Translations under genes and position numbers: made by a program
Assembly (NCBI GenBank): GCA_963810095.1
Contig: CAWEMM010000006.1
Span: forward strand, 1,419,353 to 1,483,352
Length of the DNA: 64,000 nucleotides
DNA from: an uncultured Chloroflexia bacterium
GTDB lineage: Bacteria > Chloroflexota > Anaerolineae > CG2-30-64-16
Direction: 5' to 3'
In this document: one piece after another, positions 1-64,000 of the stretch
How positions within the stretch are numbered: position 1 is the first letter of the stretch
How the letters are laid out: each line of letters opens with the position of its first letter
Notes under the pieces: model-generated
What the model was told of the DNA's origin: nothing
The model's database searches: none
What the model saw: only the letters and a program-made list of their open reading frames with translations

Positions 1-42
1 GCTTTGACCCGCTTACTGACATAAACTATACTGCGCTTTCGC

Positions 43-1416
43 ATGATGCACCAACCTACGCGCGACCCCCGGCCGCGTAAGTCCGATCCCACGCTCTTGC
101 TGGCGTTCCTGCTGCCTGTTTTCGCCTGGGCCCCGCTGACCTACCCCGGCTATTTTGTGTTCCGCAGCGGCTTCCTCCCCATCTTCAACCTGGCCGACCG
201 GCTCGCGCAATTGGGCAATTTCGCCTGGTTGCCCGCCATCGGGACGGGCTACCACCTGCTGAGCGGGGACGGCGGACTGCCCTACCTGCTGGCGGCGGTG
301 CCGGGCGCGTTGGGCGCGAGCCCGGCGAACGCCGTGAAGCTGCTCTTCGGGCTGGCGTTCGTGGCAGGCAGCGTGGGAGCTTATGCATGGACCCGGCGGC
401 TGCTGCCCGACGCATGGGCTGCGCTCGTCGCCGCCGCGGCGTACGTGTTCAGTCCGATCTGGCTGCCCCTCGTGTACGTGCAGGGGGCCCTTGCCGAGGC
501 GGTTTTGCTCGCCCTGCTGCCGTGGGTGTTGTGGGCGGCGGATTGGGCCGCCGAGGGCCAGCGAGCACGCGTCCTGATTCTCGCGCTGCTTGCAGCGGCG
601 TGCTTGTGGACGCAAAGCGCACTGGCATTGGCGTTCCTGGTCACCGTGTTCGTCTATTTGCTCGTCCTGCTCGCTGCCCGACAGATTGCGCGGCAGGGGT
701 TGGTGGCAGCTGCAAGCGGCCTGCTGCTGGGCCTGCTGCTCGGTGCGGTGGGGTGGCTGCCCGTCCTGATTCAACACGGACTGGGTAGGGCCGAGCCATT
801 CGAAGGCTGGCAGTGGGCGGTGCTCCTGGCGCCGTGGGTCGGGCTCCTGGCCGGCTGGGTTGCGCTGAGGCTCGTCGCGATGCTGCCCCCGGATGCGCCG
901 GGCGTGCGCGGCGCTGCTGCCGAGCGGGCGTCTGCGGAGCGCCACAGCCTGTTCGCCGCCCTGATCGGACTCCTGCTGTTGAGCATGGCCGGCAACCTGC
1001 AGCCTGTCGCGGGCGCTGGCCCGGTCGCGACTGCGCCGCTCGCCGTTTTCGGCGCGAACGAGATCGCGCTGTTGAGCGTCGAAACGGAAGGGACGCCCGG
1101 ACCCGGCGGGACCGTCGCGCTCGACGTTGAGTGGCAGGCGCTGAAGCCGCTGGATCGCGATTACACCGTCTTCTTTCATGTGCTCGCCGCGGACGATCAG
1201 CGATACGGGCAGTTGGACACGATGCCGCAGGCGGGCAAGCTCCCCACGTCGCAGTGGCAGCCGGGCGAGGTGATCCGCGACCGTTACCAGGTGGAAATGG
1301 ACCCGAAAGCGCCCATCCGCAGCGATTACAGCTACTGGCTCGGCTGGTACCTGGGTGAGACGGGGAACGCCTGCCCGCGGTGCAGGCGGGCTCGACCGGC
1401 GATAAATTCGTGGTGA
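43..1416 (+). CDS. polytopic membrane protein, paralog-like of the PTPS-related / GT-C-type membrane proteins downstream
   Basis: 457-aa ORF with multiple hydrophobic segments; N-terminal YPGYF motif resembles QPGYF/APGYF of the two downstream paralogs; C-terminal soluble region. Confidence 0.5.
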   Translation: MMHQPTRDPRPRKSDPTLLLAFLLPVFAWAPLTYPGYFVFRSGFLPIFNLADRLAQLGNFAWLPAIGTGYHLLSGDGGLPYLLAAVPGALGASPANAVKLLFGLAFVAGSVGAYAWTRRLLPDAWAALVAAAAYVFSPIWLPLVYVQGALAEAVLLALLPWVLWAADWAAEGQRARVLILALLAAACLWTQSALALAFLVTVFVYLLVLLAARQIARQGLVAAASGLLLGLLLGAVGWLPVLIQHGLGRAEPFEGWQWAVLLAPWVGLLAGWVALRLVAMLPPDAPGVRGAAAERASAERHSLFAALIGLLLLSMAGNLQPVAGAGPVATAPLAVFGANEIALLSVETEGTPGPGGTVALDVEWQALKPLDRDYTVFFHVLAADDQRYGQLDTMPQAGKLPTSQWQPGEVIRDRYQVEMDPKAPIRSDYSYWLGWYLGETGNACPRCRRARPAINSW

Positions 1417-1430
1417 AACCGTGATAGGCT

Positions 1431-3364
1431 ATGGTCCCGATGAGCACTGATTCGATGGCCCGGGCCGGGCGGCGTGCGGAGTGGGTCTATGCGGGCCTCG
1501 TACTGCTGTTTGGCTTGGTCGTGATCGCGCCGCTGTTGCAGCCCGGTTACTTCTGGGGCGCGCACGACGCACGGCACGACGTCTACTTTATCCAGCAGTA
1601 CGGCCTCTCGTTCAAAGAAGGCATCCTCTGGCCGCGCTGGTCGCCCGACTGGACGTTCGGCTACGGCTATCCGTTCTTCACCATCTACGCGCCCTTGTCC
1701 ACTTTCGCGGGCGTGTTGTTCAACCAGGTGGCGGGCCTCGGATACGAGGCAAGCGTCAAGGCGGTGCTGGCGCTCTCGGTGCTCGGCTCCGGGCTGGCGA
1801 TGTACGGCTTCGTGCGCTCGTGGCTGGGCCGGCGTGCCGGGCTGGTCGCCGCAGTCGCCTATATGGCGGTGCCGTATCACCTCGTCAACCTGTTTGTGCG
1901 GGCGGCCCTGGCCGAGTCGGTGGCGCTCGCCTTCCTGCCGCTGGCCCTCTGGGCCTTCAGAGAGGCAGTCGTCCGCCCCCGAATCCGGTCCGTCGTCGCG
2001 GCGGGGTTGACGTTTGGCGCAATCATGTGGACCAGCAACCTCGTGGCGCTGGTCTTCACCCCCGGGTTGGCCGCGTACGTCCTCGTGCTGATCTTGCTGG
2101 AGGCGCGCGGGCGCCAGGCAGAAGGCCGGAGTTTTCTGCGCAGCCTGTGGACGCCCGACACGCTGCGCAGCGTCCTGGCGCCCGGGCTTGCGCTCGCGCT
2201 GGGGCTCGGCCTCAGCGCGGCCTTCTTCGTCCCCGCGCTGGTCGAGCAAGGGTCGTACATCAACAAGACGCAGTGGTTCGGCGATTACTACAATCCCGAG
2301 CAGCACTTTGTCTACTTCAACCAGTTGTTCGATCCGCGTTGGGGCTTCGGCATCAGCCAGGCCGGACCGGACGATGCCGCACAGGGCAGCCTGAGCTACC
2401 AGTTGGGCGCGGCCGCGACGTTGTTCTCGATTATCGCGCTGGCGCTGAGCGGGCGCTTTCGGCCGCGCGTGCGGGCCGAGCTGCGCTTCTGGGGCCTCTG
2501 GCTGGTCGTTGCGGTCTTCCTGATGCTGCCCGTTTCGGTGCTGGCCTGGCGCTACGTGCCCATCGTCCCGTACGCGCAGTTCCCATGGCGCTACCTGATG
2601 CTGGCGATCCTCCCCCTGAGCATCCTGCCGGGCGCACTGATTGCGCTGCCCGGGGCTGCCGACCGGCGTCCTTCGACTGCGCTCCCTTCGGTCGCTCCGC
2701 TCAGGATGCCGGAGGGTGCGGGTGGCGCGCTGGGGGCGTCTTCCCCGCCTTCGTGTTGAGCCTTGTGCTGCTGCTCTCCAGCGCGCCCTACCTCCAGGTT
2801 GAGATTCGCGAGCCGACGGCCGAGCAAGGCCCGGTGTCGATGGCCGCCCTGATGCGCTTCCAGCGCACGAGCGACGAGATGACCGGAGTCACCGCCTGGG
2901 TGGACCCGGCCCAGCGGCCCATTTGGTCGACGATGGCCGACCTGTGGGTGCAGGGGCAGGCAGTCACCAGCCGGGTGGACTACTCGCAGGTGCCGCAGAA
3001 CGAGACGCTGGCGATCAACACGGAAGACGTGGGGACCGCCCACGAACAGATCTTCTTCTATGCCAAGGACCCCGGCAAGTCGATCACGTTCAATCGCTTC
3101 TGGTATCCCGGCTGGACGGCGTGGCTGCTGGATGGGAAGAACGGCCGGCCGGTGCGCAAGTTGGATTTGCAGCGTGAGGACGGGCCGCTTGCACGCATCG
3201 TGGTGCCCATCCCCCAGGGTGAGGGCTACATTTTGCTGCGCTTTGAGGATACACCACTGCGGCGGGTGTCCAAGCTGGTGACGCTGGCATTCGTAATTGG
3301 CCTGTTGGCAATACTGGCGGTCGCGTACGTGCTGAGGCGCCGCCGGTCAGGGAGGAGTGCATGA
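1431..3364 (+). CDS. 6-pyruvoyl-tetrahydropterin-synthase-related (PTPS-related) membrane protein, putative GT-C glycosyltransferase; apparent frameshift near 2650-2760
   Basis: Frame-0 ORF 1431..2759 carries QPGYFWGAHDARHDVYF and a GYGYPFF motif; C-terminal 200 aa continue in another frame (ORF 1481..3364 tail) and align with C-terminus of intact paralog 13038..14936 (FNRFWYPGW vs YYFPGWRATVDG). Confidence 0.6.
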
Positions 3365-3933
3365 TCTCAGATAATTTGTGGACCGGTCCCAACCTGCGTC
3401 TGACCGGCCTGGAGCGATTCGATGCCCGGGCCTTCTCCATGTGGCACAACGATGCGGGCTTTTTGCGGCTGCTCGATGCGGAATATGCGCGCCCCCGCAG
3501 CGAGGACGAGTGCGTCAAGTGGTTCGAGGATTGGCAGCGAGACGCGAAGATGATTGCCTTTGCCGTGCGCCCGCTGGCCGCCGACGACCTGGTTGGCGTC
3601 GTGATGCTGGAAAGCATCCTCTTCCAGCACGGGGTCGCATGGTTGGGCATGGGCTTTGGCAATCGCGAGCAGTGGGGCAAGGGGTACGGCCGCGAAGCGA
3701 TGTCGCTCATCCTCCGGTATGCCTTCAGCGAGCTGAATTTCCACCGGGTGCAAGCCAGCGTGTTCGAATACAACACGCTTTCCATCGGGATGTGCGAGCG
3801 GGCGGGGTTCCGGCGTGAGGGTGTGTTTCGAGAGTTCCTGCTGCGCGACGGCCGGCGCTACGACATGTACCTTTACGGCGTATTACGTGCAGAGTGGGCG
3901 GCCCTGAACGGCGGAGGAGAAGACATTGGCTGA
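3361..3933 (+). CDS. GNAT family N-acetyltransferase (RimJ/RimL-like)
   Basis: 190 aa; acetyl-CoA binding-like motif QWGKGYGREAM; ATGA overlap with upstream gene. Confidence 0.7.
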   Translation: MISDNLWTGPNLRLTGLERFDARAFSMWHNDAGFLRLLDAEYARPRSEDECVKWFEDWQRDAKMIAFAVRPLAADDLVGVVMLESILFQHGVAWLGMGFGNREQWGKGYGREAMSLILRYAFSELNFHRVQASVFEYNTLSIGMCERAGFRREGVFREFLLRDGRRYDMYLYGVLRAEWAALNGGGEDIG

Positions 3934-4738
3934 CGAACGGCCGTTGATCCTGTTGACCAACGACGACGGGATTGCTTCGCCCGGGTTGCTGGCGGCAGCG
4001 GAGGCGGTGTGCGACCTGGGCGAACTGCTAATTGTCGCGCCCGCCACCCAACAGACAGGGATGGGTCGCGGCACGCCGCCGATCCTAAACGGGGCGCTGA
4101 CGGTCGAGACGCTGCGGGTCGGGTGCGAGGACGTCCGTGTGTATGCATTGAACGGCTCGCCCGCGCAGACGGTCGTGATTGCGGTGCTTGGCATCGCGGA
4201 GCGGCGGCCGGCGCTGGTGGTCTCAGGCATCAACCACGGCGAGAACCTGGGCACGGCGGTGACCGGGTCGGGCACGGTTGGGGCGGCGCTGCAGGCGGCC
4301 GAAATGGGGATTCCGGGCTTGGCCGTATCGCTCGAGGTCGAGAAGGTCTACCACTACAACCACGCCGAAGACTTGCACTGGAGCGCGGCCGCGCACTTTA
4401 CGCGCTATTTTGCACAGCGCATGCTGGCCCAGACCATGCCGTTCGACGTCGACGTGCTCAAGGTGGACGTGCCGGCCGAGGCGACTGCCGAGACGCCCTG
4501 GCGTATCACAAGACAGGCGCGGCAGTCGTATTACAAGGTCTATCCGCCAAAGATGCGTCTGGCGCCCGGGCCGCTGGCAGAGCTCGACTATGGGATCGAG
4601 ATCGATTGGGATGACCTGCCGCAGGACACGGACGTCTACGTCTTTGCGCGCGAGCGGGTGGTGTCGGTGACGCCGTTGAGCCAGGATCTGACGTCACGTA
4701 CGGACGTTGCCGGCCTGGAGCGCCTGCTGCGGGGCTAG
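3926..4738 (+). CDS. surE: 5'/3'-nucleotidase SurE
   Basis: LLTNDDGI and SGINHGEN motifs typical of SurE; 270 aa. Confidence 0.85.
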   Translation: MADERPLILLTNDDGIASPGLLAAAEAVCDLGELLIVAPATQQTGMGRGTPPILNGALTVETLRVGCEDVRVYALNGSPAQTVVIAVLGIAERRPALVVSGINHGENLGTAVTGSGTVGAALQAAEMGIPGLAVSLEVEKVYHYNHAEDLHWSAAAHFTRYFAQRMLAQTMPFDVDVLKVDVPAEATAETPWRITRQARQSYYKVYPPKMRLAPGPLAELDYGIEIDWDDLPQDTDVYVFARERVVSVTPLSQDLTSRTDVAGLERLLRG

Positions 4739-4780
4739 TGTTTGGTGGGCGACCGGCCAGAGCATGACGGGGCAAATGGT

Positions 4781-5100
4781 GATGTTTGTTGGGGGCCGTC
4801 TGGCCCCCAACGCCCCCGACGGGGGGCTGCGCCCCCTCGTCCCCCAAAGGTTAAGGGGACGCGTGGCTTCCGCCAATTGGCCCATTTGAGCGTCCACATG
4901 GCGGGGCCAGACGGAAGCGGCTTGCGGGAAACCGGCATTTTGTGGAAGCACGGTTCTGATGCCGACTGCCGTGAGCGAGTCCGGCTGCTGCCCGCTGTCA
5001 ACACGGCCGGGGGCGTTGACCTTGGGGGTTTCGGGGGCAAGGCCCCCGAGGCGGGGGCGGCGGGGCAAGCCTGCCCCCGCCAAGACAAGATGTAGCAAGG
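4781..5100. repeat. dispersed GC-rich hairpin repeat element (REP/MITE-like), copy A
   Basis: Palindromes TTGGGGGCCGTCTGGCCCCCAA, GGGGCTGCGCCCC, GGGGGCAAGGCCCCC; same ordered motifs recur at 14950-15130, 42889-43287 and 58385-58476/61603-61745. Confidence 0.65.
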
Positions 5101-5135
5101 GCGGCGGGGCAAGCCGGCCACAACAGTGAGGTTAA

Positions 5136-6818
5136 TTGACAATGTCGAAACGTCTGCTTGCATTATTCCTGATTCTTCTAGTCAGCCTGGTCCTGGCTGC
5201 GTGCGGCGGGCCGGCCACCCAGCCGCTGAGCTACCGCCCCGCGCCGTGGCAGAGCGGGGAGGTCAGCCGGTACGACCTGGTGGACCGCGGCGGCGCCACC
5301 GTTGGCACGGCCGAGTGGACGTGGCAGCGCGCCGGCGATCAGTGGCGCCAAGGCTACACCGTGACCGTCAACGGCGTGCCAGACACGGGCGAGGTCGTGC
5401 TCGACAACAGCTTGAAGTCGTTGAGCTCGTGGCGCGAGGTGGGCGGCAAGCGCTTCGATACCACGTACGGCGCGAAGACCATCGAGGTCAAGACGACGGC
5501 CGCGGACGGCACGGTCACGACGAAGAGCCTGCCCGCACCGGCCGACGCAATCGACAACGACGTCTCGCTGCAGATTCAGCGGGCAATGCCGCTGGCGGCG
5601 GGCTATGCGACCCGCTACACCGACATTATCCCGACCACGGGCGGCGCGGCGCCCATCGTTCTGAGCGTCACCGGCGCCGAAACGATCACGGTTCCCGCGG
5701 GCACGTTCCCGACGTGGAAGGTCAAGATGGCGGTGGGGTCGACCGCGCACGAGGCGTGGTACGCGCAGCAAGCGCCCTACGCGATGGTGAAATACCTCAA
5801 CTCGGGCTCGGGTGCGCAGTTCGTGCTGACCGGCCTGGCAGGTGCCGCATCTGCGACGGCGTCACAGCCGGCGGCCACCCCGGTTCCGGGCGCGGCTGCA
5901 GTTGCTGGCGAACCGGGGGCCATGGCGCCCATCAACTGGCTCTACCTCGCGCTTGTCGTGTTCATCCAATTGCCCTTCCTGCTTGGCTTGCCGATCGTCT
6001 TGGGCTGGTGGATCAAGCGGCGGTATGGCATCGGCTGGGGGGTGTTCGGGTGGGGCGCACTCTCGTTCATCCTGTCGCAGGTCGTCCATATCCCGCTCAA
6101 CATGGCGCTGGGCCTGATCGGCGCGCCGCCCCGGGGCGTGGCCCTGGCGTCCCCCTTCGTGCTCGGCCTGGTCGCCGGCCTGAGCGCGGCGGTGTGCGAG
6201 GAAGGTATGCGGCTGCTCGTGATCACCGTCTTCGCTAAGAAGATTCGCGGCTGGCGCCCCAGTTTGCAGTTCGGCGCGGGGCACGGCGGCGCGGAGAGCA
6301 TCATTCTCGGCCTGCTGGTGGCCGTGAATCTGATCGGCATCCTGGCCTCGCGCAACCTCGGCGCGATTGGACAAGTGCTGCCCCCCGAGGCAGCCGCACA
6401 ACTGCAGGCCGCGCAGGCCGCATTCTGGGGCCAGAGCCCCTGGATTCCATTCGTCAGCGTGATCGAGCGCATTTCGGCTCTCGCCTTGCAGGTGTCGCTG
6501 GCCGTGCTCGTAGTGGCTTCCGTTACGCGGCGCCGGCCGCTCTACTTCGTCGCCGCGCTTGCGCTGCACACCGTGGTCGATGGTTGGACGATCTGGGCGC
6601 AGCCGCTCGGTGTGGCTGCGATCGAAGCCGGGGTGGCGCTGGCGGGACTCCTGGCCCTGTGGATTATCTGGCGGCTGCGTGAGCAACCCGCTGCCCTCCA
6701 ACCCGTATTAACAGGTGAAGCGGGCAGCAGCCCGGTTCCGAACGCAGCCGACCTGTCCGAGCAGGCGCTTTCACCTGATGAGCTGGCCCGGCGGGCCGAG
6801 CGGTCGCGGTACGAGTAA
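5136..6818 (+). CDS. lipoprotein-domain / YhfC-family intramembrane metalloprotease-like fusion protein
   Basis: N-terminal lipobox (LVLAAC); C-terminal polytopic region with EEGMR and GAGHGGAE motifs characteristic of YhfC family (recalled from family knowledge). Confidence 0.65.
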   Translation: MTMSKRLLALFLILLVSLVLAACGGPATQPLSYRPAPWQSGEVSRYDLVDRGGATVGTAEWTWQRAGDQWRQGYTVTVNGVPDTGEVVLDNSLKSLSSWREVGGKRFDTTYGAKTIEVKTTAADGTVTTKSLPAPADAIDNDVSLQIQRAMPLAAGYATRYTDIIPTTGGAAPIVLSVTGAETITVPAGTFPTWKVKMAVGSTAHEAWYAQQAPYAMVKYLNSGSGAQFVLTGLAGAASATASQPAATPVPGAAAVAGEPGAMAPINWLYLALVVFIQLPFLLGLPIVLGWWIKRRYGIGWGVFGWGALSFILSQVVHIPLNMALGLIGAPPRGVALASPFVLGLVAGLSAAVCEEGMRLLVITVFAKKIRGWRPSLQFGAGHGGAESIILGLLVAVNLIGILASRNLGAIGQVLPPEAAAQLQAAQAAFWGQSPWIPFVSVIERISALALQVSLAVLVVASVTRRRPLYFVAALALHTVVDGWTIWAQPLGVAAIEAGVALAGLLALWIIWRLREQPAALQPVLTGEAGSSPVPNAADLSEQALSPDELARRAERSRYE

Positions 6819-6829
6819 GCGAGGATTCG

Positions 6830-7798
6830 ATGATTCGCACAGAGGCATTATCAAAACACTTCGAGAGCGACGGCCGAACAATCAAGGCCGTCGACGGGCT
6901 GGACCTCCAGGTGCAGGAAGGGGAGGTGTTCGGCTTTCTCGGCCCCAATGGCGCGGGAAAGACGACCAGCGTCCGCCTGCTGACCAGCCTGATTGCGCCA
7001 ACGGGCGGCCGCGCCTGGGTCAACGGCCTGCAGTTGGGCGAGGACGACGCGAAGATCCGGGCCAGCGTCGGCATTCTGACCGAGTCGCCCGGGCTGTACG
7101 AGCGGCTGAGCGCGTTCTATAACCTGCAGATTTTCGGCGAGCTGTACGGGTGCAAGGACCCGAAGGGGCAGGCCGAGAAGTACCTGCGGCTGCTGGAGTT
7201 GTGGGACCGCAAGGACACCGAGGCCGGAACGTTCTCGAAAGGCATGAAGCAGAAGCTGGCCATCGCGCGGGCGTTGCTCCACGAGCCGCCGGTCGTGTTT
7301 CTTGACGAGCCGACCTCGGCGCTTGACCCTGAGTCGGCCAAGACCGTGCGCGAGTTTATCGAGACGCTGCGCGGACAAGGGCGCACCATCTTCCTCTGCA
7401 CCCATAACCTGGACGAGGCGGAGCGACTCTGCGACCGGATCGGCGTGTTCAAGCAGCGGTTGATCGCCGTGGACACGCCCGACGCGCTACGCAAGAAACT
7501 CTTTGGCCGCCAGACCGTGATCCACCTGGCGCCGGGCAGCGAAGCGGGGCGGCTGGCGGGGGCTGTCGAGTGCTTGCCGGGCATCAAGCACGTGGAGACG
7601 CTGCCTGCGGCCGACGGCGAATCGCCCAAGCTGGTGATCAGCCTGAATGAGCCGGCCCAGCAGAACCCTGCCATCGTGCGCGCCCTTATCGAGCAGGGTG
7701 CGGCCATCCAGTTCGTGAATGAGCTTCGGCATTCGTTGGAAGATGTGTACCTGAGCCTGATCCACAGCGGTCCGACCGGAGAAGGGGGCGCCAAGTGA
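6830..7798 (+). CDS. ABC transporter ATP-binding protein
   Basis: Walker A GPNGAGKTT, signature SKGMKQKLAIARAL, Walker B VVFLDEPTSALD. Confidence 0.85.
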   Translation: MIRTEALSKHFESDGRTIKAVDGLDLQVQEGEVFGFLGPNGAGKTTSVRLLTSLIAPTGGRAWVNGLQLGEDDAKIRASVGILTESPGLYERLSAFYNLQIFGELYGCKDPKGQAEKYLRLLELWDRKDTEAGTFSKGMKQKLAIARALLHEPPVVFLDEPTSALDPESAKTVREFIETLRGQGRTIFLCTHNLDEAERLCDRIGVFKQRLIAVDTPDALRKKLFGRQTVIHLAPGSEAGRLAGAVECLPGIKHVETLPAADGESPKLVISLNEPAQQNPAIVRALIEQGAAIQFVNELRHSLEDVYLSLIHSGPTGEGGAK

Positions 7799-8586
7799 GC
7801 GCGATAGGCACAGTGGTTAAGAAAGAGTGGATGGAGGTCCGCCGGAACAAGCTGGTGCTGTCCGTCGTGCTTTTCATCCCACTGCTGATGACGGCGATTC
7901 CGCTCGTGATGATGGGGATTATGGGCCGGGTCGGCGCGAGTGCGAGCGATATGGAAGAAATGAGCATGATGCTCAAGAACCCCATCTTCCAGGGCATGAG
8001 CCCCAACGAAGCCATCCAGGCAACGTTGGCGTCGAACTTCCTTGTGCTCTTCCTGATGATGCCGCTAATGGTGCCGGTGACGATCGCTGCCTACAGCATC
8101 GTGGGCGAGAAGGTTACTCGCTCGCTCGAACCGCTGCTTGCGACGCCCATCAGCACCACCCGGTTGCTGCTGGCAAAGGGGATTGCCGCGGCCGTGCCGG
8201 GCATCCTGGGCGCGTGGATCGCCTACGTGGTTTTCCTGATAGGCGCTCGCTTCCTGGCCGTCAGCGACCAGGTGTTTGCGATCTTTCTGAACCCGATGTG
8301 GTTGGTCGCTATGCTGGTGCTGGCGCCCCTGCTGACGATCATGGCGGTCAACGTTGGCATTATCGTCAGCAGCCGCACGTCAGACCCGCGCGCCGCAGAG
8401 CAGCTCGGCAGCCTGATCATCCTGCCGCTGATGGTGCTGTTTCTCGGCCCGCTGGCCGGCTTCATCCAGCTCAACGTGACCACCTTCATGGTTGCGGCGC
8501 TGATTGCCCTGGCGGCCGACGTCGTACTGGTGTATCTGGGCGTGAAGCTGTTCCAGCGTGAGACGATCCTGACCCGCTGGAAGTAG
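7795..8586 (+). CDS. ABC-2 family transporter permease
   Basis: 263-aa polytopic membrane protein; start overlaps ATPase stop (GTGA); operon position. Confidence 0.75.
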   Translation: MSAIGTVVKKEWMEVRRNKLVLSVVLFIPLLMTAIPLVMMGIMGRVGASASDMEEMSMMLKNPIFQGMSPNEAIQATLASNFLVLFLMMPLMVPVTIAAYSIVGEKVTRSLEPLLATPISTTRLLLAKGIAAAVPGILGAWIAYVVFLIGARFLAVSDQVFAIFLNPMWLVAMLVLAPLLTIMAVNVGIIVSSRTSDPRAAEQLGSLIILPLMVLFLGPLAGFIQLNVTTFMVAALIALAADVVLVYLGVKLFQRETILTRWK

Positions 8587-8744
8587 GGGCATCGCGCACC
8601 CGGCCGCGCATCTCGGCAGTCGATTGAAACACCAAGAACCGAAGAACCAAAGGTGCACGAAGCCCAAGAGGCTTTGCGGACCTTAGGCTTCTTCGGTTCT
8701 TCGTGTGAACGGCCGTCCGCACAGGGGTCTTGCCCGTGTTGACG

Positions 8745-8790
8745 ATCTCGGCGAGGGAACTTATGCTTGAGTTCCCTCGTTTTGTTGGCG
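8745..8790 (+). terminator. putative rho-independent terminator of the ABC operon
   Basis: GGGAACT-TATGCT-AGTTCCC stem followed by TCGTTTTGTTGG U-rich tract. Confidence 0.4.
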
Positions 8791-8821
8791 GGGTTTTTTC
8801 CCATTCAGAGGAGGCGGCGTA

Positions 8822-10987
8822 ATGAGCCGTGGCCGTCGGACTTATCTCTACAGCGTGGCCTTGTTTGGCCTCGTGGCTTCGCTGGTCAGCCTGGTATCCT
8901 TCTTGTGGCGGTTTTTCGCCGCCCGCGCCGTGGACCTGCTCGGGGCGTCGCCCCTGACCGGGGTGCTGGACTCGCCCGCGCTGCCCTGGCTGATACTCTT
9001 CCTGCTGACCCTCGCCACGTGGCTCTATCACATCATCGCCGCAAACCGGGCGGCCCGCCCGCTGACCATGGCCGGGGCCGCCGAACGTGCCGCGCCCGAA
9101 CGCAAGATGTACCTCTACATGGGGCGGCTGGCTGTTGTGGCGGTCCTGGCCGGACAGGCCTGGCTGCTGATCCGCCACGTGGCCGTTGCATTTCTCGACA
9201 ACGGCGTTGCCGGCTTACGGGCGGGCAGCGGGTGGACCTTGGCGCTGGCCGCGGGGATCGTCGTCGCCCTGGGTTACTACGTCTACCTGCGCGTCGAGGC
9301 GAGCCGCGATGGTGACTTGGGTCAGGAGCGGGGCAAGGCGGTGCTTTGGCGGAGGGCGTACACGTACGCGGCCGCGCTGGCCGGCGCGCTGCTGACATTC
9401 CTCGGCGGCGGCGAGTTGATCCGTGCGGGGATCCGGGTCTTGATGACGCCGCTGAGCCGCGACGTGACGTGGCATGGTCCTGCCGCGGCTGCGCTTGGGG
9501 CGCTCGTCGTCGGCTTGCCGCTAAGTGCAGCGGCCTGGGGCGCGGCGAACCGGGCCGCGACCATGAACGCGCCCTCGGAGACGAACGCGCTCAGCCGGGT
9601 GCTGCTGCGCTACGGCGGCGTGCTGGTGGCGACGCTCGTCACCCTCGTGGCGTTGGGCTACCTGGTCGAGCAGATCATCCTGACTGCCATCAGCCGGCCG
9701 GTCGGAAATGCAGGCCGGGCCTTATTCGGCATGTTCGACTGGACCTGGGCGCTGGCCTACCTGCCCGTGGCCGCGCTGATGTGGATCAGTTTTTCGGGCG
9801 GCGCGCGGACGGATGCGCTCTGGGGTGGTGAGAAGCCGCGCACGGGCGGCATCCGCCGGGTTGTCCGCTACCTGCTGACGGCGATCTCGCTGGTCGCCTT
9901 CTGGTACGGCTTGACGGAGTTCACGCGGCTGATTCTCCAGGTGTTCCTGGGCGCAGACTCGGCCACGGGCAGCGCGGCCGAATGGGTCCAGCGCTTCGCG
10001 ACCTCGGCGGCGTTCCTTCTGATTGGCGCGCCGGCGTGGTGGGGTCACTGGTGGTCGCAGCAGATGCGCGTGCGTTCGGAGAACTACGAGAGCCGCGGCA
10101 CAGCCGTGAGCGAACGGGGCTCGCGGGTGCGGCGTGTCTACCTGTGGGGGGTTCTGCTGGTGGCTGCCGTGGTGGTCGTCGCCGCGTTTGGGTTCGCCGT
10201 GGTGCTGGCGTTGAACTGGCGGTCGGCCGGCAACCTCGGCGGGGTGCGGGCTGCGGTGGCGGGCGCCGTGGCCGCGGCAGTTGTTGCCGCGTTCTGGGCA
10301 CTCGTCCACGGCCTGGTGTTGAGGAGTGACATGCGTTATCTGTCGCGGGGCCAAGCCGCCGGCGCTGCGGAGCCCGTCATCGTCGCACCGCTCGTGCCGG
10401 CGGCTGCGGCTGCTCCGGCCGGCATCGGGCCTGTCGCAGCGGCCGCGGCCGTCGCCGGTGTAAGCCGGGCGGCGCCGGGCGGGACGCAGCCCCAGCCCCT
10501 TGCCGAGAGCCGCGAGTATCGCCGGGAAGACCTGGCGCCGCTGGCCGCGCAGGCGGGTTTGGACGTCGTGGCAGGAGGGGCAACACCCGCCCTGGTCATC
10601 CTGGACGGTGCCGATGGCGCGCTGGGCGCGCAGCTGACAGCAGCGCTTCGTTCCGCATTCCCGACCGCAGCGCTCTGGCCGGTGGGGTTGAACGAGGTGG
10701 CGCACATGGCTATGCTGGGCGCGCTGGGCCAGGAGCCGCCCGTCCTGCCCGACGATGCCTTCGACCGGGCCGCGGGCATCCTTGCGCCGTCGGACGTGCT
10801 GATCCCCGGTGCGTTGGATGGGCAGGTCACTGCCGAACTGGTCGAGGCGCTCGCGCGGACCACCGCCCGGATCATGCTGCTGCCCCCGCACGACGCCCGG
10901 CTGCGCTGGGTGGCCGCGCCGAATTGGCCGGTGGAGCGCTGGGTGGAAAACGCGGTGATCGAAGCGGGAAACGTGCTTGGGGCGTAA
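8822..10987 (+). CDS. hypothetical polytopic membrane protein with internally repeated TM modules and a C-terminal soluble domain
   Basis: 721 aa; repeated units beginning R..YLY / MYLYMG / YTYAAAL / VRYLL / VYLWGVL each followed by hydrophobic helices; RBS GAGGAGG upstream. Confidence 0.6.
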   Translation: MSRGRRTYLYSVALFGLVASLVSLVSFLWRFFAARAVDLLGASPLTGVLDSPALPWLILFLLTLATWLYHIIAANRAARPLTMAGAAERAAPERKMYLYMGRLAVVAVLAGQAWLLIRHVAVAFLDNGVAGLRAGSGWTLALAAGIVVALGYYVYLRVEASRDGDLGQERGKAVLWRRAYTYAAALAGALLTFLGGGELIRAGIRVLMTPLSRDVTWHGPAAAALGALVVGLPLSAAAWGAANRAATMNAPSETNALSRVLLRYGGVLVATLVTLVALGYLVEQIILTAISRPVGNAGRALFGMFDWTWALAYLPVAALMWISFSGGARTDALWGGEKPRTGGIRRVVRYLLTAISLVAFWYGLTEFTRLILQVFLGADSATGSAAEWVQRFATSAAFLLIGAPAWWGHWWSQQMRVRSENYESRGTAVSERGSRVRRVYLWGVLLVAAVVVVAAFGFAVVLALNWRSAGNLGGVRAAVAGAVAAAVVAAFWALVHGLVLRSDMRYLSRGQAAGAAEPVIVAPLVPAAAAAPAGIGPVAAAAAVAGVSRAAPGGTQPQPLAESREYRREDLAPLAAQAGLDVVAGGATPALVILDGADGALGAQLTAALRSAFPTAALWPVGLNEVAHMAMLGALGQEPPVLPDDAFDRAAGILAPSDVLIPGALDGQVTAELVEALARTTARIMLLPPHDARLRWVAAPNWPVERWVENAVIEAGNVLGA

Positions 10988-11055
10988 CGAGAAATGACAA
11001 GGGCGAGGCATTGCGGCCTGCACTGCTCGCAGCGCAGGCCGCAATGCCTACGCCC

Positions 11056-12315
11056 CTACTCCTGCAGGCACTTGAGACAGTAATCCACTTCTTCGCGTGT
11101 GTTGTAGTGCGCCAGGCCCGCGCGCACTACGCCGCCGCTTTCTTCGATCCCCAGGCGCTCGGTGACGGCCAGCGCATAGAAGTTGCCCGACCATACATAC
11201 ACGCCGCGGCGAGCCAGGTGCTCGGCCACCTCGTCCGGATGCTTGCCCGCGAGCCGGAACGCGGCCGTCGGGGTGCGCCGGTCGAACTGGCTTGGATCGG
11301 CGATGCCGTAGAAGGTCAGGCCGGGGATGGCCCGCAGGCCCTGGGCGAAGTGCGCGAACAGGTCCCGCTCATACGCCTTGATGGCGGCCATCGCCTGCTT
11401 CAACGCCAGCCGGCTGCCTGTGAAGCCCGGGAATTGGCCCTCAAACTCGCCTCCGCACATGCTCCCGAGCTCGGCCAGATACTCGACCGCGGCCAGAACG
11501 CCCGCCTGCGCCTCGTGGGCCTGGGTGCCCGTCTCGAACTTGTCGGGCGACGCGTTGCCGGCCGGACGCACCTTGTAGGCCCGCAGCTGCTCCAGAAGCT
11601 CGTGCCGGCCCCACAGCGTGCCCGAGTGCGGGCCGAAAAACTTGTAAGGCGAGCAGATCAGGAAGTCGCAGCCGAGCGCCTGCACGTCGACCGGACCGTG
11701 CGGGACGTAGTGCACCGCATCGACCCATAACCATGCGCCGGCCGCGTGAACCAGGCGGGCAATCTCGGGGATCGGATTGACCGTCCCGACCGCGTTCGAG
11801 GCGTAGCCGACCGCTACGAGCTTGGTCTTGGGGCCGAGCTTGCTCTGCAGGTCGTCGAGGCGCAGCGTGCAGTCTGCCGGGTCGAAGTCGACCTCCTTGA
11901 CCACAACCCCCTTTTCGGCCAGCGCAAGCCAGGGTGCGCGATTTGCGTCGTGGTCGAGCTTCGTGATGAGCACCTCGTCGCCGGGGGCCAGCTCGCGGCC
12001 GATGGCCCGGCTGACGGCAAACGTGAGCGTGGTCATGTTGGCGCCGAAGACGATCTCGGCGGGCGAGGCCGCGTTGAGCAGATCGGCCATGGCCTCATGC
12101 GCGGCGTGCAGCACTGCGTCGCTCTCGCGGGAGGTGCGGAACGCGCCCCCATGGTTGGCGTTCGATCGGATGAGGTAATGCGCCATCGCATCGATCACGC
12201 GCTGGGGCACCTGGGTGCCGCCGGGTCCGTCGAAGTAGACGGCCGGCCGGCCCGCGTCGACCAGGGCGAGCGCGGGGAACTGGGAACGGACGAAGGAAAG
12301 GTCTAGCTGAGACAT
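11056..12315 (-). CDS. cysteine desulfurase-like aminotransferase class V protein (cysteine desulfurase / selenocysteine lyase family)
   Basis: 419 aa; PLP-lysine region SPYKFFGPH; overall class-V aminotransferase fold. Confidence 0.75.
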   Translation of the reverse strand: MSQLDLSFVRSQFPALALVDAGRPAVYFDGPGGTQVPQRVIDAMAHYLIRSNANHGGAFRTSRESDAVLHAAHEAMADLLNAASPAEIVFGANMTTLTFAVSRAIGRELAPGDEVLITKLDHDANRAPWLALAEKGVVVKEVDFDPADCTLRLDDLQSKLGPKTKLVAVGYASNAVGTVNPIPEIARLVHAAGAWLWVDAVHYVPHGPVDVQALGCDFLICSPYKFFGPHSGTLWGRHELLEQLRAYKVRPAGNASPDKFETGTQAHEAQAGVLAAVEYLAELGSMCGGEFEGQFPGFTGSRLALKQAMAAIKAYERDLFAHFAQGLRAIPGLTFYGIADPSQFDRRTPTAAFRLAGKHPDEVAEHLARRGVYVWSGNFYALAVTERLGIEESGGVVRAGLAHYNTREEVDYCLKCLQE

Positions 12316-12354
12316 GGTTTGCTCCTGAAGGGATAGACCGTCGCATCTTACCCA

Positions 12355-12427
12355 AGAAACCCGCTTTCTGCCAGAACCACCTTTAGGAAACCAGGTTTCT
12401 CCGAGAAACCGGGTTTCTGCTCTCGCA
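12355..12427. promoter_or_regulatory. array of three operator-like palindromes (AGAAACCcgcTTTCT, GAAACCaGGTTTC, AGAAACCgGGTTTCT) followed by a TATAAT box in a divergent intergenic region
   Basis: Directly visible inverted repeats with GAAACC/GGTTTC arms; TATAAT at about 12421. Confidence 0.45.
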
Positions 12428-12475
12428 TGCTATAATGGCCCGGTCAGACGATTCTCCTGCAAAGAGGTTAACCTC

Positions 12476-13063
12476 GTGGCTACTCAAGTTCGCCTGTTCG
12501 TCAGCGCGGGACCGGCTGAAGAGGGGGCGAGGGAACACCTGGGCCGGGCGCTTGCGGAGCTGCCCATCAGCGTGGGCTGGGTGATCAAGCGCACACCCGA
12601 CGTCGACTCCGTGGCCGAATGCCACCTGTTCGCGGTGCTACTTGGCCGCGATATCGCCGCGCCGGTGGGGCTCGAGCTATGGTGGGCGCGGCGCACGGAG
12701 AAGCCGGTGCTGGCCTATACGGCCGAAGGGCTGCGCACGCCGGCCTGCCAGGTGTTCTTCCAGGACAACTTCTACCTCGACTGGCACCCATTTCCCGATG
12801 CGGTGAGTTTGCGGCGCCTGTTCCTGCTCGACATCTGCCGCTTTCTCCTCGCCCACGACGAGCGGTATGGCGTGACCGTGGTCGAGACGGAGGCGCTGCG
12901 CGGCTTCATGGCGCGATTGGAAAAGCCCGCAGCGGTCGTCCCCGGCCGCGCTCCGGCACGGGAAGGCCCCCTGGCCAGGCCCCAAGGCGCAGGGGGCGGG
13001 GGCGTGATCCTCGCGCCGGGCAAGGACACCCCGCGCGGTGCACGCATCATTGGCGAGGAGTGA
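12476..13063 (+). CDS. hypothetical protein
   Basis: 195-aa ORF filling the intergenic gap, GC3-rich codon usage; no recognisable motif. Confidence 0.4.
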   Translation: MATQVRLFVSAGPAEEGAREHLGRALAELPISVGWVIKRTPDVDSVAECHLFAVLLGRDIAAPVGLELWWARRTEKPVLAYTAEGLRTPACQVFFQDNFYLDWHPFPDAVSLRRLFLLDICRFLLAHDERYGVTVVETEALRGFMARLEKPAAVVPGRAPAREGPLARPQGAGGGGVILAPGKDTPRGARIIGEE

Positions 13064-14936
13064 GCCCGCGCAGCCCATGAACCTGTCTCCCAGCGTCCCT
13101 GCCCCGCGCCCTGCGCCCCTCGCACGAGTTACAGCCTGGCTGCGTCGCGATGTGCACCTGTGGTTGGCCCTACTCCTGGTCGTCCCTGCAATGCTGCCGC
13201 TCTTCGCGCCGGGCTACTTCGTGAAAGCCCACGACGCGCGGCACAGCATCTTCTTCCTGGTCGAGTTCGACCGCAGTTTCAGCGAGGGCGCCTTGTGGCC
13301 CGTGTGGGGGCCCGACCATGCCGTCGGATTCGGCTATCCGACGTTCTTGTTGTACGCACCGCTCGCGTTTTACGTGGGCGAGGCATTCCACCTGCTGGGT
13401 CTTGGCTTCGCCGCGGCGACGAAGGCGACCTGGGCGCTCGGCTTCCTGCTGGGCGCGGCGGGCACCTACCGCCTTAGCCGGCGCTGGTTCACCCCCGCAG
13501 TTGCGCTGGTTGCGAGCCTCGCTTTCACGTACGCGCCGTATCACCTGGGGCAGATCTACGTGCGCGCCGCCCTTGCCGAGTTCATGGCGCTTGCCTGGTT
13601 GCCCTGGGCCGTGCTGGCCTTCTTACGACTGTGGGACGAGCCGGGACCGCGCCGGGCGGCGCTGGCCGGGCTGGCGTTGGCGGCGTTGTTGCTGTTTCAC
13701 ACAGTCTCGACGTTGACCTTCGCGCCGCTGATCGGCGCGCTGCTGGCGCTGCTCCTCGTGCGGGACGCGGTGAAGGCGCGCTCGCTCGTGCGGGCGGTGC
13801 GCTCGCCGCAGGCCGGCTGGACGTTCGTGGCGCTGGTCGTGGCGGGCCTGCTCTCCTGCATCTTCTTCGTGCCCATGCTCCTGGAGCGCGGCGGCGTGGC
13901 ACAGTGGCAGTGGGTCAAGGAGACGTACAGCTACCGGCTGCACTTCGTCTATCCGGGTCAATTCCTGCTTCCCACCTGGGGCTATGGCTACTCCGTGGCA
14001 GGCCCGAACGATGGCATGAGTTTTCAGGTCGGCATCCCGATCTTCCTGCTGGCGGTGCTGGGCGCCGGCGTGGCGCTGCTGAGGCGCGCGCGTCCTGAGC
14101 CGACCGCCTTCCAGCTGGAAGGGGTGGAGGCGCCGGTCGCGCCTCCGGCGGGCGGGCGATTAATGGTCCTGTTCCTCACGGCCGTCACGCTGGTGACCCT
14201 GTTCCTGATGACGCCGGCGGCGCAGGGCATCTGGGATGTGCTGCCCCTGGTGGAGTTAATCCAATTTCCGTGGCGTTTGCTGGCGGTGGTCGTGTTTGCG
14301 CTGGCGCTGCTCGCAGGTTGGGGCGCATGGCTGCTCAACTCGCGTGCCTTGCGCCGGGGACCGCAAGGCGTCAGCCCCTTCGTCTACGTTGCCGGGTTGG
14401 CGCTCATCGTGAGCAGCCTGCCGTTCACGCGGCCCGAGATCGTCCCGCTCAGGCCGCAGGATGAGAGCCCGCTCGCGGTGCTCGACTTCGAGATGGCCTT
14501 CCCCGACATGCGCGGGTTGACCGCGTGGGCCGAGCGGCCGCCCGCGGACGCCGACTCGCCGCTGATTGCCCAGTACCTGGCCGGGCAGCCGCTGCAAAAG
14601 GCGGCGATTGCGTCGGGCTCGGGCACGATTCTCGAGCAGTCGTCCGGTGCGCTGTCGGCGCGGGCGAGCGTGCGCGCGACCGGCCCGTTGTCTCTGCGCT
14701 TCTACACGTATTACTTCCCCGGCTGGCGTGCGACGGTCGACGGGCGGCCTGCTGAGTTGCGGGCTGAGGGCCCGAACGGGCTGATGACGGTGGACGTGCC
14801 GGCCGGCGAGCACGAAGTGCGGGTTACGTTTGGGCAGACCCCGGCGAGGATGGCCGGCCGGTTGCTGGCCGCCCTGGGTGCGCTTCTATGCGTGTTTTTG
14901 CTGGTAAAGGGCAAGCGCAAGGCAATTATCGGCTGA
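13038..14936 (+). CDS. PTPS-related membrane protein, putative GT-C glycosyltransferase (intact paralog)
   Basis: 632 aa; APGYFVKAHDARHSIFF and GFGYPTF motifs, many TM segments, conserved C-terminal YYFPGWRATVDG region. Confidence 0.75.
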   Translation: MHASLARSEPAQPMNLSPSVPAPRPAPLARVTAWLRRDVHLWLALLLVVPAMLPLFAPGYFVKAHDARHSIFFLVEFDRSFSEGALWPVWGPDHAVGFGYPTFLLYAPLAFYVGEAFHLLGLGFAAATKATWALGFLLGAAGTYRLSRRWFTPAVALVASLAFTYAPYHLGQIYVRAALAEFMALAWLPWAVLAFLRLWDEPGPRRAALAGLALAALLLFHTVSTLTFAPLIGALLALLLVRDAVKARSLVRAVRSPQAGWTFVALVVAGLLSCIFFVPMLLERGGVAQWQWVKETYSYRLHFVYPGQFLLPTWGYGYSVAGPNDGMSFQVGIPIFLLAVLGAGVALLRRARPEPTAFQLEGVEAPVAPPAGGRLMVLFLTAVTLVTLFLMTPAAQGIWDVLPLVELIQFPWRLLAVVVFALALLAGWGAWLLNSRALRRGPQGVSPFVYVAGLALIVSSLPFTRPEIVPLRPQDESPLAVLDFEMAFPDMRGLTAWAERPPADADSPLIAQYLAGQPLQKAAIASGSGTILEQSSGALSARASVRATGPLSLRFYTYYFPGWRATVDGRPAELRAEGPNGLMTVDVPAGEHEVRVTFGQTPARMAGRLLAALGALLCVFLLVKGKRKAIIG

Positions 14937-14949
14937 CGCCTGATGACTA

Positions 14950-15130
14950 TTTTGCGGGGGCGCTCTTGCCCCCGCCGCCCCGACGCGAGTGGCTGCCCAC
15001 GACCGACTCATTGGCGGGGAGCGCTCTCGCCCCCGACGCGAGGGGTTGCCACGACCGACTCATTGGCGGGAGCGCTCTTGCCCCCGCCGCCCCCGACCAG
15101 GGGCTGCGCCCCTTGGAACCCCAAAGGCAG
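14950..15130. repeat. dispersed GC-rich hairpin repeat element, copy B with internal ~50-bp tandem duplication
   Basis: GGGGCTGCGCCCCTTGGAACCCCAAAGG and GGGGGCGCTCTTGCCCCCGCCGCCCC motifs; duplicated unit CCACGACCGACTCATTGGCGGG. Confidence 0.6.
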
Positions 15131-15317
15131 CGCTGTAGGTACACGTTCGCCTGGATAAGTCACTGTACGGGGGATGAGCCAGGGCGGCAGGAACCATGCG
15201 TGTGGTTACAACGCCTAACGGGCCACACGGCTGATGAAGGCAGCCGGCCCGCCGTAAGCGTTGCCTTCGGAGGTTCTGGGGGCGGCGGCGGCATGACATT
15301 GGTCGTATCTGCCTGGG

Positions 15318-15347
15318 CAAACTTGCGTTTGTTCGTGCAGATTATTA
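15318..15347 (+). promoter_or_regulatory. sigma-70-like promoter (TTGCGT-17-TATAAT) upstream of LysM gene
   Basis: TTGCGT then 17-bp spacer then TATAAT, ~15 bp before the ATG. Confidence 0.4.
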
Positions 15348-15361
15348 TAATCGGTTAACCT

Positions 15362-16513
15362 ATGAGCCAACCGGATACACCTCGGCCGTCCTACGGCCAA
15401 CTGCGCACTTGTCCCAGCTGCGGGACACGGGTCGCTCAGAAAGCTGAAACCTGTTTCTTCTGCGGCGCCGCGCTCGATTCAGAGCCACGCCGCCGGCTGC
15501 GATTGCCCTGGGCCGACCTTGTCCTTTTCGCTGCGATCGCCGCGGTGCTCGCCGTGTGGTGGCTGCGCGCCCCCGACGCACCGGAGACGCGCGGACCGGG
15601 CACGGTCGAAGCCGTCTTGAGCGCGCAGCGGGCCGCCGCGTCGCCCACTGCTGCGATCGTCGCTGCTTTGCAGCTGGACGACCCGACGAACACCCCGATG
15701 CCAACCCGAACGCCGCTTCCCACGTCGACAGTCGCTCCCACTGCTACGCCTGAAGCGGCCTCACCCACTCCGGCGGCGGGTCCGACCCGTCACAAGGTGC
15801 AAGCGGGCGATTCCGTAGCGGCTATTGCTGCCAAATATGGCTCGACGATCAAGGATATTATCTCGGCCAACAACCTGAGCGCGGACGGCCGCCTGAGCAT
15901 CGGACAAGAGCTGCTGATCCCGGTTGCCGGGCCTATGGGTGGCCCGGGACCGACGGCGACCCCCGGCACCACGGGCCTGATGTACAACACGCGGGCCGGC
16001 GACACGATCAGCGGCATCGCGACCCGTTTCAAGTCGCAGGTCGACTGGATCATGAAGGCCAATAATATCAAGCCGGGCGACACGCTGCGCATCGGCCAGC
16101 CGCTCCTGGTCCCGCTGGTGCCGGCCACCCCCACCCCCATACCGACCGATCCGATCACGCCCCTGCCGCCGACGCCCACGGAAATCCCGGGCTTGTCTGC
16201 GCCCCAGCTGTTGACGCCGGCGGACGGCGCAACGATTGCGGGACAAGACACGCTCCTTCTGAGTTGGACGTCGGTGGGTGTGTTGGCTCCGGAAGAGTAC
16301 TACGTGGTGACATTGAAGTCGCCCGAGAAGGAAACCGCTGTCGCAACGTGGTGGACCAAGAGCACGTCGTGGCGGCTGCCGGTCGATTACCGGCCCACCG
16401 GCAGCGCAGGGCTGGATTACGTCTGGCGGGTGCAGGTGCGGCGGGGCGGGCAAGACAAGCCGGGCGAGGCCACCAGTCCCACCAGCGAACAGCGGCGTTT
16501 CACCTGGCGTTAA
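15362..16513 (+). CDS. zinc-ribbon / TM / double-LysM peptidoglycan-binding protein with Pro/Thr linkers
   Basis: N-terminal CPSCG...CFFCG zinc ribbon, TM helix, two LysM repeats (HKVQAGDSVAAIAAKYG... and YNTRAGDTISGIATRF...), PT-rich linkers. Confidence 0.8.
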   Translation: MSQPDTPRPSYGQLRTCPSCGTRVAQKAETCFFCGAALDSEPRRRLRLPWADLVLFAAIAAVLAVWWLRAPDAPETRGPGTVEAVLSAQRAAASPTAAIVAALQLDDPTNTPMPTRTPLPTSTVAPTATPEAASPTPAAGPTRHKVQAGDSVAAIAAKYGSTIKDIISANNLSADGRLSIGQELLIPVAGPMGGPGPTATPGTTGLMYNTRAGDTISGIATRFKSQVDWIMKANNIKPGDTLRIGQPLLVPLVPATPTPIPTDPITPLPPTPTEIPGLSAPQLLTPADGATIAGQDTLLLSWTSVGVLAPEEYYVVTLKSPEKETAVATWWTKSTSWRLPVDYRPTGSAGLDYVWRVQVRRGGQDKPGEATSPTSEQRRFTWR

Positions 16514-16567
16514 CGGGCGACCCCAGTGACTGCAAGTGCCGGGCACCTTCAAGGTGCCCGGCACTTT

Positions 16568-17358
16568 TCAGTTTGCGGTGGGAAGATGCAGCACGGCGTA
16601 TAGGTTCAGATTGCCTTCGTGGCCGTCGGAGAAAAAGGTCTCCTGCGCCCCAAGGCCCGCCGCGGCCGCCATTTCTTTGAGCTCCGCCTCGTCGATGTAC
16701 GCGCAATAGCGGGCCCCCGGCGATCCTTCCCCCCACCCCACCAGGTAGTCGTTGCGCTCGACCTCGGCCAGATCGATCCCGACAGAATCCCAGGAGGCGA
16801 TGCGCTTTCTGAGCCGGTCGGAGGCCATGAACTGCCAGGTGGACACGATCAGGGGCGCGCCGGGCGGCAGCAGGGCTGCGCTCCGCCGCGAGAAACTCGA
16901 TGCGGTGACTGCGGCCGGGGATGTGGTGCAGGACCGCCAGGCAGACCGCTGCGTCAAACGGGCCCGCTTGAGACAAGGCGCCGGGCCAGTCGGGCGCGAA
17001 GAGGTCGGCCTCGACGAGCGCGGACGGGATGCGCGGGCGCTGCGCAGCCGTGGCGGCTGCATCTGCCAGCAGGTTCGTGCTGCTGTCCAGCCCCGTGTAG
17101 CGGCCGGTCCAGCCGCTGTCGTCGAGGAAGACGAGGAACCGGGCGTTGCCGCAGCCCAGGTCGAGGACGTTGAACCCGTTTTCCAGATAGGGTAGAATGC
17201 GGCTGAAGCCGGGGGGCCACGAGCGCCGGGTGCGCGAGAACTCGCCGGCGAAGCGCGCATAGAACTGCCTGTTGAGCGCGAGGAGCGCGGCGACCGTCTG
17301 GGGTTGCATTTGATCTTGCGGTTGGCTTTGATCTTGAGGTTGCATGTGTTGAGGTTGC

Positions 17359-17361
<3 letters not shown>
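16568..17361 (-). CDS. class I SAM-dependent methyltransferase; apparent frameshift near 16885
   Basis: VLDLGCGNARF SAM-binding motif in one frame; conserved C-terminus (PLIVSTWQF...YAVLHLP) in ORF 16568..17260 frame. Confidence 0.6.
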
Positions 17362-19095
<1,734 letters not shown>

Positions 19096-19280
19096 GGAGA
19101 GCTCTCGACTCGCGTGCGCCCACGGCTCCGCATCCTTCGATTACGCTGCGCTCCGCTCGGCCTGTTTTTTCGTTGCGGCCGTGCGGCGTGAGCTGTTTTT
19201 GTCCCGCGGTTGTTCATGCTATACTTGCGCCACTTAGAGAGGCTTGAGGACGGGTTTCCACGCAGACAAGGAGCGCGCAG

Positions 19281-19502
19281 ATGGATTTCGGCAAGTTCTT
19301 GCTGGGGTTGTTGGTGGGTGCGGCCAGTGGCGCCGCTGCCGCGTTGATGCTGACGCCTCAGTCAGGCGAGGCGACGCAGAACTCGATTCGCGAGCGCGTG
19401 CAGCTCGTCATGGACGAGGGGAAGCGCGCGGCTGCCGAGCGGCGGGCCGAACTCGAAGCCCAATTTGCGCAAGCGCGGCAGACGCCTCGGCTAGAGGGCT
19501 GA
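19281..19502 (+). CDS. YtxH-like small membrane protein (DUF948-like)
   Basis: 73 aa; FLLGLLVGAASGAAAALMLTPQSGEATQ matches YtxH N-terminal pattern. Confidence 0.55.
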   Translation: MDFGKFLLGLLVGAASGAAAALMLTPQSGEATQNSIRERVQLVMDEGKRAAAERRAELEAQFAQARQTPRLEG

Positions 19503-19537
19503 CCGAGCGGCGCCGGCATTGTCGAGAGGGGGCTCAG

Positions 19538-20293
19538 GTGCTGACCAGCAAGCTCGAGGCCGCGCAGACCCGTCTCCGCGAACGCTCGTATCCCCATTTT
19601 GCCTGGCTGATCAACAAGGAGATCCCCTGGACCGCCCCCACGCGCCCGCTGCGCGAGTCTTCGGTGGCGCTGCTCAGCACCTGCGGACTGTACTGCCTGG
19701 ATAGCCAAGTGCCGTTTGATGCCTGGAACGACGCCGGCGACCCGTCGTTTCGCGAGATTCATATCGACACTCCGGTCGACCGGCTGGCGATCTCGCATTC
19801 GCATTACGATCATGAGCAGGTCAGGTCCGATCTGAACGTGGCCCTGCCCTTGGCCCGCTTCCGGCAGCTCGTCGAGGAGGGGGTGGTCGGGACGCTGCAT
19901 CCCTGGGCCTACAGCTTCATGGGCTACCTCCCCGAAGCGTTTCAACTGATCAGAAAGACGGCGCCCCAGGTGGCAAAGCGGCTGGCGGGGAGTGGGGTGC
20001 ACGCGGCCTTCCTGACCCCCTGCTGACCGATCTGCCAACAGTCCGTTGGACTGATCGCACGGGCCATCGAAGCGGAGGGCATCCCGACCGTTTGCGTCGT
20101 GATGAATCGCGACATTGCGGAGAACGTGGGCATTCCGCGAGCCTTGCACGTGCATTTTCCGTACGGCGCGCCGCTGGGGCCGGCCGCGCACGTGGAGACG
20201 CAAATGGCCGTGATCCGGGAGGCGCTCGGCCTGCTTGCCACGGCGACTGGCCCGGGGCAGATTCTGGAATCCACGGTCGAGTGGCCGGAGTGA
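19538..20293 (+). CDS. GrdB/PrdB-family (glycine/betaine/proline reductase selenoprotein B-like) selenoprotein, in-frame UGA (Sec) at 20024-20026
   Basis: GTG start after RBS GAGAGGGGG; ORF 19244..20026 and ORF 20099..20293 are in the same frame separated only by TGA; U lies in C-U-P-I-C i.e. UxxC motif; conserved-looking protein continues downstream of TGA. Confidence 0.7.
20039..20053 (+). promoter_or_regulatory. candidate bacterial SECIS hairpin (CAGUCC-GUU-GGACUG) 12 nt downstream of the UGA
   Basis: 6-bp stem with GUU triloop; position relative to UGA matches bacterial SECIS spacing. Confidence 0.55.
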
Positions 20294-20329
20294 CCGGCTT
20301 TTCTCAGTGATTCTTCAGGAGGAAGACTC

Positions 20330-20593
20330 GTGCGCGTCAGCATCGAATTCTGCGTAGCCTGAAACTACACGCCGCGGGCCGCCAGTTTGGCGGAAACTTT
20401 GGTCAACACCTTCAAGCCTTTCGTGGGCGGGAAACATCCCATCGAGTCCATCACCCTGATCCCCTCGGGCAATGGCCGCTACGAGGTCACGCTTGACGAC
20501 GAGCTGGTCTACTCAAAGGCCGCAACGGGCAAACACACGACAAACGAGTTTATCGTCGACCAGGTGCGAGCAAGACTGAAACTGCAACACTAG
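20330..20593 (+). CDS. SelW/Rdx-family selenoprotein, in-frame UGA (Sec) at 20360-20362 in C-V-A-U motif
   Basis: RBS AGGAGG 7 nt before GTG 20330; translation VRVSIEFCVAU NYTP... matches Rdx N-terminal IEYCxxU pattern; the track ORF 20387..20593 is its C-terminal part called from an internal TTG. Confidence 0.75.
20379..20393 (+). promoter_or_regulatory. candidate SECIS hairpin (CCGCCA-GUU-UGGCGG) 16 nt downstream of the UGA
   Basis: 6-bp stem with GUU triloop, same architecture as hairpin at 20039. Confidence 0.55.
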
Positions 20594-20603
20594 CCAACAA
20601 TCT

Positions 20604-21953
20604 ATGATCGACATCTCGCTGATCATCACCATCGGCGCCATCTTTCTTTTGTCGCTGACGGCCGCATATTTGCGTTCCCGAACGAGAGACCGCTGCCTGA
20701 AGTCTTGGGAAGGATTTCACGTAACGCTGGAGCGCACGAACGGCAAGCTGGTGTGGGGTGAGCTGCACGTGGTGTCGACGGGGATGGAGTTCGTCTATGC
20801 CGGGTCGGTGCAGGACGAACGCCACCTCGAGTCCTCCTATCTTCTATATGCCTCGGAGTACGCCGAGATCCAGGCGCTCTACCGCTACGTCGCCGACCTG
20901 TCGGACCAGAGCAAGCAGCAACGGCTGCGCGACATCGATTCCTCCTTCCACCCGAACCCTGCGCGCCGCCTGCGCCGCGACGCGCAGAACTTCTTCGGCA
21001 CCGCCACCGACTCCCTGAACGAAGTCATCGGCCTCGTCGTCGGCCGGGCGGGCAAAGTGGGCGGCCGCTATATCGCCGCCGACGGCACGTCCTCGATCAA
21101 GAGCCTGAGCGGCAAGGTGCTCGGCCAGGTCGGCTCGATTTACGATCCGCTCCTCGAACGCTATATTGGGAGCCGCGTCGTGATCGAGTTGCTCGAGGGC
21201 CAGGAGGTGCACGAGCATGTGGGGATCTTGCGGAATTACAGCCAGGACTTCATCGAAATTCTCGACGTGCGTTATCCGCAGCGGCGGTCGGTTGCAGTCG
21301 AGGCAGGTGGGCGGGTCGAAGGAGAGGGGTTAATCGTCGAAAAGGTGCCCGGCAGGATCCATCTGCGCAACTGCAATGACTGGCCGGTGCTGGTCCATTC
21401 GCTGGCTTATGCGGACCACGAGGAGATGATTAATGCGGTCGTCGACGGCGACGAGGAAATCGACCTGAACGTGGAAGACGTGTCCGCACAATCCGTTAAG
21501 CTGATCGTGCGCATTCCGGAAGAACTCGACTTTATCGTGCCGCGCAGCCGCTGCGTGGTGCGTCACCGGGCGGAACAGTACCGCCAGGCCGATTTCAAAG
21601 CGCTCGTCGAGGATGTCGTTTTCGACGTGGGAAGGATATTCTCGACCAGCGGCCGCGACAACGGCCACGACAATACCGAGGCGCGGCTGCGTCAAGATGT
21701 GCGCCGGGACCCGATGAACGCGGCGGCCGCGGCTAACCTCGGATTTCTCTTAATGCAGCGGGACGAGTTGGCCGAGGCTGAGAAGTGGCTGCGGCATGCG
21801 CTGCAGTTCGAGTATTCGCTGCCCGACGGCGGCCGCCGGACGCGCATGCAACTGCGCGAGATCGAACGGCGCCGCGAGGGGTTGGATGCCTATGTCCAGG
21901 GTGCGATTCAGTCCTCGCCGACCGTCATTGGAGGCGAAGGCTCGGATTTGTGA
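20604..21953 (+). CDS. hypothetical membrane-anchored protein with C-terminal helical (TPR-like) region
   Basis: 449 aa; N-terminal TM helix; no catalytic motif recognised. Confidence 0.5.
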   Translation: MIDISLIITIGAIFLLSLTAAYLRSRTRDRCLKSWEGFHVTLERTNGKLVWGELHVVSTGMEFVYAGSVQDERHLESSYLLYASEYAEIQALYRYVADLSDQSKQQRLRDIDSSFHPNPARRLRRDAQNFFGTATDSLNEVIGLVVGRAGKVGGRYIAADGTSSIKSLSGKVLGQVGSIYDPLLERYIGSRVVIELLEGQEVHEHVGILRNYSQDFIEILDVRYPQRRSVAVEAGGRVEGEGLIVEKVPGRIHLRNCNDWPVLVHSLAYADHEEMINAVVDGDEEIDLNVEDVSAQSVKLIVRIPEELDFIVPRSRCVVRHRAEQYRQADFKALVEDVVFDVGRIFSTSGRDNGHDNTEARLRQDVRRDPMNAAAAANLGFLLMQRDELAEAEKWLRHALQFEYSLPDGGRRTRMQLREIERRREGLDAYVQGAIQSSPTVIGGEGSDL

Positions 21954-21959
21954 TGTGCT

Positions 21960-22918
21960 ATGAGGAGGGATGCTTGTATGGCAGGTGAAACTTGCTGTGT
22001 GTGCGACAAGCCGATCGCCGGCGCGGCAAAGATGCTGGGGGGCCGCGCGTTTTGCGAGGAGCATTATGCCGCGTGTGGGGCAAAGCCGGCGAGGGCTGTG
22101 GCTCGCCACGGTCTTCCTGATCGTCGGGCTGGCGCTGTTCGTCACTGCCGTATTTTTCGCGGCGCCCGCGGTGCGCGACTCGCTGCAGGGTCCGGCCCTG
22201 GTCTTCGCCGGACTGCTGCTGGCGCTCGTTCCGGCGGCCATCTGGATGGTCGTGTTCTACCTGCAAGACCGGGCCGAGCCGGAGCCGAAGCGTTACGTGA
22301 TTGGCGTGTTTTTGCTCGGCGTGCTCCTGGCTGCGGCAATTGGTCAGCCATTGATCCGGGCGTTCGACGTGAACGCATGGGCCGCGCGGCAGCCTGGCAC
22401 TGCGGCTGCTGGCCGGCGTGTGCGTCATCGGCATCACGCAGGAGTTTCTCAAGTACGCGGCGGTGCGCTACACCGTGTTCGGCAGCGCGGAGTTCGACGA
22501 GCGAATTGACGGCATCATCTACGGGGCGGCCGCGGGCCTGGGCTACGCCACCTACCTGAACGTCAATTACGTCATCTCGAACGGCGGCGTGGACATTGGG
22601 ATCGGAGCCGTGCGGATCGCGGTCGTCGCGCTGGCCCAGGCGTCATTCGCCGGCGTCACCGGCTACTTCCTAGGCCGGGCCAAGTTCGAGAATCGGGGGC
22701 CGTTCTGGCTCCCGGTCGGGCTGTTTCTCGCCGCAGTGCTGAACGGGGTCGTCACGACGCTACTCAGCGAGATTACGCGCAGCGGCCTGCAGCCCACGCC
22801 GCTCAATGGCCTGATCTTTGCCGCCGTCGTGGCGGCGCTCACCTTTATCATCCTGTTCACCGTGATCCGCCGGGGTGCGCGGCCGATGCCCGCCGTGGCA
22901 GGAGGAGTGAACTCATGA
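21960..22918 (+). CDS. PrsW-family intramembrane protease-like protein with N-terminal Cys-rich zinc-ribbon; two apparent frameshifts (about 22075 and 22390)
   Basis: CCVCDKP...CEEHY in frame 0, TM region in frame 1, PrsW-like motifs QEFLKYAAV and DGIIYGAAAGLGYA in frame 2. Confidence 0.5.
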
Positions 22919-23524
22919 CCGCTGCTGCTGTCAAAATGCCTCGCAGCCGGGGCCGTGCCGAAGAGCCCGAGTGGCTGGTGTGGGCGCTGGTGCTGGTGAT
23001 GCTGGCCATCGGCCTCCTCGCACGGACGGTCGTGCTGGGTCAGACAACCACGTTCACTGCGGGCGGCGTCTCGGTTAAATACCCGGCCGCGTGGATTGCC
23101 CTAACTAAGCAGAATGACGATGACGCTGCTGACTGTGGGCCAGCCTTTTGCGGGCGGGCTTTTCCCGGCGCGTTTCGCGCTGCTGCAGATGCCGGCGAGC
23201 AGCATCAGCCGGAACGCCCAGTCGCTCGGCGACTTTGCGCTGCAGTGGTCGGACCGGGGGGCGCAGGATCTGCTGGGATACAAAGTGCTGAACATCGAGC
23301 CGGTGCAGGTGCGGGGCAAGGACGCGGTGCGGGTCGACTACGTGTACGTCGCCGAGCCGGCCCTTGCCACCCCGAACAGCATCCCCATCGTCGCGCAAGG
23401 GGCCGACATCCTCATTCCGGCGGGCGACAAGATGACGGTTGCCCGGCTCGTGGCTGCGTCCGACGAATTCGACGGCTTGGGCCAAACCTGGGACCGCATT
23501 CTCGGCTCCCTCGAGCTGCAGTAG
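22915..23524 (+). CDS. hypothetical membrane-anchored protein; apparent frameshift near 23115
   Basis: N-terminal TM segment in ORF 22915 frame, conserved-looking remainder in ORF 23114..23524 frame; ATGA overlap with upstream gene. Confidence 0.45.
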
Positions 23525-23533
23525 GAGGCGACG

Positions 23534-25111
23534 ATGAAACGTAACTACCGCACGGCAATTCTCGCCGTCCTGGTGCTGCTGAGCCTGGCGGGCACGCTGG
23601 CGGGCAGTGCGCCGCGTGCCGAGGCCGTGGACAAGGACGTCGCCCAGCGCATCCTGCGCGCATCGGTCAAGCTGCTGACCCCCATGGATGCGGACGAGAA
23701 CTCGGGGAGCCTCTGTTCGGGCAGCATGCTGGACCCGCAGGGCTACATCCTGACGAACTTCCACTGCATCGGCTATCCGACGTCGGGCCCGAAGGACCAG
23801 GAGCTGGAAAGCCTGGGCATGGAGCCCGGCGACCTGTTCAACTCGAAGGGGCTGTCGGTGGTGGCGGTGACGGACGACCCCCGCAAGCTCCCGAAGCCCA
23901 CCTATGTCGCGCAGGTCATGTCTTCCGACCCCGAGCTGGACATTGCCGTGCTTAAGGTGATTGCGTACTACAACAGCAAGCAGAAGTTGACGGACAACCT
24001 GCCGGTGATGACGATGGACGTGGCCGATTCGGAGGCCGTTGAGACGCTGGACGACGTCATCGTCGTTGGCTATCCGGGCATTGCGGGCGACACCGTTACG
24101 GCCACGGAGGGCCGTATCTCCGGCTTCATTGACGAGGACGGCGACGATAACTTCGATTGGTTCAAGACCGACGTGTTGGTGAATCAGGGGAATTCGGGCG
24201 GCTCCGCGCTGAACGCCAAGGGCGAATTGATCGGCGTGCCGACGGCCCGGCTGCAGGACAAGTCGGGCAACGTGATCTACCTGATCCGGCCGGTCAACCG
24301 GGCCGCGGCCTATATTGAAGAAGCGCACAAGGTGGGCGCCAGCGGCGGGCAGGTGGCGACAAAGCCGCCAAGCAAGCCGGCCGCGCCTGCTCAGACGAGC
24401 GGCAAGGGGACGTTCGGCGAGCCCATCTTCGGCACGGGCTTCGACGATAACGATGGGATCACCGGCGAAGCAACCACGTTCAACTCGGGCATCAAGGAAA
24501 TTCACGCGGGTCTGCCTTACGAGAACATGCGGGACGGAACCTCCTGGGGCTACCAGTGGCAGTACGAGGGCCAGGACGTGACGGGCGAGTCGGACCTGGC
24601 GTGGGAGTTCGGCCAGTCTGGCGTGGTCGACTTGAGCCTGACCGGCAAGAAGGGGCTCACGGACGGCGAGTACAGCCTGCAGGTATACCTGCGCGGCGAC
24701 CTCGTGCAAGAGACCGGGTTTACGGTCGGACGCAAGCCGGGCAACAACCGGCCGCCCCAGAAGCCGCAGAAGCCGGTGGACGAGGGTGTGACGATCACCG
24801 GCACGATCATCGACCATGCCACCCGGCGGCCCATCCGCGACGCGATCGTCGTATTCCTGAATCCGGGGCAGACGGTGGACGATTTTGATGCGGACTCGAG
24901 TGACGGCAAGACAGAGACGGTATTCGCCTACGGCGTCAGCGACGCAAAGGGGATTTACACGCTGAACAATCCGCTGCCGCGCGGCGAGGTCTACACCGTG
25001 ATCGTTGGTGCGAAGGGCTACGCCCGCATCGCCGAGGACGACGCGCTGGAGATAACGCAGGATGATCCGGACGTGATCGAGCTTGATCCGCTGGAGTTGG
25101 ACAAGCAGTAG
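23534..25111 (+). CDS. secreted trypsin-like (S1) serine protease with C-terminal beta-rich domains
   Basis: Signal peptide; His (TNFHC), Asp (DIAVLKV), Ser (GNSGGSAL) catalytic triad motifs. Confidence 0.8.
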   Translation: MKRNYRTAILAVLVLLSLAGTLAGSAPRAEAVDKDVAQRILRASVKLLTPMDADENSGSLCSGSMLDPQGYILTNFHCIGYPTSGPKDQELESLGMEPGDLFNSKGLSVVAVTDDPRKLPKPTYVAQVMSSDPELDIAVLKVIAYYNSKQKLTDNLPVMTMDVADSEAVETLDDVIVVGYPGIAGDTVTATEGRISGFIDEDGDDNFDWFKTDVLVNQGNSGGSALNAKGELIGVPTARLQDKSGNVIYLIRPVNRAAAYIEEAHKVGASGGQVATKPPSKPAAPAQTSGKGTFGEPIFGTGFDDNDGITGEATTFNSGIKEIHAGLPYENMRDGTSWGYQWQYEGQDVTGESDLAWEFGQSGVVDLSLTGKKGLTDGEYSLQVYLRGDLVQETGFTVGRKPGNNRPPQKPQKPVDEGVTITGTIIDHATRRPIRDAIVVFLNPGQTVDDFDADSSDGKTETVFAYGVSDAKGIYTLNNPLPRGEVYTVIVGAKGYARIAEDDALEITQDDPDVIELDPLELDKQ

Positions 25112-25182
25112 TGCACGCGCTGCTCACATGAGAACGACGCCGGGGCGGCCTGAAGCCGCCCCGGCGTCGTTTAAGCCGATCG

Positions 25183-25773
25183 TTACTTAAGCAGCGTGCG
25201 CTTCAGGAACTCAACGATCACATGCGTTGGGATTGCAAACCCCACGTCCGGGCCGTTGATCATGGTGTTGATCCCCAGCAGCCGGCCGCGGACGTCCACC
25301 AGTGGTCCGCCGGAGTGGCCCGGCCGCATGTGAAGGCTGACCACCAGCCAGTCTCGCATGGCCGGCCGCATCTCGGGCCACTGCCGGCCCATGCCGATGA
25401 TGACCCCCCCGGTCGCCGCCCCTGTCACGCCCCACGGGTGGCCCAGCGCCATGACCCACTGGCCGGGCCGCACCGCCCGTGAGTCGGCCAGTTGGATCGT
25501 GGGTAGCGTCTTCGCATCGATCCTCAGCGCGGCCAGGTCACAGTCCCGGTCGACGGCCAGGATCTCCGCATCGAACTCCCGTCCGCCAACCAGCTCGACC
25601 TTTAGCGGGCCGCGGCTTGCCACATGCGCGTTTGTGACAATCAGCCCCTCGGGATGCCAGATGGTCCCCGCCCCTGCGCCACGCCGCCCGTTTCGCACCT
25701 GCACCAGGCTCTTGTACACTTCGTCGACTACGTCCGCCGACTCGACATTCAACGCCTGCACCTGATCCATCAT
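25183..25773 (-). CDS. trypsin-like serine protease (HtrA-type protease domain, no PDZ)
   Basis: GHSGGPLV active-site serine motif, TNAHV histidine motif. Confidence 0.75.
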   Translation of the reverse strand: MMDQVQALNVESADVVDEVYKSLVQVRNGRRGAGAGTIWHPEGLIVTNAHVASRGPLKVELVGGREFDAEILAVDRDCDLAALRIDAKTLPTIQLADSRAVRPGQWVMALGHPWGVTGAATGGVIIGMGRQWPEMRPAMRDWLVVSLHMRPGHSGGPLVDVRGRLLGINTMINGPDVGFAIPTHVIVEFLKRTLLK

Positions 25774-25797
25774 CTCATCCCCGGTCTTCGATACGCC

Positions 25798-26716
25798 TTA
25801 CCCCTGCTCGCCGACCAAAACGCTAATCTCGGTGACCTGGCCGCCGCGCAACAGGCGAACCGGGACGGCCTTGCCGACGCGGTCACCGCCGAGCGCGGCC
25901 AGCAGGTCGTCGAGGTGCGCGGTGCGCTGGCCGTCGAGCGAGAGCAGCGTGTCGCCCATGAAGAGGCCGCTGCGTTCCGCAGGGCTGCCGGCTTCAACCG
26001 AGCCCAGCAAAAGCCCCGTCTCCTGTCCGACTTGCTCTGCTATAGCCTGCGGCAGGCGCACGGTCTGTGCGCCTACGCCCAGATAGCCCGCGCTTCACCC
26101 GCCCGTGCCGCAGCAGCGCCTCGGCCACCCGCCGGATCGTCTCGGCCGGGATGGTCAGGGTAACGTCGCGCAGCATGGCCGACGTGTTAATGCCGACGAA
26201 CTTGCCCCCGGCACTGACCAGCGGCCCGCCCGAAAAGCCCGGGTACATGAGCGCGTCCGTCTGGAGGTAGTAGTCTAGCTGCCCGCCGGCGGGCGTGCGC
26301 CAGTCCTTTTTGAGCGCGCTGATGATCCCGAGGGTCGCCATAACGCTCTGCCCCGGCCGGCCGAGCGCCAGTGCGAGGTGGCCGACATGGAGGAAGTCAC
26401 CGCCCGCCCAAGCCGGCGCCGCCAGTTCTCCGGCCGCCTGCAGACCGTCGGCGCCGATGCGGAGGAGCGCGAGGTCGGTGGTCGGATCGCGGCCGACGAG
26501 GGTCGCGGTCACCGTGCGCCCGCCGGCCAGGCCAATGCCAATGTTCTCGTCCTGCTCGACGACATGATGCGCGGTAACGATCAACCCGTCCGCAGACCAA
26601 ACGACGCCGGTCGCGGGCAGCCGCCGCCGGCCTTCCACCCGCACGATGCTCGGGCCTGCGATCTCCACTGCCGACGCCAGCGCGTCGGACACTGATGCCA
26701 ATGCTTCGCCAGTCAT
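25798..26716 (-). CDS. HtrA/DegP-like serine protease with PDZ domain; apparent frameshift near 26080
   Basis: Protease domain (TAHHV, GFSGGPLV) in ORF 25994..26716; PDZ domain in ORF 25798..26061 in another frame. Confidence 0.65.
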
Positions 26717-26819
26717 AGTTGCCTCCGGTAATGGTTTACGGCGGCAGCATACCGCTTCCGACGCGCCGGCGCATCGCTCGTTGTGGGGGGAGGGGACCTG
26801 GAAAAAAGGTTAGGGAGGG

Positions 26820-27468
26820 TTACAGGAACACGAGCCCAAGACGGGTGGCGCGAACGACGGCTTCCGTGCGACTTGCCACGCCGAGCTTGCCAAGGAGGGC
26901 GTTAACGTGGAACTTGACCGTGTGCTCGCTGATGTCGAGCCGCTGCGCGATCGTCTTGTTGGGCAGCCCCTCGGCGAGGAGGCGCAGCACTTCGAGCTCG
27001 CGGGGGGTTAGCTCTTCTATCAGGGCCGGCTCGTCGCCGCCGAACGGCGGCGCGGCTGCCGTGACCGGTGCGGCGCTCAGCACGGAGCGGAACGCGGTAT
27101 CGAACAGGGACAGACCTTCGGCTGCAGCATGCAGCCCGGCGGCAATCCGGGCTGGCGGGGCGTCACGGGCCAGGACGCGCGGGCGCGCCGGCGGCCCACG
27201 CGGCCCGGGCGTCCGGCTCGTCGTTCACCAGTGCGACGACGGGGAGGCTCTTTGGGGCCTCGGCGAGGTGGGCCAGCGCGATCTCCGGTTTCCAGCCCAT
27301 ATCCCAGAGCACCACGTCGGGCCGGTGAGCGTCCAGCTCGGCCCCCAGGTCATCGCCGGCAACCCGGCCGGCAATCGACAGATCGGGGAGGTCGGCCAGC
27401 AGGACGGCCAGGCCGGCGCGTGCCAGCGGATCGTCCGCGACGATCAGGACGCGTAGCGCGCTCATGCC
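26820..27468 (-). CDS. NarL/LuxR-family response regulator; apparent 1-nt indel near 27175 in a GCGCGCCCGCGCG run
   Basis: Receiver domain ([12 protein letters not shown]...D...) in one frame; LuxR HTH ([22 protein letters not shown]...SEHTVKFHV) in ORF 26820..27083; upstream in-frame continuation [14 protein letters not shown] links them. Confidence 0.65.
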
Positions 27469-28533
27469 GGCGCCTCGCCGGGGAGAAAGTCGACGATCAG
27501 CACGTCGGGCGGGCACCAGATGCGGAGGGGCGGCTCGGCCGAGCCGACGCCCGAGGTCACGAAGAGGTGCGTTTGACCGAAGACAAAGTGACCCTGGTCG
27601 AAGAGGCGGCCGTACTTGGAAGGCACGACGAGCGGCCCCAGGCCCGGCACGCGGATTTGGCCGCCATGATAATGGCCAGCGAAGATGGCGTTGAAGCCCT
27701 GGTCGCGCAGCGCATAGACGTTGTCGGGGGTATGCGTCAGGACGAGCTGGAGCTCGCCGGGCATGGGCTGGGGCAAGACCCACCGTTTTTCGCCCCAGGG
27801 ATGCTCGAAGCCGCTCAGCACGACGGCATGGCCGGTTCCGGTTGCCAGGCGCACGGTCTGTCCGCCGATCATGCGGACCCCGGCCGACTCTGCCGTCGCC
27901 CGGACTGCCTCGCTGCCGGCCCAGCGGTCGTGGTTGCCGATGACGCCGAACGAGCCCAGCCGGCCCGTCGCGCGGGGCAGCACGTCGCCCATCAGGGGGA
28001 TGTATTCCCGGTAGGTCACGAAGTCGCCCGTGAAAACGACGACGTCCGGCTCCGCTTCGGCCACCCGGCCCATGGCTTCGCGGAAGTAGCTCAGCGGAAG
28101 ATGGCTGTTCAGATGGAAGTCGCTCAGATGCGCGACGCGCACCGCGCGGCCCGCTCCAGCCCGAGACCGGGACCTCGTAGTGGCGCAGCACGAGGTCAGT
28201 GGTCGTCGCGGGGCGGGCGAGGTCGAGCGCGGGGCCGTGCTGGGCAACGGGCGCGGCGCCGCGGTGACGGCTGCGCACGGCGCGACGGCGGGCTTCGCCG
28301 TAGAGGGTTACGCAGAAACCGGCGGCGGGCAGCAGCACCCAGCGCGACCTGCCGATGCGCCAGCCAACCAGGCCGCTGATCCCGAGGGTGAGCAGTCCGC
28401 CCGCGCGAATCATGAAGCTCTTGAGGCGCTTGCCGCGCATCTGGATCAGGAGGCGATTGAGGACGTACAGATAGCCTGCCGAGGCCGAGACCATCGTCAG
28501 CAGCATGCTTAGGGAGCGGGTGAGGATTGTCAT
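27462..28533 (-). CDS. membrane-anchored metallophosphoesterase (calcineurin-like); apparent frameshift near 28170
   Basis: MPP motifs HLSDFHL, GDFV, GNHD, GHYH in ORF 27462..28247; TM N-terminus (MTILTRSLSMLL...) in another frame. Confidence 0.6.
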
Positions 28534-28537
28534 AAGG

Positions 28538-29456
28538 TCAGGCCACGACCGCCCGGTACGATGGGGCAAACTCGAGCGCGGTGCTGATCGTGCGGAACTG
28601 GATGTCGACGGTATCTTCGATGCGACGCGCATAGCCGCCGCCCATGACCACGGCGACGGGGATGCCGGCCTCGCGGCAGCGCTCCAGCACAAGGCAGTCG
28701 CGCCGGGCCAGGCCCTCTTTGGTCAAGGCGAGCCGGCCCAGGGTGTCGCCCGCGAAGGGATCCGCGCCGGCGAGGTAGATGGCGAAGTCTGGGCGGAAGG
28801 TGGGCAGAACGCGGTCCAGAGCGCTCGTCAGCAGGTCGAGGTACAGATTATCGTCGGCCCCGTCGGGCAACTCCACGTCCAGGTCGCTTTGCTCCTTGTG
28901 GTGCGGGAAGTTCTTGGCGCCGTGCATGGAGAAGGTGTAGATGCTCGGGTCGCCGGCCAGGAGGGCGGCCGTCCCGTTCCCCTGGTGTACGTCGCAATCG
29001 ACGATCACCGCCCGGCGCGCCCGGCCCTCGCGCTGCATGGCGCGGCGCGGCCACGACACAATCGTTGAACACGCAGAAGCCCTCGCCGTGATCGGCGAAG
29101 GCGTGGTGCGTGCCGCCGGTCAGGCTGGCGGCCAGCCCCTCTTGCAGCGCGGCCCGGCAGGCCCCCAGCGTGCTGCCCACGGAGCGCCGGCAGCGCTCGA
29201 CCAACTCGGGCGACCAGGGGAGCCCGATACGCCGCACCTCGCGGGCCGACAATTCGCCGGTAACCACCTTGTCCAGGTAACTTTGCTCGTGGGCCAGGAG
29301 CAACTCGTCGTCGGTTGCCGCGTCTGGCACGAGCATCTCGCAGCGGTCGCCCAGCTCGCGGCCGACTCGTTCACGCAGCAACGAGTACTTGGCTGCGGGG
29401 AACCGGTGGCCCTGGGGCAGCGGGTAGGTGAAGTGGTCGCAGTAAAAGACTTTCAC
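28538..29456 (-). CDS. histone deacetylase-family (AcuC/HDAC-like) deacetylase; apparent frameshift near 29045
   Basis: N-terminal part VKVFYCDHF...GGTHHAFADHGEGFCVFND in ORF 28848..29729 frame; C-terminal VIVDCDVHQGNGT... in ORF 28538..29059. Confidence 0.65.
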
Positions 29457-31075
29457 TGGGCCTGCGTGCCGCCTTGCTGCTTCGGCGTGTCGGGGCGCAC
29501 CACCTCGCCGCGCGCGACCGGCGCCAGCATCTGATCGACCGGCGCGTACTGGTCGGTGAGCACCGTCGCCCGCCCACTCGCGAGGATGGACCGCACGGTC
29601 GAAGCCGGCAGCGCCAGGTCGGCCAGCAGCGTCTCGCCGTCGCCCGCGTCGATGTTCTTGAAGCGCTCCATGTTGATCGGGGCCCGGGAGGCCAGGATGA
29701 CGAAGGTCACCCGGGGCGAGTCCTGCCAACCCCTGATCGCCGGCACAACCTCGACATGGTCGAACGTCTGCTGCAGCGTGTTGACGTACGCGGCCAGGAA
29801 GTCGCGGCGCGGGCCGTCGATCAGGTTAACCATGTAAATGCCGTCGTCGGCCAACCACGCGCTGACCCGCTCGTTGAACTCGCGGGTCGTCAGGTGGTAT
29901 GGTACCGAGTAGTCGTTGAACGCGTCGCCCATGATGAGGGAGTATTGGCGGTCGGGGCGGCGCTCCAGGAACAAGCGGGCGTCCTCGTTGAACGACCGCA
30001 CGCGGGTGTCGCGTTTGAGCCCCAGCAGATCGTACGCCACTTGGGTTACGCCCGGGTCGATCTCGATGACGTCCAGGTCGCTGTTCGGGTAGAGCGCCTC
30101 CATGTAGCGGGGGAACGTGTAGCCGCCGCCGCCGATGAACAGGGCAGACAGCTTTTCGTGACTCAGCGACTGGTAGCGGGCTACTTCCGCGTAGACTTTC
30201 TCATAGCCATACACCAGCCGCCGGGGGTTATCCAGGTCGCTGTACGAATGAACCAGGCGGTCGAGGATCAGCACCCGCACGTTCTCGCCGCGATTCGTGT
30301 CCTGCCGCACCTTGATGCAGAAGTAGTTGGTTTCGAGCGAGCACTGCGACCTCGTCCAGCCTTGCTGCACCGCCGCATACGTCGCGCCGGCCAGGACGAC
30401 CAGCACCAGCAGCCCCGCGACGACCACCCTGCGGCCGCCGGAGCCGGCGAGCAGGAATCCCAGGGCCATCAGGAACAAGACGACGGCGACGCCCCAGATG
30501 ATGGCGTGGGTGCCGAACCAGGAAATGAGCAGGAAGCCGGTGGCGAAGGTGCCGACAATGCTCCCGACGGTGCCTGCGGCCGAAATCCGGCCGACCGTGC
30601 TGCCCGTTCGCGCGAGATCGTGGAGTGCAAGCTTCGTCACCACCGGCGAGACCGTGCCCAGGACCATGGCCGGGATGAAGAAGACGGTGGAGACGAGCAC
30701 GAGGATGCGCAAGACGATGGGCCAGGCATCGGGCAGGGATTGGCCCACGAGGTCTACGAACAGGACCGCCACGCTCGTCAGGCCGCCCAGGAAGAAGAGC
30801 AGGCTCAGAAGACGGTAGGAGGCCCAGCGGTCGGCCAGCCGGCCACCCAGGTAGTTGCCGAGACTCATGCCGGCCAGGATGACGCCGATGATGGTCGTCC
30901 AGGTGTAGAGCGAGACGCCCACGTAGGGCGCCACGATCCGGCCGGCGACCAACTCGAGCACCATCATGCACGCGCTGGAGACGAAGACGATCAGCATTGC
31001 CGCCCACAGGCGCGGCGCCGGTCGTGCGATTTCGCTTTCCATCGGTCCTCGTGGTTCGTCAGTTAATGTCGCCAT
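29453..31075 (-). CDS. fused MFS-like membrane domain / spermidine synthase-like protein
   Basis: 540 aa; N-terminal polytopic region, C-terminal spermidine-synthase-like domain; common Chloroflexi/actinobacterial architecture. Confidence 0.75.
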   Translation of the reverse strand: MATLTDEPRGPMESEIARPAPRLWAAMLIVFVSSACMMVLELVAGRIVAPYVGVSLYTWTTIIGVILAGMSLGNYLGGRLADRWASYRLLSLLFFLGGLTSVAVLFVDLVGQSLPDAWPIVLRILVLVSTVFFIPAMVLGTVSPVVTKLALHDLARTGSTVGRISAAGTVGSIVGTFATGFLLISWFGTHAIIWGVAVVLFLMALGFLLAGSGGRRVVVAGLLVLVVLAGATYAAVQQGWTRSQCSLETNYFCIKVRQDTNRGENVRVLILDRLVHSYSDLDNPRRLVYGYEKVYAEVARYQSLSHEKLSALFIGGGGYTFPRYMEALYPNSDLDVIEIDPGVTQVAYDLLGLKRDTRVRSFNEDARLFLERRPDRQYSLIMGDAFNDYSVPYHLTTREFNERVSAWLADDGIYMVNLIDGPRRDFLAAYVNTLQQTFDHVEVVPAIRGWQDSPRVTFVILASRAPINMERFKNIDAGDGETLLADLALPASTVRSILASGRATVLTDQYAPVDQMLAPVARGEVVRPDTPKQQGGTQAQ

Positions 31076-31253
31076 GGTCGCTCATGCCACGGCCCGACGG
31101 CCGGCAAGGACCTTCCACGTCGCCGCAGTCGAAGTAGTGGACGTCGTGGCCGGGGTTGCTCGCACGGGTTTCCGCAACGAGCGCGGCGATCCGGGCCAGG
31201 CCATCGGTCGGGCCATGGGTGTCGTTGGTGTGCAATATGATTACGTGTTGCAT
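31062..31253 (-). pseudogene. remnant of a 5'-nucleotidase/UshA-type metallophosphatase N-terminus (64 aa)
   Basis: ILHTNDTHG and FDCGDVEG metallophosphatase motifs; truncated, 3' end overlaps the start of the adjacent gene. Confidence 0.4.
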
Positions 31254-32105
31254 CTAGGGCTCGCTTTGTTTCGCAGGCTGACACACGGGGCAGAAGTGGG
31301 TGCTGCGCTGCGTGACCCGAATCCGCTCGATCGGGCCGCCGCACGCGGGGCAGGCTTTCCCGTACTTCCCATAGACCCGCAGGTGGTTCTGAAAGTAGCC
31401 ATCTTCGCCGTACGGCGTGCGGTAGTCGCGCAGAAGCGTGCCGCGCTTGTCGATGGCCTCGTTAAGGACCTCGCGCAGGGAGGCGTAGAGCCGGCCCAGC
31501 TCTTCATCGGTCAGGGTGGAAGACTTGCGCAGCGGGTGAATTCCTGCCCGGTGGAGGGCTTCGTCGGCGTAGATGTTGCCCACCCCGGCGACCGCGGTCT
31601 GGTCGAGCAGTAACGCCTTGATGGCGACCTTTCGCTTGCAGATGCGCGCCGCGAAGTCCTCGGGGCTGAGGTCCCAGGCGAGCGGCTCGGGCCCAAGCTT
31701 GCCGGTCACTTCGTCTACGCTGTTAACCAGCCAGATGCGGCCGAACTTGCGCGAGTCGGTGAACGTCAGCGCGTCCCCGCTCGCACTGCCCAGCGGGGCG
31801 AGCGCGAACCAGGCCCGCAAGTGCTTGTCGTCGAGCAAGGGGCTGTCGGCGGGGACCACGGCCAGCCGGCCCGTCATCCGGAGATGGACGATGAGGGTTT
31901 GCCCGTCGTCGAGGTGCACCAGGATGTACTTGCCGCGGCGGCCCACGTCGACCACCTGGCGGCCGGCCAGCCGCGCTTCGAGCTCGCTCTCCGCGGGCGC
32001 GGCCAGGGTGCGGGCCCAGAGAATATGGGCCTCGCCAAAGCGGCGGCCCGTGATCTGCCCGCGCAGGTCGCCGGCGACGGTTTCGACTTCAGGGAGTTCA
32101 GGCAT
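31254..32105 (-). CDS. mutM: formamidopyrimidine-DNA glycosylase
   Basis: MPELPEVE N-terminus, C-terminal CPACG...CPVCQ zinc finger. Confidence 0.9.
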   Translation of the reverse strand: MPELPEVETVAGDLRGQITGRRFGEAHILWARTLAAPAESELEARLAGRQVVDVGRRGKYILVHLDDGQTLIVHLRMTGRLAVVPADSPLLDDKHLRAWFALAPLGSASGDALTFTDSRKFGRIWLVNSVDEVTGKLGPEPLAWDLSPEDFAARICKRKVAIKALLLDQTAVAGVGNIYADEALHRAGIHPLRKSSTLTDEELGRLYASLREVLNEAIDKRGTLLRDYRTPYGEDGYFQNHLRVYGKYGKACPACGGPIERIRVTQRSTHFCPVCQPAKQSEP

Positions 32106-32188
32106 CTGCAGGCTTTTTCTTCATGGTTCCTGTTGCACAAAAAGGCGGGCATAGCCCGCCTTTGCATCGTAAGAGAGGACCGGGTCCT

Positions 32189-34164
32189 TCAGTTCGATCG
32201 GGCGTCCCACATGGCTTCTCGGGTCAGGGGCAGGAGCCCCACGGCCTTGCCGTCGACATCGGTCAGAGTCAGCAGCCAGCCGGTTCCGGTATCGTGTGCG
32301 GCGAGGATCTGGCTCTCGGACACCCACCGCGGGCCAACGATGCTCGTTGCGTTTGCAAGCCGCGCCGGCTCGCGGCCAGGCGCACCGGCGAATATCTGGA
32401 AATTATCCTGGTAAATGAACTCGTTTCCCTGAGGCGACCAGCTGATGAATTCGCCCTGGTTTGTCGACGCGTAGAGCTCAGATTGGGTGCCATCAGCCTT
32501 CGCCAGGTACAACTCCTTTGTCGCCAGCGTATCGTCAGTCCACCGAGTGTATGCCATCGCGTTGCCAACCGGCGACCAATAGACCTCCGACGCATCGACC
32601 TGGCCGGCTTCCTTGGCGTCGCCGTTGGCCGTCACCCGGTACAGCTTCGTCCCGTTTGGCGGCACAGGCGTCCCGTAGTCTGCTGTCGGGATAGCGACCC
32701 AAGCTTGCTTGCCGTCGGGCGCCCAGACAACCTGGTTGTCGTAGCCGTTCTTCCCCGGGCTGGCCGGGAAGGTCAGCACCGTCTTGCTCTTCCCGTCTTT
32801 TGCGTCCACAAGGTTCAGGGTGCCTTCGGGGTTTTCCACGGTGCCGTACTGCAGGACCAGGTACTGCTTACCGTCCGGCGAAAAATAGGGCCGCCACGCC
32901 GCGCCCAACTCGCCGACACGCCGCAGCTTGCCCGTCTCAACATCGACTTGCCAAACCTCGGTCTTGACCTGCAGCGAGGTCTGGGGGTCGGGGACCACCG
33001 CCATCGTGACGGTGAGCGTGTTCGGTTCCGCGCCCCAGCGCGTGTCGCTGATTGCCCGCCGCACGTAGCCCGTGGGTAGTCCCTCGGTTGGCAGCTTGTT
33101 GTCGTCGAGCAGCAGCTTGGGCTGGCCGCCTTCCCAGCGGACCGCCCATACTTGCAGGCCCTGCTCGGCGTAGATCCGATAGACGACCCAACGCTGGTTC
33201 GGCGAGAGCTGGGGCGTGTTGATGCCGCGGCCCTGCACGAGCTGGCGCAGCCCGCCGTCCCGGTCGATGGCCCACAAGGCGTTCAGGTCCGAATACGCCA
33301 TGCGCACGCCCGGGGGCAGCGCTTCGGCCAGCGGCCGGCCGGGCGGGGTTGCCTCGGGCGTCAGGAACTCGGGCGGAATGCCGACCGGCGACGACGGCCC
33401 GCCGCCGCCGCGACCCATCGCGGCCGCACCCATTTCCGGAGCAGCTGCGGCAGCGGCCGCACCTGCCGCCCCGATGCCGGGCGTCTCGGTCGCAGGCGCG
33501 GCCTTGGCCATCAGCGGCGCTTCGACGGTGGGTGAAGGCTCAGGTTGGGCCGGAGTCGCAGCGGGCGCGGGCGCCGGTGCAACGTCCGCCGCTGCATCGG
33601 TGGGCGGGGCAGACATCAGGGCGGGCTGGGGCGCCTCGGTTGCAGCCGGCGGCGCGTTTTCCGCGCTCGACTGGGCTGCGGACGCGGCGGCTGCGGCGGG
33701 AGGCGCTTCAGTGGGGGCGGCGGCAGAAACCGGCTGCGTCTCCGCGAGTTGTGCGACGGGCGCTGGGCTTGGGACCGCGCGGGCGACAGTCTGCGGCGGG
33801 TTCCACGGCGCCTTGTCCGGCTCGCAGCAGGCTGAAGGCGACGAACGCAACCACCAGGACGGCCGCGACCGCGCCGAGGCCGCGCGCGAGCCCGCCCATC
33901 CAGCCGGGCGAGGCGGCGGGCCGGCGAATGCCGACCTGTGCCTCTGAGAGTGTGAATGCGCGAGGCACCGCGACGCGAGGCAGGGTTTGCAGCAGGTACA
34001 CGGTGCGGCGCAGGCTGTCCAGCTCTGCCGCGGCACTCCATGCACTGCTGCAGGTGCGCGTCGATGTACGCTCGCTCGGCCGGCGCAGCCTGTTGATCCA
34101 GGTACGCGGAAAGCTGCTCGACCTGGACGTGGCCCCGGACCGGGCCTCCGAAAAGTGATTTCAT
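32189..34164 (-). CDS. anti-sigma factor: zf-HC2 domain, TM helix, Pro/Ala-rich linker and WD40-like/TolB-type beta-propeller; two apparent frameshifts (about 34010 and 33805)
   Basis: HLQQCMEC zinc-finger in ORF 33616..34248, TM in ORF 33708..34001, propeller-like C-terminal 400 aa in ORF 32189..34045; directly downstream of ECF sigma gene. Confidence 0.55.
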
Positions 34165-34320
34165 GGAAAACTCACGACCAAAAAGAATACAAACTGTAGC
34201 ATGCGCCAGGTTGGCGACGAGTGGGGAGCGGGTAGAGCAGTTGCCCACCGCCTTGGGCCGCTCCGCCTGGCCTCCGGCCTCGCCGGCGCCTCACCAGCCG
34301 TGCTGGTGCCCGCTCTTATG

Positions 34321-34999
34321 CTAACTGTCAGTGAGACGGTAGCTTGCGGGCAAAAGTTCCTGGTGCTCCAGGAGCAGGTCGCGCACCTTGGCGCGCGCGC
34401 GAGAGCCGCGATTTGACGGTGCCCAGCGCCGCACCGGTCGCATCGGCGATCTCCTGGTAGTCCAGGCCCTCGACATCAGACAGCACGAGTGCGGTGCGCT
34501 GGTCGGGGGGCAGCTGGCTGATCGCCGCCTGGATGGCGACGGCCAGCTCCTGGCGCATCGCATGATCCTCGGGGCGCTCGCCGCCGTCGATCAGCCGGGA
34601 GTCGTACTCGGGATCGTCCTCGTCCTCTTCGCTTTCGAGCGGAGTGGTGGGCCGGCGCTTGCGTGCGCGCAGCGCGTCGTAGCAGGTGTTGGTAACGATC
34701 CGTAGCACCCACGACTTGAACGAGCCCCCGCGGTACTGGCCGAGCCGTTGATAGGCTTTAATGAAGGCGTCCTGCGTGGCGTCTGCCGCAAGGTCGGCAT
34801 CGTTTGTGAGCCGGTACGCGATGTTGTAGGCCAGGCTCTGATAATGGAGGATCAGTTGGTTAAATGCCGGAAGGTCGCCGCGCTGGGCCGCGGCCAGCAG
34901 TGCGGCTTCGTCGTATTCCTGCCGTCCGGGTCCGCGGCCGCGCGGACCGCCCGGCCACGCGTCGTGGTAGCCCTCGTCGCGCACCGATGTGGTCAGCAC
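34321..34999 (-). CDS. ECF-type RNA polymerase sigma-70 factor; apparent indel near 34390 in a GCGCGCGCGCG run affecting the last ~20 codons
   Basis: Region 2 and region 4 motifs (ILHYQSLAYNIAYRL, DYQEIADATGAALGTVKSRLSRAR); alternative C-terminus LSRARAKVRDLL in ORF 34321..34563. Confidence 0.7.
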
Positions 35000-35232
35000 G
35001 ACGAAAGATGCCCTGGCGGGCCAGGCTAACGCCTGCCACAGCCAGGCTGGCGCTCCTATGATATTCCGGGCCAGATCCGTTCGCGCCACGCTCGGGAATC
35101 CGGCCTAAAAAGCTCAGACATTCACCCCACCAGTTACCACAACATGCTGCAATGGGTGCTGCAGACTGCCGGCACTCGCCCGCAATTCACATCACCGGGA
35201 AAGCCGTGATCAGTTACAAGACGAACAAACTT

Positions 35233-35262
35233 GACCTAAGCACTGCGTTAGATTATACTCTG
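35233..35262 (+). promoter_or_regulatory. sigma-70-like promoter (TTGACC-17-TATACT) for tRNA-Leu
   Basis: Consensus-like -35/-10 with 17-bp spacer ~35 bp upstream of the tRNA. Confidence 0.45.
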
Positions 35263-35298
35263 GACTTGCATTGCCGGATGCAACGGCTAGCTATGCTT

Positions 35299-35381
35299 GC
35301 CGAAGTGGCGGAACGGTAGACGCGACGGTCTCAAACACCGTTGGGGGTTGCCCCATGTGGGTTCGATTCCCACCTTCGGCA
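35299..35381 (+). tRNA. tRNA-Leu (anticodon CAA)
   Basis: Cloverleaf: acceptor GCCGAAG/CTTCGGC, anticodon stem ACGGT/ACCGT with loop CUCAAAC, long variable arm, T-arm GGTTCGATTCC. Confidence 0.85.
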
Positions 35382-35677
35382 CTTCTGATCCCGTCCGGGT
35401 GCTTTTACACCCGCGACGCCCTCGCTTTCTTCTTTTGTCCTGTTTGTTGCGAGGGACCTTGCCCTTCGTGTGAGCCGCAGTTGCCAGCGCAATTGCTCAT
35501 TGCACGTGCGGCGCCATTATAGCAGTCTTGCGGGTTCGGAAGCAAAGGCTGCGTCCCAAAATCTCAAACGGGGATCTGTCCCAGATGCATGACGCTTCGG
35601 GCAGAGCGTCTGAACCGTCCTGCATAGACCACAGGACGCAAAGGGCGCAAAGCCCTGATTCCCTGCGCGAAAGCCAC

Positions 35678-37009
35678 ATGACAACACACCACCGTCACAT
35701 CCGCGGCCCCCAAGGCCAGCGGCCGGTTCCATTCCGCTTGGTTACGTTCCTCGTGCTGATTGTGCTTGCTCTGCTGGCCGCTGCTTGCGGCGGGCGTGGC
35801 GCCTCCGGCACTTCGGAGAGCCGCGACGTGTCACTGCGCCAGATCGCGGCCCAGTACGCGCAGACGGGCGATCTTCAGCAGGCGCAAACGGCGCTCGACA
35901 AGCTCAATCTGGCCAATCCGGGCCAACTGCTGTTGGCCCTCGGCGAGTCGGACATGAGTGCTGGCGCCCCACGGGATGACGTGCAGGCCGTCGCGAACCT
36001 GGCCGGCGCCCTCGGCGCACGCAGCCAGAAGCTGGTGGCCTACTTGGCGCCGCCGGCGAGCGCCGCGCCGACGAAAGATGCAGGCGCGCCACTGGCAGTG
36101 GAAACCGTCTTGGCGGTCACCCTCGAGGCGCCGACCGTCGCTCCGTCGCCCACTGCTCCACCGCCGACGGCCGCCCCTACGGCGACCGCCGAACCTGCGA
36201 CCGCGACCTCGGCCCCGCCGACGAATAGTCCGACGCCCGAGCCACAGAACCCGCGGGTGGTGGCGAGCAGCGACGTGAACCTGCGCGGCGGCCCCGGCAA
36301 GGCGTATCCCGTCGTGGCACGGCTGCGCAACGGCCAGGAAGTCGCCATCGTCGGCCGCAATGCCTCAGGCGACTGGTGGCAGCTCGAGATGCCCGGCGTC
36401 AAGCAGGCTTGGGTAGCGGGCACCGTGGTCAAGGTGCTTGGGGCCATCGACACGGTCAAAGTGGCCCAGAACATCCCGCCCGTGCCCACCGCTGCACCCC
36501 GACCCACGGCTGCGCCGCAGCCACCGGCCGCCGCAGCACCTGCGCCTGCGCCTGCCCCTTCCGGACCGCATTTCACGCTCGTTGGGCGCCGCCTGTGGAC
36601 GGTCGAGGAAACCGGCGGCGTGGTGGCCGGGGGCCTGTCGGTTAACTGCGGCGGCCAGCACACGCTGCACGTCTATGTCAAAGACGCCGCCGGCAACCTG
36701 CTGAACGGCGTGACCATTAAGGAGACGGGCGGGGTGCAACAGGAGTTAGTGTCGGGCAGCAAGGGGCCTGGCATGGCCGAGTACGATCTGTACCCTCCGG
36801 GCAAGGACGTGGCCATCGCACGGGACGCGGATGGTCGCCAGGCAACGAGCGATACGGGCGCTGCGCCGAGTGTTGTCACTGCCATCCCATTTGATATTCT
36901 ACGCAGTGGGCACTATTGTACGTCTGATGACGACTGCGCTCATCTGGTACGGGAGAACGGCTGCACCGGTCATTACTCGTGGGACCTGGTTTTCCAGCGC
37001 AACTATTAG
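35678..37009 (+). CDS. secreted/membrane-anchored protein with SH3b domain and conserved C-terminal domain of unknown function
   Basis: Signal/TM segment, PT-rich linkers, SH3b-like VNLRGGPGKAYPVVARLRNGQEVAIVGR...WWQL; C-terminal domain GSKGPGMAEY...SWDLVFQRNY shared with next gene. Confidence 0.6.
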   Translation: MTTHHRHIRGPQGQRPVPFRLVTFLVLIVLALLAAACGGRGASGTSESRDVSLRQIAAQYAQTGDLQQAQTALDKLNLANPGQLLLALGESDMSAGAPRDDVQAVANLAGALGARSQKLVAYLAPPASAAPTKDAGAPLAVETVLAVTLEAPTVAPSPTAPPPTAAPTATAEPATATSAPPTNSPTPEPQNPRVVASSDVNLRGGPGKAYPVVARLRNGQEVAIVGRNASGDWWQLEMPGVKQAWVAGTVVKVLGAIDTVKVAQNIPPVPTAAPRPTAAPQPPAAAAPAPAPAPSGPHFTLVGRRLWTVEETGGVVAGGLSVNCGGQHTLHVYVKDAAGNLLNGVTIKETGGVQQELVSGSKGPGMAEYDLYPPGKDVAIARDADGRQATSDTGAAPSVVTAIPFDILRSGHYCTSDDDCAHLVRENGCTGHYSWDLVFQRNY

Positions 37010-37068
37010 CGCACCTACTGATGCCGAGCTGCGCTGACGTGTGTCTCGGCAGACAGGGAGATTAGCCT

Positions 37069-38812
37069 GTGAAAGAATCCATGATGGAAAACACCCCGCT
37101 CTTCTCGGTGCTCACCGAGGAGCAGCGGTCAGTCATCGCAGACCGCATGACGGAGGAAAAGCGCCGGGCGGGCGAGATCATCTACCAGCAAGGCCGGCCC
37201 GCGGGGGCGCTGTTCCTGATTCGCTCGGGCTGGGCGCGGCTCCTGAGCGACCAGATGGGCGTGCTCAGCAACGTGGGCGCCGGTTCGCTGCTGGGCGAGA
37301 CCGACCTGATCCTGGGCCGGGCCTACAGCGTATCGGCCGAGGCCGCCTCTGACGTGTCGCTCTGGGCGCTGCGCGAGGCTGATCTCAAGGTGATTTTCCA
37401 GGAGCAGCCGGCCATCGCGCGTGCGCTGAAGGTGGCGATGGGCGTCAGCGAGGACCAGACGCTGGAGCGGCACCTGCGGAAGCTCGAGATCATGCAGGGG
37501 CTGAGCGCGGCCGACCTGCACGATATCGCGGCGCATCTGCGACCCGAGCGCTTTGTCGCGGGCCAGACGATCTACCGCCAGGGCACGGATGGCGAGTCGA
37601 TGTACCTGATCGACGAGGGCCAGGTGCAGCTGACGGGCACGTCGGGCCTCGTCGCCAGCGTGGGGCCGGGCGACGAGTTCGGCGACGGCGCGTTTCTGAC
37701 GGGCGAGCCCCGCAGCGTGACCGCAATCGCACTGACCGATGTCATCGCCTGGTCGTTCGGCCGGGCCGACTTCGAGCAACTGGCGCTGCGCTACCCGATC
37801 ATGGCGCTCAATCTCAGCCGGGGCGTCTCACGGCGCCTGCGCGAACGCAACCTGCGGGGCGCGGCAGTGGTTTCCGCGGCAGTGCCGCCACCGCCTTCGC
37901 CTGCAGTCACGACCGCGGAGACGGCCGGGGCCCTCACCGCGCTCTATAAGGCATCGACGACCCCCAAAGCCTCCTGGTGGAGCCAGAGCAGCTACGGGCG
38001 CGAAGATCCGCCTGGTGGCCGTGGTGGTCCTCCTGCTCTGGGTGCTGGGCGCCGCTGCGGTTGCGGTCATCAACTCGCTTGTGTCGCAGAACACGGGCGT
38101 CAGCCGGACGGCCCCCATGGCCGCCGGCTTCCAGGAGCGGGCGGTCCTCGTCGCCCTCGCCGCCGACCTGCCGGTCGACATGACGGCCACCTATACACCG
38201 TGGCCCACCGAGACGCCGCTGCCCACGCCGACCTTCACGCCGACGGCAACGCCGACCAACACGCCCATCCCGACGGCCACGTTTACCCCAATGCCGACCG
38301 ACACCCCGGTGCCGCCGACCAAGACGCCTGTGCCGACGCGCGTGCCGGTCAAGGCGGTTGCCCGTGCCGCGGCTGCGCCGGTGGCCGCCGCTGCGCCGGC
38401 CGTCCAAGCGGCAAAGGCCGTTGCCGCACCGAGCGTGCAGTTCAGCCTGGCCGAGATGCGCCACCTCACGCCTTGTGAGAACCACGGCATGCACAATATC
38501 TTCGTCAAGATTGTGGATGCCGGCGGCAACCCCGTCGACGGCGTAACCCTGGCGCAGACCCCCAAGGGGGAATACGGGAATGCCGTGGATCGGCAGGTGA
38601 CCGGTTCCAAGGGCCCGGGCATGGCCGAGTTCGTGATGTGGAAGGGTGCGGAGTATTCCGTGTACATCACCGGGGATGGCGCAAATCCGGGCAACACCGA
38701 TATCGCATCGGGCCTGCATCCCAACTTCCCGGACGAGCCATCGGCCGAGTGTCCCATGGGCAACACGCTATTCCACAATTCCTGGAGCGTGGTGTTCCGC
38801 AAGAACTTCTAG
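37069..38812 (+). CDS. tandem cyclic-nucleotide-binding (cNMP) domains / TM helix / PT linker / conserved C-terminal extracellular domain; apparent frameshift near 37980
   Basis: Two cNMP-binding domains in ORF 37069..38478 frame; TM plus PTPTFTPTATPT linker plus domain GSKGPGMAEF...SWSVVFRKNF in ORF 37739..38812 frame. Confidence 0.6.
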
Positions 38813-38849
38813 GCCGCAAGTTGCCGTCGGGCAACGCCAACCTCCGAGG

Positions 38850-38895
38850 TCGCCTCAGCGTCGCTGAGGGTCAGGACCCCGGAGGTTTTTTGTTG
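38850..38895 (+). terminator. rho-independent terminator
   Basis: CCTCAGCG-TC-GCTGAGG hairpin, second GC stem, then TTTTTTG. Confidence 0.5.
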
Positions 38896-39037
38896 CGATT
38901 GACACAATCGATCTGCGGGGAGTAAACTGGCTTTGCCCTCGCGAATCGGAAGTGGGCATGCGGTTAGATGACGCACCGCGCATTTACAATAACGGCGATA
39001 CTGTGCCCCGATCGAGCAAAGGACGGAGGTTGTACCC

Positions 39038-40180
39038 ATGCTGAGCTACAAGCTGACCGACGAACAGGAAATGATCCGGGACATGGCCCGGAGTTTTGCA
39101 AAGAAGGAAATTCTCCCCGTCGCCGAGCACTACGACACGAGTGAAGAGTACCCCTGGCCGATCATCAAGAAGGCCAATCCGCTCGGCTTGATCAGCTCCA
39201 ACATTCCCGAAGCCTACGGTGGGCCGGGCTTTGGCGTCCTCGAAGAGTGCATCATCAACGAGGAACTGGCGTGGGGTTGCTCGGGCATCCAGACCGCGCT
39301 CATGCTGAACAACCTGGCCGCCTGGCCCATCATTTTGGCCGGGAACGAGGCGCAGAAGCAGAAGTACCTCACCCGGCTGACGGCAGGCGGCGAGCTGGCA
39401 TCGTACGGGCTGACCGAGCCGGCGGCCGGGTCAGACGTGGCAGGCATTCTGACGACCGCGGTCAAGAAGGGCGACGAGTATTATCTGAACGGCACCAAGA
39501 CGTGGATCACGAACGCACCCGTCGCGAGTTTCTTCATCATTTTTGCCAAGACCGACCCCGCGGGCCGGCACCGCGGCATGACCGCCTTCATCGTCGAGCG
39601 CAACTGGCCGGGGGTCAGCGTCGGCAAGCCCATCCGCAAGCTGGGGCAGCACGCGGCCTGGACGGGCGAAATCGTGATGGAGGACGTGTGCGTACCGGCC
39701 GAGAACCGGCTGGGCAACGACGGCGACGGGTTCATGATCGCGATGAAGGTCTTCGATCGCTCGCGGCCGCCCGTGGCAGCCGCCGCGGTGGGGGTGGCGA
39801 GGCGGGCGCTGGACGAGGCAACGAAGTATGCCATGGAGCGCAAGGCATTCGGCAAGCCGATTGCTGTGAACCAGGCGATCAGTTTCATGCTGGCCGACAT
39901 GGCGATGAACATCGAGGCGTCGGAGCACCTGACCCGGCACGCCGCGTGGCTGATCGACCAGGGCAAGTCGAACGTGAAGGAAGCGGCCATGGCCAAGGCC
40001 TTTGCGGCCGACACGGTAATGAAGGCGACGACGGACGCGGTACAGGTCTTCGGCGGCTACGGCTACAGCGCTGAATACCCTGTCGAGAAGCTGATGCGCG
40101 ACGCCAAGATTTACCAGATTTACGAGGGCACGAGCCAGATCCAGCGGGTAATCATCGCACGCGAGCTGACAAAGGGCTGA
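39038..40180 (+). CDS. acyl-CoA dehydrogenase
   Basis: 380 aa; typical ACAD N-terminus [20 protein letters not shown] and C-terminal catalytic region YEGTSQIQR. Confidence 0.9.
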
Positions 40181-40339
40181 GACGAATTAGGACACTGATT
40201 GAACTGTTGAGACGGATGCACCTGATCTCTTTCGCAAAGACAGGGCAGATCAGTTCAATATGCGTCCCATTCCAGGTCAAAACGCTGACCGCGCCGATGG
40301 TCATGACGGTCGCGGGGCCGGGCGCGTACCAAACCCAGA

Positions 40340-40371
40340 CCTCGGAGGTTTTCAAAACCTCCGAGGTCTTT
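40340..40371. promoter_or_regulatory. perfect 15-bp inverted repeat GACCTCGGAGGTTTT / AAAACCTCCGAGGTC (bidirectional terminator or operator)
   Basis: Directly visible palindrome between acyl-CoA dehydrogenase and amidase genes; ACCTCCGAGGT core also in terminator at 38838. Confidence 0.4.
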
Positions 40372-40391
40372 GATCGTTTCACGGAGGAAGC

Positions 40392-42888
40392 ATGCCGCCA
40401 TTGGTGAAAGCAACCGCCGCCACGCTAAGCGCCACCCTGACCGGCGTTGGTCGCGCCCGCCGGCCCACGCTGAAAGGCCATCTGCGACTCCCCGAGTTGA
40501 GCGGCCCGGTCGAGGTCTTTCGGGATGCGTGGGGGGTGCCCCATCTCTACGCCGGCAGCGCGGCGGATCTCTGTTTCGCGCAGGGCTTTGTCCATGCCCA
40601 GGACCGGCTTTGGCAGATGGATTTCCAGCGCCGCCTCGTCGCCGGCCGGCTGGCCGAGGTATTGGGGCCGGCGGTGGTGGGCGTGGACCGCAGCCTGCGG
40701 GTGCTCGGCATGTACCGGGTGGCAGAGGCGGAGGTAAGCCTCCTGAGCGCGGAGGCGCGGCGAGAGGCTGAGGCCTACGCCTCGGGCGTCAACGCGGCCA
40801 TCGAACGGCAGCCGCTGCCGGTCGAGTTCACCTTGCTGCGCTACCGGCCTTACCCTTGGCGAGCGGCGGACTCGCTGTGCTGGGCGAAGATGATGTCATG
40901 GGCGCTGTCGGTCAACTGGGAGAGCGAGCTGCTGCGCGCGAGGCTGATCGAAGTGCTGGGCGTAGAGCGGGCCGCGCAGCTCGAGCCGCTGCTGGCAAGC
41001 CCGATTGTAACGGGGGGCGAGCGGCGTCCCGCGCACCCCTACGGGCCGCTGCCGCCGCGGAATGCGGCGCAAGGACGTGAAGGGGCCGCTCAAGCCGACA
41101 GCGCACCAGAAATCCACATGCCTTCCACGCCGGGCACCCCCGGCAGCAATAACTGGGTCATTGCTGGCGCGCACACGGCCAGCGGCAAGCCCCTTCTGGC
41201 GAACGATATGCACCTGTTGGTCTCCGCGCCGGCCATCTGGTACGAGAACCACCTTGTCTGCACCGATCCCGGCAGCCCGGTCGACGTCACCGGCGTTTCA
41301 TTTCCCGGGATTCCTTTTGTGGTCGCCGGGCATAATGACCGCGTGGCCTGGGGCTTTACCAACGGCTTCCCCGACGTGCAGGACCTGTTTGTCGAGCACC
41401 TCCGCCGGACCGAGCGCGGGGTGGAGTACGAGCACCGGGGCCAATGGCTGCCCGCCGAGGTGCGGCGGGAGGAAATCCGGGTCAAGGGCGAGGCCGCGGT
41501 AACGGAAGAAGTCATCGTCACGGTCCACGGGCCGGTCATCAACCGGCTGGCGGTGGGACTGGCGATGCAGCCCGGCGCGGACGGTCTGCCTGAGCAGCCG
41601 CTCGCGTTGTGCTGGACCTCGCTGACGCCCCACCCAATGGTGGAGTCGCTGCGGGCCATGAACCGGGCGAGTTCGTGCGCCGAGTTCCGGGAAGCCTTGC
41701 GCGGCTGGGTCGCGCCGACCCAGAACGTGGTCTATGCGGACACGGACGGCAACATCGGCTACACCTTCGCCGGTCGAGTGCCGATCCGCCCGCGGGGCGA
41801 AGGCCGCGTGCCCGCGCCGGGCTGGACCGGCGAGTATGACTGGGCAGGCTGGATTCCTTTTGAGGAATTGCCGCACCAACAGAACCCGGCCGAGGGCTAC
41901 ATCGTGTCGGCCAACAACCAGCCGGTCGACGAGAGTTATCCGTACTTCATCGGGCGGGAGTTTGCCCTGGGCGACCGGGCCGGCCGGATTGCCGAGCTCA
42001 TCCGCTCGGGTTCCGCCATCAAGCCGAGCGACATCCGGATCATGCAGCTGGACCAGGAGGCGTCGTCGCTGAAGCGGCTCGCGAGTGTCTTGGGCGGGCT
42101 GGAGCCCTCCGAGCCGGAGCTGCGGGGCTTGGTGACCCTGGTCAGGGCATGGGACGGCCGGCTGACGGCGGAAACCCCTGCGGGCACGATCTGCGAGATC
42201 AGCGGCCCGCGAGGTGCAGATGCTGGTGATGAGGGCCGTGTTGGGCGAAGCCGGCGTTAGCGTGACGCCTGAGAACCCGATTCCCCTCGTCGAACGGGTG
42301 TTGGGTCGCGGGCCCACCCCTGGGATCCAGGACTTTAGCGCTTTCTATCACCGAGTTTGGGAGTGGCTGTACTCGGTGTTGGAGGAGCCGGCGTCGGAGT
42401 GGTGGGATCTGGGGGGCGGCGAGACGCGCGACGACGTGCTGCTGGTTGCGCTCCGGCGCACCTACGACTACCTCGCCGACCGACTGGGCCAGCCTGACCT
42501 GCCCGGCTACGCACAATGGGCGTGGGGCCGGCTTCATACCGTGACGTTCGGGCACGTTGCCGGGCAGGCCCCCACGGTGGCGCGCCATTTCAATCGCGGC
42601 CCGTACCCGGTCGGTGGAGATGAAAACACGGTGTTTGCGACCGGCGGCGGTGTGACCCCCGAAGCCAGCCGGGCCGTGGTCGCGCCGCCCTTCCGCTTCA
42701 TCGCGGACCTGTCCGACTTGTCGCGCTGCTACGGCTTGCTGGCCCCGGGCAACTCGGGGCGACCTGACAGCCCGCACTATGATGACCAGGTTGAGGCGTG
42801 GTTCAAGGGAAAGTATCATCCGATGCTGTACAAGCGGGAGGATGTGGAGCGGGGCGCCCGGCGCAAGCTCATTTTGGCGCCGGCATAG
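40392..42888 (+). CDS. penicillin amidase / penicillin acylase family (Ntn hydrolase, S45); apparent frameshift near 42200
   Basis: SNNWVIAG nucleophile motif and family-typical N-terminal region; C-terminal 220 aa in ORF 42214..42888 frame. Confidence 0.75.
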
Positions 42889-43287
42889 GGGGGCTTTCTT
42901 TTGTTGGGGGCCGCCGGCCCCATCCATTGGATATGTCTTCTGTTGGGGGCCGCCGGCCCCCAACGCCCCGGCCGAGGGGCTGCGCCCCCTCGACCCCCAA
43001 ACTTACTCGGGGAACAGTTCATTTGTGGAGCAACGGCTGGGGCCCACGGACCGCTGCGGGGCTGCCAGTTGCGGGCTTGCACGAGGCCGGCATTTTAGGA
43101 AATGCGCGAGCAATAGCCTCCTCGGGGACATGCAGACGCCGATCTCTTTGGCGATAACTACGCCAGGAGCGTAGCAATTGGGGGTCTCGGGGGCAACGCC
43201 CCCGAGGCGGGGTTGGCAGGGGCCGGCCGGCCCCTGCCAAAAGACCGGAACCTCGAAGCGGGGTGGACGGAGGCCGCCGGCCCCTGC
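42889..43287. repeat. dispersed GC-rich hairpin repeat element, copy C (longest)
   Basis: Two TTGGGGGCCGCCGGCCCC modules, GGGGCTGCGCCCCCTCGACCCCCAAA, GGGGGCAACGCCCCCGAGGCGGGG, GGCAGGGGCCGGCCGGCCCCTGCC palindromes; colinear with copy A. Confidence 0.65.
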
Positions 43288-45061
43288 CTAACGCCGCGTC
43301 AAGCCCCACACGAATGCGGCGCCGGCCGCGACGAACAGCCCCGTCGTCAGCCCGGACGACCCACTCGACGTCTGGAACATCATTCCCGCCAGGAATAGCC
43401 CGCCCGCTAGCACGGCCCAGGTGAGCCGGTCGACCGAGCGTTCGAGACGGCGGATCGCCTTCGCCGCATCGGGCGCGAGGGCGGTCTGCTGCACCAACTC
43501 GCCGCGCTCGGCCGCGGTGAGGAACCGGTCGAGTCGCACGGGCAGCCGGAGCGCCAGCTGCATGATGCTGCCCAGCTCGTCTAGCACGCCCCGCCAATCG
43601 CGCGCTAGTTCCTGCGATGCGAGACGCTCGGCGAAGGGCAGCGTCGCAGCCCACGGGTCGAAGTGCGGGTCGAGCGTGGTCGCCATGCCCGACAAGATCG
43701 CGACGGCCCGGATCGCGAAGAGCACGTCGGTGGGGAACTGGAAGGGCAGGTCGTACACCAGGTCCCGGTACTCTCGTATGAGGAACGCGGCCTGCTGCAT
43801 GGCCACGCCGGTGAGTTGGCCCATGCGCACGCCGCCGAAGCGGGCGAACAGAACGTCGTGCAACTCCTCGATCCGCTGCCTGTCTGCCCCCGGCAGCAGC
43901 ACGCCCGCGTCGTAATAAGCCTGCACCAGCCGGCGGGCGTCGCGCGTGCCCACCGCGATCGCCACGTCACGCATCGCACCGCGCATGCTCTCCGGGATCA
44001 CCGCCACCATGCCGAAATCCACGAAGATCAGCCAGAACGGCCGCGGACTGCCGGGCGGTGCCGCGGGATCGCGCGGCAGGGGGTGTACGAACAGGTTGCC
44101 GGGATGCGGGTCGGCGTGGACGAAGCTGTGAACGAAGATTTGCTCGAGGTAGGTGTCGTACAGGCGGCGCGCGACTTCGGCCCCGCTGATCCCCGCAGCA
44201 TCCATGGCCGCCACGTCGTCGATCTTGATGCTGGCGACGTTCTCCAGCGTCAAGACGCGGCGGGTGGTGTATTCCCAGAAGACATCCGCAATGTAGATGC
44301 CGGGATCGCCGGCGAAGTCGTCGGCAAACCGGTCCGCGTTGCGGCCCTCTTCGATGAAATCGAGCTCGGCGCGTGTGGTGCGTGCGAACTCGTCGTAGAG
44401 CCGGTCGAGGTCCGCATGCCGGTTGATGGGGGGGTAGAGCTTTAGCCAGTTGGTCGCCAGGCGCAGTGCGGCGAGGTCGGTTTCGACGAGGAGCTCGATG
44501 CGCTTCCGCTGCACCTTCACCACCACTTCCTCGCCGTCCAAGAGCCGCGCCAGGTGCACTTGTGCCAGCGACGCGGCGGCCTGTGGGGTGGGCGAGAGCC
44601 AGGCATAGACCTCTTCGACCGGCCGCTTGAACTCGCCTTCGATCACGGCGCGGACGTCTTCGAGCGTTTCGGCGGGCACCTCGTCCTGCAGACCGCGCAG
44701 CTCAGACGTGACTTCCGGCGGCAGCATGTCGACGCGAATGCTGAGGAACTGCCCCAGCTTGATCAGAACGCCGCCATAGCGAACCGCCAGGGCCCGATAC
44801 CGCTGTGCATGAGCACGCCAGCGCGCGAGGTTGGTTGCCCGCACGTAGGAGCGGAAGCCGGGCAGGTGGCCCAGCACGAGGTTCCAGCCGATGAAGGAGA
44901 GAAAGACACGCGGCGAAGTAGAACGCGACGCGCAAGTAACGCACGCGGTCGAGCGGCGCGCCGGCCGAAGCTGCCGGCTGTACGAAGTTGGAGAGTTCGC
45001 CCAGCGCAACCTGGCTGGCAGGCGCCGTTCTGGGGCGACGGAAGCGGCGCCCAATACTCAT
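43288..45061 (-). CDS. ABC1/UbiB-family atypical protein kinase; apparent frameshift near 44915
   Basis: IKLGQFLSIRVDMLP and kinase-like core in main frame; N-terminal MSIGRRFRRPRT...YLRVAFYFAA in ORF 44702..45061 frame. Confidence 0.7.
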
Positions 45062-45147
45062 GCGTCAATTGTACCGCGGTTCATAAGCATGTCAATACGT
45101 GCGGCGTCTCTCCCCCAACTCCCGGGCTGAGGTTGACCCGGCGCGAC

Positions 45148-45927
45148 ATGCCCTTTATAATCATTGCGATACAACTATACGCGTTATCCCTGGCGCTCGT
45201 CCTCGGTGCGGCGAGTCACACCACATTGTTGGCAATGATCGAAACGTTCAAGCTGCTATTTTCGAACAATGCAGGCATCCTGGAGATTGTGGCGCTCTCG
45301 CTGAAAGTGTCGGGCATCGCGCTGCTCTTCAGCACGCTAATCGGGATCCCGCTCGGCGCGGCCCTGGGGCTGGGCCGGTTCTTCGGCCGGCGGTTGATGG
45401 TGGCCTTCATGTACACGGGCATGGGGTTTCCACCCGTGGTCGTGGGCCTGTTCGTCTACCTGCTGCTGTCGCGCAGCGGCCCGCTGGGCGGCCTAAACTC
45501 GCCGTACCTGCCGAGCCTCTTCACGCCGGGCGCCATGATCCTCGCGCAGTCGATCATCGCGTTTCCCCTGGTCGCCGGCTTCACGATGGCTGCGGTGATG
45601 GGGGTCGACAAGGCGCTGCGCCAGCAGGTGCGCTCGCTGGGCGCCACGAACTGGCAGACGACGCTGACCGTGCTGCAGGAAGCGCGGATCGGCGTCATCG
45701 TCGCCGTCATCGCGGGTTTCGGCGGGATCATATCAGAGGTGGGCGCGGTGATGCTGGTGGGAGGAAATATCGAGGGCCGGACGCGGGTGATGACGACGGC
45801 CATCGTGCTGGAGACGCGGCAGGGGAACTTCGAGATGGCGCTGGCGCTCGGCGCAATTCTCCTGGCGATCACGTTTGTGGTCAATGTAGTCATGCTGCGC
45901 TTGCAGGGGAAGGCCTTCACGGAATGA
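45148..45927 (+). CDS. ABC transporter permease (binding-protein-dependent inner membrane component, TupB/ModB-like)
   Basis: 259 aa, 5-6 TM segments, C-terminal part of ORF 44554..45927 from ATG 45148. Confidence 0.7.
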   Translation: MPFIIIAIQLYALSLALVLGAASHTTLLAMIETFKLLFSNNAGILEIVALSLKVSGIALLFSTLIGIPLGAALGLGRFFGRRLMVAFMYTGMGFPPVVVGLFVYLLLSRSGPLGGLNSPYLPSLFTPGAMILAQSIIAFPLVAGFTMAAVMGVDKALRQQVRSLGATNWQTTLTVLQEARIGVIVAVIAGFGGIISEVGAVMLVGGNIEGRTRVMTTAIVLETRQGNFEMALALGAILLAITFVVNVVMLRLQGKAFTE

Positions 45928-46664
45928 ACCATGATCTTCGTGCCGCTTATGCCATTGAAGACCTGACGAAGGTTTACCAGAACCGGCAGGTGTTGGGCAT
46001 CGAGCAGTTGGATATTCGCCCCGGCGAGATCCTGGCTGTGGTTGGGCCGAGCGGGTCGGGCAAGAGCACGCTGCTGCGCCTGCTCAATTTCCTCGAATCG
46101 CCCACCGGAGGCCGCATCACGTACCGGGGCGCGCAATTCGATCCCCAGCACGACGTCGCGCTTGACGTGCGCCGTACGGTGACCACGGTCAGCCAACGCC
46201 CCGTGCTGCTGAATCGCTCAGTGCGGGCCAACGTCGAGTATGGACTGCGGCTGCGGGGCCAGCGTGATCGGGGTGGTGAAGTGCGGGCCGCGCTGGAAAA
46301 TGTAGGCCTGGCCGAGCTTGAGCGGCAGGACGCGCGGACGCTCTCGGGGGGTGAGGCGCAGCGGGTGGCGCTGGCCCGCGCGATGGTGATCCGGCCCGAC
46401 GTGCTCCTGCTCGACGAGCCGACCGCGAACCTGGACCCCTATAACGTGGCCGTGATTGAGGATGCTGTGCGGCGGCTCAACGCGGAGCGGGGGACGACCG
46501 TGGTCCTGGTGACCCACAATGTTTTCCAGGCGCACCGCCTTGCGCACCGGGTGGTATTCATCCTCGAAGGCAAGGTGGTGGAGGTGGCCGACACCCAGAC
46601 GTTCTTCGAGCGCCCGGCCGATCCCCGGACGGGCGCATTCGTGCGGGGGGAGATGATTTGCTGA
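45924..46664 (+). CDS. ABC transporter ATP-binding protein
   Basis: Walker A GPSGSGKST, signature LSGGEAQRVALARA, Walker B LLLDEP; ATGA overlap with permease. Confidence 0.8.
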   Translation: MNHDLRAAYAIEDLTKVYQNRQVLGIEQLDIRPGEILAVVGPSGSGKSTLLRLLNFLESPTGGRITYRGAQFDPQHDVALDVRRTVTTVSQRPVLLNRSVRANVEYGLRLRGQRDRGGEVRAALENVGLAELERQDARTLSGGEAQRVALARAMVIRPDVLLLDEPTANLDPYNVAVIEDAVRRLNAERGTTVVLVTHNVFQAHRLAHRVVFILEGKVVEVADTQTFFERPADPRTGAFVRGEMIC

Positions 46665-46812
46665 GCGTCTGAAATGGGACACTGATGCAACCGGATCTGA
46701 GACCGATCTATCGTTGCTGCGCTGCCTGCGGGAAAAGATCGTGACAATCAGTCCGATCGGTTCGATCAGTGTCCTATTTCATCAGCGTTGACCAGCCCTG
46801 CGGGGTGAATGT

Positions 46813-47814
46813 CTATTTGCGCTTCCCGGGGTCTGCCTGTTTTTGTCCGCCGGGCAGCCTGAGCCTCCCGAAGAACATCTCGCGCAGGGACGAGCCCGCA
46901 CTGGGCACCTCGGTCATCTGGTTGGGCGCCGCGTCCCAATTGCCCGTATAAGTGGCATTAAGCCACCGGTAGCCCTCGGCCAGCCCCCGGTCGATCCGAG
47001 CGACCAGTTCATCGGTCTCGCCCGCGGCCAGTTGATCGCGGTACGACGTCAATTCGGCCACCAGCGCGTCCAGCCAATGAATCACATTGTCCCGGTTTGC
47101 CAGTGGCGCCGCGACCGCCTCCTTGCCCGAACGGGCGACCATCAGGGTGCTGGCGAAGAACTGGTTTGCGGCCAGCTTGCGCATGTCCTGCCACCCTGCG
47201 CTGTCCGACGTGGCCGACATCAGTGCGGCGGCCATCAGCGAAGGTAGCTGCTCGACCCCTGCGACGAGCCCGTCATGCTCCTCGGCGTTCAGGAAGAAAG
47301 GTTTTGCACCCATGGCCTCGGCGAGGTCGGCGGCGAGTTGGACCGCGGTCCCGTCGGTGTTAGGGCCCGGGGTCAGGCAGAACAACTTGCCCTCGAAGAG
47401 ATTCGCCCGCGCGCCTTCGGTCTCCAGGGAGTCGGACAACACGACGGGGTGGCCGCCGACGAAATGGACTTCTGGCGGCAGCAGCTCGGCGGCCCACGCC
47501 ATCACCGGTTCCTTCACATCCGCCGTGTCCACGATCACGCAACCGGGGCGCAACTCGCCCTTGATCGCGTCGAGCGTGGACCGGATTTCGCTGACGGGCA
47601 GCGCAAGGATGACGCGGTCCGCGGGCGCCACGGCGTTGATGAGGTTCCACTCCGTGCGGTCGACCGCGCCGGCCCGCTTCGCCTTACTCGAAATCTCGGG
47701 GCTGGGATCGTGGCCGACCACGGTCACCTTTTCGGCGTATTTATGGAGGGCCAGGCCGGCCGATGTTCCGATGATGCCAAGGCCAACGATGGCCACATGC
47801 AGCTTGTCGGGCAT
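46813..47814 (-). CDS. tyrA: prephenate/arogenate dehydrogenase
   Basis: N-terminal Rossmann VAIVGLGIIGTS, conserved dehydrogenase core; start at ATG 47814 inside the longer track ORF. Confidence 0.7.
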   Translation of the reverse strand: MPDKLHVAIVGLGIIGTSAGLALHKYAEKVTVVGHDPSPEISSKAKRAGAVDRTEWNLINAVAPADRVILALPVSEIRSTLDAIKGELRPGCVIVDTADVKEPVMAWAAELLPPEVHFVGGHPVVLSDSLETEGARANLFEGKLFCLTPGPNTDGTAVQLAADLAEAMGAKPFFLNAEEHDGLVAGVEQLPSLMAAALMSATSDSAGWQDMRKLAANQFFASTLMVARSGKEAVAAPLANRDNVIHWLDALVAELTSYRDQLAAGETDELVARIDRGLAEGYRWLNATYTGNWDAAPNQMTEVPSAGSSLREMFFGRLRLPGGQKQADPGKRK

Positions 47815-47884
47815 AGGGGGTCTCTTTCTTGTTGTTGGGCCGGCAGACGAACGCGCCGGACGGCGCTCGTGGCTCCGCGCTAGA

Positions 47885-48307
47885 TCAGTTGTCGTCGTCG
47901 GCACGCTGCAGCGCAAGCAGCAGCGCGTCTTCGCGCGACGGCGCCGAACCGGCGGGCACGGCGTCCTGGTGCCGGCGCATGAGGCTGACGGCCAGCGGCG
48001 CGCAGCCGGCATCGGATGCGAGACGGGCACTCGTCGCCGGATGATTGGCGTGGGCCCAGAGCGGATAGCGCATGCTGCGCCGGCGCGGCTCGGGCGACGT
48101 CTTCAGCCGCTGCCACGCCCCCGGTGCGAACGCCTTGATCAGGACCACCGCAACCCGGTGAAACAAGGTGACGCCGCCCAGATGCTTGGCCACGTCGTGC
48201 AGCAGCGCGGCCTGGGCGAGGGCCGGGTCGTCAAAGCCGCCCGCCCGCAGCGCAGCCCATACTTTCAGCGCGTGCACCTGGTCAGAGCGGGGCATCCCTC
48301 TGAACAA
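47885..48307 (-). CDS. HD-domain-like phosphohydrolase fragment / hypothetical
   Basis: AALLHDVAKHLG motif; N-terminus uncertain (TTG start, upstream in-frame sequence also protein-like). Confidence 0.35.
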   Translation of the reverse strand: MFRGMPRSDQVHALKVWAALRAGGFDDPALAQAALLHDVAKHLGGVTLFHRVAVVLIKAFAPGAWQRLKTSPEPRRRSMRYPLWAHANHPATSARLASDAGCAPLAVSLMRRHQDAVPAGSAPSREDALLLALQRADDDN

Positions 48308-48439
48308 CCGCCAACCTGCCTCGGGCAGCGCCCGCCGGGCACGTGCGAGGTCCTGTTCGTCGGGTCCGCGCCTGCCGCGCCCCCAGTGCCTGCCCGAACT
48401 GGCGCACCCGGTAGGCTACACGCCCGCCAAACCCGGCCA

Positions 48440-49075
48440 TCAAATGCCGAGCAGCAGATCGGAAACCTTCGCCGCGCCGACGCTCAGAAAGCCGCCGATG
48501 CTCAATTGGGGCAGCACGAGCGGCACCAGGAAGATCGCCATGAGGATCATCGGGCCGTAGGCCTGCAAGGGAAGCAGCACCGACGAGATACGCTCGCCGA
48601 CAAGCCCGTTCAGCACGGCGAAGCCATCGAGCGGCGGAAGCGGGATCAGGTTGAACAGGAATAGCGTGGCATTGATCAGGATGAACATGTAGACGAAGTC
48701 GAGCACGTTTTGCGACGCGCCCTGCAGCAGGCCCAGGCGATACGCGAGCGCCATCAGGGTTGCCATCAACAGGTTGCTGACCGGACCGGCGGCCGAGACG
48801 AGCGCGTGGCCGACGCGCGGCCCGTACCGCAAGTGATAAGGATTCACCGGCACCGGTTTCGCCCAGCCGAAATGTGCGACCAGCAGGAGGATCGATCCGA
48901 GCGGGTCGAGATGCTTGAGCGGGTTAAGCGTCAGGCGACCCTGCTGCTTGGCCGTGTTGTCTCCCAGCCGGTAGGCCACGAAGGCATGCGCGAGCTCATG
49001 AATAGGGAACCCGACCAGCAGGATCACGAGCAGTGCCGCGAGGGTCGGGAGATCGAGTCCTAAGACGTTTGACAA
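48440..49075 (-). CDS. site-2 protease family (M50) intramembrane metalloprotease
   Basis: HELAHAF zinc-binding motif, LDGF motif, polytopic. Confidence 0.8.
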   Translation of the reverse strand: MSNVLGLDLPTLAALLVILLVGFPIHELAHAFVAYRLGDNTAKQQGRLTLNPLKHLDPLGSILLLVAHFGWAKPVPVNPYHLRYGPRVGHALVSAAGPVSNLLMATLMALAYRLGLLQGASQNVLDFVYMFILINATLFLFNLIPLPPLDGFAVLNGLVGERISSVLLPLQAYGPMILMAIFLVPLVLPQLSIGGFLSVGAAKVSDLLLGI

Positions 49076-49170
49076 GGGGTGCTCCGTTCACGTACTTCGG
49101 GCGGATTATAGCATACGGTCCGACGCCCACCAAGGCATCTTCATTCCGTTTCGCGTGTGTGTTATGATGA

Positions 49171-51416
49171 TTGCTCCCTATGGCACGCAGCATCGTCGAT
49201 CTAAGCACCCTTCCATGGCGTTTCGGCCAGGTCGCCCGCCAGGGCTTTTCGCACGCGGCCGAGCGACGACCGGCGCGCGGTCGCCAACTGGGAACCCGCG
49301 TCAGTCCCCGGCGACGTGCGAGCGGATCTGCTGGCGACGGGATATCTGCGCGGCCTGGATACACCGGAGGATCTTCCGCGGTCAGGCTGGGTGGACAGCG
49401 TCGACTGGTGGTATCGGGTCGATATCGATCCGGTCGAACCGGGAACCACGGTGGTTCTCGAAGCCGACGGGATCGACTACCTCAGCAGCGTGTGGCTGGA
49501 TGGAGAGTTTCTGGCCGCGCACCAGGGCATGTTTGCGCGGCAGGCACTCGTGCTCCCGCCGCCGCATGGAGGCGCCCGGGAAGCACGAGCTGGCGGTGCG
49601 GATTTGGGGCGCGGGTGCGCTGCCGCGCCTCCCCAACCCTCCGCTGCGCCGGGGCCTGCGCCGGCTGATCTGCGGCCTGGGTGTCGTCGACGAATACTTC
49701 CCCGATCGCCTCGCCACCCCCAAAGCGCAATACAGCTTCGGGTGGGACTTCGCGCCGCGCGTGCTGAGCACGGGCATCTGGGACGGCATCCGCCTGGTCC
49801 ACTGCCGGGGCGCCTATCTTTCCGACGTGCAGGTGCTTGCCGAGCCGCTGAGCGAGGGCGACCCGACCCCTGTCCGCTGGACCGTGCGGCTTACGACCCG
49901 GCGATTCGAGGAGCAGCGGCTCACTGCGCGGGTCGAGCTGCGCACGCTCGAAGGTGAACGGATCCCGCTGGCGCGCGATACCTTCGCGTTGGGCGAGGGC
50001 AATGCGGCGGACCTGGTCTTTGATTCGCCGCGACTGGCCCGCTGGTGGCCGTGGGACCAGGGTGAGCCGGCCCTCTACCGCCTTTCAGTTCGACTGTTCG
50101 ACGAGCGCGGGCCGGCCGACGAGGCGGAGACGGTGGTCGGGCGTGCGCACGGTGGGCCGCGAGCGCTTCAAGAACGGGCAGCCCTGGCGTTTCACGGTCA
50201 ACGGCCGCTCGGTCTTCCTGCGCGGGGCGAACTGGGTGCCCGCCGACATCCTGCCCGGCCGGGTGGCCGAGAATGACTATGCCGGCCTGATCGGGCAGGC
50301 GCGGGCCGGGGGGGTCAACTTCCTGCGGGTGTGGGGCGGCGGCATCCGCGAGAAGCCCGCGTTCTGGGAGCTGTGCAACCGGCAGGGCATCCTGGTCATG
50401 CAGGAGTTCCCCCTCGCTTGCACGTTCCTCGATCACTACCCGCGCGATCCGGGCTACCTCTCCGTGCTCGAGTCTGAGGCGCAAGGCATCGTCCGCGGCT
50501 TGCGCAACCACCCAAGTCTGATCGCCTGGTGCGGGGGCAACGAGATCAGCCCGCAACGTGAGCGGCTTCCTCTGCGTACTATTGAGCGGGTGCTGGCGCG
50601 CGAAGACCCCGGCCGGCCCTGGATTCCGGCTTCTCCGTCGACAGGGCGACATCCACAACTGGGACGTGTGGCATGGCGGCGCGCCCTGGCAGTCGTTGGC
50701 GCGGGTTCGCGCCCCGTTCATGAGCGAGTTCGGCGTGCAGGCGCTGCCCCATGCCGACACCATCGCCGAGATGTTTCCGTCGGGCCCGCCCACGCGGCTG
50801 GACGATGCCGGGTGGGCCGCGCGCAAGCTGCAGGCCGACAAGCTGCGTCACTACTGTGGGCCCTTGCCCGAAGAGGACCTGGTAGCCACGATTGAGGCTA
50901 CTCAGAGGACGCAGGCCGCGGCTCTGCAGGCGGGGATCGAGGCGTGCCGGCTCCGCCGCGAGGGCTCGGGCAGCCCGCGCCCATGCGGCGGGCGTGGCCT
51001 TCTGGCAGTTCAATGAGCCGTGGCCCGCGGTCTCCTGGTCCCTGGTCGACCGGCGCGGCCGGCCAAAGGCGGCCTACAGTATGCTCATGCGCAGCTACCA
51101 ACCCCTGCTCGTGGCGGCCGTGTTCGAGCGGCGGGCATGGCGGGCGGGCGACCGGTTCGACGCCGAGATCTGGGTGGTGAACGACGGGGCGGAAGAAGCA
51201 GCAGAGGGCGAAGTCGAGGCGCTGTTGGACGGGCGCAGCGTCTGCCCACGCAGCCGCGTCGCGGCGCCTCCCGCGTCTGCCCGGCAGGTTGGGGCATTCG
51301 GCGTGCAGTTGGCGGGGCCCCCGGCCACCCTCGCGTTGGCGTGGCGGGCAGGCGGTGCGGTTCTTGCCGCCAACGAGTATGACCTGCAGGTCTACTTGCC
51401 GCCGCCGCAGCCCTGA
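49171..51416 (+). pseudogene. glycoside hydrolase family 2 beta-mannosidase-like gene interrupted by five apparent +1 frameshifts (true pseudogene or sequencing indels)
   Basis: Colinear conserved segments in frames 1,2,0,1,2,0: WEPASVPGDVRADLLATG, HELAVRIWG, WRFTVNGRSVFLRGANWVP, GDIHNWDVWHGGAPW, PRPCGG/VAFWQFNEPWPAVSWS; no internal stops within segments. Confidence 0.6.
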
Positions 51417-51507
51417 TGGGTTGGCTGATGCGCCGCGCCGGCGAACTGCTGCTGCAAATTGGTTGACACATCGGGGTCGTTTCGGATATCCTCGCAAGCA
51501 GATAAAA

Positions 51508-52550
51508 ATGCGGATAGTCGTCAACGGCTGGTTCTGGGACCGGATGACCGCCGGCAGCGGGCAGTACCTGGCCGCGCTCGGCAGCCGTCTTGCCGCGCGC
51601 CGGCTCGGCGCACGAGTTCATTCTGGCGCTGCCGGCGGCGCACGAAGGAGCCGGCGACGCTCGCTCGAGGGTGGCGCACCGTGCGGCGCGGGACGCCGTT
51701 CGACGCGGCTGCAGCGCAGAACCTGGCCAAGCTGTGGTTCGAGCAGGTCACGTTTCCCGAGCTTGTGCCGCCGTCTGGGGGCGGACGTGGGTTTCGTGCC
51801 CTACTGGGGCTCGCCCTGGGCGCGGCCCTGCCCGATGGTCGTCACGGTGCACGACCTGATCCCGCTGCTGCTGCCGCTGTACCGGGGCGGAAGGCTGCAG
51901 CGGATGTACACCGCGTCTCGTCGGCGCGTACGGCTCGGCGGGCCGCGGCGGTCGTGACGGATTCAGAGGCCAGCCGCCGGGACATCGTGGCCCATCTCCG
52001 CGTGCCGGCAGAACGCGTGCATGCGGTCTATCTGGCGGCGGGCCGGCTGCGAGCTGGGCGCGGACGCCGGACGAGCGCGGCCTTCGCGGCGCGCTTGAAC
52101 CTGCCCGGCGGGCCGTTTTTGCTGTACCTGGGCGGCTTTGACGCACGCAAGAATGTGCTGCGGACGCATCGAAGGCTATGCGAAGCTGGCTCGAGCGGCG
52201 TGGCCGCCGAGGGGGCCGAAGCGCCGGCTTCTGGTCGATTGCGGGCCGGCTGCCCGCGGTCGACTCGGACTTTGCGCCGGATCCGCGGCCGGTGGTCCGC
52301 TCGGCTCGGGCGTGGCGGACCGTGTTCATTTTGCCGGCTGGGTGGACGAGGCAGACAAGGCCGCGCTGTACCGGCATGGCAGCAGGCGTCCTGTTTCGTC
52401 AGCGAGTATGAGGGGTTTGGCCTGCCGGTGCTGGAAGCGATGGCCTGCGACCGGGAAAAGAGATCCACGAGACCTGGTAGGTTCAAGCAACCAGGTCACC
52501 AGCTGCGAGATTGGGGAGTCCTGGTGACTGAACCGTGCGAAGACTGAATC
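51508..52550 (+). pseudogene. GT4-family (GT-B) glycosyltransferase shattered by multiple frameshifts
   Basis: MRIVVNGWFWDRMTAGSGQY, VHDLIPLL, GGPFLLYLGGFDARKN, FVSEYEGFGLPVLEAMAC segments in different frames. Confidence 0.5.
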
Positions 52551-52559
52551 GCGCGGGCC

Positions 52560-53672
52560 CACAACATCCTGACGCGCACGTTCAGCCTGCGGCGCGACCA
52601 GAACCTGCTGATTTTCGCCGACGTCGCGTCGCTGGAAGTGGTGGAAGTGGTGGCGCGGGTGGCGCGCGAGCTCGGCATCAACGACGACCGCGTTTTTCGT
52701 GCCCGCGGGTGCTCCAGCTCGAGATGGGGCCTAACGAAAGCCTGCCGCTGCCTGCCGAGGCCGCGGTGCGTGAAGCCGACGCGATCCTGAGCTGCCTGTC
52801 CGACCAGCCAGAACACCTGCACTATCGGATGCGCGTGCTGCACGCCAGCTGGGGCCGGCGGGCGCAGGCTCGGCCCACGCGCCCGGCATGACGCTCGAGA
52901 TCGCTGCAGCACGCATCGACACCGACTACGCGGCGATCAGCCGAGCAGGCCCAGCTGCTGAGCCTCGCGCTGATCCTGGGCAAGCGGGTCGAGATCGTCA
53001 CGACGGACAGCCAGCGCCGCGAGCACCGGCTGAACGTGCGGGTCGGCGGCTGGGACTATCCGCCCGGCATCAACGACGGGACGATTCGCGAGGGCGCGTG
53101 GAGCAACCTGCCGCCCGGCGAAGTCTACATCGTGCCGCGCGATGGGGACGGCCAGATCGTCGTCAACGGCTCGATTCCCGGCAAGGTGCTGGGGCCGGCG
53201 GAGGAGCTGATCCTGACTTTCCGCGAGGGCCGGTTGGTCGACGTGGAGCCGGAGGATGTGCCCGCCGCGCGTCATCTGCACGAGACGCAGATCGCCTACG
53301 CGGAGCGCCGCGGCGACACCAACTGGTCGAACCTGGCCGAGGTCGGCTTCGGGCTGAATCCCGCGGTGCAAGACCTGACCGGCCTGGGCGATCGTGGACG
53401 AGAAGAAGGCGCACACGGTTCATGTCGCGGTTGGGCACAGCGCCGGGCTGGGCGGCGACGTAGATTCGGTCATCCACTGCGACATGATCGCCAAGAAGCC
53501 GACTGTCTACGTCAACGGCCGGCTCGATCATGAAGCGGGGCGACTGGCGCATCAACGAGGCGGACTGGCGGCTGGATCACCGCACGGTGACGGTGCCGGT
53601 CGGCTGGTGGGAAAGCATGGGGCAGATTGGCGCGGAGCGGCGCCGCGCACCGAGCGTGAGTCGGGCCGGCTG
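52560..53672 (+). pseudogene. M29-family aminopeptidase (AmpS/PepS-like) with multiple frameshifts
   Basis: Segments LLIFADVASLEVVEVVARVARELG, GWDYPPGINDGTIREGAWSNLPPGEVYIVP, KKAHTVHVAVGHSAGLGGDVDSVIHCDMI in shifting frames. Confidence 0.45.
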
Positions 53673-53976
53673 ACATGCGTGTGGAATGCGGGCCGGGGCC
53701 GGTGGGACAGCGCGCCGGTTGGCGTGGAGCAGACGGCGCGCCTGGCCGCTCGCGGTGTACGACCTGCTGCCCGAGAACGGCGTCCCGGTGGGCAAGGCGC
53801 GCGTGGTCGCGCTGGCCGAGCAGGCCGGGCATCCCGTGCGAAGCGCTGCCGCGGCCTGTTCTGGATCATGCTTCAGTTCGACCTGGTCCGGATGTCGCGG
53901 CGCGGTGCCGAGCCAATGCCGACGTAGACCGGAGACGTCGAAGAACGAGGGGTCGTGGATAGCTGGGGAGAGCATC

Positions 53977-55530
53977 ATGACCGCAGTCAAGACCCCGTGG
54001 CGTCAATCGATGCCGGATTTCCTCCAGTTTCTGGATGGAACGCTGGGACACAAGGTCAAGCTCCACAAGGAAGTGCTCGGCTATGACCTGTATCTCGTCG
54101 ATCTTTCGGACTGGAAGCTGCGCTTCTCCGACCGCACGCCCTTGATCATCGTCAAGGAAGCGCGATCTGGCGTCGATGAGTGCCCGCGAGCTCGCGCAGA
54201 GCCTCGCCGAGGTGGTCCGCGGCCAGTCGCTGGCAGAGCGCAACCCCATCGTCGTCGTGCAGGGACCCGGCAGAGCGAACTCAAGGAGCAGCTGCACGCC
54301 GACGTACCAGCCGCTGCTGGTGCTGGACGAGGCGGACGTGCAGGCCGTGCGCGAGTCGCGGCGGCCCTCGGGCGAATTGCTCGACCGGCTCGCGCCGCAG
54401 CTCGACCTGTCGCTCCTGACGCCCTACGAGACGAGCAAGCCCGTCACCGGCTCGCGCTTCTTCGGCCGGGAGTTCGAGGTGCGCCGCATCCTGCAGACGC
54501 GGCGACAGCAATTTCGCCATTATGGGCATCCGGCGCATCGGCAAGACGTCGCTGATGCGCGAGATCGAGCGCCAGCTGAAGGAGCAGGCGCAGGAGGCCG
54601 AGAGCGAAGAGACGCTGGAGCGCATCATCTTTATGGATTGCAGCGCCATCGCGTCGCCCGAACAACTTCATCCAGGAAGTCGTGCGCAAGCTGCGGCCGC
54701 AGGAGCTGACGCGGCTGTCGTCCAAGCAGTACCCGATCTTCTTCCCCGATTTCCTCGAGCGGATGGCGCAGCGCTACGGCGGCCCGATCATGTTCTTCCT
54801 CGACGAGTTCGACAAGGTGCTTACCTGGCACTACGAGGACGACTCGCTGCTCAACGCGCTGCGGGCGTCGAGCAACCAGGGTCACTCGCGCTATATCGTC
54901 GGCGGCTTCCGCGATGTGATGCGTGCGTTCAGCGACCTGGAATCGCCCCTGTACAACTTCGCGCGGCCCATCCGCCTCAAGGAGTTCAGCCGGGAGCAGG
55001 CCGCGGCGATGATTCTCGGCCCGCTGGAGAAGTTGGGCGTGCAGTTCGAGCGCCGCAACGACGTGGTCAACCGCATCTTCGACGAGACCGCCGGCCAGCC
55101 GAACCTGATCCAGTTCTACTGCAGCATCCTGGTCGAGCGGCTGGACCGCGAGGGCAGCCGGCGCATCGCATCGCTCGCCCGAGAGCCTGTTCGACGTCTA
55201 CGGCAACGACGATTTCCGCGCGTTCGTGCTCAGCACCTTCATGGATAACACGACGCACCTGGAGAAGGCGATCGTGTTTGCGGTGATGGCGGACCTGGGC
55301 GCGGAGCATCCATTCGGCGTCCAGCAGATCGACGGCGCGCTCGAACGTCGCGGGCGTCGAAATCCCGCTGTCCGACCTGGACCTTGCCTGCCGCAACCTG
55401 GAGCTTGGCGGGCACCTTCACCTCGCGCGGGCCGATGTTCCGCTTCGCGACGCCGGTTTTCCCGCGCATGCTGAGCGAGAACTACGACGTAGACTACCTG
55501 TTCCGCAAAGTGCTGCAAGAGGGCATCTGA
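53977..55530 (+). pseudogene. archaeal-type AAA ATPase (Arch_ATPase/ATPase_2-like) with multiple frameshifts
   Basis: FFGREFEVRRIL, GIRRIGKTSLMREIERQL (P-loop), PIMFFLDEFD (Walker B) across ORFs 53686, 54176, 54522, 54682. Confidence 0.45.
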
Positions 55531-55532
55531 CA

Positions 55533-58386
55533 ATGAGCGCTAGCATCGAAGCCTGGCGGATCGTTCCCTACGAAGGAGGCGCATCGCCCGTTCAAGAAGG
55601 TGCGGGTGCGCGACGAGGCCGCGGGTGCGCGCGGTCGTGCGGCACCTGATGAACGACGAGTGCGTCGCCTTGCTCGGTCCGCCCATGAGCGAGAAGAGCC
55701 ACCTGCTGCGGGACGTGGCGGAGGCGCTGGAGCAGGGCGGTCGCTTCCGGCCGCTGCATATCGACTTGTGGCGCACACGATCGAACGATGAGGCCGCCTT
55801 CTTCACCAGCCTTGCCGAGTCTGCTGGCCGACGAGCTGCGGGACGCCGGCGCCGCGAGTCCCGACGAGCCGGCCGAGCACGCGCGGTTCCAGGGTTATCT
55901 CGCCGCTTGCGAATGCGAGCGGCCGCAGCCTTGCGCTGCTGATCGATCACCTGCAGGCGCTGCCGCACGACCTCGTCCACAGCCTGCTGCGTCGCCCTGC
56001 GCGCGGCCTACATGGAGCGCGAGGCCGACGCGCCGCACAGCCTGGTCGCGGTGGTCACCGGCGGCATCAACCTCGTCGGTCTGTCCGTCCGGCCCGACCT
56101 CGCCGTTCAACATCGCCAAACCCGTGGTCGCGACACCGCTGACCCTCGAACAGAGCCGCGCGCTGGCCGAGGCGACGCTCAAGCGCTGGAGTGCTCGGCA
56201 TCCGCCAACGGCATGGACCGCTTGCTGAGCCTGGGCGCAGGCGACCGGTACCTGATTCCGCGGCTCTGCGCCGACAGCTCCGAACTGGTCAGCTTGCACC
56301 GCCTGCACCGCGTGACGTCGGCCATTGCGGATCGCGCCGGCGCGGGCGCTCGTCGCCCGCGGACGCGGCCGCCGCCCGTTCGCGCCGCCATCCGCATGAT
56401 CGAGGAAGACCCGGACACGGTGCTGGACGTGCTGCACCTGCTCGACCACGGCTCGCTGCCGCGCTCACGCTCGCGCCAGATGCCGACGCGCACCGGCACG
56501 GACCGGCTGCAGCTCTCGGGCGCGGTGGTCCTGGTCGGATGGGTGCTACGGCTTTATGAACGAGGCGTACCGCGAGGCGTTGGCCGCGCACTTCACCACC
56601 GACCGGGTCGGGCACATGTTGCGGATTGCCGGGCCGGTGGAGCGAGGCGATCGCCTATCTCGCGCCGCAGCGGGCGCGCGTCGCGCGTCCGCAGCTGCTC
56701 GAAGCCATCGTCCAGATCGATCTATGCGAGCTGACTCGTCCGAACAGGCGTATCGGGCTGCTGGCCGACGGCCTGCGGCTCGGCTTCGGCCTGTCGGACA
56801 TCGGCATCTACTGCGGCGCTGCCGGCCGACTGCTCAGCTCGACCGCGTCTATCCGCCCAAGGACGGCGGCCCGAGGAGCACGTCGACCTGCGCGATCCCG
56901 GGTGCGTCGAGGCCCAGACCTTCAACCTGGGCAACTATGCGCTGCGCGGCACCGCGGATGAGGCGCGCCTGGTCGTCGCGCTGGCATCGGCCAGCCGGCC
57001 GCTCGGCGTCGTGACGATCGAACGCTATGTGCAGAACCGCGATCCGCACGAGCTGCCCGACGAACTGCCCGACCTGCTGCGTTTCCTGCAGCACGCAGTC
57101 CGGGGCGCTGGAAAACGTCATCACTCGGGCTGCCTACCGCGCCATCGGACAGGCCGTGCTGGATGCCAAGGCCATGCAGCCGACCGTGGAGCGGGTGCTC
57201 GAGACGGTAGCGGAGGCGCTTGGGCTGCGACTACGGCGCCCTGTATCTGCGGGATGAGACCGCCGCCAGCTGGAGATGGCCGCAGCAGTCGGCAGGGTGG
57301 TGACGGAGGAGTGGCAGGCGCAGGCGCGCTTTCCCCTCGACGGCCGACACCCCGCGGTCACCGCGCTGCTGGAGGGGCGGATGTTGACGGCGCGAGGGGG
57401 CGAGGACGCAGAGGACCGCGTGCTGCACGACCGTTTCGGCCTGCACCGCTACCTGCGCGTCTTCCTGCCTCTGCTCGCCGGCGGCGAACAGCTCGGCACG
57501 CTCGAACTGGGCTACGCGAGCCGGCCGCATGCGCATGTCGGATGAGCTACAAGCGGACGCTGGTCGAGTTCGCCGACCAGGTGGCGATCGCGGTGCATAA
57601 CATGCTGCTGCTGCGGCGGACGGACGAGGCGCTGGCACGCGCAAGCTGGCCGAGCTTGTCGGTGGGCCGCGAGATTCAGCTCAGCCTGCTGCCGAAGGTC
57701 ACGCCGACCGTTCCCGGCTGGCAGTTCGCGGCCATGTACGAGGCCGCCCGCACCGTCGGCGGCGACTTCTACGACTTCTGCGAATTGCCGGGTCCGCCCG
57801 CATCGGCTGGGCGTCGTCATTGCCGATGTGGCGGACAAGGGCGTGCCGGCCGCGCTGTTCATGGCGGTCAGCCGGACGATCATTCGCAGCGTCGCGCTTC
57901 ACCGGCCGCGGCCCGGCCGTCTGCCCTGATGCGAGCGAACCAACTGATTCTCGCCGACAGCCAGGCCGACCTGTTCCTGAGCGCGATCTACCTGGTGCTC
58001 GAGACCGACAACGGGCGCGGATTTCGTTCAGCAACGCGGGGCACAACCGGCCGCTGCTGGTACCGCGCTGCGGACCGCGCAGCTCACGCGAGCTGACCCA
58101 GCGCGGCATCATCCTGGGCGCGTTCGACGAGATCACGCTGCAGGACGACACGGCTGGACCTGGCCGCCGGCGACGTGCTGGTGCTGTACACGGACGGCGT
58201 CACGGACGCGCTCAACGCGGACGGGCGAGGAGTTCGGCGAGCAGCGCCTGTTCGACGTGGTGCGGGGCAGCGCCGCACGGCAGCGCGCAGGAGATCCTGT
58301 GGGCGATCACGGGCGCGCTGGCGGGCTTCATCGGCGACACGGAGCAGGCGGACGACGTGACCTGCGTCGTGATCAAGAAGGACTAG
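55533..58386 (+). pseudogene. large regulatory protein: degenerate P-loop NTPase-like N-terminus, GAF domain, PP2C/SpoIIE-type phosphatase C-terminus; many frameshifts
   Basis: LLGPPMSEKSHLLRDV, LALLIDHLQAL, GAF-like DYGALYLRDE..., PP2C motifs [43 protein letters not shown], ends VVIKKD. Confidence 0.4.
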
Positions 58387-58476
58387 GCCTTTGTTTGTTG
58401 GGGCCCGGATGACCCTCAACACCTGGTTGCATGGGCCGCCTTGCTGTTGGGGGCCGTCGGGCCCCCAACGCCCCCG
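58385..58476. repeat. dispersed GC-rich hairpin repeat element, copy D left half (split by IS insertion)
   Basis: CTGTTGGGGGCCGTCGGGCCCCCAACGCCCCCG matches copy A 4788-4824; right half resumes at 61603. Confidence 0.6.
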
Positions 58477-58562
58477 TGTATAGACCGGGGACATAGTAGA
58501 CAGTCGTTCGGAGACATGGTAGACGCTAGAATGGGAATAACTGCCACCGGAAGGAGGCTGAT

Positions 58563-59705
58563 ATGCCCTGGCGAGAGGCAAATGCCATGTCCTTACGACT
58601 TGATTTCGTGACCCGAGCTGGTCACGAAGCTGCTAACGTGCGGGCCCTGTGCCGCGAGTTCGGTATCAGCCCGAACACTGCGTACAAGTGGCTTGTGCGC
58701 TACCAGGCGGCGGGGCCCGCGGGGCTGGCCGATCGCTCACGGCGCCCGAACGCAGTCCGAGCCGACACGCCGCCCGGCCGCGAACAGTTGGTGCTGGCGA
58801 CGCGCCAGGCCCACCCGGCCTGGGGCGGCCGCAAGCTCAAGGCCTACCTGGAGCAGGCCGGCTATGCGGACGTGCCGGCAGCTTCCACCATCACAGCCAT
58901 TCTGCGCCGGCACGGGGCGCTGGATGACCAGGAGGGCGCTCAGCATCGCGCCTTTCAGCGTTTCGAACGTGAGGCGCCCAACGAGCTGTGGCAGATGGAC
59001 TTCAAGGGCCATTTTGCGCTCGGGGATGGTACGCGCTGCGACCCCTTGACGGTCCTCGACGACCATGCGCGCTTCCTGTTGGCGCTGGACGCCTGTGCCG
59101 ACGAGACCCGCCGCACGGTGCAGGCCGCGCTGACCGGCGTCTTCGAGCGCTACGGCTTGCCCGAGCGCATCCTGTGCGATCATGGGCCACCGTGGGGCGC
59201 CCCCAATGCCGGCGACGTGTACACGACGTTGAGTGCGTGGCTCTTGCGGCTGGGCATCGGGGTCGTGCACGGGCGGCCCAAGCATCCGCAGACGCAAGGC
59301 AAGGACGAGCGATTGCATCGCACGTTGCGGGCCGAGTTGCTGCGCCGGCAGACGTTCGCCGATCTGCCGGCCTGTCAGCCCGCCTTCGATACCTGGCGGC
59401 AGATGTATAATGAACAGCGCCCGCATGAGGCGCTAGCCATGCAGGTGCCGGCGGCCCGCTATCGGCCCAGCCCGCGCCCGTGGCCCGCCCGCCTGCCCGC
59501 GATCGAGTATCCGGCCAGCGACCGAGTGCGCCGGGTGCAAGATAAGGGCCAGATCAAAGTCGGCGGCCACGAGTTTCGCATCGGCAAAGCCTTCATCGGC
59601 TACCCGGTGGGCCTCCGGCCCACGAACCAGGACGGCTGCTATGACGTTTACTTCTGCGCCCAGCGCATTGGCCAAATTCAACTATCCGCCGGGCAACGGA
59701 TTTAG
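58563..59705 (+). CDS. IS481-family transposase (DDE/rve integrase)
   Basis: 380 aa; HTH N-terminus, rve core with HGRPKHPQTQGKDERLHRTL. Confidence 0.85.
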   Translation: MPWREANAMSLRLDFVTRAGHEAANVRALCREFGISPNTAYKWLVRYQAAGPAGLADRSRRPNAVRADTPPGREQLVLATRQAHPAWGGRKLKAYLEQAGYADVPAASTITAILRRHGALDDQEGAQHRAFQRFEREAPNELWQMDFKGHFALGDGTRCDPLTVLDDHARFLLALDACADETRRTVQAALTGVFERYGLPERILCDHGPPWGAPNAGDVYTTLSAWLLRLGIGVVHGRPKHPQTQGKDERLHRTLRAELLRRQTFADLPACQPAFDTWRQMYNEQRPHEALAMQVPAARYRPSPRPWPARLPAIEYPASDRVRRVQDKGQIKVGGHEFRIGKAFIGYPVGLRPTNQDGCYDVYFCAQRIGQIQLSAGQRI

Positions 59706-59709
59706 CTCA

Positions 59710-61518
59710 GCCTGTGGGTAAGGGGCTGTCCGAAAAGTAATCGGGCGGCCCCTTTTTTGCGTGCTTTTCTCGCGTTCTTTAAGGATTCATGGTTTAATGG
59801 GGGCATGAAACGCAAACCTGCTGCCCCCGTCTTCAAGCCCTACACGATGGCTCAGCCGCAGTTGCTGCCGCCGAGCCTGGATGAGTTGATCGAGCCGGAC
59901 CACCTGGTGCGGGTGGTAAATGCGGCGATCGACCAGTTGGATTTGCGGCCGCTGCTGGCGCAGTACCCCGGCGGCGGGACGTCCAGCTATCATCCGCAGA
60001 TGCTGCTGAAGGTGTTGGTGTACGCCTATTGCAGCAAGATCTACTCGTCGCGGCGGATTGCGGCGGCGCTGCGGGAGAACATTCACTTCATGTGGTTGAG
60101 TGGCGGGAACCGGCCGGACTTTCGCACGATCAACGACTTTCGCGGGCAGCGGATGAAGGGCGTGATCGACGCGGTGTTCGCCGAGGTGCTGCAGTACCTG
60201 GTCGAGGCGGGGTACGTGCAGTTGGAGCACTACTTCGTCGACGGGACGAAGATCGCCGCCGATGCGAACCAGCACAAGGTGGTGTGGGCCAAGCGCACGG
60301 CGCGTTACCAGCAGCGGGTGCGGGAGCAGATCGCGTGAGTTGCTGCGGCAGATCGAGCAGGTGAATGCTGACGAGCAGGCCGAGTACGGCGATGCCGATC
60401 TGGAAGAGCGGGGCCGGCGGTGGGGGTGGCGAGATCGACTCGGACGCAACTCAAGGAGCGCATCGACCAACTCAACCAGCGGCTCCGCGAGCGTCAGCAC
60501 CCCAAGCCCGAAGCCCAGGCAGCCGAGAAGGCGCTGAAGAAACTGGCGACGGATTGTCTGCCGCGGTTGGAGAAGTACGAGCAGCAGACCGCGACGCTGG
60601 CGGGGCGGTCGAGCTATGCCCAGACCGACCCGGACGCCACGTGCATGCGGATGAAGGAAGACCGCGGCGCCGAGCGGCCCTGGCCCAAGCCGGCCTACAA
60701 CGTGCAGGTGGGCACGGAAGGGCAATTCATCGTCGGGTTCAGCGTGCACGACCAGGCGGGCGACACCGGGTGCCTGATCCCGCATCTGGAGCAGGTGCGC
60801 CAGAACACCGGCGGCCGCTTACCGCAGAACGTGGTGGCGGATGCGGGGTACGGCAGCGAAGAGAACTACGCCTATCTGGAACAGCAGCAGGTGGGCAACT
60901 ACCTCAAGTACAACACCTTCTACCAGGACACGCATCATTACCGCGACCCGGCCGTGCTGCGGGCGCACCAGTTCCGGGCCGAGAACTTCGCCTACGACGC
61001 GGCCACCGACACCTTCGTCTGCCCGGCCGGCCAGCGGCTGCACTTCCAGTACACCACCCGCTACACCAGCGACAACGGCTACCTGAGCGACCGCCGCATC
61101 TACGAATGCTTCGCGTGTGCCGACTGCCCGCTGCGCAGCCAGTGCACCCGGGCCAAAGGCAACCGCCAGATTCGCATCAGTTTCCGCTTGCTCGCCTACC
61201 GCAAGCAAGCCCGCGACAACCTGACCAGCGCCGACAGGTGAGCGCTTACGCGCCGCGCGCTCCGTCGAGGTGGAAACCGTCTTCGGGCATATCAAACAGA
61301 ATATGGGCTTCCGGAGATTTCACTTACGCGGGCGGGCGAAAGTGAAGACCGAATGGGGGCTCGTGAGCATCGCTCACAACCTGAAGAAGGTGGCGGCCGC
61401 ATAGGCCGCTTTTTTTCTCCGCTTTCCGCGAGCTCCAACTCATCTCCCGCTGACTCCGAATCGGCACAAGAAAGGGGCTGCCTGGATGTTCTTTCCAGAC
61501 AGCCCCTTACCCACAGGC
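59710..61518 (+). mobile_element. IS1182/IS5-like element nested inside the IS481 element, 21-bp terminal inverted repeats GCCTGTGGGTAAGGGGCTGTC
   Basis: IR at 59710-59730 and reverse complement at 61498-61518; inserted immediately after the IS481 transposase stop. Confidence 0.65.
59805..61404 (+). pseudogene. IS1182-family transposase with ~3 apparent frameshifts
   Basis: N-terminal DUF772-like segment (ORF 59757..60338), DDE segment (ORF 60420..61241: VVADAGYGSEENY), C-terminal ...HIKQNMGFRRFHLRG...AHNLKKVAAA in a third frame. Confidence 0.6.
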
Positions 61519-61602
61519 CCGACGCGACGACACCATTCTTTAAGGTGTTCAGGTGTCTACGATGTCCCCGAACACCTGTCTACGATGTATTCGGTCCATA
61601 CA

Positions 61603-61745
61603 CCCCGACGAAGGGCTGCGCCGCTTCGACCCCCTAATTTGCTCGGGCAGCACCGCATCCGCCGTCTAACGCGCACGGCTGCCGGCCGGGACGGGGCCGA
61701 CAGTGGCAGGCTTGCACGAACCGACGCGATGGAAAATGTACGTCA
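61603..61745. repeat. dispersed GC-rich hairpin repeat element, copy D right half
   Basis: GACGAAGGGCTGCGCCGCTTCGACCCCCTAA and GGCTTGCACGAACCG match the middle of copies A and C. Confidence 0.55.
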
Positions 61746-63990
61746 GGCGGTTTCGCTTTGCATCAAGGGCGGCGGGGGCCCGCGGGACCGGGCCAAAGCG
61801 GGAAACCGCCGCCCGTCACAGGCAGGGTGCCGGGCCCACGCAGGACGTCCGACTTGAAGCGCGGGATGATACGGTAGCCCGCGTCGGGCGTCTTCTCGCC
61901 CACGGACTGCCCCAGGACGCCCTGCCGCGGCCCACATCTGCCCGATCTGCACGTAGGGGCGGCGCCAGGGCAGGCTCTCGGGGAAGTAGATGCGGATCAG
62001 CCCGGCCCTGTCTTTCAAGACCAGGCCGCGCGTCTCGTACTTGACCACCGCACCCACGACCTGCACGAGCCTCCCCTCGTTCGCTTCTGCCAGGTCCGCC
62101 GAGGTGACCGGCTGCGGCGCGACAGCCTTGCCTTCGCCCAGCACTGTTAAGTAACCGGCATCGGGGACAGATAACTCGGTTTCTCCGTAGAAGTCGCGGG
62201 TCCAGCCCGTGACCCGCACCCGGCTGCCCGGCTTCAGCGTGGGATAGTCGCCTTTGCGCAGGTAGACCTTGATGCCCCCTGTCTCGTCCTGCAAGTAGAT
62301 CGTCTTCGCAATCAGCCCGGGCGGGAAAGTCACGGTGCCGCTGACGACGGCGCGACTGTCTACCTTCGCCGAGCGGGCCGCCGCGACGGTTTGCGGAACC
62401 GGCGGGGGCGTGGCTTGGGGCGGAGCAGGCGCCGCGGGCGCAGGAGGCGGCAGCAGGCGGTTCGGCTGGCCCGGCGTCGCCTCGCAGTCGGACGTCCACC
62501 CGCCTACGCCGTCGGTGTTCCGACAGTAACTGCGGTCTGCGCCCGGCCCATGGTCATAGGCGAAGCGGTCTGCCAACGTCCCGTCGCTCCTGGTGAGGGT
62601 CACCGAGTCGCGCCAGTCGCTCAGCGAGAGACGGGTCTGGCCGCGGAAGAACAGCATGAAGCTGTGGGGCCAGATCACGGCGCCCGCGGGAATGCGGTAG
62701 CTCGCGGCCTCATCGCCGATCTGCCAGCCCTCCAGGGGGACGGCGCTGCCCGTCGGATTATGCAACTCGATCCATTCGTCCGAGAAGTTCGCCGTGCCGT
62801 CGCGATCCCAGTCGACCGAGCGCGGGTCAGGGAGGATTTCATTCAGCTTGACCTTCAGCGCATCGGGCGGGAGCGGGGTGGGGGTCGGCGTCTGCGTGGA
62901 CGTGGGCGAGGCCGTGACGGTGCCGGTGGGAGTGCGCGTTGGCGTGACAGTGCGCGTGGGTGTGGAGGTGCGCGTGGGCGTGACGGTACGCGTGGGTGTG
63001 GAGGTGCGGGTGGGCGTCGGCGTGGCGGCGGGATCGCGGGTTGGGGTCGCGGTCGGCGTTGCGGTGGGCACGAGGGTCGTGCGCTCGCCTGGGTTGGGCG
63101 CTTGGCGGGTCCAGTCCGCCGCGCTGTCACTGTCCTGGAGGTTCCAGCGGCCTAGTGACTCGCCGGCACGCACTTTCTCGCAGGGCGGCTCGTTAATGCT
63201 CGTGTCCGAGCCGTAGCTCATGGCGTCGACGACGGTGGCGTCGGGTGCGAGGAGGCGGACCGCGTCGCCGGTGTTGCTCAGCCCGTTGCCAATGGCGCCC
63301 TCGAGGCTGACGAGCAGGCCCGAGAAGCCGGGGAAACTGGCGCGGAACGCGGCTTCTTTGGCGGCAACAACGGCATATTCGCCGGGCAGCAGGCTGAACT
63401 CGGGCAGCGCGTCCTGGCCCGTGTTGTCGCCGATGCGCCAGCCCGAGAGCAGGACCGCGTCGCCCGTGGGGTTCACGATCTCGACGAACTCCCAATCGGC
63501 ATCCGCGCCGTCTTGGATAGGGTCGTACAGCACTTCACTTAGGAGCAGCTTCGGCCAAGCCGCCGGATACGGGAGAGTTGGCGAAGGCGTCGGCGTGGCT
63601 GTGCGGGTGGAGGCGGGCGTGCGCGTGACTGTAGGCGTGCGGGTGACCGTGGGACTTGGGCCGGCCGTTCGCGTCGCAGCCGGCGTGCGGGTTGCGCTCG
63701 CGGTCCGAGTCGGAGTCCGCGTGAGGGTTGCAGTCCGCGTGATTGCGGTCCGCGTTGGGCTCGCGGTGCGGGTTGGGCTGGGGGTGCGGGTCGGCGTCGG
63801 AGTGGGCGTGCTTTCGATCGTCCCGCTCACGCCGGGATTGGGGACCGATTGCCCATACCAGTCTTCTGCCGTGCCGGTGTCCATGTCGCTGGGGATACGC
63901 GACAAGGACTCGCCGGCCGCTACCCCGGGGCACGCCGGGTCGAACGCCGTCGTATCTGAGCCATAGCTCATCGCATCTGCCAGCACGCCG
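61743..63990 (-). CDS. large secreted protein with two lamin-tail-domain (LTD) repeats, Pro/Thr-rich linkers and C-terminal OB-like domain; 5' end outside window, C-terminal reading frame uncertain
   Basis: LLSEVLYDP...WEFVEIVNPTGDAVLLSGWRIGD and KLNEILPDP...EWIELHNPTGSAVPLEGWQIGD LTD motifs; PTRTPTPT linkers. Confidence 0.65.
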
Positions 63991-64000
63991 TTCGGCGCCA

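Follow-up and report, generated by a model that had tools for sequence, protein, structure and literature searches.

A probable MITE-like repeat family with compound two-hairpin ends in an uncultured Anaerolineae-like Chloroflexota bacterium

GC-rich palindromic blocks recur between genes in the 64,000-nt stretch of DNA analysed here (the window). We asked whether these blocks form a genuine repeat family and, if so, what kind of element they belong to. A first-pass annotation had proposed that the blocks are colinear and recur in at least four copies within 64 kb, and we recovered the same block order at the positions it named. All four copies lie on the + strand: element A (4762-5113), element B (14938-15288), element C (42883-43287), and element D (58387-58476 plus 61603-61745).

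Recurring blocks and the anatomy of the full element

We compared the copies with each other and with shuffled sequence. A BLASTN search of the window with element A returned element C in two blocks (E 3.7e-18 and 6.8e-15), element B at E 5e-10, and the two halves of element D at E 1.8e-9 and 1.4e-4. Elements C and D aligned over 118 nt (E 8e-8). A 34-nt degenerate motif had four exact matches in the window, compared with 0.00 expected from 100 dinucleotide shuffles, and a 35-nt motif for the right end had two matches, again with 0.00 expected from dinucleotide shuffles. The family blocks were also the top families that a repeat finder reported for the window. An nhmmer profile of A, C, and D found no further full copies there.

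The GC content of the window is 62-70%, and short GC-rich palindromes are common in it. This composition is what one would point to in arguing that there is no real family, and that the copies are either GC-rich hairpin terminators that look alike by chance or products of a local duplication. Against this, the similarity is colinear over about 310 nt and includes one block that is not a hairpin. BLASTN E-values as low as 1e-18 and motifs with an expectation of zero place the similarity far above that expected from GC composition. The copies are spread over 57 kb beside unrelated housekeeping genes, and they are not a local duplication, since the two-hairpin unit described below also occurs in five contigs outside the window and thus in other organisms. 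The BLASTN results, the motif shuffles, and the matches to covariance model R1 (below) refute chance likeness and local duplication, which we regard as extremely improbable.

Each of the four copies in the window starts 0-25 nt past the stop codon of a co-oriented gene. The copies had been described as lying mostly between convergent genes. We found this arrangement for only two of the four; A and B lie between co-directional genes.

The blocks follow a fixed order. The first is a hairpin, TTGGGGGCCG-loop-CGGCCCCCAA, followed by CGCCCC. A second hairpin centred on GGGGCTGCGCCCC comes next, followed by CCCCCAAA. About 70 nt further on lies a central block, GGCTTGC..CCGGCATTTT, and after a further 70 nt or so come TTGGGGGT.TCGGGGGCAA.GCCCCCGAGGCGGGG and another GC hairpin. 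The first-pass annotation had called every block a hairpin former, a description that fails for the central block (GCTTGC...CCGGCATTTT), which is conserved and forms no hairpin of its own. It had not remarked that the left-hand blocks return on the right as their reverse complement. In a full copy, a core of about 170 nt is flanked by a left unit and an inverted right unit, so that the element ends in long terminal inverted repeats (TIRs), each of about 70 nt. These same elements were also matched on their reverse strand by the nhmmer profile of A, C, and D. A covariance model (R1) built from the left two-hairpin unit recognised left units on the + strand and right units on the - strand, with E-values from 1e-10 to 1e-15. 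In self-alignments, self-complementarity was limited to the terminal 70-75 nt. We considered whether the whole element is a palindrome and rejected this description because the core is not self-complementary.

Element A is a full copy of 352 nt located between SurE (stop codon at 4736-4738) and a DUF3108/YhfC gene (ATG at 5142). Its left unit (4782-4852, + strand; R1 77 bits, E 1.9e-15) contains hairpins H1 (4789-4810) and H2 (4818-4841) with conserved C5 tracts. The central block (GGCTTGCGGGAAACCGGCATTTTG; 4919-4942, + strand) is 71% identical to that of C and is also present in D. The right unit (5018-5087, - strand; R1 55.4 bits, E 1.7e-10) contains hairpins H3 (5031-5049) and H4 (5056-5081). 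Element C is also a full copy, 405 nt long, and sits where a penicillin-amidase gene and an ABC1-kinase gene converge, between their 3' ends. Its left unit (42936-43005, + strand; R1 77.5 bits, E 1.5e-15) carries H1 at 42943-42963 and H2 at 42973-42992, its central block (GGCTTGCACGAGGCCGGCATTTTA) lies at 43074-43097 on the + strand, and its right unit (43174-43244, - strand; R1 62.5 bits, E 4.1e-12) carries H3 at 43186-43206 and H4 at 43213-43240. Element C also has an extra partial H1 (42904-42922) and an extra partial H4 (43272-43288).

Conservation between A and C is uneven. Identity is 84.5% in the left unit and 79% in the right unit, compared with 50% in the left core and 55% in the right core, both at the level of shuffled sequence. 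Identity in the central block is 71% (shuffles 48 +/- 4.6%), and this block of about 30 nt is the only conserved part of the core.

Fold prediction, which the first-pass annotation had proposed as a check, returned strong structure. The elements folded far more stably than shuffled sequences, with z-scores of -4.1, -6.3, and -5.6. The predicted fold of element C consists of H1, a long end-to-end pairing (panhandle) that encloses the core, and H4.

We found no sign that the element encodes a protein. Similarity in tblastx searches appeared in every frame on both strands and was confined to the blocks that are similar as DNA. We therefore rejected coding potential for the core and consider the element to be non-coding. 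Searches with Rfam 15 at gathering scores detected only a tRNA in the window, and searches of the elements and outside loci at E-values up to 10 gave nothing relevant, with all matches far below gathering scores. We found no sigma-70-like promoter in the elements and no U-tract terminator-like site on either strand of A or C. Two other candidate readings were rejected by eye. The central block lacks the -24 GG of a sigma-54-like promoter. GTTRRRY and RYYYAAC-like motifs occur in the wrong order for an integron attC site, and the neighbouring genes are syntenic housekeeping genes, which also argues against an integron.

Empty sites in relatives and target duplications

We examined the orthologous sites in related organisms. 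The relatives were ERZ25039503 contig_57109 (loci L010 and L011; 92% protein identity in ABC1 and 85% in SurE), ERZ25039554 contig_84171 (L009 and L012), GCA_964572645.1 (L008), and two Logan contigs (L006 and L007). Two parts of the window, 1-17 kb and 33-55 kb, share synteny with these relatives (70-88% DNA identity), and the main gaps in the synteny alignments are the element sites. The orthologous sites were empty at all three copies that could be tested (A, B, and C). The 350-405 nt of the element in the window correspond to 31 nt (A), 120 nt (B), and approximately 0 nt (C) in relatives.

Site C provides the clearest record of an insertion. Window segments 42500-42882 and 43289-43700 align to L008/L009 at 12147->11765 and 11772->11361, respectively. 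L008 and L009 lack the intervening 406 nt, and the two flanking alignments overlap by 8 nt. Element C is flanked by TGGCGCCG (42875-42882) on the left and TAACGCCG (43289-43296) on the right, and L009 has a single TAGCGCCG at this site. Judged from the aligned sequences, this is an 8-bp target-site duplication whose two copies have each changed once since. The element is also absent from L010, where the flanks are separated by about 29 unaligned nt. Site C is the only site at which a duplication is backed by an empty-site alignment.

The insertion of element C rewrote the 3' ends of two convergent genes. In relatives, the amidase ORF overlaps the convergent 3' end of ABC1 by about 110 nt. Element C removes this overlap in the window and provides a new stop: the first bases of the element, GCATAG, supply the amidase stop codon, and the right copy of the duplication carries the ABC1 stop codon.

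The amidase gene is itself split in the window into two overlapping ORFs (40392-42260 and 42214-42888) of 622 and 224 aa. The gene is a single unit of 870-873 aa in L008 and L009, and it is also split in L010, elsewhere along its length. Compared with the intact gene of L008 and L009, the split in the window indicates a frameshift, a pseudogene, or an assembly error.

At site A, L011 has 31 nt in place of the 415 nt in the window (4751-5165); in that relative, 19 nt separate the SurE stop codon from the start of the next gene. The spacer between SurE and YhfC is 97 nt in L006, where it contains no unit, and 11 nt in another contig. Element A is flanked by a putative 9-bp target-site duplication, CCGGCCAGA (4753-4761) and CCGGCCACA (5114-5122), which we used to define its boundaries. 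The copies agree at 8 of the 9 positions, and the empty site in L011 has a single GGGCCAGTT. This match is suggestive of a duplication and could be due to chance. A longer apparent duplication at the left flank, which resembles the start of the downstream gene in L011, was judged spurious, since it coincides in part with the unit's conserved T-rich leader.

Gene content next to SurE also varies among the relatives. The DUF3108/YhfC gene follows SurE in the window, L006, and L011 and is absent from ERZ25039554 (L012). In L012 (10814-11008, corresponding to window 4739-6829), SurE is followed directly by an ABC transporter gene at the same spot as element A.

Element B had been described as a copy of about 180 nt (14950-15130). 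Comparison with relatives instead revealed a lineage-specific insertion of 351 nt (14938-15288, + strand) located right after the stop codon of a gene for a PTPS-related membrane protein. The family accounts for only the left 190 nt, and the right 160 nt have no similarity to A, C, or D. Where the window has 458 nt (14861-15318), L012 has 120 nt. A conserved promoter-proximal flank comes directly after the stop codon in L011 and lies 351 nt further on in the window. A putative duplication around B (CGGCTGAC / CGGCATGAC) spans 8-9 bp, requires an indel, and could have arisen by chance. The sizes of A, B, and C are 352, 351, and 405 nt, with some uncertainty in the outer termini of A and B.

The left part of element B consists of three tandem units (14947-15129) that repeat every 56 nt or so; in the first and second of these, the second hairpin is degenerate. 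R1 matched 15059-15129 on the + strand with 72 bits (E 2.5e-14) and 14947-15041 with 27.7 bits. This arrangement indicates that the unit can multiply in place in addition to moving.

The two segments reported previously for element D (58385-58476 plus 61603-61745) turned out to be a single copy that is split by a 3126-bp insertion sequence of the IS481 family. Element D starts directly after the stop codon of a SpoIIE-type phosphatase gene. Its left part (58387-58476, + strand) contains a degenerate extra H1 (58392-58423) and H1 (58447-58468). Its continuation (61603-61745, + strand) contains H2 (61609-61628), the left core, and the central block (61709-61732). No right half is present in D, and next comes a convergent LTD-domain gene with its 3' end at 61743.

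The IS481-family element (58477-61602, + strand) interrupts D within the linker between H1 and H2, where it is flanked by a 5-bp duplication of CCCCG (58472-58476 and 61603-61607). Its inverted ends are TGTATAGACC... and ...GGTCCATACA, and its transposase gene (58563-59705) has matches to the Pfam families rve, rve_3, HTH_32, and LZ_Tnp_IS481. Near its 3' end lies a nested IS1182-like element (59710-61518, + strand) with 28-nt inverted ends that are 93% complementary. The transposase gene of this second element is frameshifted (59757-60338 and 60420-61241) and matches DDE_Tnp_1_6 and DDE_Tnp_1. Counting D, this region (58477-61602) holds three layers of nested mobile DNA. The ends of the window's two insertion sequences are unrelated to the ends of the repeat family.

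The two-hairpin unit within and beyond the window

The repeating unit of the family is about 65-70 nt long and consists of a T-rich leader, H1, a CCCCC linker, H2, and a CCCCCAA tail. We aligned 16 units with MAFFT. RNAalifold chose an alternative G5:C5 pairing on this alignment, and we took the two-hairpin structure from single-sequence folds and tested it by counting pairs. The H1 stem varies among the 16 units as TTGGGGGCC/GGCCCCCAA, GGCGGGGGC/GCCCCCGCC, and TGTGGGGG/CCCCCACA, and the outer stem of H2 as CG/CG, CA/TG, TC/GA, and GA/TC. No variation was seen in the unpaired CCCC(C) linker or in the CCCC(C)A tail. Across the 16 units, 86.6% of cells were paired, compared with 77.0 +/- 1.3% in shuffles. 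We counted 23 cells that had changed on both sides of a pair, compared with 6.9 expected, a value reached by none of 500 shuffles. Control alignments in which the partners were slid by 1-3 columns had 47-65% of cells paired. The excess of compensatory changes over shuffles indicates that the hairpins are selected, and it is compatible with a role at either the DNA or the RNA level.

We searched public sequence collections for the unit. A strict 34-nt motif had one match in 185,579 species genomes, in an Anaerolineae MAG (L001). A relaxed 35-nt motif had four matches in metagenome contigs (L002-L005) and no match in viral contigs. BLASTN searches of plasmid and phage collections returned no match. 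Both motifs require the H2 loop GGGCTGCGCC, so these scans miss diverged members and undercount the family. L001, L002, and L005 each have a weaker inverted partner unit 130-200 nt away, and the recurrence of this layout indicates that the arrangement of unit, core, and inverted unit is general.

The unit takes other arrangements in L004. Six tandem units with a period of about 150 nt (4850-5700) occupy a divergent promoter region beside a SurE gene, and two units in opposite orientation (26-256) lie 4.6 kb from this array. The SurE protein of L004 is 39% identical to that of the window, and the GC content of L004 is 51-59%; these values indicate that the unit is present in distant organisms. 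In L001 and L004, the unit lies antisense to and upstream of genes, an orientation to its neighbours that differs from that in the window. R1 found no unit in L006 or L008-L012, which represent about 100 kb of the nearest relatives. The distribution of the family is patchy: the unit is absent from this sequence and present in a distant organism. The units of L004 are also far more GC-rich than their surroundings.

These data bear on the idea that the repeats are structured RNAs, either small RNA genes or a 3'-UTR stabiliser or terminator that is transcribed with the upstream gene, with hairpins that act in RNA. Such a role would agree with the strong predicted structure (z -4 to -6), the covariation in both hairpins, the invariant unpaired C5 tracts of the 16 units, and the position of all window copies 0-25 nt past the stop codon of a co-oriented gene. 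It is at odds with the lack of Rfam matches at E-values up to 10, the absence of a promoter-like or U-tract terminator-like site, the lack of conservation in the core, and the antisense, upstream units of L001 and L004. The presence or absence of the repeats beside unrelated housekeeping genes in close relatives fits insertion and not conserved regulation. We consider a primary role in RNA quite unlikely, and an inserted element may have RNA-level side effects.

Family classification and other repeats in the window

Our results establish that the copies are homologous, that they have long TIRs and hairpins maintained by compensatory change, that they are insertions relative to the orthologous sites of relatives, and that at least one insertion is flanked by an 8-bp target duplication. 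We propose that the repeats are probably a family of non-autonomous, MITE-like elements of about 350-400 bp from uncultured Anaerolineae-like Chloroflexota. This classification is based on their small size, lack of coding sequence, long inverted ends, drifting interior, insertion at all three sites that could be compared, target duplication at site C, and patchy distribution. Such mosaic conservation as is seen here (79-85% in the units, 71% in the central block, and 50-55% in the rest of the core) is typical of MITE ends. Both A and C have cores saturated with changes, which suggests that the insertions are old or derive from master copies that diverged long ago.

If the elements move as MITEs do, a transposase encoded elsewhere in the genome would bind the hairpin-containing ends and mobilise the element in trans. 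The 8-9-bp duplications suggest that this putative enzyme is probably of the DDE type and makes staggered cuts of 8-9 bp. In this compact genome, insertions may survive only where they fall in the very short spacers between genes, and such survival, as distinct from target preference, would explain why all four copies lie 0-25 nt from a stop codon with the downstream promoters undamaged. The module may also be maintained on its own or multiply in tandem, with copy B and locus L004 as examples, and would then behave as a REP-style building block. We found no transposase gene with matching ends in the window or beside the units in the five outside loci, and the outermost termini of A, B, and C have no clean shared terminal sequence.

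The main rival to the MITE-like classification, given the arrangements of the unit, its covarying hairpins, and the one-strand orientation of the copies, is that the family resembles REP/BIME or REPIN sequences. The unit would then be a REP-type sequence that a domesticated IS200/IS605-like tyrosine (HUH) transposase (RAYT) recognises as single-stranded DNA, and a full copy would be an inverted doublet that moves without duplicating its target. Compensatory changes that maintain hairpins fit this model, as do the occurrence of singles, inverted pairs, and tandem clusters (B and the six units in L004), which are also found among REPs (PMC3733652), and the report of GTAG-type REPs in one Chloroflexi species (PMC3733652). 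The four window copies share one strand, which chance alone would produce in 1 case in 8, and the window has positive GC skew throughout. This orientation would fit single-strand (HUH-type) transposition better than DDE transposition.

Other features do not match such sequences. No GTAG or CGTC tag occupies a fixed column of the 16-unit alignment. The unit spans about 65-70 nt with two hairpins, compared with a single palindrome of 20-40 nt in REPs, and the inverted units are about 170 nt apart, a much wider spacing than in REPINs. HUH transposition does not generate target duplications, whereas site C has one of 8 bp. We saw no RAYT gene among the genes that flank the units. The first-pass label, REP/MITE-like, is thus strongly supported in its MITE-like part and not in its strict REP part, since the GTAG/CGTC tag is absent. 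A REP or REPIN origin appears unlikely, and we retain the MITE-like classification.

Known bacterial MITEs include Correia/NEMIS elements in Neisseria, RUP in Streptococcus pneumoniae, Nezha in cyanobacteria, and ERIC/IRU in enterobacteria. In general description, the family is similar to these elements. It is about 350-400 bp long, non-coding, intergenic, and dispersed within the window; it has long imperfect TIRs capable of forming a panhandle, with conserved ends and a drifting interior; it varies in presence between related genomes; and it has a short target duplication at site C. Unlike the named MITEs, its ends are compound modules of about 70 nt with two GC-rich hairpins and invariant C5 tracts. 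The module is also found alone and in tandem arrays, a central block of the core is conserved in addition to the ends, and no parent insertion sequence with matching ends is known.

REPs are defined by a GTAG (or CGTC) tag at the end of the palindrome, and singlets, BIMEs, and clusters have been described (PMC3733652). The family shares with REP, BIME, and REPIN sequences an extragenic location near gene ends, GC-rich imperfect palindromes, compensatory stem variation, and occurrence as singlets, inverted dimers, and clusters. It differs from them in lacking the GTAG/CGTC tag, in having a two-hairpin unit twice as long, in the spacing of about 170 nt between inverted units, and in the target duplication at site C. 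Within the same phylum, the GTAG-23 REP family of Thermomicrobium roseum (Chloroflexi) also consists of palindromic repeats, characterised by a GTAG tag and a single short stem-loop (PMC3733652). The unit described here has neither trait and is set apart from GTAG-23 by description. In the literature on MITEs in Chloroflexi and Anaerolineae, we found no description of such a family or of any MITE from Anaerolineae, and the only related report for Chloroflexi concerned the GTAG REPs of Thermomicrobium. We conclude that the family is a previously undescribed example of a well-known kind of bacterial selfish DNA and that it does not challenge the current understanding of bacterial repeats. It is unusual only in its compound two-hairpin end, which occurs as a free module as well.

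The module retains its unpaired CCCCC tracts and covarying stems in organisms with SurE identities as low as 39%. We speculate that it may have a role beyond forming the ends of a single MITE, as a conserved structured module of Chloroflexota-like genomes that is recognised by a dedicated protein, with a new REP-RAYT-like, ssDNA-binding, or RNA-binding partner as a candidate. Such a module could multiply by itself, in tandem arrays, or in inverted pairs that enclose captured cores of unrelated sequence. Each unit has four C5 runs (G5 on the other strand), which would allow an i-motif or G-quadruplex as an alternative to the hairpins.

This family documents an undescribed MITE-like element in the Anaerolineae, a poorly studied and mostly uncultured group. 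Its precise insertion sites, with empty-site proof, are usable as strain markers, and the defined 70-nt structured module provides a handle for seeking a binding protein or transposase. The elements also explain the long spurious ORFs across these intergenic regions.

Two other small repeats occur in the window. A second palindromic intergenic repeat, GACCTCGGAGGTTT..AAACCTCCGAGGTC, is unrelated to the main family and lies at 38838-38888 and 40338-40369. It had seven matches at two or fewer mismatches, compared with 0.8 expected, and one of these, at 5018, overlaps element A by chance. Close relatives also carry this repeat, in contrast to the main family, and in them it lies downstream of SurE (L006 2087-2100, L007 1676-1689, and L012 10824-10854). 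A third small repeat with GGACACTGAT ends is found at 46677-46774, 40190-40265, and 26687-26696. The copy at 46677-46774 is about 98 nt long with perfect 10-bp inverted ends, and a related 51-nt arm at 40181-40231 is 73% complementary to 46733-46783. The sites at 46677-46774 and 40181-40231 both fall in gaps of the synteny alignments with relatives, and this repeat looks like another tiny MITE-like family. The sole RNA gene detected in the window was a tRNA-Leu (CAA) at 35299-35382.

What the first reader, a model, noticed from the sequence alone, without database searches (positions are those of the whole stretch)
5136..8586. Lipoprotein-YhfC fusion heading an ABC-2 transporter operon
A 560-aa protein combines a lipobox N-terminal beta-rich domain (~230 aa) with a YhfC-type polytopic putative metalloprotease domain (EEGMR, GHGGAE motifs). 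It is followed with overlapping/adjacent starts by an ABC ATPase and an ABC-2 permease. YhfC-ABC pairings are known, but the fused extracytoplasmic lipoprotein domain is unusual.
Basis: partly seen in the sequence, partly recalled or inferred. Interest (0 to 1): 0.5.

Follow-up and report, generated by a model that had tools for sequence, protein, structure and literature searches.

The report
Lipoprotein barrel–YhfC protease with ABC-2 pump
A membrane enzyme of the little-studied YhfC family carries a lipid-anchored outer "cup" domain and sits in one operon with an ABC-2 export pump; the arrangement is real and recurs in Anaerolineae (Chloroflexota), and gene fusions elsewhere suggest that enzyme and pump work together, but what they act on is unknown.

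Summary
One ORF (most likely ATG 5142 to 6818, 558 aa) encodes four parts:
- a lipobox signal peptide (Cys21);
- a DUF3108 beta-barrel;
- a disordered Ala/Pro linker;
- a 7-TM YhfC domain with every family motif intact.

It is followed by a DrrA-like ABC ATPase (6830-7798) and a 4-nt-overlapping ABC-2 permease (7795-8586).

The fusion is not an artefact or a one-off. More than 70 protein clusters, and about 31 clusters at 50% identity, carry it, all in Chloroflexota/Anaerolineae MAGs. The exact protein is already in public records, without a name.

New points from this work:
- SurE-YhfC-ABC-ABC2-DUF5671 synteny is conserved in about 20 loci.
- Inside this clade the barrel was lost at least four times. 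One relic keeps the lipobox.
- Apparent "split" genes are frameshifts.
- Two unrelated proteins fuse YhfC directly to the ABC ATPase, each followed by an ABC-2 permease. This is Rosetta-stone evidence for a YhfC-pump complex.
- A conserved cytoplasmic tail (LSxEELARRAExSRYE) marks the ABC-linked clade.
- The barrel is structurally closest to EipB, a LolB-like hydrophobic cup.

The substrate and the chemistry remain unknown. I rate it a new variant of a known kind, of moderate interest.

The parts
5142..6818 (+). Fusion gene (558 aa): lipoprotein signal + DUF3108 barrel + linker + YhfC 7-TM domain + cytoplasmic tail. An alternative TTG start lies at 5136.
5142..5204 (+). Signal peptide with lipobox L-A-A-C. 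Cys21 is the predicted lipidated N-terminus after signal peptidase II cleavage.
   Evidence: Read from the sequence. Cys21 is invariant in alignment A1. Relic L026 keeps this signal without the barrel.
5229..5840 (+). DUF3108 / YmcC-like beta-barrel ('beta-spiral cup'), aa 30-233, extracytoplasmic
5847..5912 (+). Ala/Pro-rich disordered linker, aa 236-257, variable in length among homologues
   Evidence: pLDDT below 50; alignment columns 266-330
5937..6674 (+). YhfC 7-TM domain, aa 266-511, N-out/C-in. Motifs: Q313/H316/N320, E353-E354-xx-R357 (nt 6198-6212), H381-xxx-E385 (nt 6279-6296 for G380-E385), E442-R443, H476-xxx-D480 (nt 6567-6581).
6729..6815 (+). Conserved cytoplasmic C-terminal tail, aa 530-558 (…LSPDELARRAERSRYE). 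A helix is predicted at aa 545-557. It is a candidate docking element for the ABC ATPase or the DUF5671 protein.
   Evidence: Alignment. Presence tracks the ABC-linked clade. The tail HMM hits only this ORF in the window. The docking role is inferred.
6830..7798 (+). ABC ATPase, DrrA-like/ABCA-like nucleotide-binding subunit with a DrrA1-3_C-like C-terminal domain
   Evidence: Pfam PF00005 at 103 bits. TIGR01188 at 259.6 bits, below its cut-off of 312. The closest solved relatives are ABCA3/ABCA7/ABCA4/ABCA1 NBDs.
7795..8586 (+). ABC-2 family permease (263 aa). Its GTG start overlaps the ATPase stop codon.
   Evidence: Pfam PF12698/PF12679/PF12730/PF01061. Homologues are invariably 263 aa and 67-86% identical.
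8629..8793 (+). Two hairpins after the permease: 18-nt arms at 8629-8706, and 8752-8779 followed by a T-run. This is the likely 3' end of the three-gene transcript in this genome.
   Evidence: function inferred
8822..10987 (+). Conserved downstream neighbour: polytopic DUF5671 (x4) protein with a cytoplasmic DUF3842 domain. It may be a fourth component.
   Evidence: Pfam. It was detected downstream of the permease in 19 of the ABC-linked loci and not in L026 despite about 4.5 kb of sequence beyond its permease; L009 and L018 have little sequence left. It directly abuts or overlaps the permease gene in several loci.
3926..4738 (+). Conserved upstream neighbour SurE (5'/3'-nucleotidase family). 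It is probably not part of the system.
   Evidence: Pfam PF01975; synteny

Best explanation
The three genes encode one envelope machine. It is an ABC-2 (type V, DrrAB/ABCA-like) exporter whose accessory membrane subunit is a catalytically competent YhfC-family (CPBP/APH-1-fold) glutamic-type intramembrane hydrolase.

In this lineage YhfC carries an N-terminal beta-barrel cup (DUF3108) that is lipid-anchored and extracytoplasmic. This cup fold has a largely hydrophobic lumen in its solved relative EipB.

Proposed working order:
1. The YhfC domain cuts a membrane-embedded, hydrophobic or lipid-modified peptide or protein segment inside the bilayer.
2. The ABC-2 pump uses ATP to move the substrate or product out of the cytoplasmic membrane.
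3. The tethered cup binds that hydrophobic molecule, or the outer part of the substrate, at the outer face of the membrane.

The conserved cytoplasmic tail of YhfC would dock on the ATPase.

Shown here: the domain identities, the topology, intact catalytic motifs, operon structure and synteny, and the existence of YhfC-ATPase fusion proteins.

Inferred: physical complex formation in this organism, the order of events, the nature of the substrate, and the cup's ligand.

My confidence in the YhfC-pump partnership alone is about 0.65. For the full cut-pump-catch scheme it is about 0.25. The 0.4 given as confidence is for the statement as a whole.
For: Domains and motifs:
- Pfam scores are far above threshold.
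- The catalytic-type residues are invariant or nearly invariant in 92 representatives.
- The AF2 model has mean pLDDT 84.7, with both domains above 90.

Folds:
- EipB is a periplasmic cup with a 66% hydrophobic lumen and is needed for envelope integrity (bioRxiv 10.1101/551135).

Topology:
- Seven TM helices obey the positive-inside rule, N-out and C-in.
- Two kinds of fusion corroborate this independently. A lipoprotein domain sits at the N-terminus, and in P0145 and P0212 a cytoplasmic ABC ATPase sits at the C-terminus.

Coupling to the pump:
- The starts are translationally coupled.
- YhfC-ABC-ABC2 synteny holds in about 20 Anaerolineae loci.
- Two divergent YhfC-ATPase single-chain fusions are each followed by an overlapping ABC-2 permease.
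- The ATPase and permease are the best conserved genes of the block, at 75% and 71% median identity.
- The C-terminal tail occurs in every complete, non-frameshifted member of the ABC-linked main clade. It is absent from ten tail-less relatives that have no ABC neighbour.

Precedents:
- NCBIfam curates an ABC-2 permease/CPBP protease fusion family, NF041647.
- In the skf cluster the putative protease gene skfC sits with the export/resistance genes skfE/skfF (PMC8172795).
- Loss of the Ecs ABC transporter inhibits intramembrane proteolysis in B. subtilis (PMC2996298).
Against: - No substrate gene is identifiable, and nothing here shows proteolysis.
- The barrel was lost at least four times inside the ABC-linked clade, so it is dispensable for whatever the YhfC-pump pair does.
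- DUF3108-YhfC fusions without the tail have no adjacent ABC genes (L015, L019, L021, P0080, P0091), so the barrel-YhfC unit also works without a linked pump.
- By position in the helices the E-E/H/H residues lie mid-membrane to inner leaflet. The cup may therefore not feed the active site directly.
- AF2 gives no confident barrel-TM packing (pTM 0.59, disordered linker).
- CPBP-clan proteins can be non-proteolytic. APH-1 is a scaffold, and LnsB acts in lipoprotein N-acylation (PMC7387801).
- The link between the tail and ABC adjacency rests essentially on one clade, so it is a single evolutionary event rather than independent replication.
Confidence: 0.4

Rival explanations
1. Sensor-protease reading. 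The DUF3108 barrel is an extracytoplasmic ligand sensor that gates a PrsW-like signalling cleavage by the YhfC domain (regulated proteolysis of a membrane regulator). The ABC-2 pump is only a co-transcribed neighbour or downstream effector, not a physical partner.
For: The same DUF3108 subtype occurs three times in tandem as the extracellular part of a Ser/Thr protein kinase (P0154), which is a typical sensor position. Fused barrel-YhfC proteins exist without any ABC neighbour. PrsW belongs to the same clan as CPBP and APH-1 (PMC6588880).
Against: No sigma/anti-sigma or other regulator gene is conserved next to the locus. The YhfC-ATPase single-chain fusions argue for a physical link to the pump. 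The barrel is repeatedly lost while the rest of the block stays intact.
Confidence: 0.2
2. Peptide-antibiotic (RiPP/bacteriocin) maturation or self-immunity module. It would resemble the CPBP/Abi proteases that sit with ABC-2 exporters in the skf and sag clusters.
For: The gene order protease-ATPase-permease resembles skfC/skfE/skfF (PMC8172795). The permease gives a weak hit to SagH-type permeases (NF038293, E 8.8e-5, far below cut-off).
Against: There is no precursor peptide or modification enzyme gene nearby. The block lies in a stable chromosomal context (SurE upstream, DUF5671 downstream) across class-level diversity, and the pump is very highly conserved. This is the pattern of a core function, not of a variable immunity island.
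Confidence: 0.1
3. The YhfC domain is not a protease here. It would be a scaffold or a lipid- or lipoprotein-tailoring subunit, as APH-1 is in gamma-secretase or LnsB in lipoprotein N-acylation, while the barrel and the pump handle lipids or lipoproteins.
For: The best structural matches are the non-catalytic APH-1B and TMEM147. LnsB is a CPBP relative that acts in acyl transfer (PMC7387801). B. subtilis yhfC belongs to the FapR lipid-synthesis regulon (PMC4525379, PMC3536700). The ATPase is closest to the ABCA lipid exporters. The barrel resembles LolA, LolB and EipB.
Confidence: 0.2
4. The fusion is an assembly or annotation artefact that joins two separate genes.
For: Some relatives are called as two genes (P0220-P0222, P0224).
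Against: Those splits are frameshifts inside a colinear fused gene in long-read-style assemblies, where neighbouring genes are broken too. The continuous ORF recurs in more than 70 clusters from independent samples and in 31 clusters at 50% identity.
Confidence: 0.01

Closest known systems
YhfC family (Pfam PF10086; named after B. subtilis YhfC; NCBI name 'YhfC family glutamic-type intramembrane protease')
   Same: The TM domain matches the family HMM at 134 bits and carries all family motifs. Close homologues already bear this NCBI name.
   Different: The typical member is a solo 260-320-aa protein. B. subtilis yhfC is a member of the FapR lipid-synthesis regulon (PMC4525379); that it lacks an ABC neighbour is my own recollection and was not checked here. 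The window protein adds a lipoprotein signal, a DUF3108 barrel and a conserved cytoplasmic tail, and it heads an ABC-2 operon. [quoted passage not shown]
CPBP/Abi (type II CAAX, Rce1-like) glutamic intramembrane proteases paired or fused with ABC-2 transporters (skfC-skfEF; sagE-sagFGHI; NCBIfam NF041647 permease/CPBP fusion)
   Same: A clan-related intramembrane hydrolase sits next to an ATPase and an ABC-2 permease. In other lineages the hydrolase is fused to a transporter subunit.
   Different: Here the hydrolase belongs to the YhfC family, not CPBP proper. The Rosetta-stone fusion is to the ATPase rather than the permease. There is no peptide precursor or biosynthetic genes. The chromosomal context is that of a core function. 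That SkfC and SagE belong to CPBP is from my own knowledge and was not tested here.
APH-1 (gamma-secretase subunit) and TMEM147
   Different: They are eukaryotic, non-catalytic scaffolds. The window protein keeps the E-E-x-x-R/His/His set.
DUF3108 (BF2203, PDB 3FZX; BDI_3050, PDB 4FVS), DUF1849 EipB (PDB 6NTR), and YmcC (PDB 2IN5); more loosely LolA, LolB and RseB
   Same: The N-domain meets the DUF3108 HMM and superposes on these soluble beta-barrel cups. Like LolB and BDI_3050 it is a lipoprotein.
   Different: Those proteins are free-standing periplasmic proteins or lipoproteins of diderm bacteria. Here the cup is covalently joined to a polytopic enzyme in a Chloroflexota genome. No ligand is known for any DUF3108 protein.
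EcsAB ABC transporter and the RasP intramembrane protease of B. subtilis
   Same: There is a functional dependence of intramembrane proteolysis on an ABC exporter (PMC2996298).
   Different: RasP is a site-2 metalloprotease, an unrelated fold. Those genes are unlinked, and no extracytoplasmic cup is involved.

Membership tests
YhfC family (PF10086) | Match to the family HMM above the curated gathering score | tested here: met
   134.1 bits against a cut-off of 24.2; aa 284-487 cover profile positions 4-206 of 222
YhfC family (PF10086) | Conserved polar motifs in TM helices: E-E-x-x-R, G-x-G-H-G-x-x-E, E-R, H-x-x-x-D/N | tested here: met
   E353, E354, R357, H381, E385, E442, R443, H476 and D480 are present. 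The same positions are 95-100% conserved in 67 solo and 25 fused representatives, except that the second Glu is 80% conserved in the fused set.
YhfC family (PF10086) | CPBP/APH-1-type polytopic helical fold | tested here: met
YhfC family (PF10086) | Peptide-bond hydrolysis within the membrane | not testable with these tools
   No member has been assayed, as far as the searched literature shows.
DUF3108 (PF11306) | Match to the family HMM above the gathering score | tested here: met
   53.3 bits against 26; aa 51-227 cover positions 6-204 of 209
DUF3108 (PF11306) | YmcC-like beta-barrel fold | tested here: met
Bacterial lipoprotein | N-terminal signal peptide ending in a lipobox [LVI][ASTVI][GAS]C | tested here: met
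   K3-R4, a hydrophobic core, then L18-A19-A20-C21. Cys21 is invariant in 27 homologues.
Bacterial lipoprotein | Actual diacylglyceryl modification and signal peptidase II cleavage, with Lgt and LspA present in the genome | not tested
   Only a 64-kb window is available, and no biochemical data exist.
ABC-2 type exporter (ATPase + ABC-2 permease) | ABC ATPase with Walker A, signature and Walker B motifs, next to a 6-TM ABC-2 family permease | tested here: met
   PF00005 at 103 bits. GPNGAGKTT, FSKGMKQKL and VVFLDEPTSALD are read in the translation. The permease matches PF12698, PF12679, PF12730 and PF01061.
DrrA daunorubicin-resistance ATPase subfamily (TIGR01188) | Score above the curated cut-off | tested here: not met
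   259.6 bits against a cut-off of 312.45. It is DrrA-like, not a DrrA subfamily member.
RiPP/bacteriocin protease-exporter cluster (skf/sag type) | Linked precursor peptide and modification enzyme genes | tested here: not met
   The flanking genes are GNAT, SurE, DUF5671/DUF3842, an aminotransferase and GT-C-like membrane proteins. SagH equivalog: 21.5 bits against a cut-off of 450.
ABC permease/CPBP fusion family (NF041647) | Score above the curated cut-off | tested here: not met
   15.9 bits against 435, and only the first 56 residues match.

The most novel reading that the evidence does not exclude
The YhfC enzyme is an integral subunit of an ABC-2 exporter. Together with its lipid-anchored beta-spiral cup it would form a previously undescribed 'cut-pump-catch' envelope pathway of Chloroflexota. 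In this reading an intramembrane hydrolase processes a lipidated or hydrophobic cargo, the pump extracts it from the cytoplasmic membrane, and a LolB/EipB-like cup receives it outside. That would make it a lipid or lipoprotein trafficking system unrelated to Lol or Mla, and it would give the first function for both the YhfC and DUF3108 families.
Probability: 0.12. Interest if true: 0.7.

Novelty: new variant of a known kind. Interest (0 to 1): 0.35.

Why it matters
YhfC (PF10086) and DUF3108 (PF11306) are both widespread families without a known function. This locus, together with the fusion proteins found from it, gives testable handles.

- It points to a physical partner for YhfC, namely a DrrA-like ABC-2 pump.
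- Two independent fusions fix the topology: N-terminus outside, C-terminus inside.
- It provides a candidate docking tail.
- It provides an optional extracytoplasmic hydrophobic cup.

If the partnership holds, intramembrane CPBP-clan hydrolases acting as subunits of ABC-2 exporters would be a general theme that extends beyond bacteriocin loci. For genome annotation, the result shows that 'split' DUF3108/YhfC gene calls in long-read MAGs are frameshift errors.

Tried and rejected
- PDB sequence search with the whole protein gave nothing usable. The same was true for the permease and the DUF3842 region.
- The NCBIfam scan found no model for the fusion protein.
- The Rfam scan of 4500-9000 found no riboswitch or known RNA.
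- The sigma-70 promoter scan found nothing upstream of the operon.
- The afdb50 fold library was unavailable.
- Pei et al. 2011 (PMC3155266), the paper that defined the clan, is not held.
- L018 and L020 seemed at first to carry an alternative N-terminal domain. I rejected this: the long ORF there is an Arg-rich out-of-frame read-through of the upstream gene in high-GC DNA.
- Closely related 'standalone' DUF3108 proteins (P0220-P0222, P0224) looked like evidence for a split gene. I rejected this because they are frameshifts.
- The homologue search with the permease found no permease-protease fusions among the 120 best hits.
- The window has no paralogue of either domain.
- I considered treating the tail/ABC co-occurrence as a statistical association. 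I rejected this because it reflects essentially one clade.
I therefore could not measure the depth of the active site or how hydrophobic the barrel lumen is.
Full report
**1. What is in the sequence**

The ORF list shows one long frame from 5136 (TTG) to 6818. A GAGG lies 10 nt upstream of the ATG at 5142 but only 4 nt from the TTG. The public gene call for this genome is exactly the 558-aa ATG product. I therefore take 5142-6818 as the gene.

Pfam places DUF3108 (PF11306) on aa 51-227, at 53.3 bits against a cut-off of 26. It places YhfC (PF10086) on aa 284-487, at 134.1 bits against a cut-off of 24.2.

The N-terminus, MSKRLLALFLILLVSLVLAAC, has the positive n-region, hydrophobic core and L-A-A-C lipobox of a bacterial lipoprotein. 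Cys21 is invariant in 27 homologues.

The next gene (6830-7798) is an ABC ATPase of the DrrA-like group. It scores 259.6 bits against TIGR01188, below the subfamily cut-off. Its closest solved relatives are the nucleotide-binding domains of the ABCA lipid exporters.

The third gene (7795-8586) is an ABC-2 permease, and its GTG start overlaps the ATPase stop codon. Two hairpins, one followed by a T-run, come after the permease. One refinement is that the 'beta-rich domain' belongs to a named family.

**2. Structure and topology**

An AlphaFold2 model built on 27 homologues has a mean pLDDT of 84.7. It shows:
- an all-beta domain at aa 30-233, with pLDDT above 90;
- a disordered Ala/Pro linker at aa 236-257;
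- seven TM helices at aa 266-511;
- a short C-terminal helix at aa 545-557.

Hydropathy and the positive-inside rule give an N-out/C-in topology. The positive clusters are KRR after TM1, KKIRGWR after TM3, TRRR after TM5 and RLRE after TM7.

EipB is a periplasmic cup with a mostly hydrophobic lumen and is needed for envelope integrity (bioRxiv 10.1101/551135). DUF3108 proteins have been described as having the YmcC fold (PMC4364669).

The family's polar TM residues are all present: Q313, H316, N320, E353-E354-xx-R357, H381-xxx-E385, E442-R443 and H476-xxx-D480. They are 95-100% conserved in 67 solo and 25 fused representatives, except that the second Glu is 80% conserved in the fused set. The enzyme looks catalytically equipped.

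By position along the helices, the Glu/His residues lie mid-membrane to inner leaflet. H316, N320, E442 and R443 lie in the outer half.

**3. Distribution of the fusion**

A search of 5.8 billion proteins returned 73 clusters, and nearly all are annotated PF11306+PF10086. They come from Anaerolineae/Chloroflexota metagenome bins, and some are named 'YhfC family glutamic-type intramembrane protease'.

A profile search of 1.84 billion representatives found 4,197 relatives. Among the best 150, I classified 31 as barrel+YhfC and about 111 as solo YhfC. The ranking favours fused proteins, because the profile contains both domains.

The fusion is thus a minority architecture of the family, but it is an old and diverse one in this phylum.

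**4. Synteny and the fate of the barrel**

In 35 genome loci I mapped homologues of each window gene. About 20 loci share the order SurE - YhfC - ABC ATPase - ABC-2 permease - DUF5671/DUF3842 protein.

Within that clade eight loci have a YhfC of about 300 aa without the barrel: L018, L020, L022, L023, L024, L026, L027 and L030. In L026 the lipoprotein signal peptide is retained and joined directly to the linker. That is the signature of a domain deletion.

I built a bootstrapped neighbour-joining tree of the YhfC domain. The barrel-less forms fall at four separate positions:
- window + L018 + L020, 96% support;
- L003 + L014 + the L022-L027 group, 94%;
- L009 + L012 + L030, 96%;
- L008 + L013 + L026, 72%.

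Monophyly of the barrel-less forms was recovered in 0 of 100 replicates. The barrel has therefore been lost at least four times. Where it is kept, it evolves no faster than the enzyme domain: median identity is 55% for the barrel against 50% for YhfC.

Gene calls that present the barrel as a separate gene (P0220-P0222, P0224; L025, L045, L046) are frameshifts of a colinear fused gene. In L025 and L045 neighbouring genes are broken too.

Genuine free-standing DUF3108 lipoproteins of this subtype do exist, at 31-33% identity. They are not next to YhfC or ABC genes.

**5. Link between YhfC and the pump**

Two divergent proteins, P0145 and P0212, carry a YhfC domain joined by a short Pro/Ala linker to a DrrA-like ABC ATPase. 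Each is followed by an overlapping ABC-2 permease gene.

Their two halves are 34% and 35% identical to the window's YhfC domain and ATPase.

This is classical Rosetta-stone evidence that YhfC works in a complex with this type of transporter. It also confirms that the YhfC C-terminus is cytoplasmic.

In the window's clade the YhfC C-terminus carries a conserved tail, LSxEELARRAExSRYE. The tail is present in every complete, non-frameshifted member that has the ABC genes next door. It is missing from ten tail-less relatives that have no ABC neighbour. Two tail-less loci (L017, L035) do have ABC genes. Because the tail defines essentially one clade, I treat this as suggestive only.

The ATPase and permease are the most conserved genes of the block, at 75% and 71% median identity. 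The permease is always 263 aa long.

**6. Other uses of the two modules**

The same DUF3108 subtype occurs as tandem lipoproteins (P0090, P0104). It also occurs three times over as the extracellular part of a Ser/Thr kinase (P0154). YhfC can carry a different lipoprotein N-domain (P0136).

Next to the YhfC-ATPase fusion in L036 lies a beta-propeller-like lipoprotein.

An extracytoplasmic, membrane-tethered binding module next to YhfC therefore seems to be a recurring but exchangeable theme.

**7. Interpretation**

The best-supported reading is a three-part envelope machine. Its parts are an ABC-2 exporter, a YhfC intramembrane hydrolase as accessory subunit, and in this lineage a lipid-anchored hydrophobic cup on the outside.

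I propose a 'cut-pump-catch' order. Only the partnership itself has direct comparative support, and I put it at about 0.65. The full scheme I put at about 0.25.

The rival readings are:
- a sensor-gated signalling protease with an unrelated pump;
- a RiPP or immunity module;
- a non-proteolytic scaffold or lipid-tailoring role.

The non-proteolytic reading has some support:
- B. subtilis yhfC belongs to the FapR lipid-synthesis regulon (PMC4525379, PMC3536700).
- LnsB shows that CPBP relatives can act in lipoprotein acylation (PMC7387801).

The RiPP reading is weakened by the lack of precursor or biosynthetic genes and by the core-like synteny. An artefactual fusion is excluded.

**8. Novelty**

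The family and even this exact protein are in public databases, and homologues are machine-annotated as YhfC proteases. The literature I could search has 34 papers that mention YhfC and 5 that mention DUF3108. None of the titles, abstracts and passages I examined describes the barrel-YhfC fusion, the YhfC-ATPase fusions or the tail. A 2026 paper states that little is known about this protease family (PMC13096917).

I classify the finding as a new variant of a known kind: a CPBP-clan hydrolase paired with an ABC-2 exporter, here of the YhfC family with a DUF3108 lipoprotein module.

I score interest at 0.35. The anatomy is clean and yields testable hypotheses for two orphan families. However, nothing here is very surprising to a specialist, and the function remains inferred.

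Noticed in passing
window 1431-3364: A GT-C-like membrane protein gene (PTPS_related/PMT_2) is split over two reading frames. Its paralogue at 13038-14936 is a single 632-aa ORF. tblastn with that paralogue matches frame 3 for 1485-2633 and frame 2 for 2846-3280, and the first ORF stops at 2759. This is either a frameshift/pseudogene or a sequencing error near 2640-2760.
   Followed up: partly
window 4739-5141; also 42941-43001, 43178-43212, 58445-58476, 15088-15112: The 403-nt gap between SurE and the fusion gene is only about 4 to 190 nt (stop-to-stop ORF bounds) in most relatives. Here it is filled with GC-rich direct and inverted repeats. Two of its modules recur in the same order and with the same spacing of about 236 nt at 42941-43212 (90-94% identity). 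One module also recurs at 58445-58476. This is a dispersed intergenic repeat family of unknown nature.
   Followed up: partly
window 6729-6815 (aa 530-558 of the fusion protein): There is a strongly conserved cytoplasmic C-terminal motif, LSxEELARRAExSRYE, ending exactly at the C-terminus. It is shared by barrel-bearing and barrel-less YhfC proteins of the ABC-linked clade and is absent from other YhfC proteins.
   Followed up: partly
window 8822-10987: A 721-aa polytopic protein has four DUF5671 stretches and a C-terminal DUF3842 domain. It was detected directly downstream of the permease in 19 loci of the clade, often abutting the permease gene, and not in L026. Both domains are uncharacterised, and no solved relative was found.
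   Followed up: partly
window 8629-8706: A long hairpin with 18-nt arms (94% complementary, 42-nt loop) lies in the permease-DUF5671 spacer. A second hairpin with a T-run follows at 8752-8793, and a sigma-70-like site lies at 8739-8767.
   Followed up: no
P0154 (representative protein, no locus): A 1058-aa Ser/Thr protein kinase has one TM segment and three tandem extracellular DUF3108 domains of the same subtype as the window's barrel. This is an uncharacterised sensor architecture.
   Followed up: partly
L036 293-1933 (upstream of the YhfC-ATPase fusion P0145): A 546-aa predicted lipoprotein (lipobox A-M-A-C) has an acidic Gly/Glu/Asp-rich spacer and weak beta-propeller (SGL/NHL/Reg_prop) signals. 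It lies directly upstream of the YhfC-ATPase fusion gene and may be an exchangeable extracytoplasmic partner.
   Followed up: no
window 43-1416, 1431-3364, 13038-14936: Three paralogous GT-C-like membrane proteins (PF10131 PTPS_related, with weak PMT_2/YfhO hits) flank the locus. This suggests an envelope-glycosylation neighbourhood.
   Followed up: no
L025, L045, L046: In L025 and L045 several genes of this block are broken by frameshifts (DUF3108/YhfC, the ABC ATPase and permease in L025, DUF5671/DUF3842); in L046 only the fusion gene was checked. All three come from assemblies with long-read-style contig names. Public protein sets therefore contain spurious 'standalone DUF3108' and 'short YhfC' entries.
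   Followed up: yes

Follow-up and report, generated by a model that had tools for sequence, protein, structure and literature searches.

Inverted 15-nt palindromes between two divergent genes of an Anaerolineae genome probably represent a REPIN of a RAYT-associated hairpin family

The palindromes and their genomic context

The stretch of DNA analysed here (the window, 64 kb in length) is ~67% GC, and its closest relatives are Anaerolineae/Anaerolineales MAGs. An intergenic region of 160 bp (12316-12475) separates a cysteine desulfurase-like gene from a divergently oriented gene for a conserved 195-aa protein, and contains four copies, two of them imperfect, of a short dyad that is referred to below as a REP (Table 1). 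The two flanking genes lie outside the element and are described as context.

Table 1. Features of the intergenic region and its flanks, in window coordinates.
Feature	Position	Strand	Remarks
Cysteine desulfurase-like class-V aminotransferase gene	11056-12315	-	TIGR01976, 491 bits; context only
-10 box TAAGAT of the desulfurase-like gene	12345-12350	-	Predicted from conservation
REP copy 1, AGAAACCCGCTTTCT	12355-12369		One mismatch to a perfect dyad; distal copy
-35 box CTGGCA of the desulfurase-like gene	12369-12374	-	Predicted; 18-nt spacer
Degenerate, truncated REP copy, agaaccaccttt	12373-12384		Fourth copy; direct reading and comparison with relatives
REP copy 2, GGAAACCAGGTTTCT	12386-12400		Perfect 6-bp arms; 5′ arm of the REPIN hairpin
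REPIN-type inverted doublet	12386-12418		Copies 2 and 3; 15-bp stem, 3-nt loop CCG
REP copy 3, AGAAACCGGGTTTCT	12404-12418		Perfect 7-bp arms; 3′ arm of the hairpin, promoter-proximal
Extended -10 box TGcTATAAT, promoter of the 195-aa protein gene	12428-12436	+	Predicted from conservation
Conserved Anaerolineae 195-aa protein gene	12476-13063	+	Context only; outside the element

The 195-aa protein, homologues of which are plentiful in Anaerolineae, has no match in Pfam or NCBIfam. A model built from 38 homologues (pLDDT 78, pTM 0.72) has an alpha/beta domain with five strands, together with a helical extension and a tail that is disordered. Its top fold matches in the PDB are flavodoxin, PurE and CMP N-glycosidase (TM about 0.45), and no DNA-binding fold occurs among the 50 best structure matches; the model points to a flavodoxin-like fold and shows no HTH. 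About 50 ORFs of the window, those flanking the site and the larger ones, were scanned with Pfam and NCBIfam, and none that lies within about 14 kb of the palindromes was recognised as a regulator gene; the nearest candidates for DNA binding are encoded at 26820-27083 (a GerE protein of 87 aa) and at 34328-35089 (an ECF sigma factor).

The region that holds the three main palindromes reads ...ccaAGAAACCCGCTTTCTgccagaaccacctttaGGAAACCAGGTTTCTccgAGAAACCGGGTTTCTgctctcgcaTGcTATAATgg... in the window. The palindromes share the consensus AGAAACC-N-GGTTTCT, a 15-nt dyad of the form 7-1-7, and their centres are separated by 31 bp (copies 1 and 2) and 18 bp (copies 2 and 3). The core GAAACCNGGTTTC is matched at 12356, 12387 and 12405 with 1, 0 and 0 mismatches, and its sole further match in the window, at 24710, has 2 mismatches. 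With at most one mismatch, the 15-mer AGAAACCNGGTTTCT occurs three times, compared with a mean of 0.00 in 200 block shuffles of the window, which rules out chance; beyond these three, no site with up to two mismatches was found anywhere in the 64 kb, and the copies therefore form a single cluster. A preliminary description of this DNA, made from its letters, had reported three palindromes with GAAACC-N-GGTTTC arms upstream of a TATAAT box between divergent genes, two of them with perfect arms of 6-7 bp. These observations hold: the arms of the second and third sites are perfect over 6 and 7 bp, respectively, and TGcTATAAT follows 9 nt after the third.

Copies 2 and 3 are also reverse-complementary to each other (15-nt arms, 93% complementary and 1 nt apart in a repeat search). 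The 33-nt doublet folds as DNA with -11.7 kcal/mol (z = -5.1), and the only mismatch in its stem, A·G, is at the central pair. Copy 1, a "gcc" loop and the truncated copy agaaccaccttt appear to be the remnant of a second inverted doublet (12355-12384); this reading is based on intact TTTCT-gcc-AGAAACC doublets that occupy the same place in three related loci (L201, L202 and L205).

The palindromes overlap both of the predicted promoters. On the plus strand, copy 3 ends 9 nt before the TG of the extended -10 box, so that its centre lies at about -32. TGnTATAAT recurs in the corresponding position of five relatives (L201, L202, L203, L205 and L004), and a sixth has the near-match TGcTATACT (L001). 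A scan with the sigma-70 consensus found no -35/-10 pair at this promoter, in keeping with one that is independent of a -35 box. The -10 box on the minus strand reads TAAGAT, TATGAT, TATCAT or TAACAT in the relatives; copy 1 occupies the spacer of the predicted promoter, and the predicted -35 box overlaps the TTTCT-gcc-AGAA junction of the decayed doublet. Both promoters are predictions from conservation, and this geometry is valid only if the assignments hold. The REPs are framed by the two predicted -10 boxes and are therefore presumably part of neither mRNA.

A dispersed hairpin family in metagenomes

Metagenomes were scanned for two copies of GAAACCNGGTTTC within 31 nt, a query of 24 specified bases for which we estimate a chance expectation well below 1. 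The same paired motif was present at at least 120 unrelated loci, on contigs whose GC contents range from 0.30 to 0.71. The cyanobacterial HIP1 octamer or pentapeptide-repeat proteins occur on several of the low-GC contigs, and a DUF1559/N-methyl protein typical of Planctomycetes is encoded on one contig of high GC, so that an identical REP sequence appears to be common to several phyla. A search of the literature for the exact sequence retrieved no relevant paper containing the repeat.

Among the matches listed, the distances from start to start peak sharply at 18 bp (68 cases), which is the spacing of copies 2 and 3 in the window. In 82 distinct doublets spaced by 18 or 19 bp, A is present at position -1 in 77 and T at position +1 in 76; outside these two positions the flanks are unconserved, and the loops of 3-4 nt are variable (longer loops, of 7-20 nt, occur at other loci of the family). 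In 75 of the 82 doublets, the bases that the two copies have at the central N, the sole free position in the repeat, are complementary. In an alignment of 70 doublets the central pair is CG in 36, AU in 12, GC in 12, UA in 3 and another combination in 5 of 68 cases, and its covariation score was reached in none of 500 shuffles. Because the central bases are complementary, the doublet is to be regarded as one discrete hairpin of ~33 nt, the arms of which are themselves dyads.

The family is extragenic and biased towards the 3′ ends of genes. Seventy-five of the 82 doublets lie outside called ORFs, mostly 5-30 nt past stop codons, a placement that rests on crude ORF calling. By the same calls, 18 are located between convergent genes, 26 between co-directional genes, 5 between divergent genes and 7 inside an ORF, and the other 26 lack a called gene within 400 nt to one or both sides. 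One doublet follows a tRNA gene (L157). Clustering of 2678 neighbouring ORFs within 3 kb of the hairpins revealed no widely common family and, beyond RAYT genes in a few loci, no recurrent transposase or regulator. The preliminary description had envisaged a regulon of such sites; with at least 120 loci lacking a common neighbour family, and with only 5 of 82 doublets between divergent genes, the distribution does not support one.

Some contigs are densely populated (L081 and L122, with 10-14 sites in 12-14 kb). Multi-copy ORFs beside the hairpins of L122 were considered as transposases and rejected, as they are glycosyltransferases. Phage and plasmid origins were set aside as well: the tandem pattern had no match in 2.9 million viral contigs, and in plasmids merely four weak partial matches, two of them cyanobacterial. 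Rfam searches returned nothing relevant in the window or in 20 loci of the family, a T-tract after the stem is absent across the family doublets, and a terminator scan of the window was negative at the site. The idea that the hairpin carries its own -10 box was also rejected, since no peak in the distance from the REP ends to a -10 box was found across the family; the juxtaposition of REP and promoter is therefore specific to the locus in the window.

Association with RAYT transposase genes

Beside a number of the hairpins, the ORFs of one small cluster (L087, L135, L158 and a fragment in L140) match PF01797 (Y1_Tnp) and NF047646, "REP-associated tyrosine transposase," the latter with scores of 70-75 bits, just below the 80-bit cut-off. 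The RAYT gene is bordered by doublets on both sides in L135, L158, L206, L207-209 and L213, and on one side in L087 and L140, the latter being cut by the contig end. RAYT homologues that were retrieved by protein homology alone are flanked in the same manner, including those of Anaerolineae (P0174, which is L206, and P0182, which is L207-209). In these and in a further case (P0219, which is L213), on a contig of 6.8 Mb, AGAAACCNGGTTTCT doublets stand immediately upstream and downstream of the RAYT gene. In L213 the downstream doublet, GAAACCaGGTTTCtccgaGAAACCtGGTTTC, differs from copies 2-3 of the window at one position, the second central base, and no REP copies beyond the RAYT flanks were found in 20 kb. 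The REPINs upstream of RAYT genes are positioned 20-60 nt before the start codon. Doublets on both sides of a RAYT gene are the signature of REP/REPIN elements. This flanking was established for members of the family at loci other than the genome of the window, and a tblastn search found no RAYT gene within the 64 kb.

A more distant RAYT (Poribacteria, L210-212) is flanked by another hairpin, AAACCCGTTTTCT-tta-AGAAAACGGGTTT, as expected if REP and transposase co-vary. Each flanked RAYT is encoded by a single gene and is 189 aa long; these HUH/Y1 transposases contain NHYH, LFQG and YIHLNP motifs. Their sole sequence match in the PDB is 4ER8, the E. coli TnpA-REP, with which NHYH aligns to HMH (HUH) and YIHLNP to YIYINP (catalytic Tyr). 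The protein family is very large, and many of its members are labelled "REP element-mobilizing transposase RayT" by JGI.

Conservation at the orthologous locus

All orthologous loci at which the 195-aa protein is 82-85% identical contain REPs in the same intergenic region, in numbers that range from 1 to 5. The window has two intact copies, one slightly imperfect copy and one remnant; L201 has one perfect and one degenerate REP; L202 has a perfect doublet, two degenerate copies and, in the proximal position, a further degenerate one; L203 has one imperfect REP; and L205 has a doublet at which the contig breaks off. No REP is present in L204 (80% identity), L001 or L004, all of which keep both genes, and none in L002, L003, L005 or L017. 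Conservation in orthologous intergenic regions, to which the preliminary description had looked for support of its operators, is thus found among the close relatives (L201, L202, L203 and L205) and is lacking in the others (L204, L001-L005 and L017). In the window, 78 nt separate one -10 box from the other, compared with 28-58 nt in the REP-free relatives, which is consistent with an insertion.

In a five-way alignment of the promoter, the invariant columns are those of the proximal REP, TGnTATAATG, the ribosome-binding site and the start codon, and the 9-nt spacer from the REP to TG differs in every lineage. The proximal REP is conserved at 14 of 14 positions in L201 and L205 and at 12 of 14 in L203. 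Across the five promoters a single specified position of copy 3 varies, GGTTTCT having C in place of its second G in L203. The proximal copy of L202 is degenerate, and an intact doublet lies 21 nt further upstream. In the window and in L201, L203 and L205, the proximal REP keeps a constant distance of 9-10 nt from the -10 box. At 4-fold degenerate sites of the adjacent gene, the identity is 0.41-0.53, against 0.38 expected from composition, which indicates that neutral DNA has been nearly randomised between these genomes. That the proximal REP has been kept nonetheless argues for constraint, or else for repeated targeted insertion or homogenisation. A local, exapted role of the proximal copy at the DNA level is therefore plausible.

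Interpretation

The array is most probably composed of one REPIN (12386-12418) and a second, decayed REPIN (12355-12384) of a RAYT-associated family, a reading to which we assign a probability of about 80%, since it accounts for the doublets at the 120 or more loci, their spacing and covariation, their genomic context and the RAYT flanks. According to this reading, each palindrome would be a copy of the 15-nt REP, and copies 2 and 3, as single-stranded DNA, would pair along a 15-bp stem around a 3-nt loop; one such hairpin, here of 33 nt, is the architecture of a REPIN. Such hairpins may be the single-stranded substrate that a RAYT from elsewhere in the genome recognises and copies; mobilisation in trans by a RAYT of this genome is proposed by analogy with TnpA-REP and REP of E. 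coli and the REPINs of Pseudomonas. The element would have settled in the presumably non-transcribed space between back-to-back promoters. On the plus strand, a REP could be tolerated where a -35 box would be expected because that promoter has an extended -10 box, and the predicted -35 box of the minus-strand promoter coincides with the place where the two halves of the decayed doublet meet. The intact state of the proximal copy at a fixed 9-10 nt from the -10 box suggests, in addition, a local role at the DNA level, by which protein binding or a DNA structure might modulate the promoter. Several points weigh against the REPIN reading. The 64 kb contain a single REP cluster and no RAYT gene, the GTAG or CGTC tag of the classical families is lacking, and the 3′ bias was obtained with crude ORF calls. 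Conservation in situ is unlike the behaviour of a purely selfish element at a fixed locus, and the motifs of the RAYTs appear to match those of subclass 2.1, a class reported to lack REPs.

The conservation in situ leads to a more tentative proposal, namely that the array is REP/REPIN by origin and that the host now uses its promoter-proximal copy for cis-regulation. Binding of RAYT or of another REP-binding protein, or cruciform extrusion, would be the putative means, and the targets would be the desulfurase-like gene and the operon of the 195-aa protein and a PTPS-related membrane protein. The invariance of the proximal REP, the extended -10 box and the ribosome-binding site around a scrambled spacer, the near-saturation of the 4-fold sites and the constant offset to the -10 box in the window and three relatives are all consistent with such a site, as is the occurrence of REPINs shortly upstream of RAYT start codons. 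However, the family as a whole keeps no fixed distance from REP to -10 box, the proximal copy of L202 is degenerate with its intact doublet displaced upstream, and reinsertion at a preferred target or homogenisation by RAYT could mimic conservation. Also tentative is a conjunction of several novelties: an undescribed cross-phylum REPIN family, whose 15-nt REP would be the same in contigs of Chloroflexota, Cyanobacteria and a Planctomycetota-like kind; short RAYTs that look like those of subclass 2.1; and an exapted promoter copy under purifying selection, with a REP-binding protein, possibly a domesticated RAYT, acting as the regulator.

The preliminary description had interpreted the palindromes as operators for the cooperative binding of a dimeric regulator. 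In its classical form, this explanation holds that a dimeric transcription factor, possibly in a cooperative manner, occupies three duplex palindromes and represses both promoters, the likeness to REPs being incidental. HTH and Fur-type dimers do bind dyads of the 7-1-7 type; the plus-strand promoter, with its extended -10 box, has the centre of copy 3 at about -32, and the minus-strand promoter has copy 1 in its spacer; and the proximal copy is conserved in orthologous promoters whose synonymous sites are near saturation. On the other hand, the identical 15-mer forms doublets at at least 120 loci across phyla, mostly past stop codons, and flanks RAYT genes; covariation of the central base is needless for the recognition of a duplex by a dimer; a spacing of 18 bp would place two dimers on different faces of the helix; no regulator gene lies within about 14 kb; and the sites are missing from relatives of 80% identity or less that retain both genes and the -10 boxes. 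A classical operator array with its regulon is therefore unlikely. From the earlier interpretation, the non-random nature of the palindromes, their overlap with the predicted promoters and their conservation in orthologs among the closest relatives stand, and the dimeric regulator with its regulon is not supported, so that what may survive is an exapted regulatory role at the DNA level, which we consider possible but doubtful.

A function in RNA, as a terminator, a stabiliser of mRNA 3′ ends or a 5′-UTR structure on a transcript crossing the element, is very unlikely at this locus: the stable stem, the family's preference for sites just past stop codons and the doublet after a tRNA gene would suit it, but the two neighbouring genes are transcribed outwards from it, the positions of the predicted -10 boxes would leave the REPs outside both mRNAs, and neither a T-tract, a positive terminator scan nor an Rfam match was found.

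Several other motifs were considered and dropped. The LexA boxes of Chloroflexi and Gram-positives are spaced differently, and LacI-type GAAAC|GTTTC boxes are not known to have a 3-nt centre. The parS, Noc NBS and Hin hix sites were likewise set aside, as were the inverted repeat of the RSF1010 oriT, for which there is no conserved nic region because the flanks are random, and the hammerhead core, of which C3 is missing in the arrays of L132.

Clusters of palindromes in promoters are easily misread as operators. At the present locus, the comparative evidence pointed to a family of mobile hairpins, and a false prediction of a regulon was thereby averted. The persistence of one copy in place over a saturated synonymous divergence also bears on the role that REPIN-RAYT systems play in their hosts.

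Comparison with known systems

The TetR-type PsrA box (GAAAC-N2-4-GTTTC) and the 7-1-7 boxes of Fur/Zur (tGAAAat-N-atTTTCa) resemble the palindromes in being 15-bp 7-1-7 dyads with GAAA...TTTC at the same positions and in overlapping promoters. Their inner bases differ, however, and no gene for such a regulator is nearby; moreover, the distribution of the present family, with its sites past stop codons, its RAYT flanks and its covariation, is REP-like rather than regulon-like. The SDR repeats of filamentous cyanobacteria are reportedly dispersed, hairpin-forming sequences of 21-27 nt in intergenic DNA, nested in other repeats and linked to no transposase. Compared by description rather than by sequence, they share with the family a small size, the capacity to form hairpins, dispersal and an occurrence in cyanobacteria.

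The closest parallel is an arrangement known from the work of Nunvar, of Ton-Hoang, and of Bertels and Rainey as the REPtron or REPIN-RAYT system (PMC3116915, PMC5581495, PMC6006769). Like the REP/BIME of E. coli, whose TnpA-REP is 4ER8, and the REPINs of Pseudomonas fluorescens (PMC3116915, PMC5581495), the family consists of a short extragenic palindrome, the inverted doublets of which form a longer hairpin; a single-copy gene for an HUH/Y1 transposase has the repeat on both sides; and copies occupy an orthologous position in relatives, with clusters or arrays in some genomes. There are also differences. The GTAG or CGTC tag of the classical super-families is lacking, although this tag defines the tagged super-families and not REPs in general (PMC3733652). 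Each REP is a perfect 15-bp dyad, so that its own hairpin is tiny, and the copy number in this lineage is apparently low. Whereas REPs are usually genus-specific, the same REP is found here across phyla, and the RAYT is only 189 aa long.

With respect to the transposase, the catalytic motifs match the signature NH[YF]H, FQ, Y[IV]HLNP of subclass 2.1 (second listed, Quentin et al., PMC6006769), which corresponds to group 1 of Bertels, so that the present RAYTs would fall, by motifs alone, with subclass 2.1, group 1 or TIRYTs. They share the wide and patchy taxonomic distribution of the subclass 2.1 TnpA-Y1 and, as with group 1, flanking 16-mers of low genomic frequency. Those of group 1 have about 12 genomic occurrences (Bertels et al., PMC5581495), which fits the low density seen here, with one cluster in 64 kb and none in 20 kb beyond the RAYT flanks of L213. 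No REPs were found for subclass 2.1 by Quentin et al. (PMC6006769); its published members have a median length of 238 aa and a C-terminal HTH-like extension, and are reported to be accompanied either by no flanking REP-like hairpins or by GGGG[AT][CG]A[CG] terminal inverted repeats (PMC6006769, PMC5581495, PMC3733652). By contrast, the present RAYTs are shorter (189 aa) and flanked by a REPIN. Short RAYTs with the motif pattern of group 1 or subclass 2.1 are thus bordered by a clean REPIN in spite of reports that this class has none, while the kind of system stays the one already known, REP/REPIN-RAYT.

Flanking Hairpins and Genomic Context of the RAYT Genes

A RAYT from Poribacteria shares 59% identity with the query, the RAYT of the metagenome locus L135, and 70% with P0174, a RAYT of the Anaerolineae; the hairpin that flanks its gene is a different one, AAACCCGTTTTCT-tta-AGAAAACGGGTTT. 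The poribacterial RAYT with its own hairpin is a case of REP-RAYT co-variation inside one protein family. In two Anaerolineae MAGs (contigs L206 and L207, which encode P0174 and P0182), the RAYT gene lies directly 3' of recG and is followed by a gene for a conserved protein of 265-282 aa with no Pfam match. This placement between recG and a conserved gene suggests a stable, vertically inherited chromosomal position of the Anaerolineae RAYT gene.

Genes of the Window

The 195-aa protein encoded beside the REP cluster has 258 homologues at E <= 0.001 and is conserved in Anaerolineae; searches of Pfam and NCBIfam assigned it to no family. Structural modelling predicts a flavodoxin-like alpha/beta domain, and the low-confidence tail of the model holds an invariant GAGGGGVILAPGKD-type motif (alignment A2). 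Genes for a PTPS_related membrane protein and a LysM protein are always located downstream.

Other genes are split or fused (see the table). The two overlapping penicillin amidase ORFs cover positions 1-501 and 517-674 of the Pfam profile; the gene carries a frameshift, is a pseudogene or was misassembled. DUF5671 and DUF3842, which are fused in a 721-aa ORF of the window, are encoded by separate, adjacent genes in a relative that carries the orthologous locus (L201). The window also encodes an IS481-like transposase adjoining a DUF772 fragment, neither of which is related to the REP/RAYT system, and a bacterial Elp3 homologue.

Coordinates of genes, hairpins and REP-core arrays
Sequence	Position	Feature	Remark
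Window	8822-10987	DUF5671 + DUF3842 fusion	721 aa
Window	12476-13063	195-aa protein	
Window	17359-19095	Elp3 homologue	radical SAM + GNAT tRNA modification enzyme; TIGR01211, 497 bits
Window	40392-42260, 42214-42888	penicillin amidase	overlapping ORFs
Window	49155-50276, 49954-50895	glycoside hydrolase family 2-like gene	split between two overlapping frames
Window	50892-58096	~7 kb of ORFs without Pfam match	poor coding signal
Window	58563-59705, 59757-60338	IS481-like integrase-core transposase, DUF772 transposase fragment	adjoining
L201	1-1512	DUF5671, DUF3842	separate genes
L206	1-1434	recG, RAYT	
L207	1-1452	recG, RAYT	
L210-L212	1400-1500, 2070-2125	poribacterial hairpin	
L099	1644-1851	REP-core array	period 59 nt
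L132	1-570	REP-core array	period ~96-98 nt; HIP1
L124	5958-6300	REP-core array	period ~96-98 nt; HIP1
L146	6480-6835	REP-core array	high-GC unit GGGGAAACCNGGTTTCCCC; period 71-73 nt
L151	7150-7440	REP-core array	high-GC unit GGGGAAACCNGGTTTCCCC; period 71-73 nt
L081		REP-core sites	ten in 13.7 kb

Apparent Higher-Order Structures Containing the REP Core

In one organism with a GC content of 53% (loci L084, L090, L112, L122, and L128; contigs Ga0114941 and Ga0185317), a longer, MITE-like palindrome, whose ends are TATAGCGGTTTTC...GAAAACCGCTATA, has the doublet as its tip; many copies are located between glycosyltransferase genes. The GAAACCNGGTTTC core is also present in tandem arrays and other repeat families of the metagenome loci. 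Two of these arrays (L132 and L124) carry HIP1 and are therefore cyanobacterial. The arrays containing the GAAACCNGGTTTC core look like the higher-order REP structures of the BIME type.

Follow-up and report, generated by a model that had tools for sequence, protein, structure and literature searches.

The window analysed here is the whole stretch of 64 kb. Two adjacent genes in it each contain an in-frame TGA codon followed closely by a small hairpin (Table 1). The downstream one is a candidate selenoprotein gene of the SelW-like (Rdx) type, and the upstream one is a candidate PrdB-like selenoprotein gene. An initial annotation had placed at the downstream gene a GTG start with AGGAGG seven nucleotides before it and a TGA after the peptide VRVSIEFCVA, and direct reading of the sequence gave the same coordinates. 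The frame reads V-R-V-S-I-E-F-C-V-A-TGA-N-Y-T-P-R-A and, beyond the TGA, runs on as NYTPRAASLAETLV... to the TAG stop codon.

Table 1. Features of the SelW-like and PrdB-like genes and their candidate SECIS-type hairpins (positions in the window).
Feature	Position	Strand	Description
PrdB-like (GrdB/PrdB family) selenoprotein	19538..20293	+	251 aa, GTG start, Sec codon 163 (TGA 20024-20026), stop TGA 20291-20293
SECIS-type hairpin of the PrdB-like gene, CAGUCC-GUU-GGACUG	20039..20053	+	stem 12 nt, loop 18 nt after UGA
Shine-Dalgarno box AGGAGG	20317..20322	+	read directly; 7 nt spacing to GTG 20330-20332
SelW-like (Rdx family) selenoprotein CDS	20330..20593	+	87 aa, GTG start, Sec codon 11, stop TAG 20591-20593
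Redox motif Cys8-Val-Ala-Sec11 (TGC GTA GCC TGA)	20351..20362	+	Cys8 at 20351-53, Sec codon 20360-20362
Bacterial SECIS-type hairpin CCGCCA-GUU-UGGCGG	20379..20393	+	6-bp stem, 3-nt loop

The mechanical list of open reading frames has a single call at this locus, the 68-aa frame from TTG (20387..20593); the initial annotation was right that the track reports the downstream part alone. The NCBI/ENA protein P0310 is exactly this 68-aa product, and a cluster look-up placed both truncated frames, SelW-like and PrdB-like, on one NCBI/ENA contig. Of the 92 homologous SelW-like loci, 56 have an SD-like motif no more than 20 nt before the start.

The 87-aa read-through product, with U written as C, matches the Pfam family Rdx (PF10262) with 66.7 bits (E = 2e-18, cutoff 22.6). 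The match covers profile positions 1-73 of 74, that is, the domain end to end. The truncated 68-aa product scores 35.9 bits and aligns from profile position 20 on; the gain is due to the 19 residues that precede the TTG. With the NCBIfam model TIGR02174 (CXXU_selWTH, cutoff 34.2), the full-length protein scores above the cutoff (48.0) and the 68-aa form below it (25.7). The equivalog model NF041051 (SelTWH_Campy) gave 68 bits with the 87-aa product, short of its cutoff of 88; the protein is a relative of that group and not a member.

Six solved bacterial Rdx structures (3DEX, 2FA8, 2P0G, 2OBK, 2OKA, 2OJL) were matched in a sequence search of the PDB and in its profile version. Residue 11 (U) aligns with the second cysteine of CxxC in each of the six alignments; the counterparts of the motif are IEYC-TQ-C in 3DEX and IRYC-TQ-C in 2FA8, and CTQC also occurs in 2OBK and 2OKA. 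By homology to these structures a thioredoxin-like fold may be expected. Cys-form relatives likewise have CxxC at the position of the Sec motif (ITFCLPC in P0128, IRFCSMC in P0161, IEYCADC in P0168, ILYCHEC in P0179). Thus the search of PF10262 and the alignment with cysteine-containing homologs, both proposed in the initial annotation, upheld the SelW/Rdx assignment and put U on the second redox residue. An exhaustive search of a library of representatives with residues 12-87 as the query yielded mostly short, truncated proteins; the few longer ones carry CxxC. Three distant Rdx relatives (P0135, P0157, P0167) have tryptophan (IEYCVPW, LEYCAAW) or serine (IEYCVKS) at the Sec position. The tryptophan forms may reflect a TGA translated under genetic code 4 by the gene caller.

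The best explanation of positions 20330-20593, to which as a whole we assign a probability of roughly nine in ten, is a genuine 87-residue selenocysteine protein of the bacterial "SelW-like" type, within the Rdx (SelT/SelW/SelH) family. The TGA is at codon 11 in all 92 sequences compared, namely the window, 11 loci from Anaerolineae/Chloroflexota genomes (L001-L011) and 80 loci from metagenome contigs, and holds down to about 35% protein identity among the genome and metagenome loci. Both the TGA and Cys8 are invariant in the 76 distinct sequences. The metagenome scan did not select for TGA; of its patterns, one was the N-terminal peptide and the other demanded a Cys codon. The genome scan used mainly downstream patterns. 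TGC and TGT are one base change away from TGA, and an error of sequencing or assembly, or a recent nonsense mutation of a Cys codon, has to be considered. Assembly errors do happen in such genomes: in L011 (CAWDBO010000024.1) nearly every gene is in frameshifted pieces, the SelW-like gene after codon 41 included, and this looks like an assembly error, not gene decay. However, 91 independent loci, drawn from various assemblies and studies, have the identical TGA, and no form with a Cys codon was found among close relatives. Error or recent mutation is accordingly extremely unlikely, and the conservation in the 91 loci rules out a pseudogene or a sequencing error.

Another reading is that the TGA is a true stop, the 68-aa protein starting from TTG 20387 is functional, and the ten upstream codons are vestigial or due to chance, in other words, that an Rdx gene has decayed at its N-terminus. 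All automatic gene calls in the databases take the 68-aa type of form, and the truncated product retains its Pfam Rdx score of 35.9 bits. In a collection of 5.8 billion proteins, 120 relatives are 51-77 aa long, save one 147-aa fusion call. They cover about 57-78% of the SelW-like query, and thus all of them are cut at the same point; many bear the JGI label "predicted Rdx family selenoprotein". However, the upstream codons behave as coding sequence. The N-terminus M-[RK]-[IV]-[TS]-I-E-F-C is conserved, with synonymous variation of the DNA, across the 11 genome loci and the 80 metagenome loci, in the latter partly by selection, as the N-terminal peptide was a search pattern. The residues I5, E6, F7 and C8 are invariant in the 76 distinct sequences and are encoded by two or three codons each. 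Entropies per codon position are 0.56/0.46/1.25 in codons 2-10 and 0.67/0.46/1.27 in codons 12-16 of the same sequences; the coding periodicity before the TGA equals that after it. In 92 of 92 sequences an ATG or GTG start codon stands exactly ten codons before the TGA. The TTG of the public call is not conserved, as it is replaced by CTG in 37 of the 76 distinct sequences, and it falls inside the conserved hairpin described below. Finally, the truncated protein, which does not reach the TIGR02174 cutoff, would be left without the first beta strand and the entire redox motif. A true stop is therefore very unlikely. The initial annotation had named two observations that would speak against it, homologs starting downstream of the TGA with no CxxC/U region, and non-conserved upstream codons. 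Instead, the start lies ten codons upstream everywhere, and I-E-F-C is invariant over synonymously varying DNA.

The preferred reading, a selenocysteine codon, calls for a SECIS element, and the hairpin in the SelW-like gene is a good candidate. Its stem begins 16 nt after the UGA and its apical loop 22 nt after the UGA. The minimum free energy is -8.6 kcal/mol, and none of 200 shuffled sequences is as stable. The published model of bacterial SECIS elements has a loop of 3-9 nt, a stem of 4-16 bp, a minimum free energy of at most -7.5 kcal/mol, a G in the first two loop positions (usually G[G/U]), and a distance of 16-37 nt from the UGA to the loop (PMC13188914); the hairpin lies within all these limits. 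Local folding z-scores of 61-91-nt fragments are not significant; the bare hairpin alone stands out. No Rfam SECIS family matched the hairpin, even when the search was relaxed from the gathering threshold to E <= 10; this null result is uninformative, as Rfam models are not expected to capture bacterial SECIS elements. When open, GC3-rich frames of the whole window were scanned for a TGA followed by a 6-bp stem and a GU-loop, the SelW-like and PrdB-like sites and one implausible hit emerged.

Of 73 distinct sequences, 67 have the stem in the same register with all six pairs formed. The first loop position is G in all 73, the loops being GUC (35), GUU (23), GUA (10), GCA (4) and GGU (1). Among 62 diverged sequences, 366 of 372 cells of the core helix are paired and double compensatory changes occur at three pairs; these six-pair counts are taken from the per-pair table of the tested 8-pair structure. 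The covariation score of the 8-pair structure is 0.263, compared with 0.167 +/- 0.009 in shuffled alignments, none of 500 shuffles reaching 0.263; slid controls give 0.098 at most. With 12 sequences alone the signal is weak (one varying pair, 36 of 500 shuffles), and it is clear with the 62 diverged sequences. In the genome loci L003 and L004 a change from C-G to U-A in the stem costs two amino acid substitutions, A18V and A21T, and L001 has a U.G intermediate at the same pair. The entropy at third codon positions falls to 0.66 in the hairpin codons, compared with about 1.25 in the flanks, which points to constraint at the RNA level.

These data bear on a further possibility, that the UGA is read through without selenocysteine, either by a near-cognate Cys or Trp tRNA or through reassignment (genetic codes 4 or 25), yielding a Cys, Trp or Gly form of the Rdx protein. 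No tRNA-Sec was found in the 64-kb window, and no selA, selB or selD among the 26 large ORFs scanned in it, and the few distant relatives with W or S at the Sec position would agree with this possibility. However, leaky read-through gives no reason for a conserved hairpin that fits the SelB-dependent bSECIS model and has compensatory changes. Moreover, the codon is at the catalytic position, where Sec/Cys pairs define known selenoproteins (PMC1088965, PMC2398784). As for reassignment, no other codon serves as an ordinary stop in the window as often as TGA, which terminates 22 of 40 confident ORFs, the PrdB-like and YtxH genes included, so that the standard code applies and an alternative one is ruled out. 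Overall, read-through without selenocysteine is very unlikely.

If the codon does specify selenocysteine, the likely course of events is as follows. Translation would start at GTG 20330, and the ribosome would pass the UGA at 20360-62 without terminating. The hairpin, a putative bacterial SECIS element with the loop G-U-U, would be bound by SelB, the elongation factor that brings Sec-tRNA(Sec), and selenocysteine would be inserted at codon 11 by this SelB-dependent route. Cys8-x-x-Sec11 would then occupy the place that the redox centre CxxC has in Rdx proteins. The protein may act as a small thiol/selenol oxidoreductase that alternates between the selenol/thiol state and a selenenylsulfide formed within the molecule.

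The upstream gene has a GTG start after GAGAGGGGG and reads ...AAFLTPC-TGA(20024-26)-PICQQSVG.... The motif C-U-P-I-C (LTPC-U-PIC) corresponds to the UxxC of the GrdB/PrdB family with selenocysteine. The PrdB model TIGR04483 matches residues 30-244 with 147.9 bits, spanning the TGA and not reaching the equivalog cutoff of 300; the match to Pfam GRDB (30.2 bits) also crosses the TGA. Judged by these matches, the protein is best termed PrdB-like, not PrdB. The TGA is conserved in all eight genome loci that carry the gene. Public PrdB-like calls are almost all exactly 162 aa long and thus truncated (P0181 and nearly all of its 120 relatives). The hairpin of this gene has a minimum free energy of -6.7 kcal/mol when taken bare and -7.8 kcal/mol with 3-nt flanks. 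The stem and a G-U-N loop (CAGUCC-GU[UGC]-GGACUG) are kept in seven of the eight loci; L005 has one G.U pair. The neighbours of the gene encode an ELP3-like radical SAM protein, YtxH, the SelW-like protein, a TPR protein and PrsW; neither PrdA, other prd genes, nor GrdC, GrdD or GrdE were found nearby among the 26 ORFs scanned. A 245-aa PrdB-like homolog, P0251, with 49% identity, has no TPCUPI segment and keeps ...GALCQQSVG...; it is possibly a Sec-less variant of the family.

In the window, the PrdB-like gene ends 36 nt before the SelW-like gene with no terminator-like site in between, and the two are probably co-transcribed and may share a redox pathway. Of 38 informative close relatives, 26 have a PrdB-like gene before the SelW-like gene, at a distance of 13-93 nt, or of 223 nt in one partial match. 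The gene order common to the 11 Anaerolineae genomes is LysM, ELP3-like radical SAM/GNAT, YtxH, [PrdB-like], SelW-like, [449-aa TPR], PrsW, and beyond PrsW there follow a 136-aa protein and a trypsin-like protease (window positions 15362-25111; L001-L011). Within this conserved order, the PrdB-like gene and the TPR gene are each present in some genomes and missing from others. In L001, L003 and L004 the PrdB-like gene is cleanly absent, the synteny being otherwise identical and the SelW-like gene kept, which rules out the PrdB-like protein as an obligatory partner. None of the distant SelW-like genes adjoins a PrdB-like gene. The neighbours of 45 distinct distant loci (L040-L092) are heterogeneous, ruling out a general redox partner for SelW-like genes; the nearest large neighbours include phosphofructokinase (8 loci), MCP/GAF (5) and proline dehydrogenase (3), and such recurrences may be lineage-specific synteny.

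The pairing within Anaerolineae weakly suggests a functional link between the two genes. One rather doubtful possibility, drawn by analogy with GrdB-GrdA, is that the PrdB-like (UxxC) and SelW-like (CxxU) proteins form a dedicated two-selenoprotein reductase module in which the SelW-like protein is the redox carrier. It would re-reduce the PrdB-like enzyme or take an intermediate from it. Such a module would be the first concrete biochemical partner for bacterial SelW-like proteins, and would add a type of selenoprotein operon absent from the lists in current reviews. The operons named in a 2026 review are grdA-grdB, prdB-prdC, frhA-frhD-hdrA, Prx with a SELENOW-like gene as seen in metagenomes, SAO and Tso; a prdB-like gene paired with a SELENOW-like gene is not among them (PMC13188914). 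The GrdB-GrdA and prdB-prdC operons likewise consist of adjacent selenoprotein genes, a GrdB/PrdB-family UxxC protein and a small CxxU protein, and GrdA also has CxxU (PMC2398784, Table 2). However, the small partner in the window is an Rdx protein with no relationship to GrdA or PrdC.

Bacterial SelW-like proteins with CxxU have been on record for about twenty years. They rank first in abundance among prokaryotic selenoproteins in the Sargasso Sea data (48 sequences) and the GOS data (427), with few Cys forms, and UxxC proteins of the PrdB type likewise belong to the most abundant ones (PMC1088965, PMC2398784). SELENOW-like proteins (PF10262, CxxU) are among the high-confidence predicted families of the 2026 review (PMC13188914). 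The window gene shows no essential difference from bacterial SelW-like selenoproteins. These are likewise small and single-domain, with an N-terminal CxxU and an in-frame stem-loop after the Sec-UGA that has a G in the small apical loop; Sec forms far outnumber Cys forms, and a redox role is presumed. Compared with the solved Cys-form proteins, those of the Anaerolineae/Chloroflexota clade carry a 6-residue insertion (KPxVGxxHPIE), and their genes often stand next to one for a PrdB-like selenoprotein. The Cys Rdx structures (3DEX is SAV_2001 and 2FA8 is Atu0228) align over residues 2-84, with CxxC on CxxU, but have Cys for Sec, are about 20 residues longer and are about 30-40% identical.

Mammalian SELENOW, SelT, SelH and Rdx12 belong to the same Pfam family and have the same CxxU near the N-terminus. 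The only non-bacterial PDB match was C17orf37 (2LJK), a distant one; mammalian SelW was not among the PDB hits. Eukaryotic selenocysteine insertion involves a SECIS element with a GA quartet in the 3' UTR and SBP2/eEFSec, whereas the window gene has a small hairpin within the coding sequence just after the UGA.

The SelW-like protein is thus an ordinary member of a long-known and very abundant family, and the value of the finding is that of an annotation correction. Gene finders shorten the gene because its TGA codon, which very probably specifies selenocysteine, is taken for a stop, and lengthening it is a repair. The correction restores the redox motifs of two adjacent genes and would identify the organism as one that uses selenium. 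Hundreds of public relatives are recorded in truncated form (68 aa, 162 aa) because the TGA was read as a stop, with their catalytic centres missing or split. A mildly new point is the position of the SelW-like gene directly after a second selenoprotein gene, and the recurrent PrdB-like and SelW-like cassette provides a concrete, testable hypothesis on SelW-like function.

Elsewhere in the window, a class-V aminotransferase of the cysteine desulfurase/selenocysteine lyase type (Pfam Aminotran_5, 244 bits) is encoded at 11056-12315 on the minus strand. Two large ORFs on the minus strand (29453-31075 and 32189-34045; 540 and 618 aa) have high GC3 and no Pfam match at E <= 1e-5. An IS481-type transposase gene with an rve integrase core and HTH_32/LZ_Tnp_IS481 domains is found at 58563-59705 on the plus strand.

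Follow-up and report, generated by a model that had tools for sequence, protein, structure and literature searches.

Several described insertion sequences enter DNA hairpins. Two members of the IS1182 family, IS1272 and TnSha1, insert into the stem of a hairpin without generating a target-site duplication (TSD) and delete part or all of the target stem-loop; the structures so replaced cover a published range of 21-85 bp (PMC5678879, PMC4923244). IS1397 and ISKpn1 (IS3 family), together with other insertion sequences, insert specifically into REP or palindromic units and give rise to short duplications (Tobes and Pareja 2006, PMC1525189). The REP-targeting families covered by that survey are IS3, IS110, IS4, IS256 and IS5; IS481 is not mentioned (PMC1525189), and the literature that we searched describes no REP or hairpin targeting by IS481 elements.

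The window – by which we mean the whole 64-kb stretch of DNA that was analysed – holds an IS481-family element within a REP-like repeat and, inside that element, a member of the IS1182 family. We think it very probable that this arrangement is the product of two successive transpositions, each directed at a DNA hairpin. An IS481 element (~1367 bp when intact) would have entered the second of the repeat's small hairpins at a point between its C-run and its G-run, with cuts staggered by 5 bp and subsequent repair giving a duplication of CCCCG. An IS1182 element (1785 bp) would then have entered the 49-nt hairpin belonging to the IS481 element itself, cutting across the stem and removing the apical 25 nt with no duplication. 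The locus is one of ordinary nested insertion sequences, with informative target biology.

The REP-like unit is ~68 nt long and present in six copies in the window, five uninterrupted and one split:

58443-58476, + strand: left half of the interrupted REP-like repeat (nhmmer profile positions 2-35)
61603-61642, + strand: right half of the interrupted repeat (nhmmer profile positions 31-70)
within the left half: hairpin 1, TTGGGGGCC-GTCG-GGCCCCCAA (fold -14.8 kcal/mol, z = -3.6)
58472-58476, no strand: left copy of the target-site duplication CCCCG (from sequence, empty-site alignment and profile overlap)
61603-61607, no strand: right copy of the target-site duplication CCCCG (same evidence)
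4785-4852, + strand: uninterrupted copy, empty-site comparator
5020-5083, - strand: uninterrupted copy, inverted partner of 4785-4852
15063-15127, + strand: uninterrupted copy, more diverged
42938-43006, + strand: uninterrupted copy, empty-site comparator
43175-43242, - strand: uninterrupted copy, inverted partner of 42938-43006

All six copies lie between ORFs, each folds into two GC hairpins, and their density is ~1 copy per 10 kb, with frequent inverted pairs of ~300 bp each. Short, GC-rich, imperfectly palindromic, extragenic, repeated and often paired in inverted orientation, they resemble REPs and REPINs, but differ in that a unit of ~68 nt contains two hairpins and in that the ~300-bp pairs exceed classical REPINs. 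The interrupted copy is intergenic, directly downstream of a SpoIIE-type phosphatase gene. Its sequence (...GGGCCGTCGGGCCCCCAACGCCCCCG) stops at 58476 and continues as ACGAAGGGCTGCGCC at 61608; CCCCG is present at both junctions, and the two halves overlap by five profile positions, which correspond to the target duplication. Rebuilt with a single CCCCG, the empty site is colinear across the junction with 4787-4833 (94%) and 42940-43011 (86%). Insertion into a REP-like copy and a 5-bp TSD, as a first-pass annotation of this DNA had claimed, are thus borne out, the five uninterrupted copies elsewhere in the window serving as empty target sites.

The outer element comprises:

58477-61602, + strand: IS481-family insertion sequence, 3126 bp as found
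58477-58531, + strand: left terminal inverted repeat, TGTATAGACC..., with the motif GACATNGTAGAC present twice
61548-61602, - strand: right terminal inverted repeat, ...GGTCCATACA
58563-59705, + strand: IS481-family transposase gene, a single ORF of 380 aa

Without the inner insertion the element measures 1341 bp, or 1366 bp with the 25 lost nucleotides restored. Its terminal repeats are imperfect and begin with the 5'-TGT of the family (TGTAT...ATACA): they span 56 nt at 79% identity (58476-58531 and 61548-61603), or 55 nt when counted from TGTAT without the flanking G/C, where ~58 bp had first been proposed. The family assignment, also made at first pass, stands: the transposase scores 265.1 bits against NCBIfam NF033577 (curated cutoff 224) and matches the Pfam domains rve, rve_3, HTH_32 and LZ_Tnp_IS481. 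All three DDE residues (D146, D206 and E249) are there, and the ORF is colinear with relatives of 372-411 aa, with no programmed frameshift, unlike IS3. Two oddities are residue D160, which is H in all relatives, and a patch at residues 63-68 produced by a compensated -1/+1 indel. A further 380-aa ORF (39038-40180) was considered as a second IS481 copy and rejected, being an unrelated acyl-CoA-dehydrogenase-like gene.

The type member of the family, IS481 of Bordetella pertussis, duplicates a 6-bp NCTAGN site. The window element shares with the family a single-ORF rve/DDE transposase with N-terminal HTH and leucine zipper (PF13011), TGT ends, a short TSD and a length of ~1.3 kb; it differs from the Bordetella element in that its clade generates 5-6-bp TSDs at GC-rich hairpin tips with no common primary sequence, and in that its subclade carries an extra hairpin module of ~80 nt.

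An exact-protein look-up of the window transposase found no contig, and the best match in the searched genome collection was 58%. The closest relative is L096, an uninterrupted sibling of 1367 bp, 98.9% identical to the window element, which lies between a multicopper oxidase gene and glnE, a locus unrelated to that of the window. The sibling, too, lies within a member of the REP-like family, at a point 2 nt away from that used in the window, and is flanked by a 5-bp TSD of its own (CCGCC). A copy so similar, in a different gene neighbourhood and with a separate duplication, indicates that the IS481 element is mobile. Copies elsewhere do not have different ends: the ends are conserved in L096 and in a further five subclade members (L001-L005); most relatives with 51-58% protein identity (L010-L089) keep the outermost 18 nt on the left side.

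These relatives bear on what the transposase recognises. The clade extends over many phyla, is highly expanded in some genomes, and occurs at hairpins rich in GC, with target duplications of 5-6 bp. Both flanks were available for 67 relatives, of which 38 carry a TSD, of 5 bp at 21 loci and of 6 bp at 17; the TSD is absent from 17 of the 67, and another 11 have only 1-3 matching bases. The missing duplications probably reflect in part fuzzy end-calling or recombination between copies. L001-L005, which are on short metagenomic contigs, were left out of these calls since their two flanks may derive from different copies. The insertion point lies at the centre of a perfect stem of 6 bp or more in 24 of 39 reconstructed empty sites (62%), compared with 26 of 390 control positions (6.7%; Fisher p = 9e-16). 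The controls were drawn at random from 3 kb of flanking sequence, which is mostly coding, with no intergenic matching. Median folding energy is -31.3 kcal/mol at the sites versus -24.7 kcal/mol (p = 1.7e-7). The apex-centred measure was substituted for a cruder one – pairing of at least 5 bp across the insertion point – that did not separate sites (85%) from controls (77%).

The make-up of the controls and the failure of the cruder measure both lend something to the view that the association between IS481 elements and repeats is chance or secondary, insertions merely surviving better in hairpin-rich intergenic DNA. That view sits poorly with an insertion point only a few nucleotides from the hairpin apex in that same 62% of sites, with two siblings placed 2 nt apart in one repeat family, and with a repeat position in one Nitrospirales genome that has been hit in both orientations (L035/L041 vs L038/L053); we judge it unlikely. 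From the targets of the clade we infer instead that the IS481 transposase has a preference for hairpins or palindromes. The window's own site is a poor advertisement for this: the rebuilt site has a perfect stem of only 4 bp, where the intact copy at 4812 has one of 6 bp, and in the minimum-energy fold of the intact repeat the insertion point lies at the foot of hairpin 2 and in no loop. The window's target hairpin is weak after divergence, and this counts against hairpin targeting. There is an evident parallel to IS1397 and ISKpn1, IS3 being the sister family of IS481, although the targets of the IS481 clade are diverse hairpins across many phyla and not the REP of a single species. The window points to a multi-phylum IS481 clade that favours REP-like hairpins; a structure-guided clade of this kind, if real, would add a further family to the known REP-targeters.

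The inner element and the hairpin in which it lies comprise:

59722-61506, + strand: IS1182-family insertion sequence, 1785 bp, no target duplication (ends from the independent copies L006-L009)
59722-59737, + strand: IS1182 left terminal repeat, GGGGCTGTCCGAAAAG (from the shared ends of independent copies)
61491-61506, - strand: IS1182 right terminal repeat (GGGGCTGTCTGGAAAG on the minus strand)
59805-61404, + strand: IS1182-family transposase gene, broken; the reconstruction is 531 aa
59710-59721, + strand: remaining left arm of the IS481 3' hairpin, GCCTGTGGGTAA
61507-61518, + strand: remaining right arm of the IS481 3' hairpin, TTACCCACAGGC

These limits depart from those given at first pass, which had described a ~1.8-kb element with perfect 21-bp inverted repeats. 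The repeat itself is real: GCCTGTGGGTAAGGGGCTGTC is found at 59710-59730 and 61498-61518, with 0 such occurrences expected by chance. What did not survive is its reading as the ends of the IS1182 element. Four independent copies (L006-L009), in unrelated contexts and with ~90% nucleotide identity to the window element, share with it only the sequence from GGGGCTGTCCGAAAAG (59722) to CTTTCCAGACAGCCCC (61506), which gives 1785 bp with imperfect terminal repeats of 16 nt (14/16). The left repeat forms part of an inward-facing, terminator-like hairpin (59720-59754) that is followed by TTTTTT. The outer 12 nt of each supposed 21-bp repeat (GCCTGTGGGTAA and TTACCCACAGGC) are stem arms native to the IS481 element; adjoining as they do the nine outermost bases of the IS1182 repeats, they produce the mimic of a perfect 21-bp inverted repeat. 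A canonical IS1182 element running from 59710 to 61518, with its own perfect 21-bp repeats and starting a few bases after the IS481 stop codon, does account for the existence of the 21-nt repeat, but the similarity of the four copies to the window stops precisely at 59722 and 61506, and the outer 12 nt on each side occur in IS481 relatives that contain no IS1182; we give it next to no credence. A 'perfect terminal repeat' can therefore be an illusion, composed of target-hairpin remnants and true ends, and automated annotation of insertion sequences would set the boundaries of this element wrongly.

In L096 the hairpin is intact and reads GCCTGTGGGTAA-GTGGGCAGGCCACACGCCTGCCCAC-TTACCCACAGGC: 49 nt, with a 22-bp stem and a 5-nt loop. 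In the window the IS1182 element stands in place of precisely the 25 central nt, which comprise 10 bp of stem and the 5-nt loop; the cuts fall symmetrically between stem base pairs 12 and 13, and there is no duplication. Judged by this single empty-site comparison, the inner element shows what characterises IS1272: entry into the stem of a hairpin, deletion within a stem-loop and no TSD. By analogy with IS1272 and TnSha1, insertion and deletion were probably one event.

Two separate events might also have left this junction, the tip of the hairpin having been deleted first, for example by palindrome slippage, and the IS1182 element having later inserted at the scar. Long perfect palindromes are indeed prone to deletion, and there is just the one empty site with which to compare. 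Yet the full hairpin is kept in all six uninterrupted subclade members (L096 and L001-L005), and an IS1182 element placed exactly at the deletion, between symmetric stem cuts and with no TSD, is the signature of IS1272 and TnSha1. We consider a prior deletion very unlikely. The one-step insertion resembles that of IS1272 and TnSha1-TnSha2 of staphylococci in its IS1182-family transposase, its terminal repeats of ~16 nt, its position in a stem and its lack of a TSD, and the 25-nt loss falls within the published range of replaced structures. It differs in that it occurs in a distant environmental bacterium of high GC content, that the target is a hairpin inside another insertion sequence and no terminator, that the outer 12 bp of the stem have been left behind, and that the transposase reads as frameshifted. 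This is a base-precise insertion of the IS1272 type, with target deletion, outside the staphylococci, which suggests a mechanism shared by the IS1182 family in general. No convincing TSD or palindromic leftover was seen around L006-L009; lacking leftover stem arms, these copies speak neither for nor against hairpin targeting.

The IS481 element had at first been described as disrupted. The nesting is confirmed, but the damage was overstated: the transposase gene and both ends are untouched, and the only part broken is the accessory 3' hairpin. With these parts intact, the composite might, in principle, still be able to transpose as a whole. The broken hairpin is the core, a near-perfect 49 nt, of the accessory module, whose ~80 nt lie downstream of the transposase stop codon and ahead of the right terminal repeat. 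A search of Rfam placed the hairpin in no family and returned only a sub-threshold miRNA look-alike. The idea that the hairpin tip of relatives mimics abutted IS1182 ends (through the 8-mer GGACAGCC) was dropped, the 8-mer being missing from the tip in the closest sibling, L096. That the module may be a selected functional unit is suggested by its presence also in an unrelated element with an rve-type transposase, by perfect pairing on the antisense strand only, through G-U pairs, by three compensatory pairs, and by DnaA-box-like sequence (TGTGGATAA) in its arms. It might block inward transcription, give rise to an antisense RNA or bind a host factor. The joint proposal – that the IS481 clade is structure-guided, reading the tips of hairpins or cruciforms and not sequence, and that the 49-nt module is a selected unit, traded between IS families and acting from the antisense strand of the transposase gene – is a tentative one, and as a whole rather doubtful.

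The transposase of the inner element is broken by four indels, at ~60334 (+1), 60407 (-2), 60442 (+1) and 61235 (+1), relative to four intact relatives, in agreement with the frameshifts first reported. Fragments of the gene match Pfam DUF772 and DDE_Tnp_1_6, and the reconstructed protein (531 aa) shares 92-94% identity with intact proteins from end to end and scores 449.8 bits against NF033551 (cutoff 270), which upholds the IS1182 assignment. An autonomous copy needs an intact frame; this one, with four frame-breaking indels, reads from its sequence as a pseudogene in this assembly.

The four frameshifts may themselves be assembly errors, and it could be supposed that the nesting, too, is an artefact of long-read mis-assembly or indel error. 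At 53.7-55.3 kb and 57.0-58.4 kb the host genes give only partial Pfam domain matches and change frame repeatedly, and the compensated -1/+1 patch in the IS481 transposase is missing from the 98.9% sibling. The junctions, however, are base-precise and in line with a known mechanism, the two elements have no common repeat that could drive a mis-join, and three of the four inner indels lie outside homopolymer runs. An artefactual origin is in our estimation highly unlikely. Frame switches backed by partial Pfam hits are confined to 53.9-55.4 kb and 57-58.4 kb.

Across the window as a whole, a GC3 frame plot displays many frame switches, mostly at ordinary gene boundaries.

The REP-like repeat ...TTGGGGGCCGTCGGGCCCCCAACGCCCCCG stops at 58476, and the left end of the outer IS481-family element, TGTATAGACCGGGGACAT..., starts at 58477 (direct reading of 58000-62200). 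The right end is its mirror, ...GGTCCATACA, with its last base at 61602; CCCCG (61603-61607) comes next, then ACGAAGGGCTGCGCC. A repeat finder pairs the terminal arms (58476-58531 / 61548-61603) over 56 nt with 79% complementarity; the motif GACATNGTAGAC occurs twice at each end, three of the four copies being exact and one carrying a single mismatch. The rebuilt empty site, with one CCCCG, aligns gap-free over the junction to 4787-4833 (94%) and 42940-43011 (86%). A profile made from uninterrupted REP-like copies and searched over the window returned the two halves flanking the element, which share exactly five positions of the profile – the target-site duplication (TSD) – together with five uninterrupted copies:

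4785-4852, plus strand: uninterrupted REP-like copy, profile match
5020-5083, minus strand: uninterrupted REP-like copy, profile match
15063-15127, plus strand: uninterrupted REP-like copy, profile match
42938-43006, plus strand: uninterrupted REP-like copy, profile match
43175-43242, minus strand: uninterrupted REP-like copy, profile match

Every copy in the window lies between ORFs, and the unit folds as two small GC hairpins. The outer element carries one transposase gene, whose product scores 265 bits against the NCBIfam IS481 equivalog (cutoff 224):

58563-59705: IS481 transposase ORF, 380 aa; Pfam rve, rve_3, HTH_32, LZ_Tnp_IS481

The first-pass annotation had described an IS481 element within a REP-like repeat, with a 5-bp TSD, and in this it stands, given the empty-site alignment, the profile overlap, the intergenic copies, the two-hairpin fold and the family models. 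A second ORF of exactly 380 aa (39038-40180) is not an IS481 transposase: it is an unrelated acyl-CoA-dehydrogenase-like gene of coincidentally equal length.

REP-like units also occur in inverted pairs, about 300 bp end to end (4785-5083 and 42938-43242 in the window; 7283-7545 in L096, a contig with an uninterrupted sibling of the outer element), and between the paired units lies a partly conserved core, GGCTTGCACGA..CCGGCATTTT. On this arrangement the units look less like isolated REPs than like parts of a MITE- or REPIN-like composite. For the interrupted copy (58443/61642), the sole partner is degenerate and lies near 61760-61785.

For the window's IS481 transposase, the database has an entry of 100% identity, encoded on a 1.92-Mb contig; relatives of 76-82% identity come from short metagenomic contigs (L001-L005), where the elements share the window element's termini. 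The L096 copy, reached via a cluster-mate at 98% identity to the transposase, is 1367 bp long, has 98.9% nucleotide identity to the window element and is flanked by a multicopper-oxidase gene and glnE. Its target, a further member of the window's REP-like family, was entered 2 nt off the window's insertion position and shows its own 5-bp TSD, CCGCC. Scanning a single genome for each species gave 80 loci, spread over many phyla and with 51-58% protein identity; in most, the outer 18 nt of the left end are identical or nearly so. Where both flanks were available (67 loci), the TSD was 5 bp in 21 and 6 bp in 17. Flanks were strikingly often the two halves of a GC-rich palindrome, e.g. CCCTCTCCCCCGCGGG|IS|CGCGGGGAGAGGG. 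Of 39 non-redundant rebuilt sites, 62% had a perfect stem (6 bp or longer) whose centre lay no more than 8 nt from the insertion, versus 6.7% of 390 random same-locus controls, which were not intergenic-matched (odds ratio 22, p = 9e-16); median folding energy was -31.3 versus -24.7 kcal/mol (p = 1.7e-7). Because the controls are unmatched for intergenic location, survivorship could explain part of the enrichment. A real target preference of the clade is argued for by the two siblings lying 2 nt apart in one repeat family, and by a Nitrospirales genome in which IS481 relatives struck an identical repeat position in both orientations. A survey of REP-targeting insertion sequences names IS3, IS110, IS4, IS256 and IS5, with IS481 absent (Tobes and Pareja 2006, PMC1525189); our literature searches on REP or hairpin targeting by IS481 found nothing relevant.

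IS481 relatives are much expanded in some long-read MAGs of Dehalococcoidia (CAXXWW01, CBDEFX01; L031-L066) and Nitrospirales (OZ242346; L017-L053), the 80 loci returned including at least 16 from one Dehalococcoidia genome and at least eight from one Nitrospirales genome. Many, in either orientation, occupy REP-like hairpins native to the host genome.

The outer element is itself interrupted by an IS1182-family element, whose ends had been placed at a perfect 21-bp inverted repeat. That repeat is present, as the outer 21 nt of a 28-nt, 93% match (59710-59737 / 61491-61518; repeat finder), but its outer arms belong to the IS481 element: in L001-L005 a 49-nt hairpin, GCCTGTGG(A/G)TAAGTGGACAGCC-CTGC-GGCCTGCCCACTTACCCACAGGC, lies directly 3' of the transposase stop, and the 21-bp repeat takes its outermost 12-13 nt from the outer arms of this hairpin. 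Four independent IS1182 copies in unrelated surroundings (L006-L009, about 90% nucleotide identity) match the window only from GGGGCTGTCCGAAAAG (59722) through CTTTCCAGACAGCCCC (61506). Judged by these matches, the inner element is 1785 bp long, with 16-nt repeats matching at 14 of 16 positions.

L096 supplies its empty site, a hairpin with a perfect 22-bp stem and a loop of 5 nt, whose DNA fold has an energy of -30.1 kcal/mol (z = -9). Compared with L096, exactly 25 nt at the hairpin's apex, GTGGGCAGGCCACACGCCTGCCCAC, are missing from the window and the IS1182 element has taken their place, with no base duplicated; the cuts lie opposite each other and separate stem pairs 12 and 13. The IS1182-family members IS1272 and IS1272-driven TnSha1 enter hairpin stems without target duplication, partly or wholly deleting the hairpin and replacing structures of 21-85 bp (PMC5678879; PMC4923244). 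The window's element resembles them in its position in a hairpin stem, the lack of duplication and the partial deletion, and since the geometry agrees, the inner event is best read as a single stem-loop-replacing insertion, in which IS1182 entered the IS481 hairpin with cut and deletion presumably simultaneous. The nested arrangement first described is thus confirmed and its interpretation largely right, with the inner element's boundaries, repeats and insertion mode corrected. Both insertions fit known element kinds and a published mechanism, so the novelty is modest.

Each IS1182 end has its own inward-facing terminator-like hairpin, then a T-rich tail (59720-59760, 61473-61508), and a third such hairpin lies 3' of the transposase stop codon (61392-61417). 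These hairpins may protect the transposase gene against transcription entering from outside.

The hairpin that was entered forms part of a module of about 80 nt, comprising the 49-nt hairpin and CCC..GACGACGAC:

Window 59706-59721 plus 61507-61547: hairpin module, interrupted
L096 7144-7225: hairpin module
L001-L005: hairpin module
L090-L095: hairpin with CCCGACGACGAC tail

The wider IS481 clade is without it. Relatives with about 57% identity have the right terminal repeat immediately after the stop codon, which lies 38-71 nt from the element's end, whereas the stop-to-end distance in the window's subclade is 137-138 nt; on these distances, the module is an acquisition by the subclade. The same hairpin, with a CCCGACGACGAC tail, turned up in six metagenome contigs that lack IS481 ends (pattern search); L091 is the one whose ORFs were examined, and there the hairpin and the stop codon of another, unrelated rve-type transposase gene overlap. 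Across nine distinct sequences the 20-bp stem has 100% standard pairs (11 G-U) when read antisense to the transposase gene and 93.9%, with A.C mismatches, on the sense strand; three stem pairs show compensatory changes. The arms contain TGTGGATAA, the DnaA-box consensus. An Rfam search with the hairpin gave no matching family.

The DDE residues of the window's IS481 transposase are retained, as are both ends of the element, so the nested composite could, to judge from sequence, still move as a unit. At residues 63-68 all relatives carry a (T/A)xSP-type motif, such as TRSPSH in the sibling with 98.9% identity. The window has NAVRAD there (58749-58766), the product of a compensated -1/+1 indel pair missing from L096; residue 160 (59040-59042) is D, and H in six of six aligned relatives. 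The inner coding region is spread over several frames, its joined pieces giving a 531-aa protein with 92-94% full-length identity to intact 531-532-aa proteins and 450 bits against the IS1182 equivalog (cutoff 270). Comparison with four intact relatives places four indels, three of them +1 and one -2, bearing out the frameshifted IS1182-type transposase reported initially:

about 60334: IS1182 transposase indel
about 60407: IS1182 transposase indel
about 60442: IS1182 transposase indel
about 61235: IS1182 transposase indel

Nearby host genes look broken too: a SpoIIE-type phosphatase gene (57011-58386) and an nSTAND1-type NTPase gene (53686-55286) each give a partial Pfam match with repeated frame changes across overlapping ORFs. 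The breaks, in the IS1182 transposase as in the host genes, may therefore reflect either real decay in a pseudogene-rich stretch or assembly indel errors, the source being probably a long-read metagenome assembly. The C-terminus of a large PT-rich protein encoded on the minus strand (61743-63986) is likewise out of frame. Across the whole window, Rfam gives a single match that reaches the gathering threshold, a tRNA gene (35299-35381).
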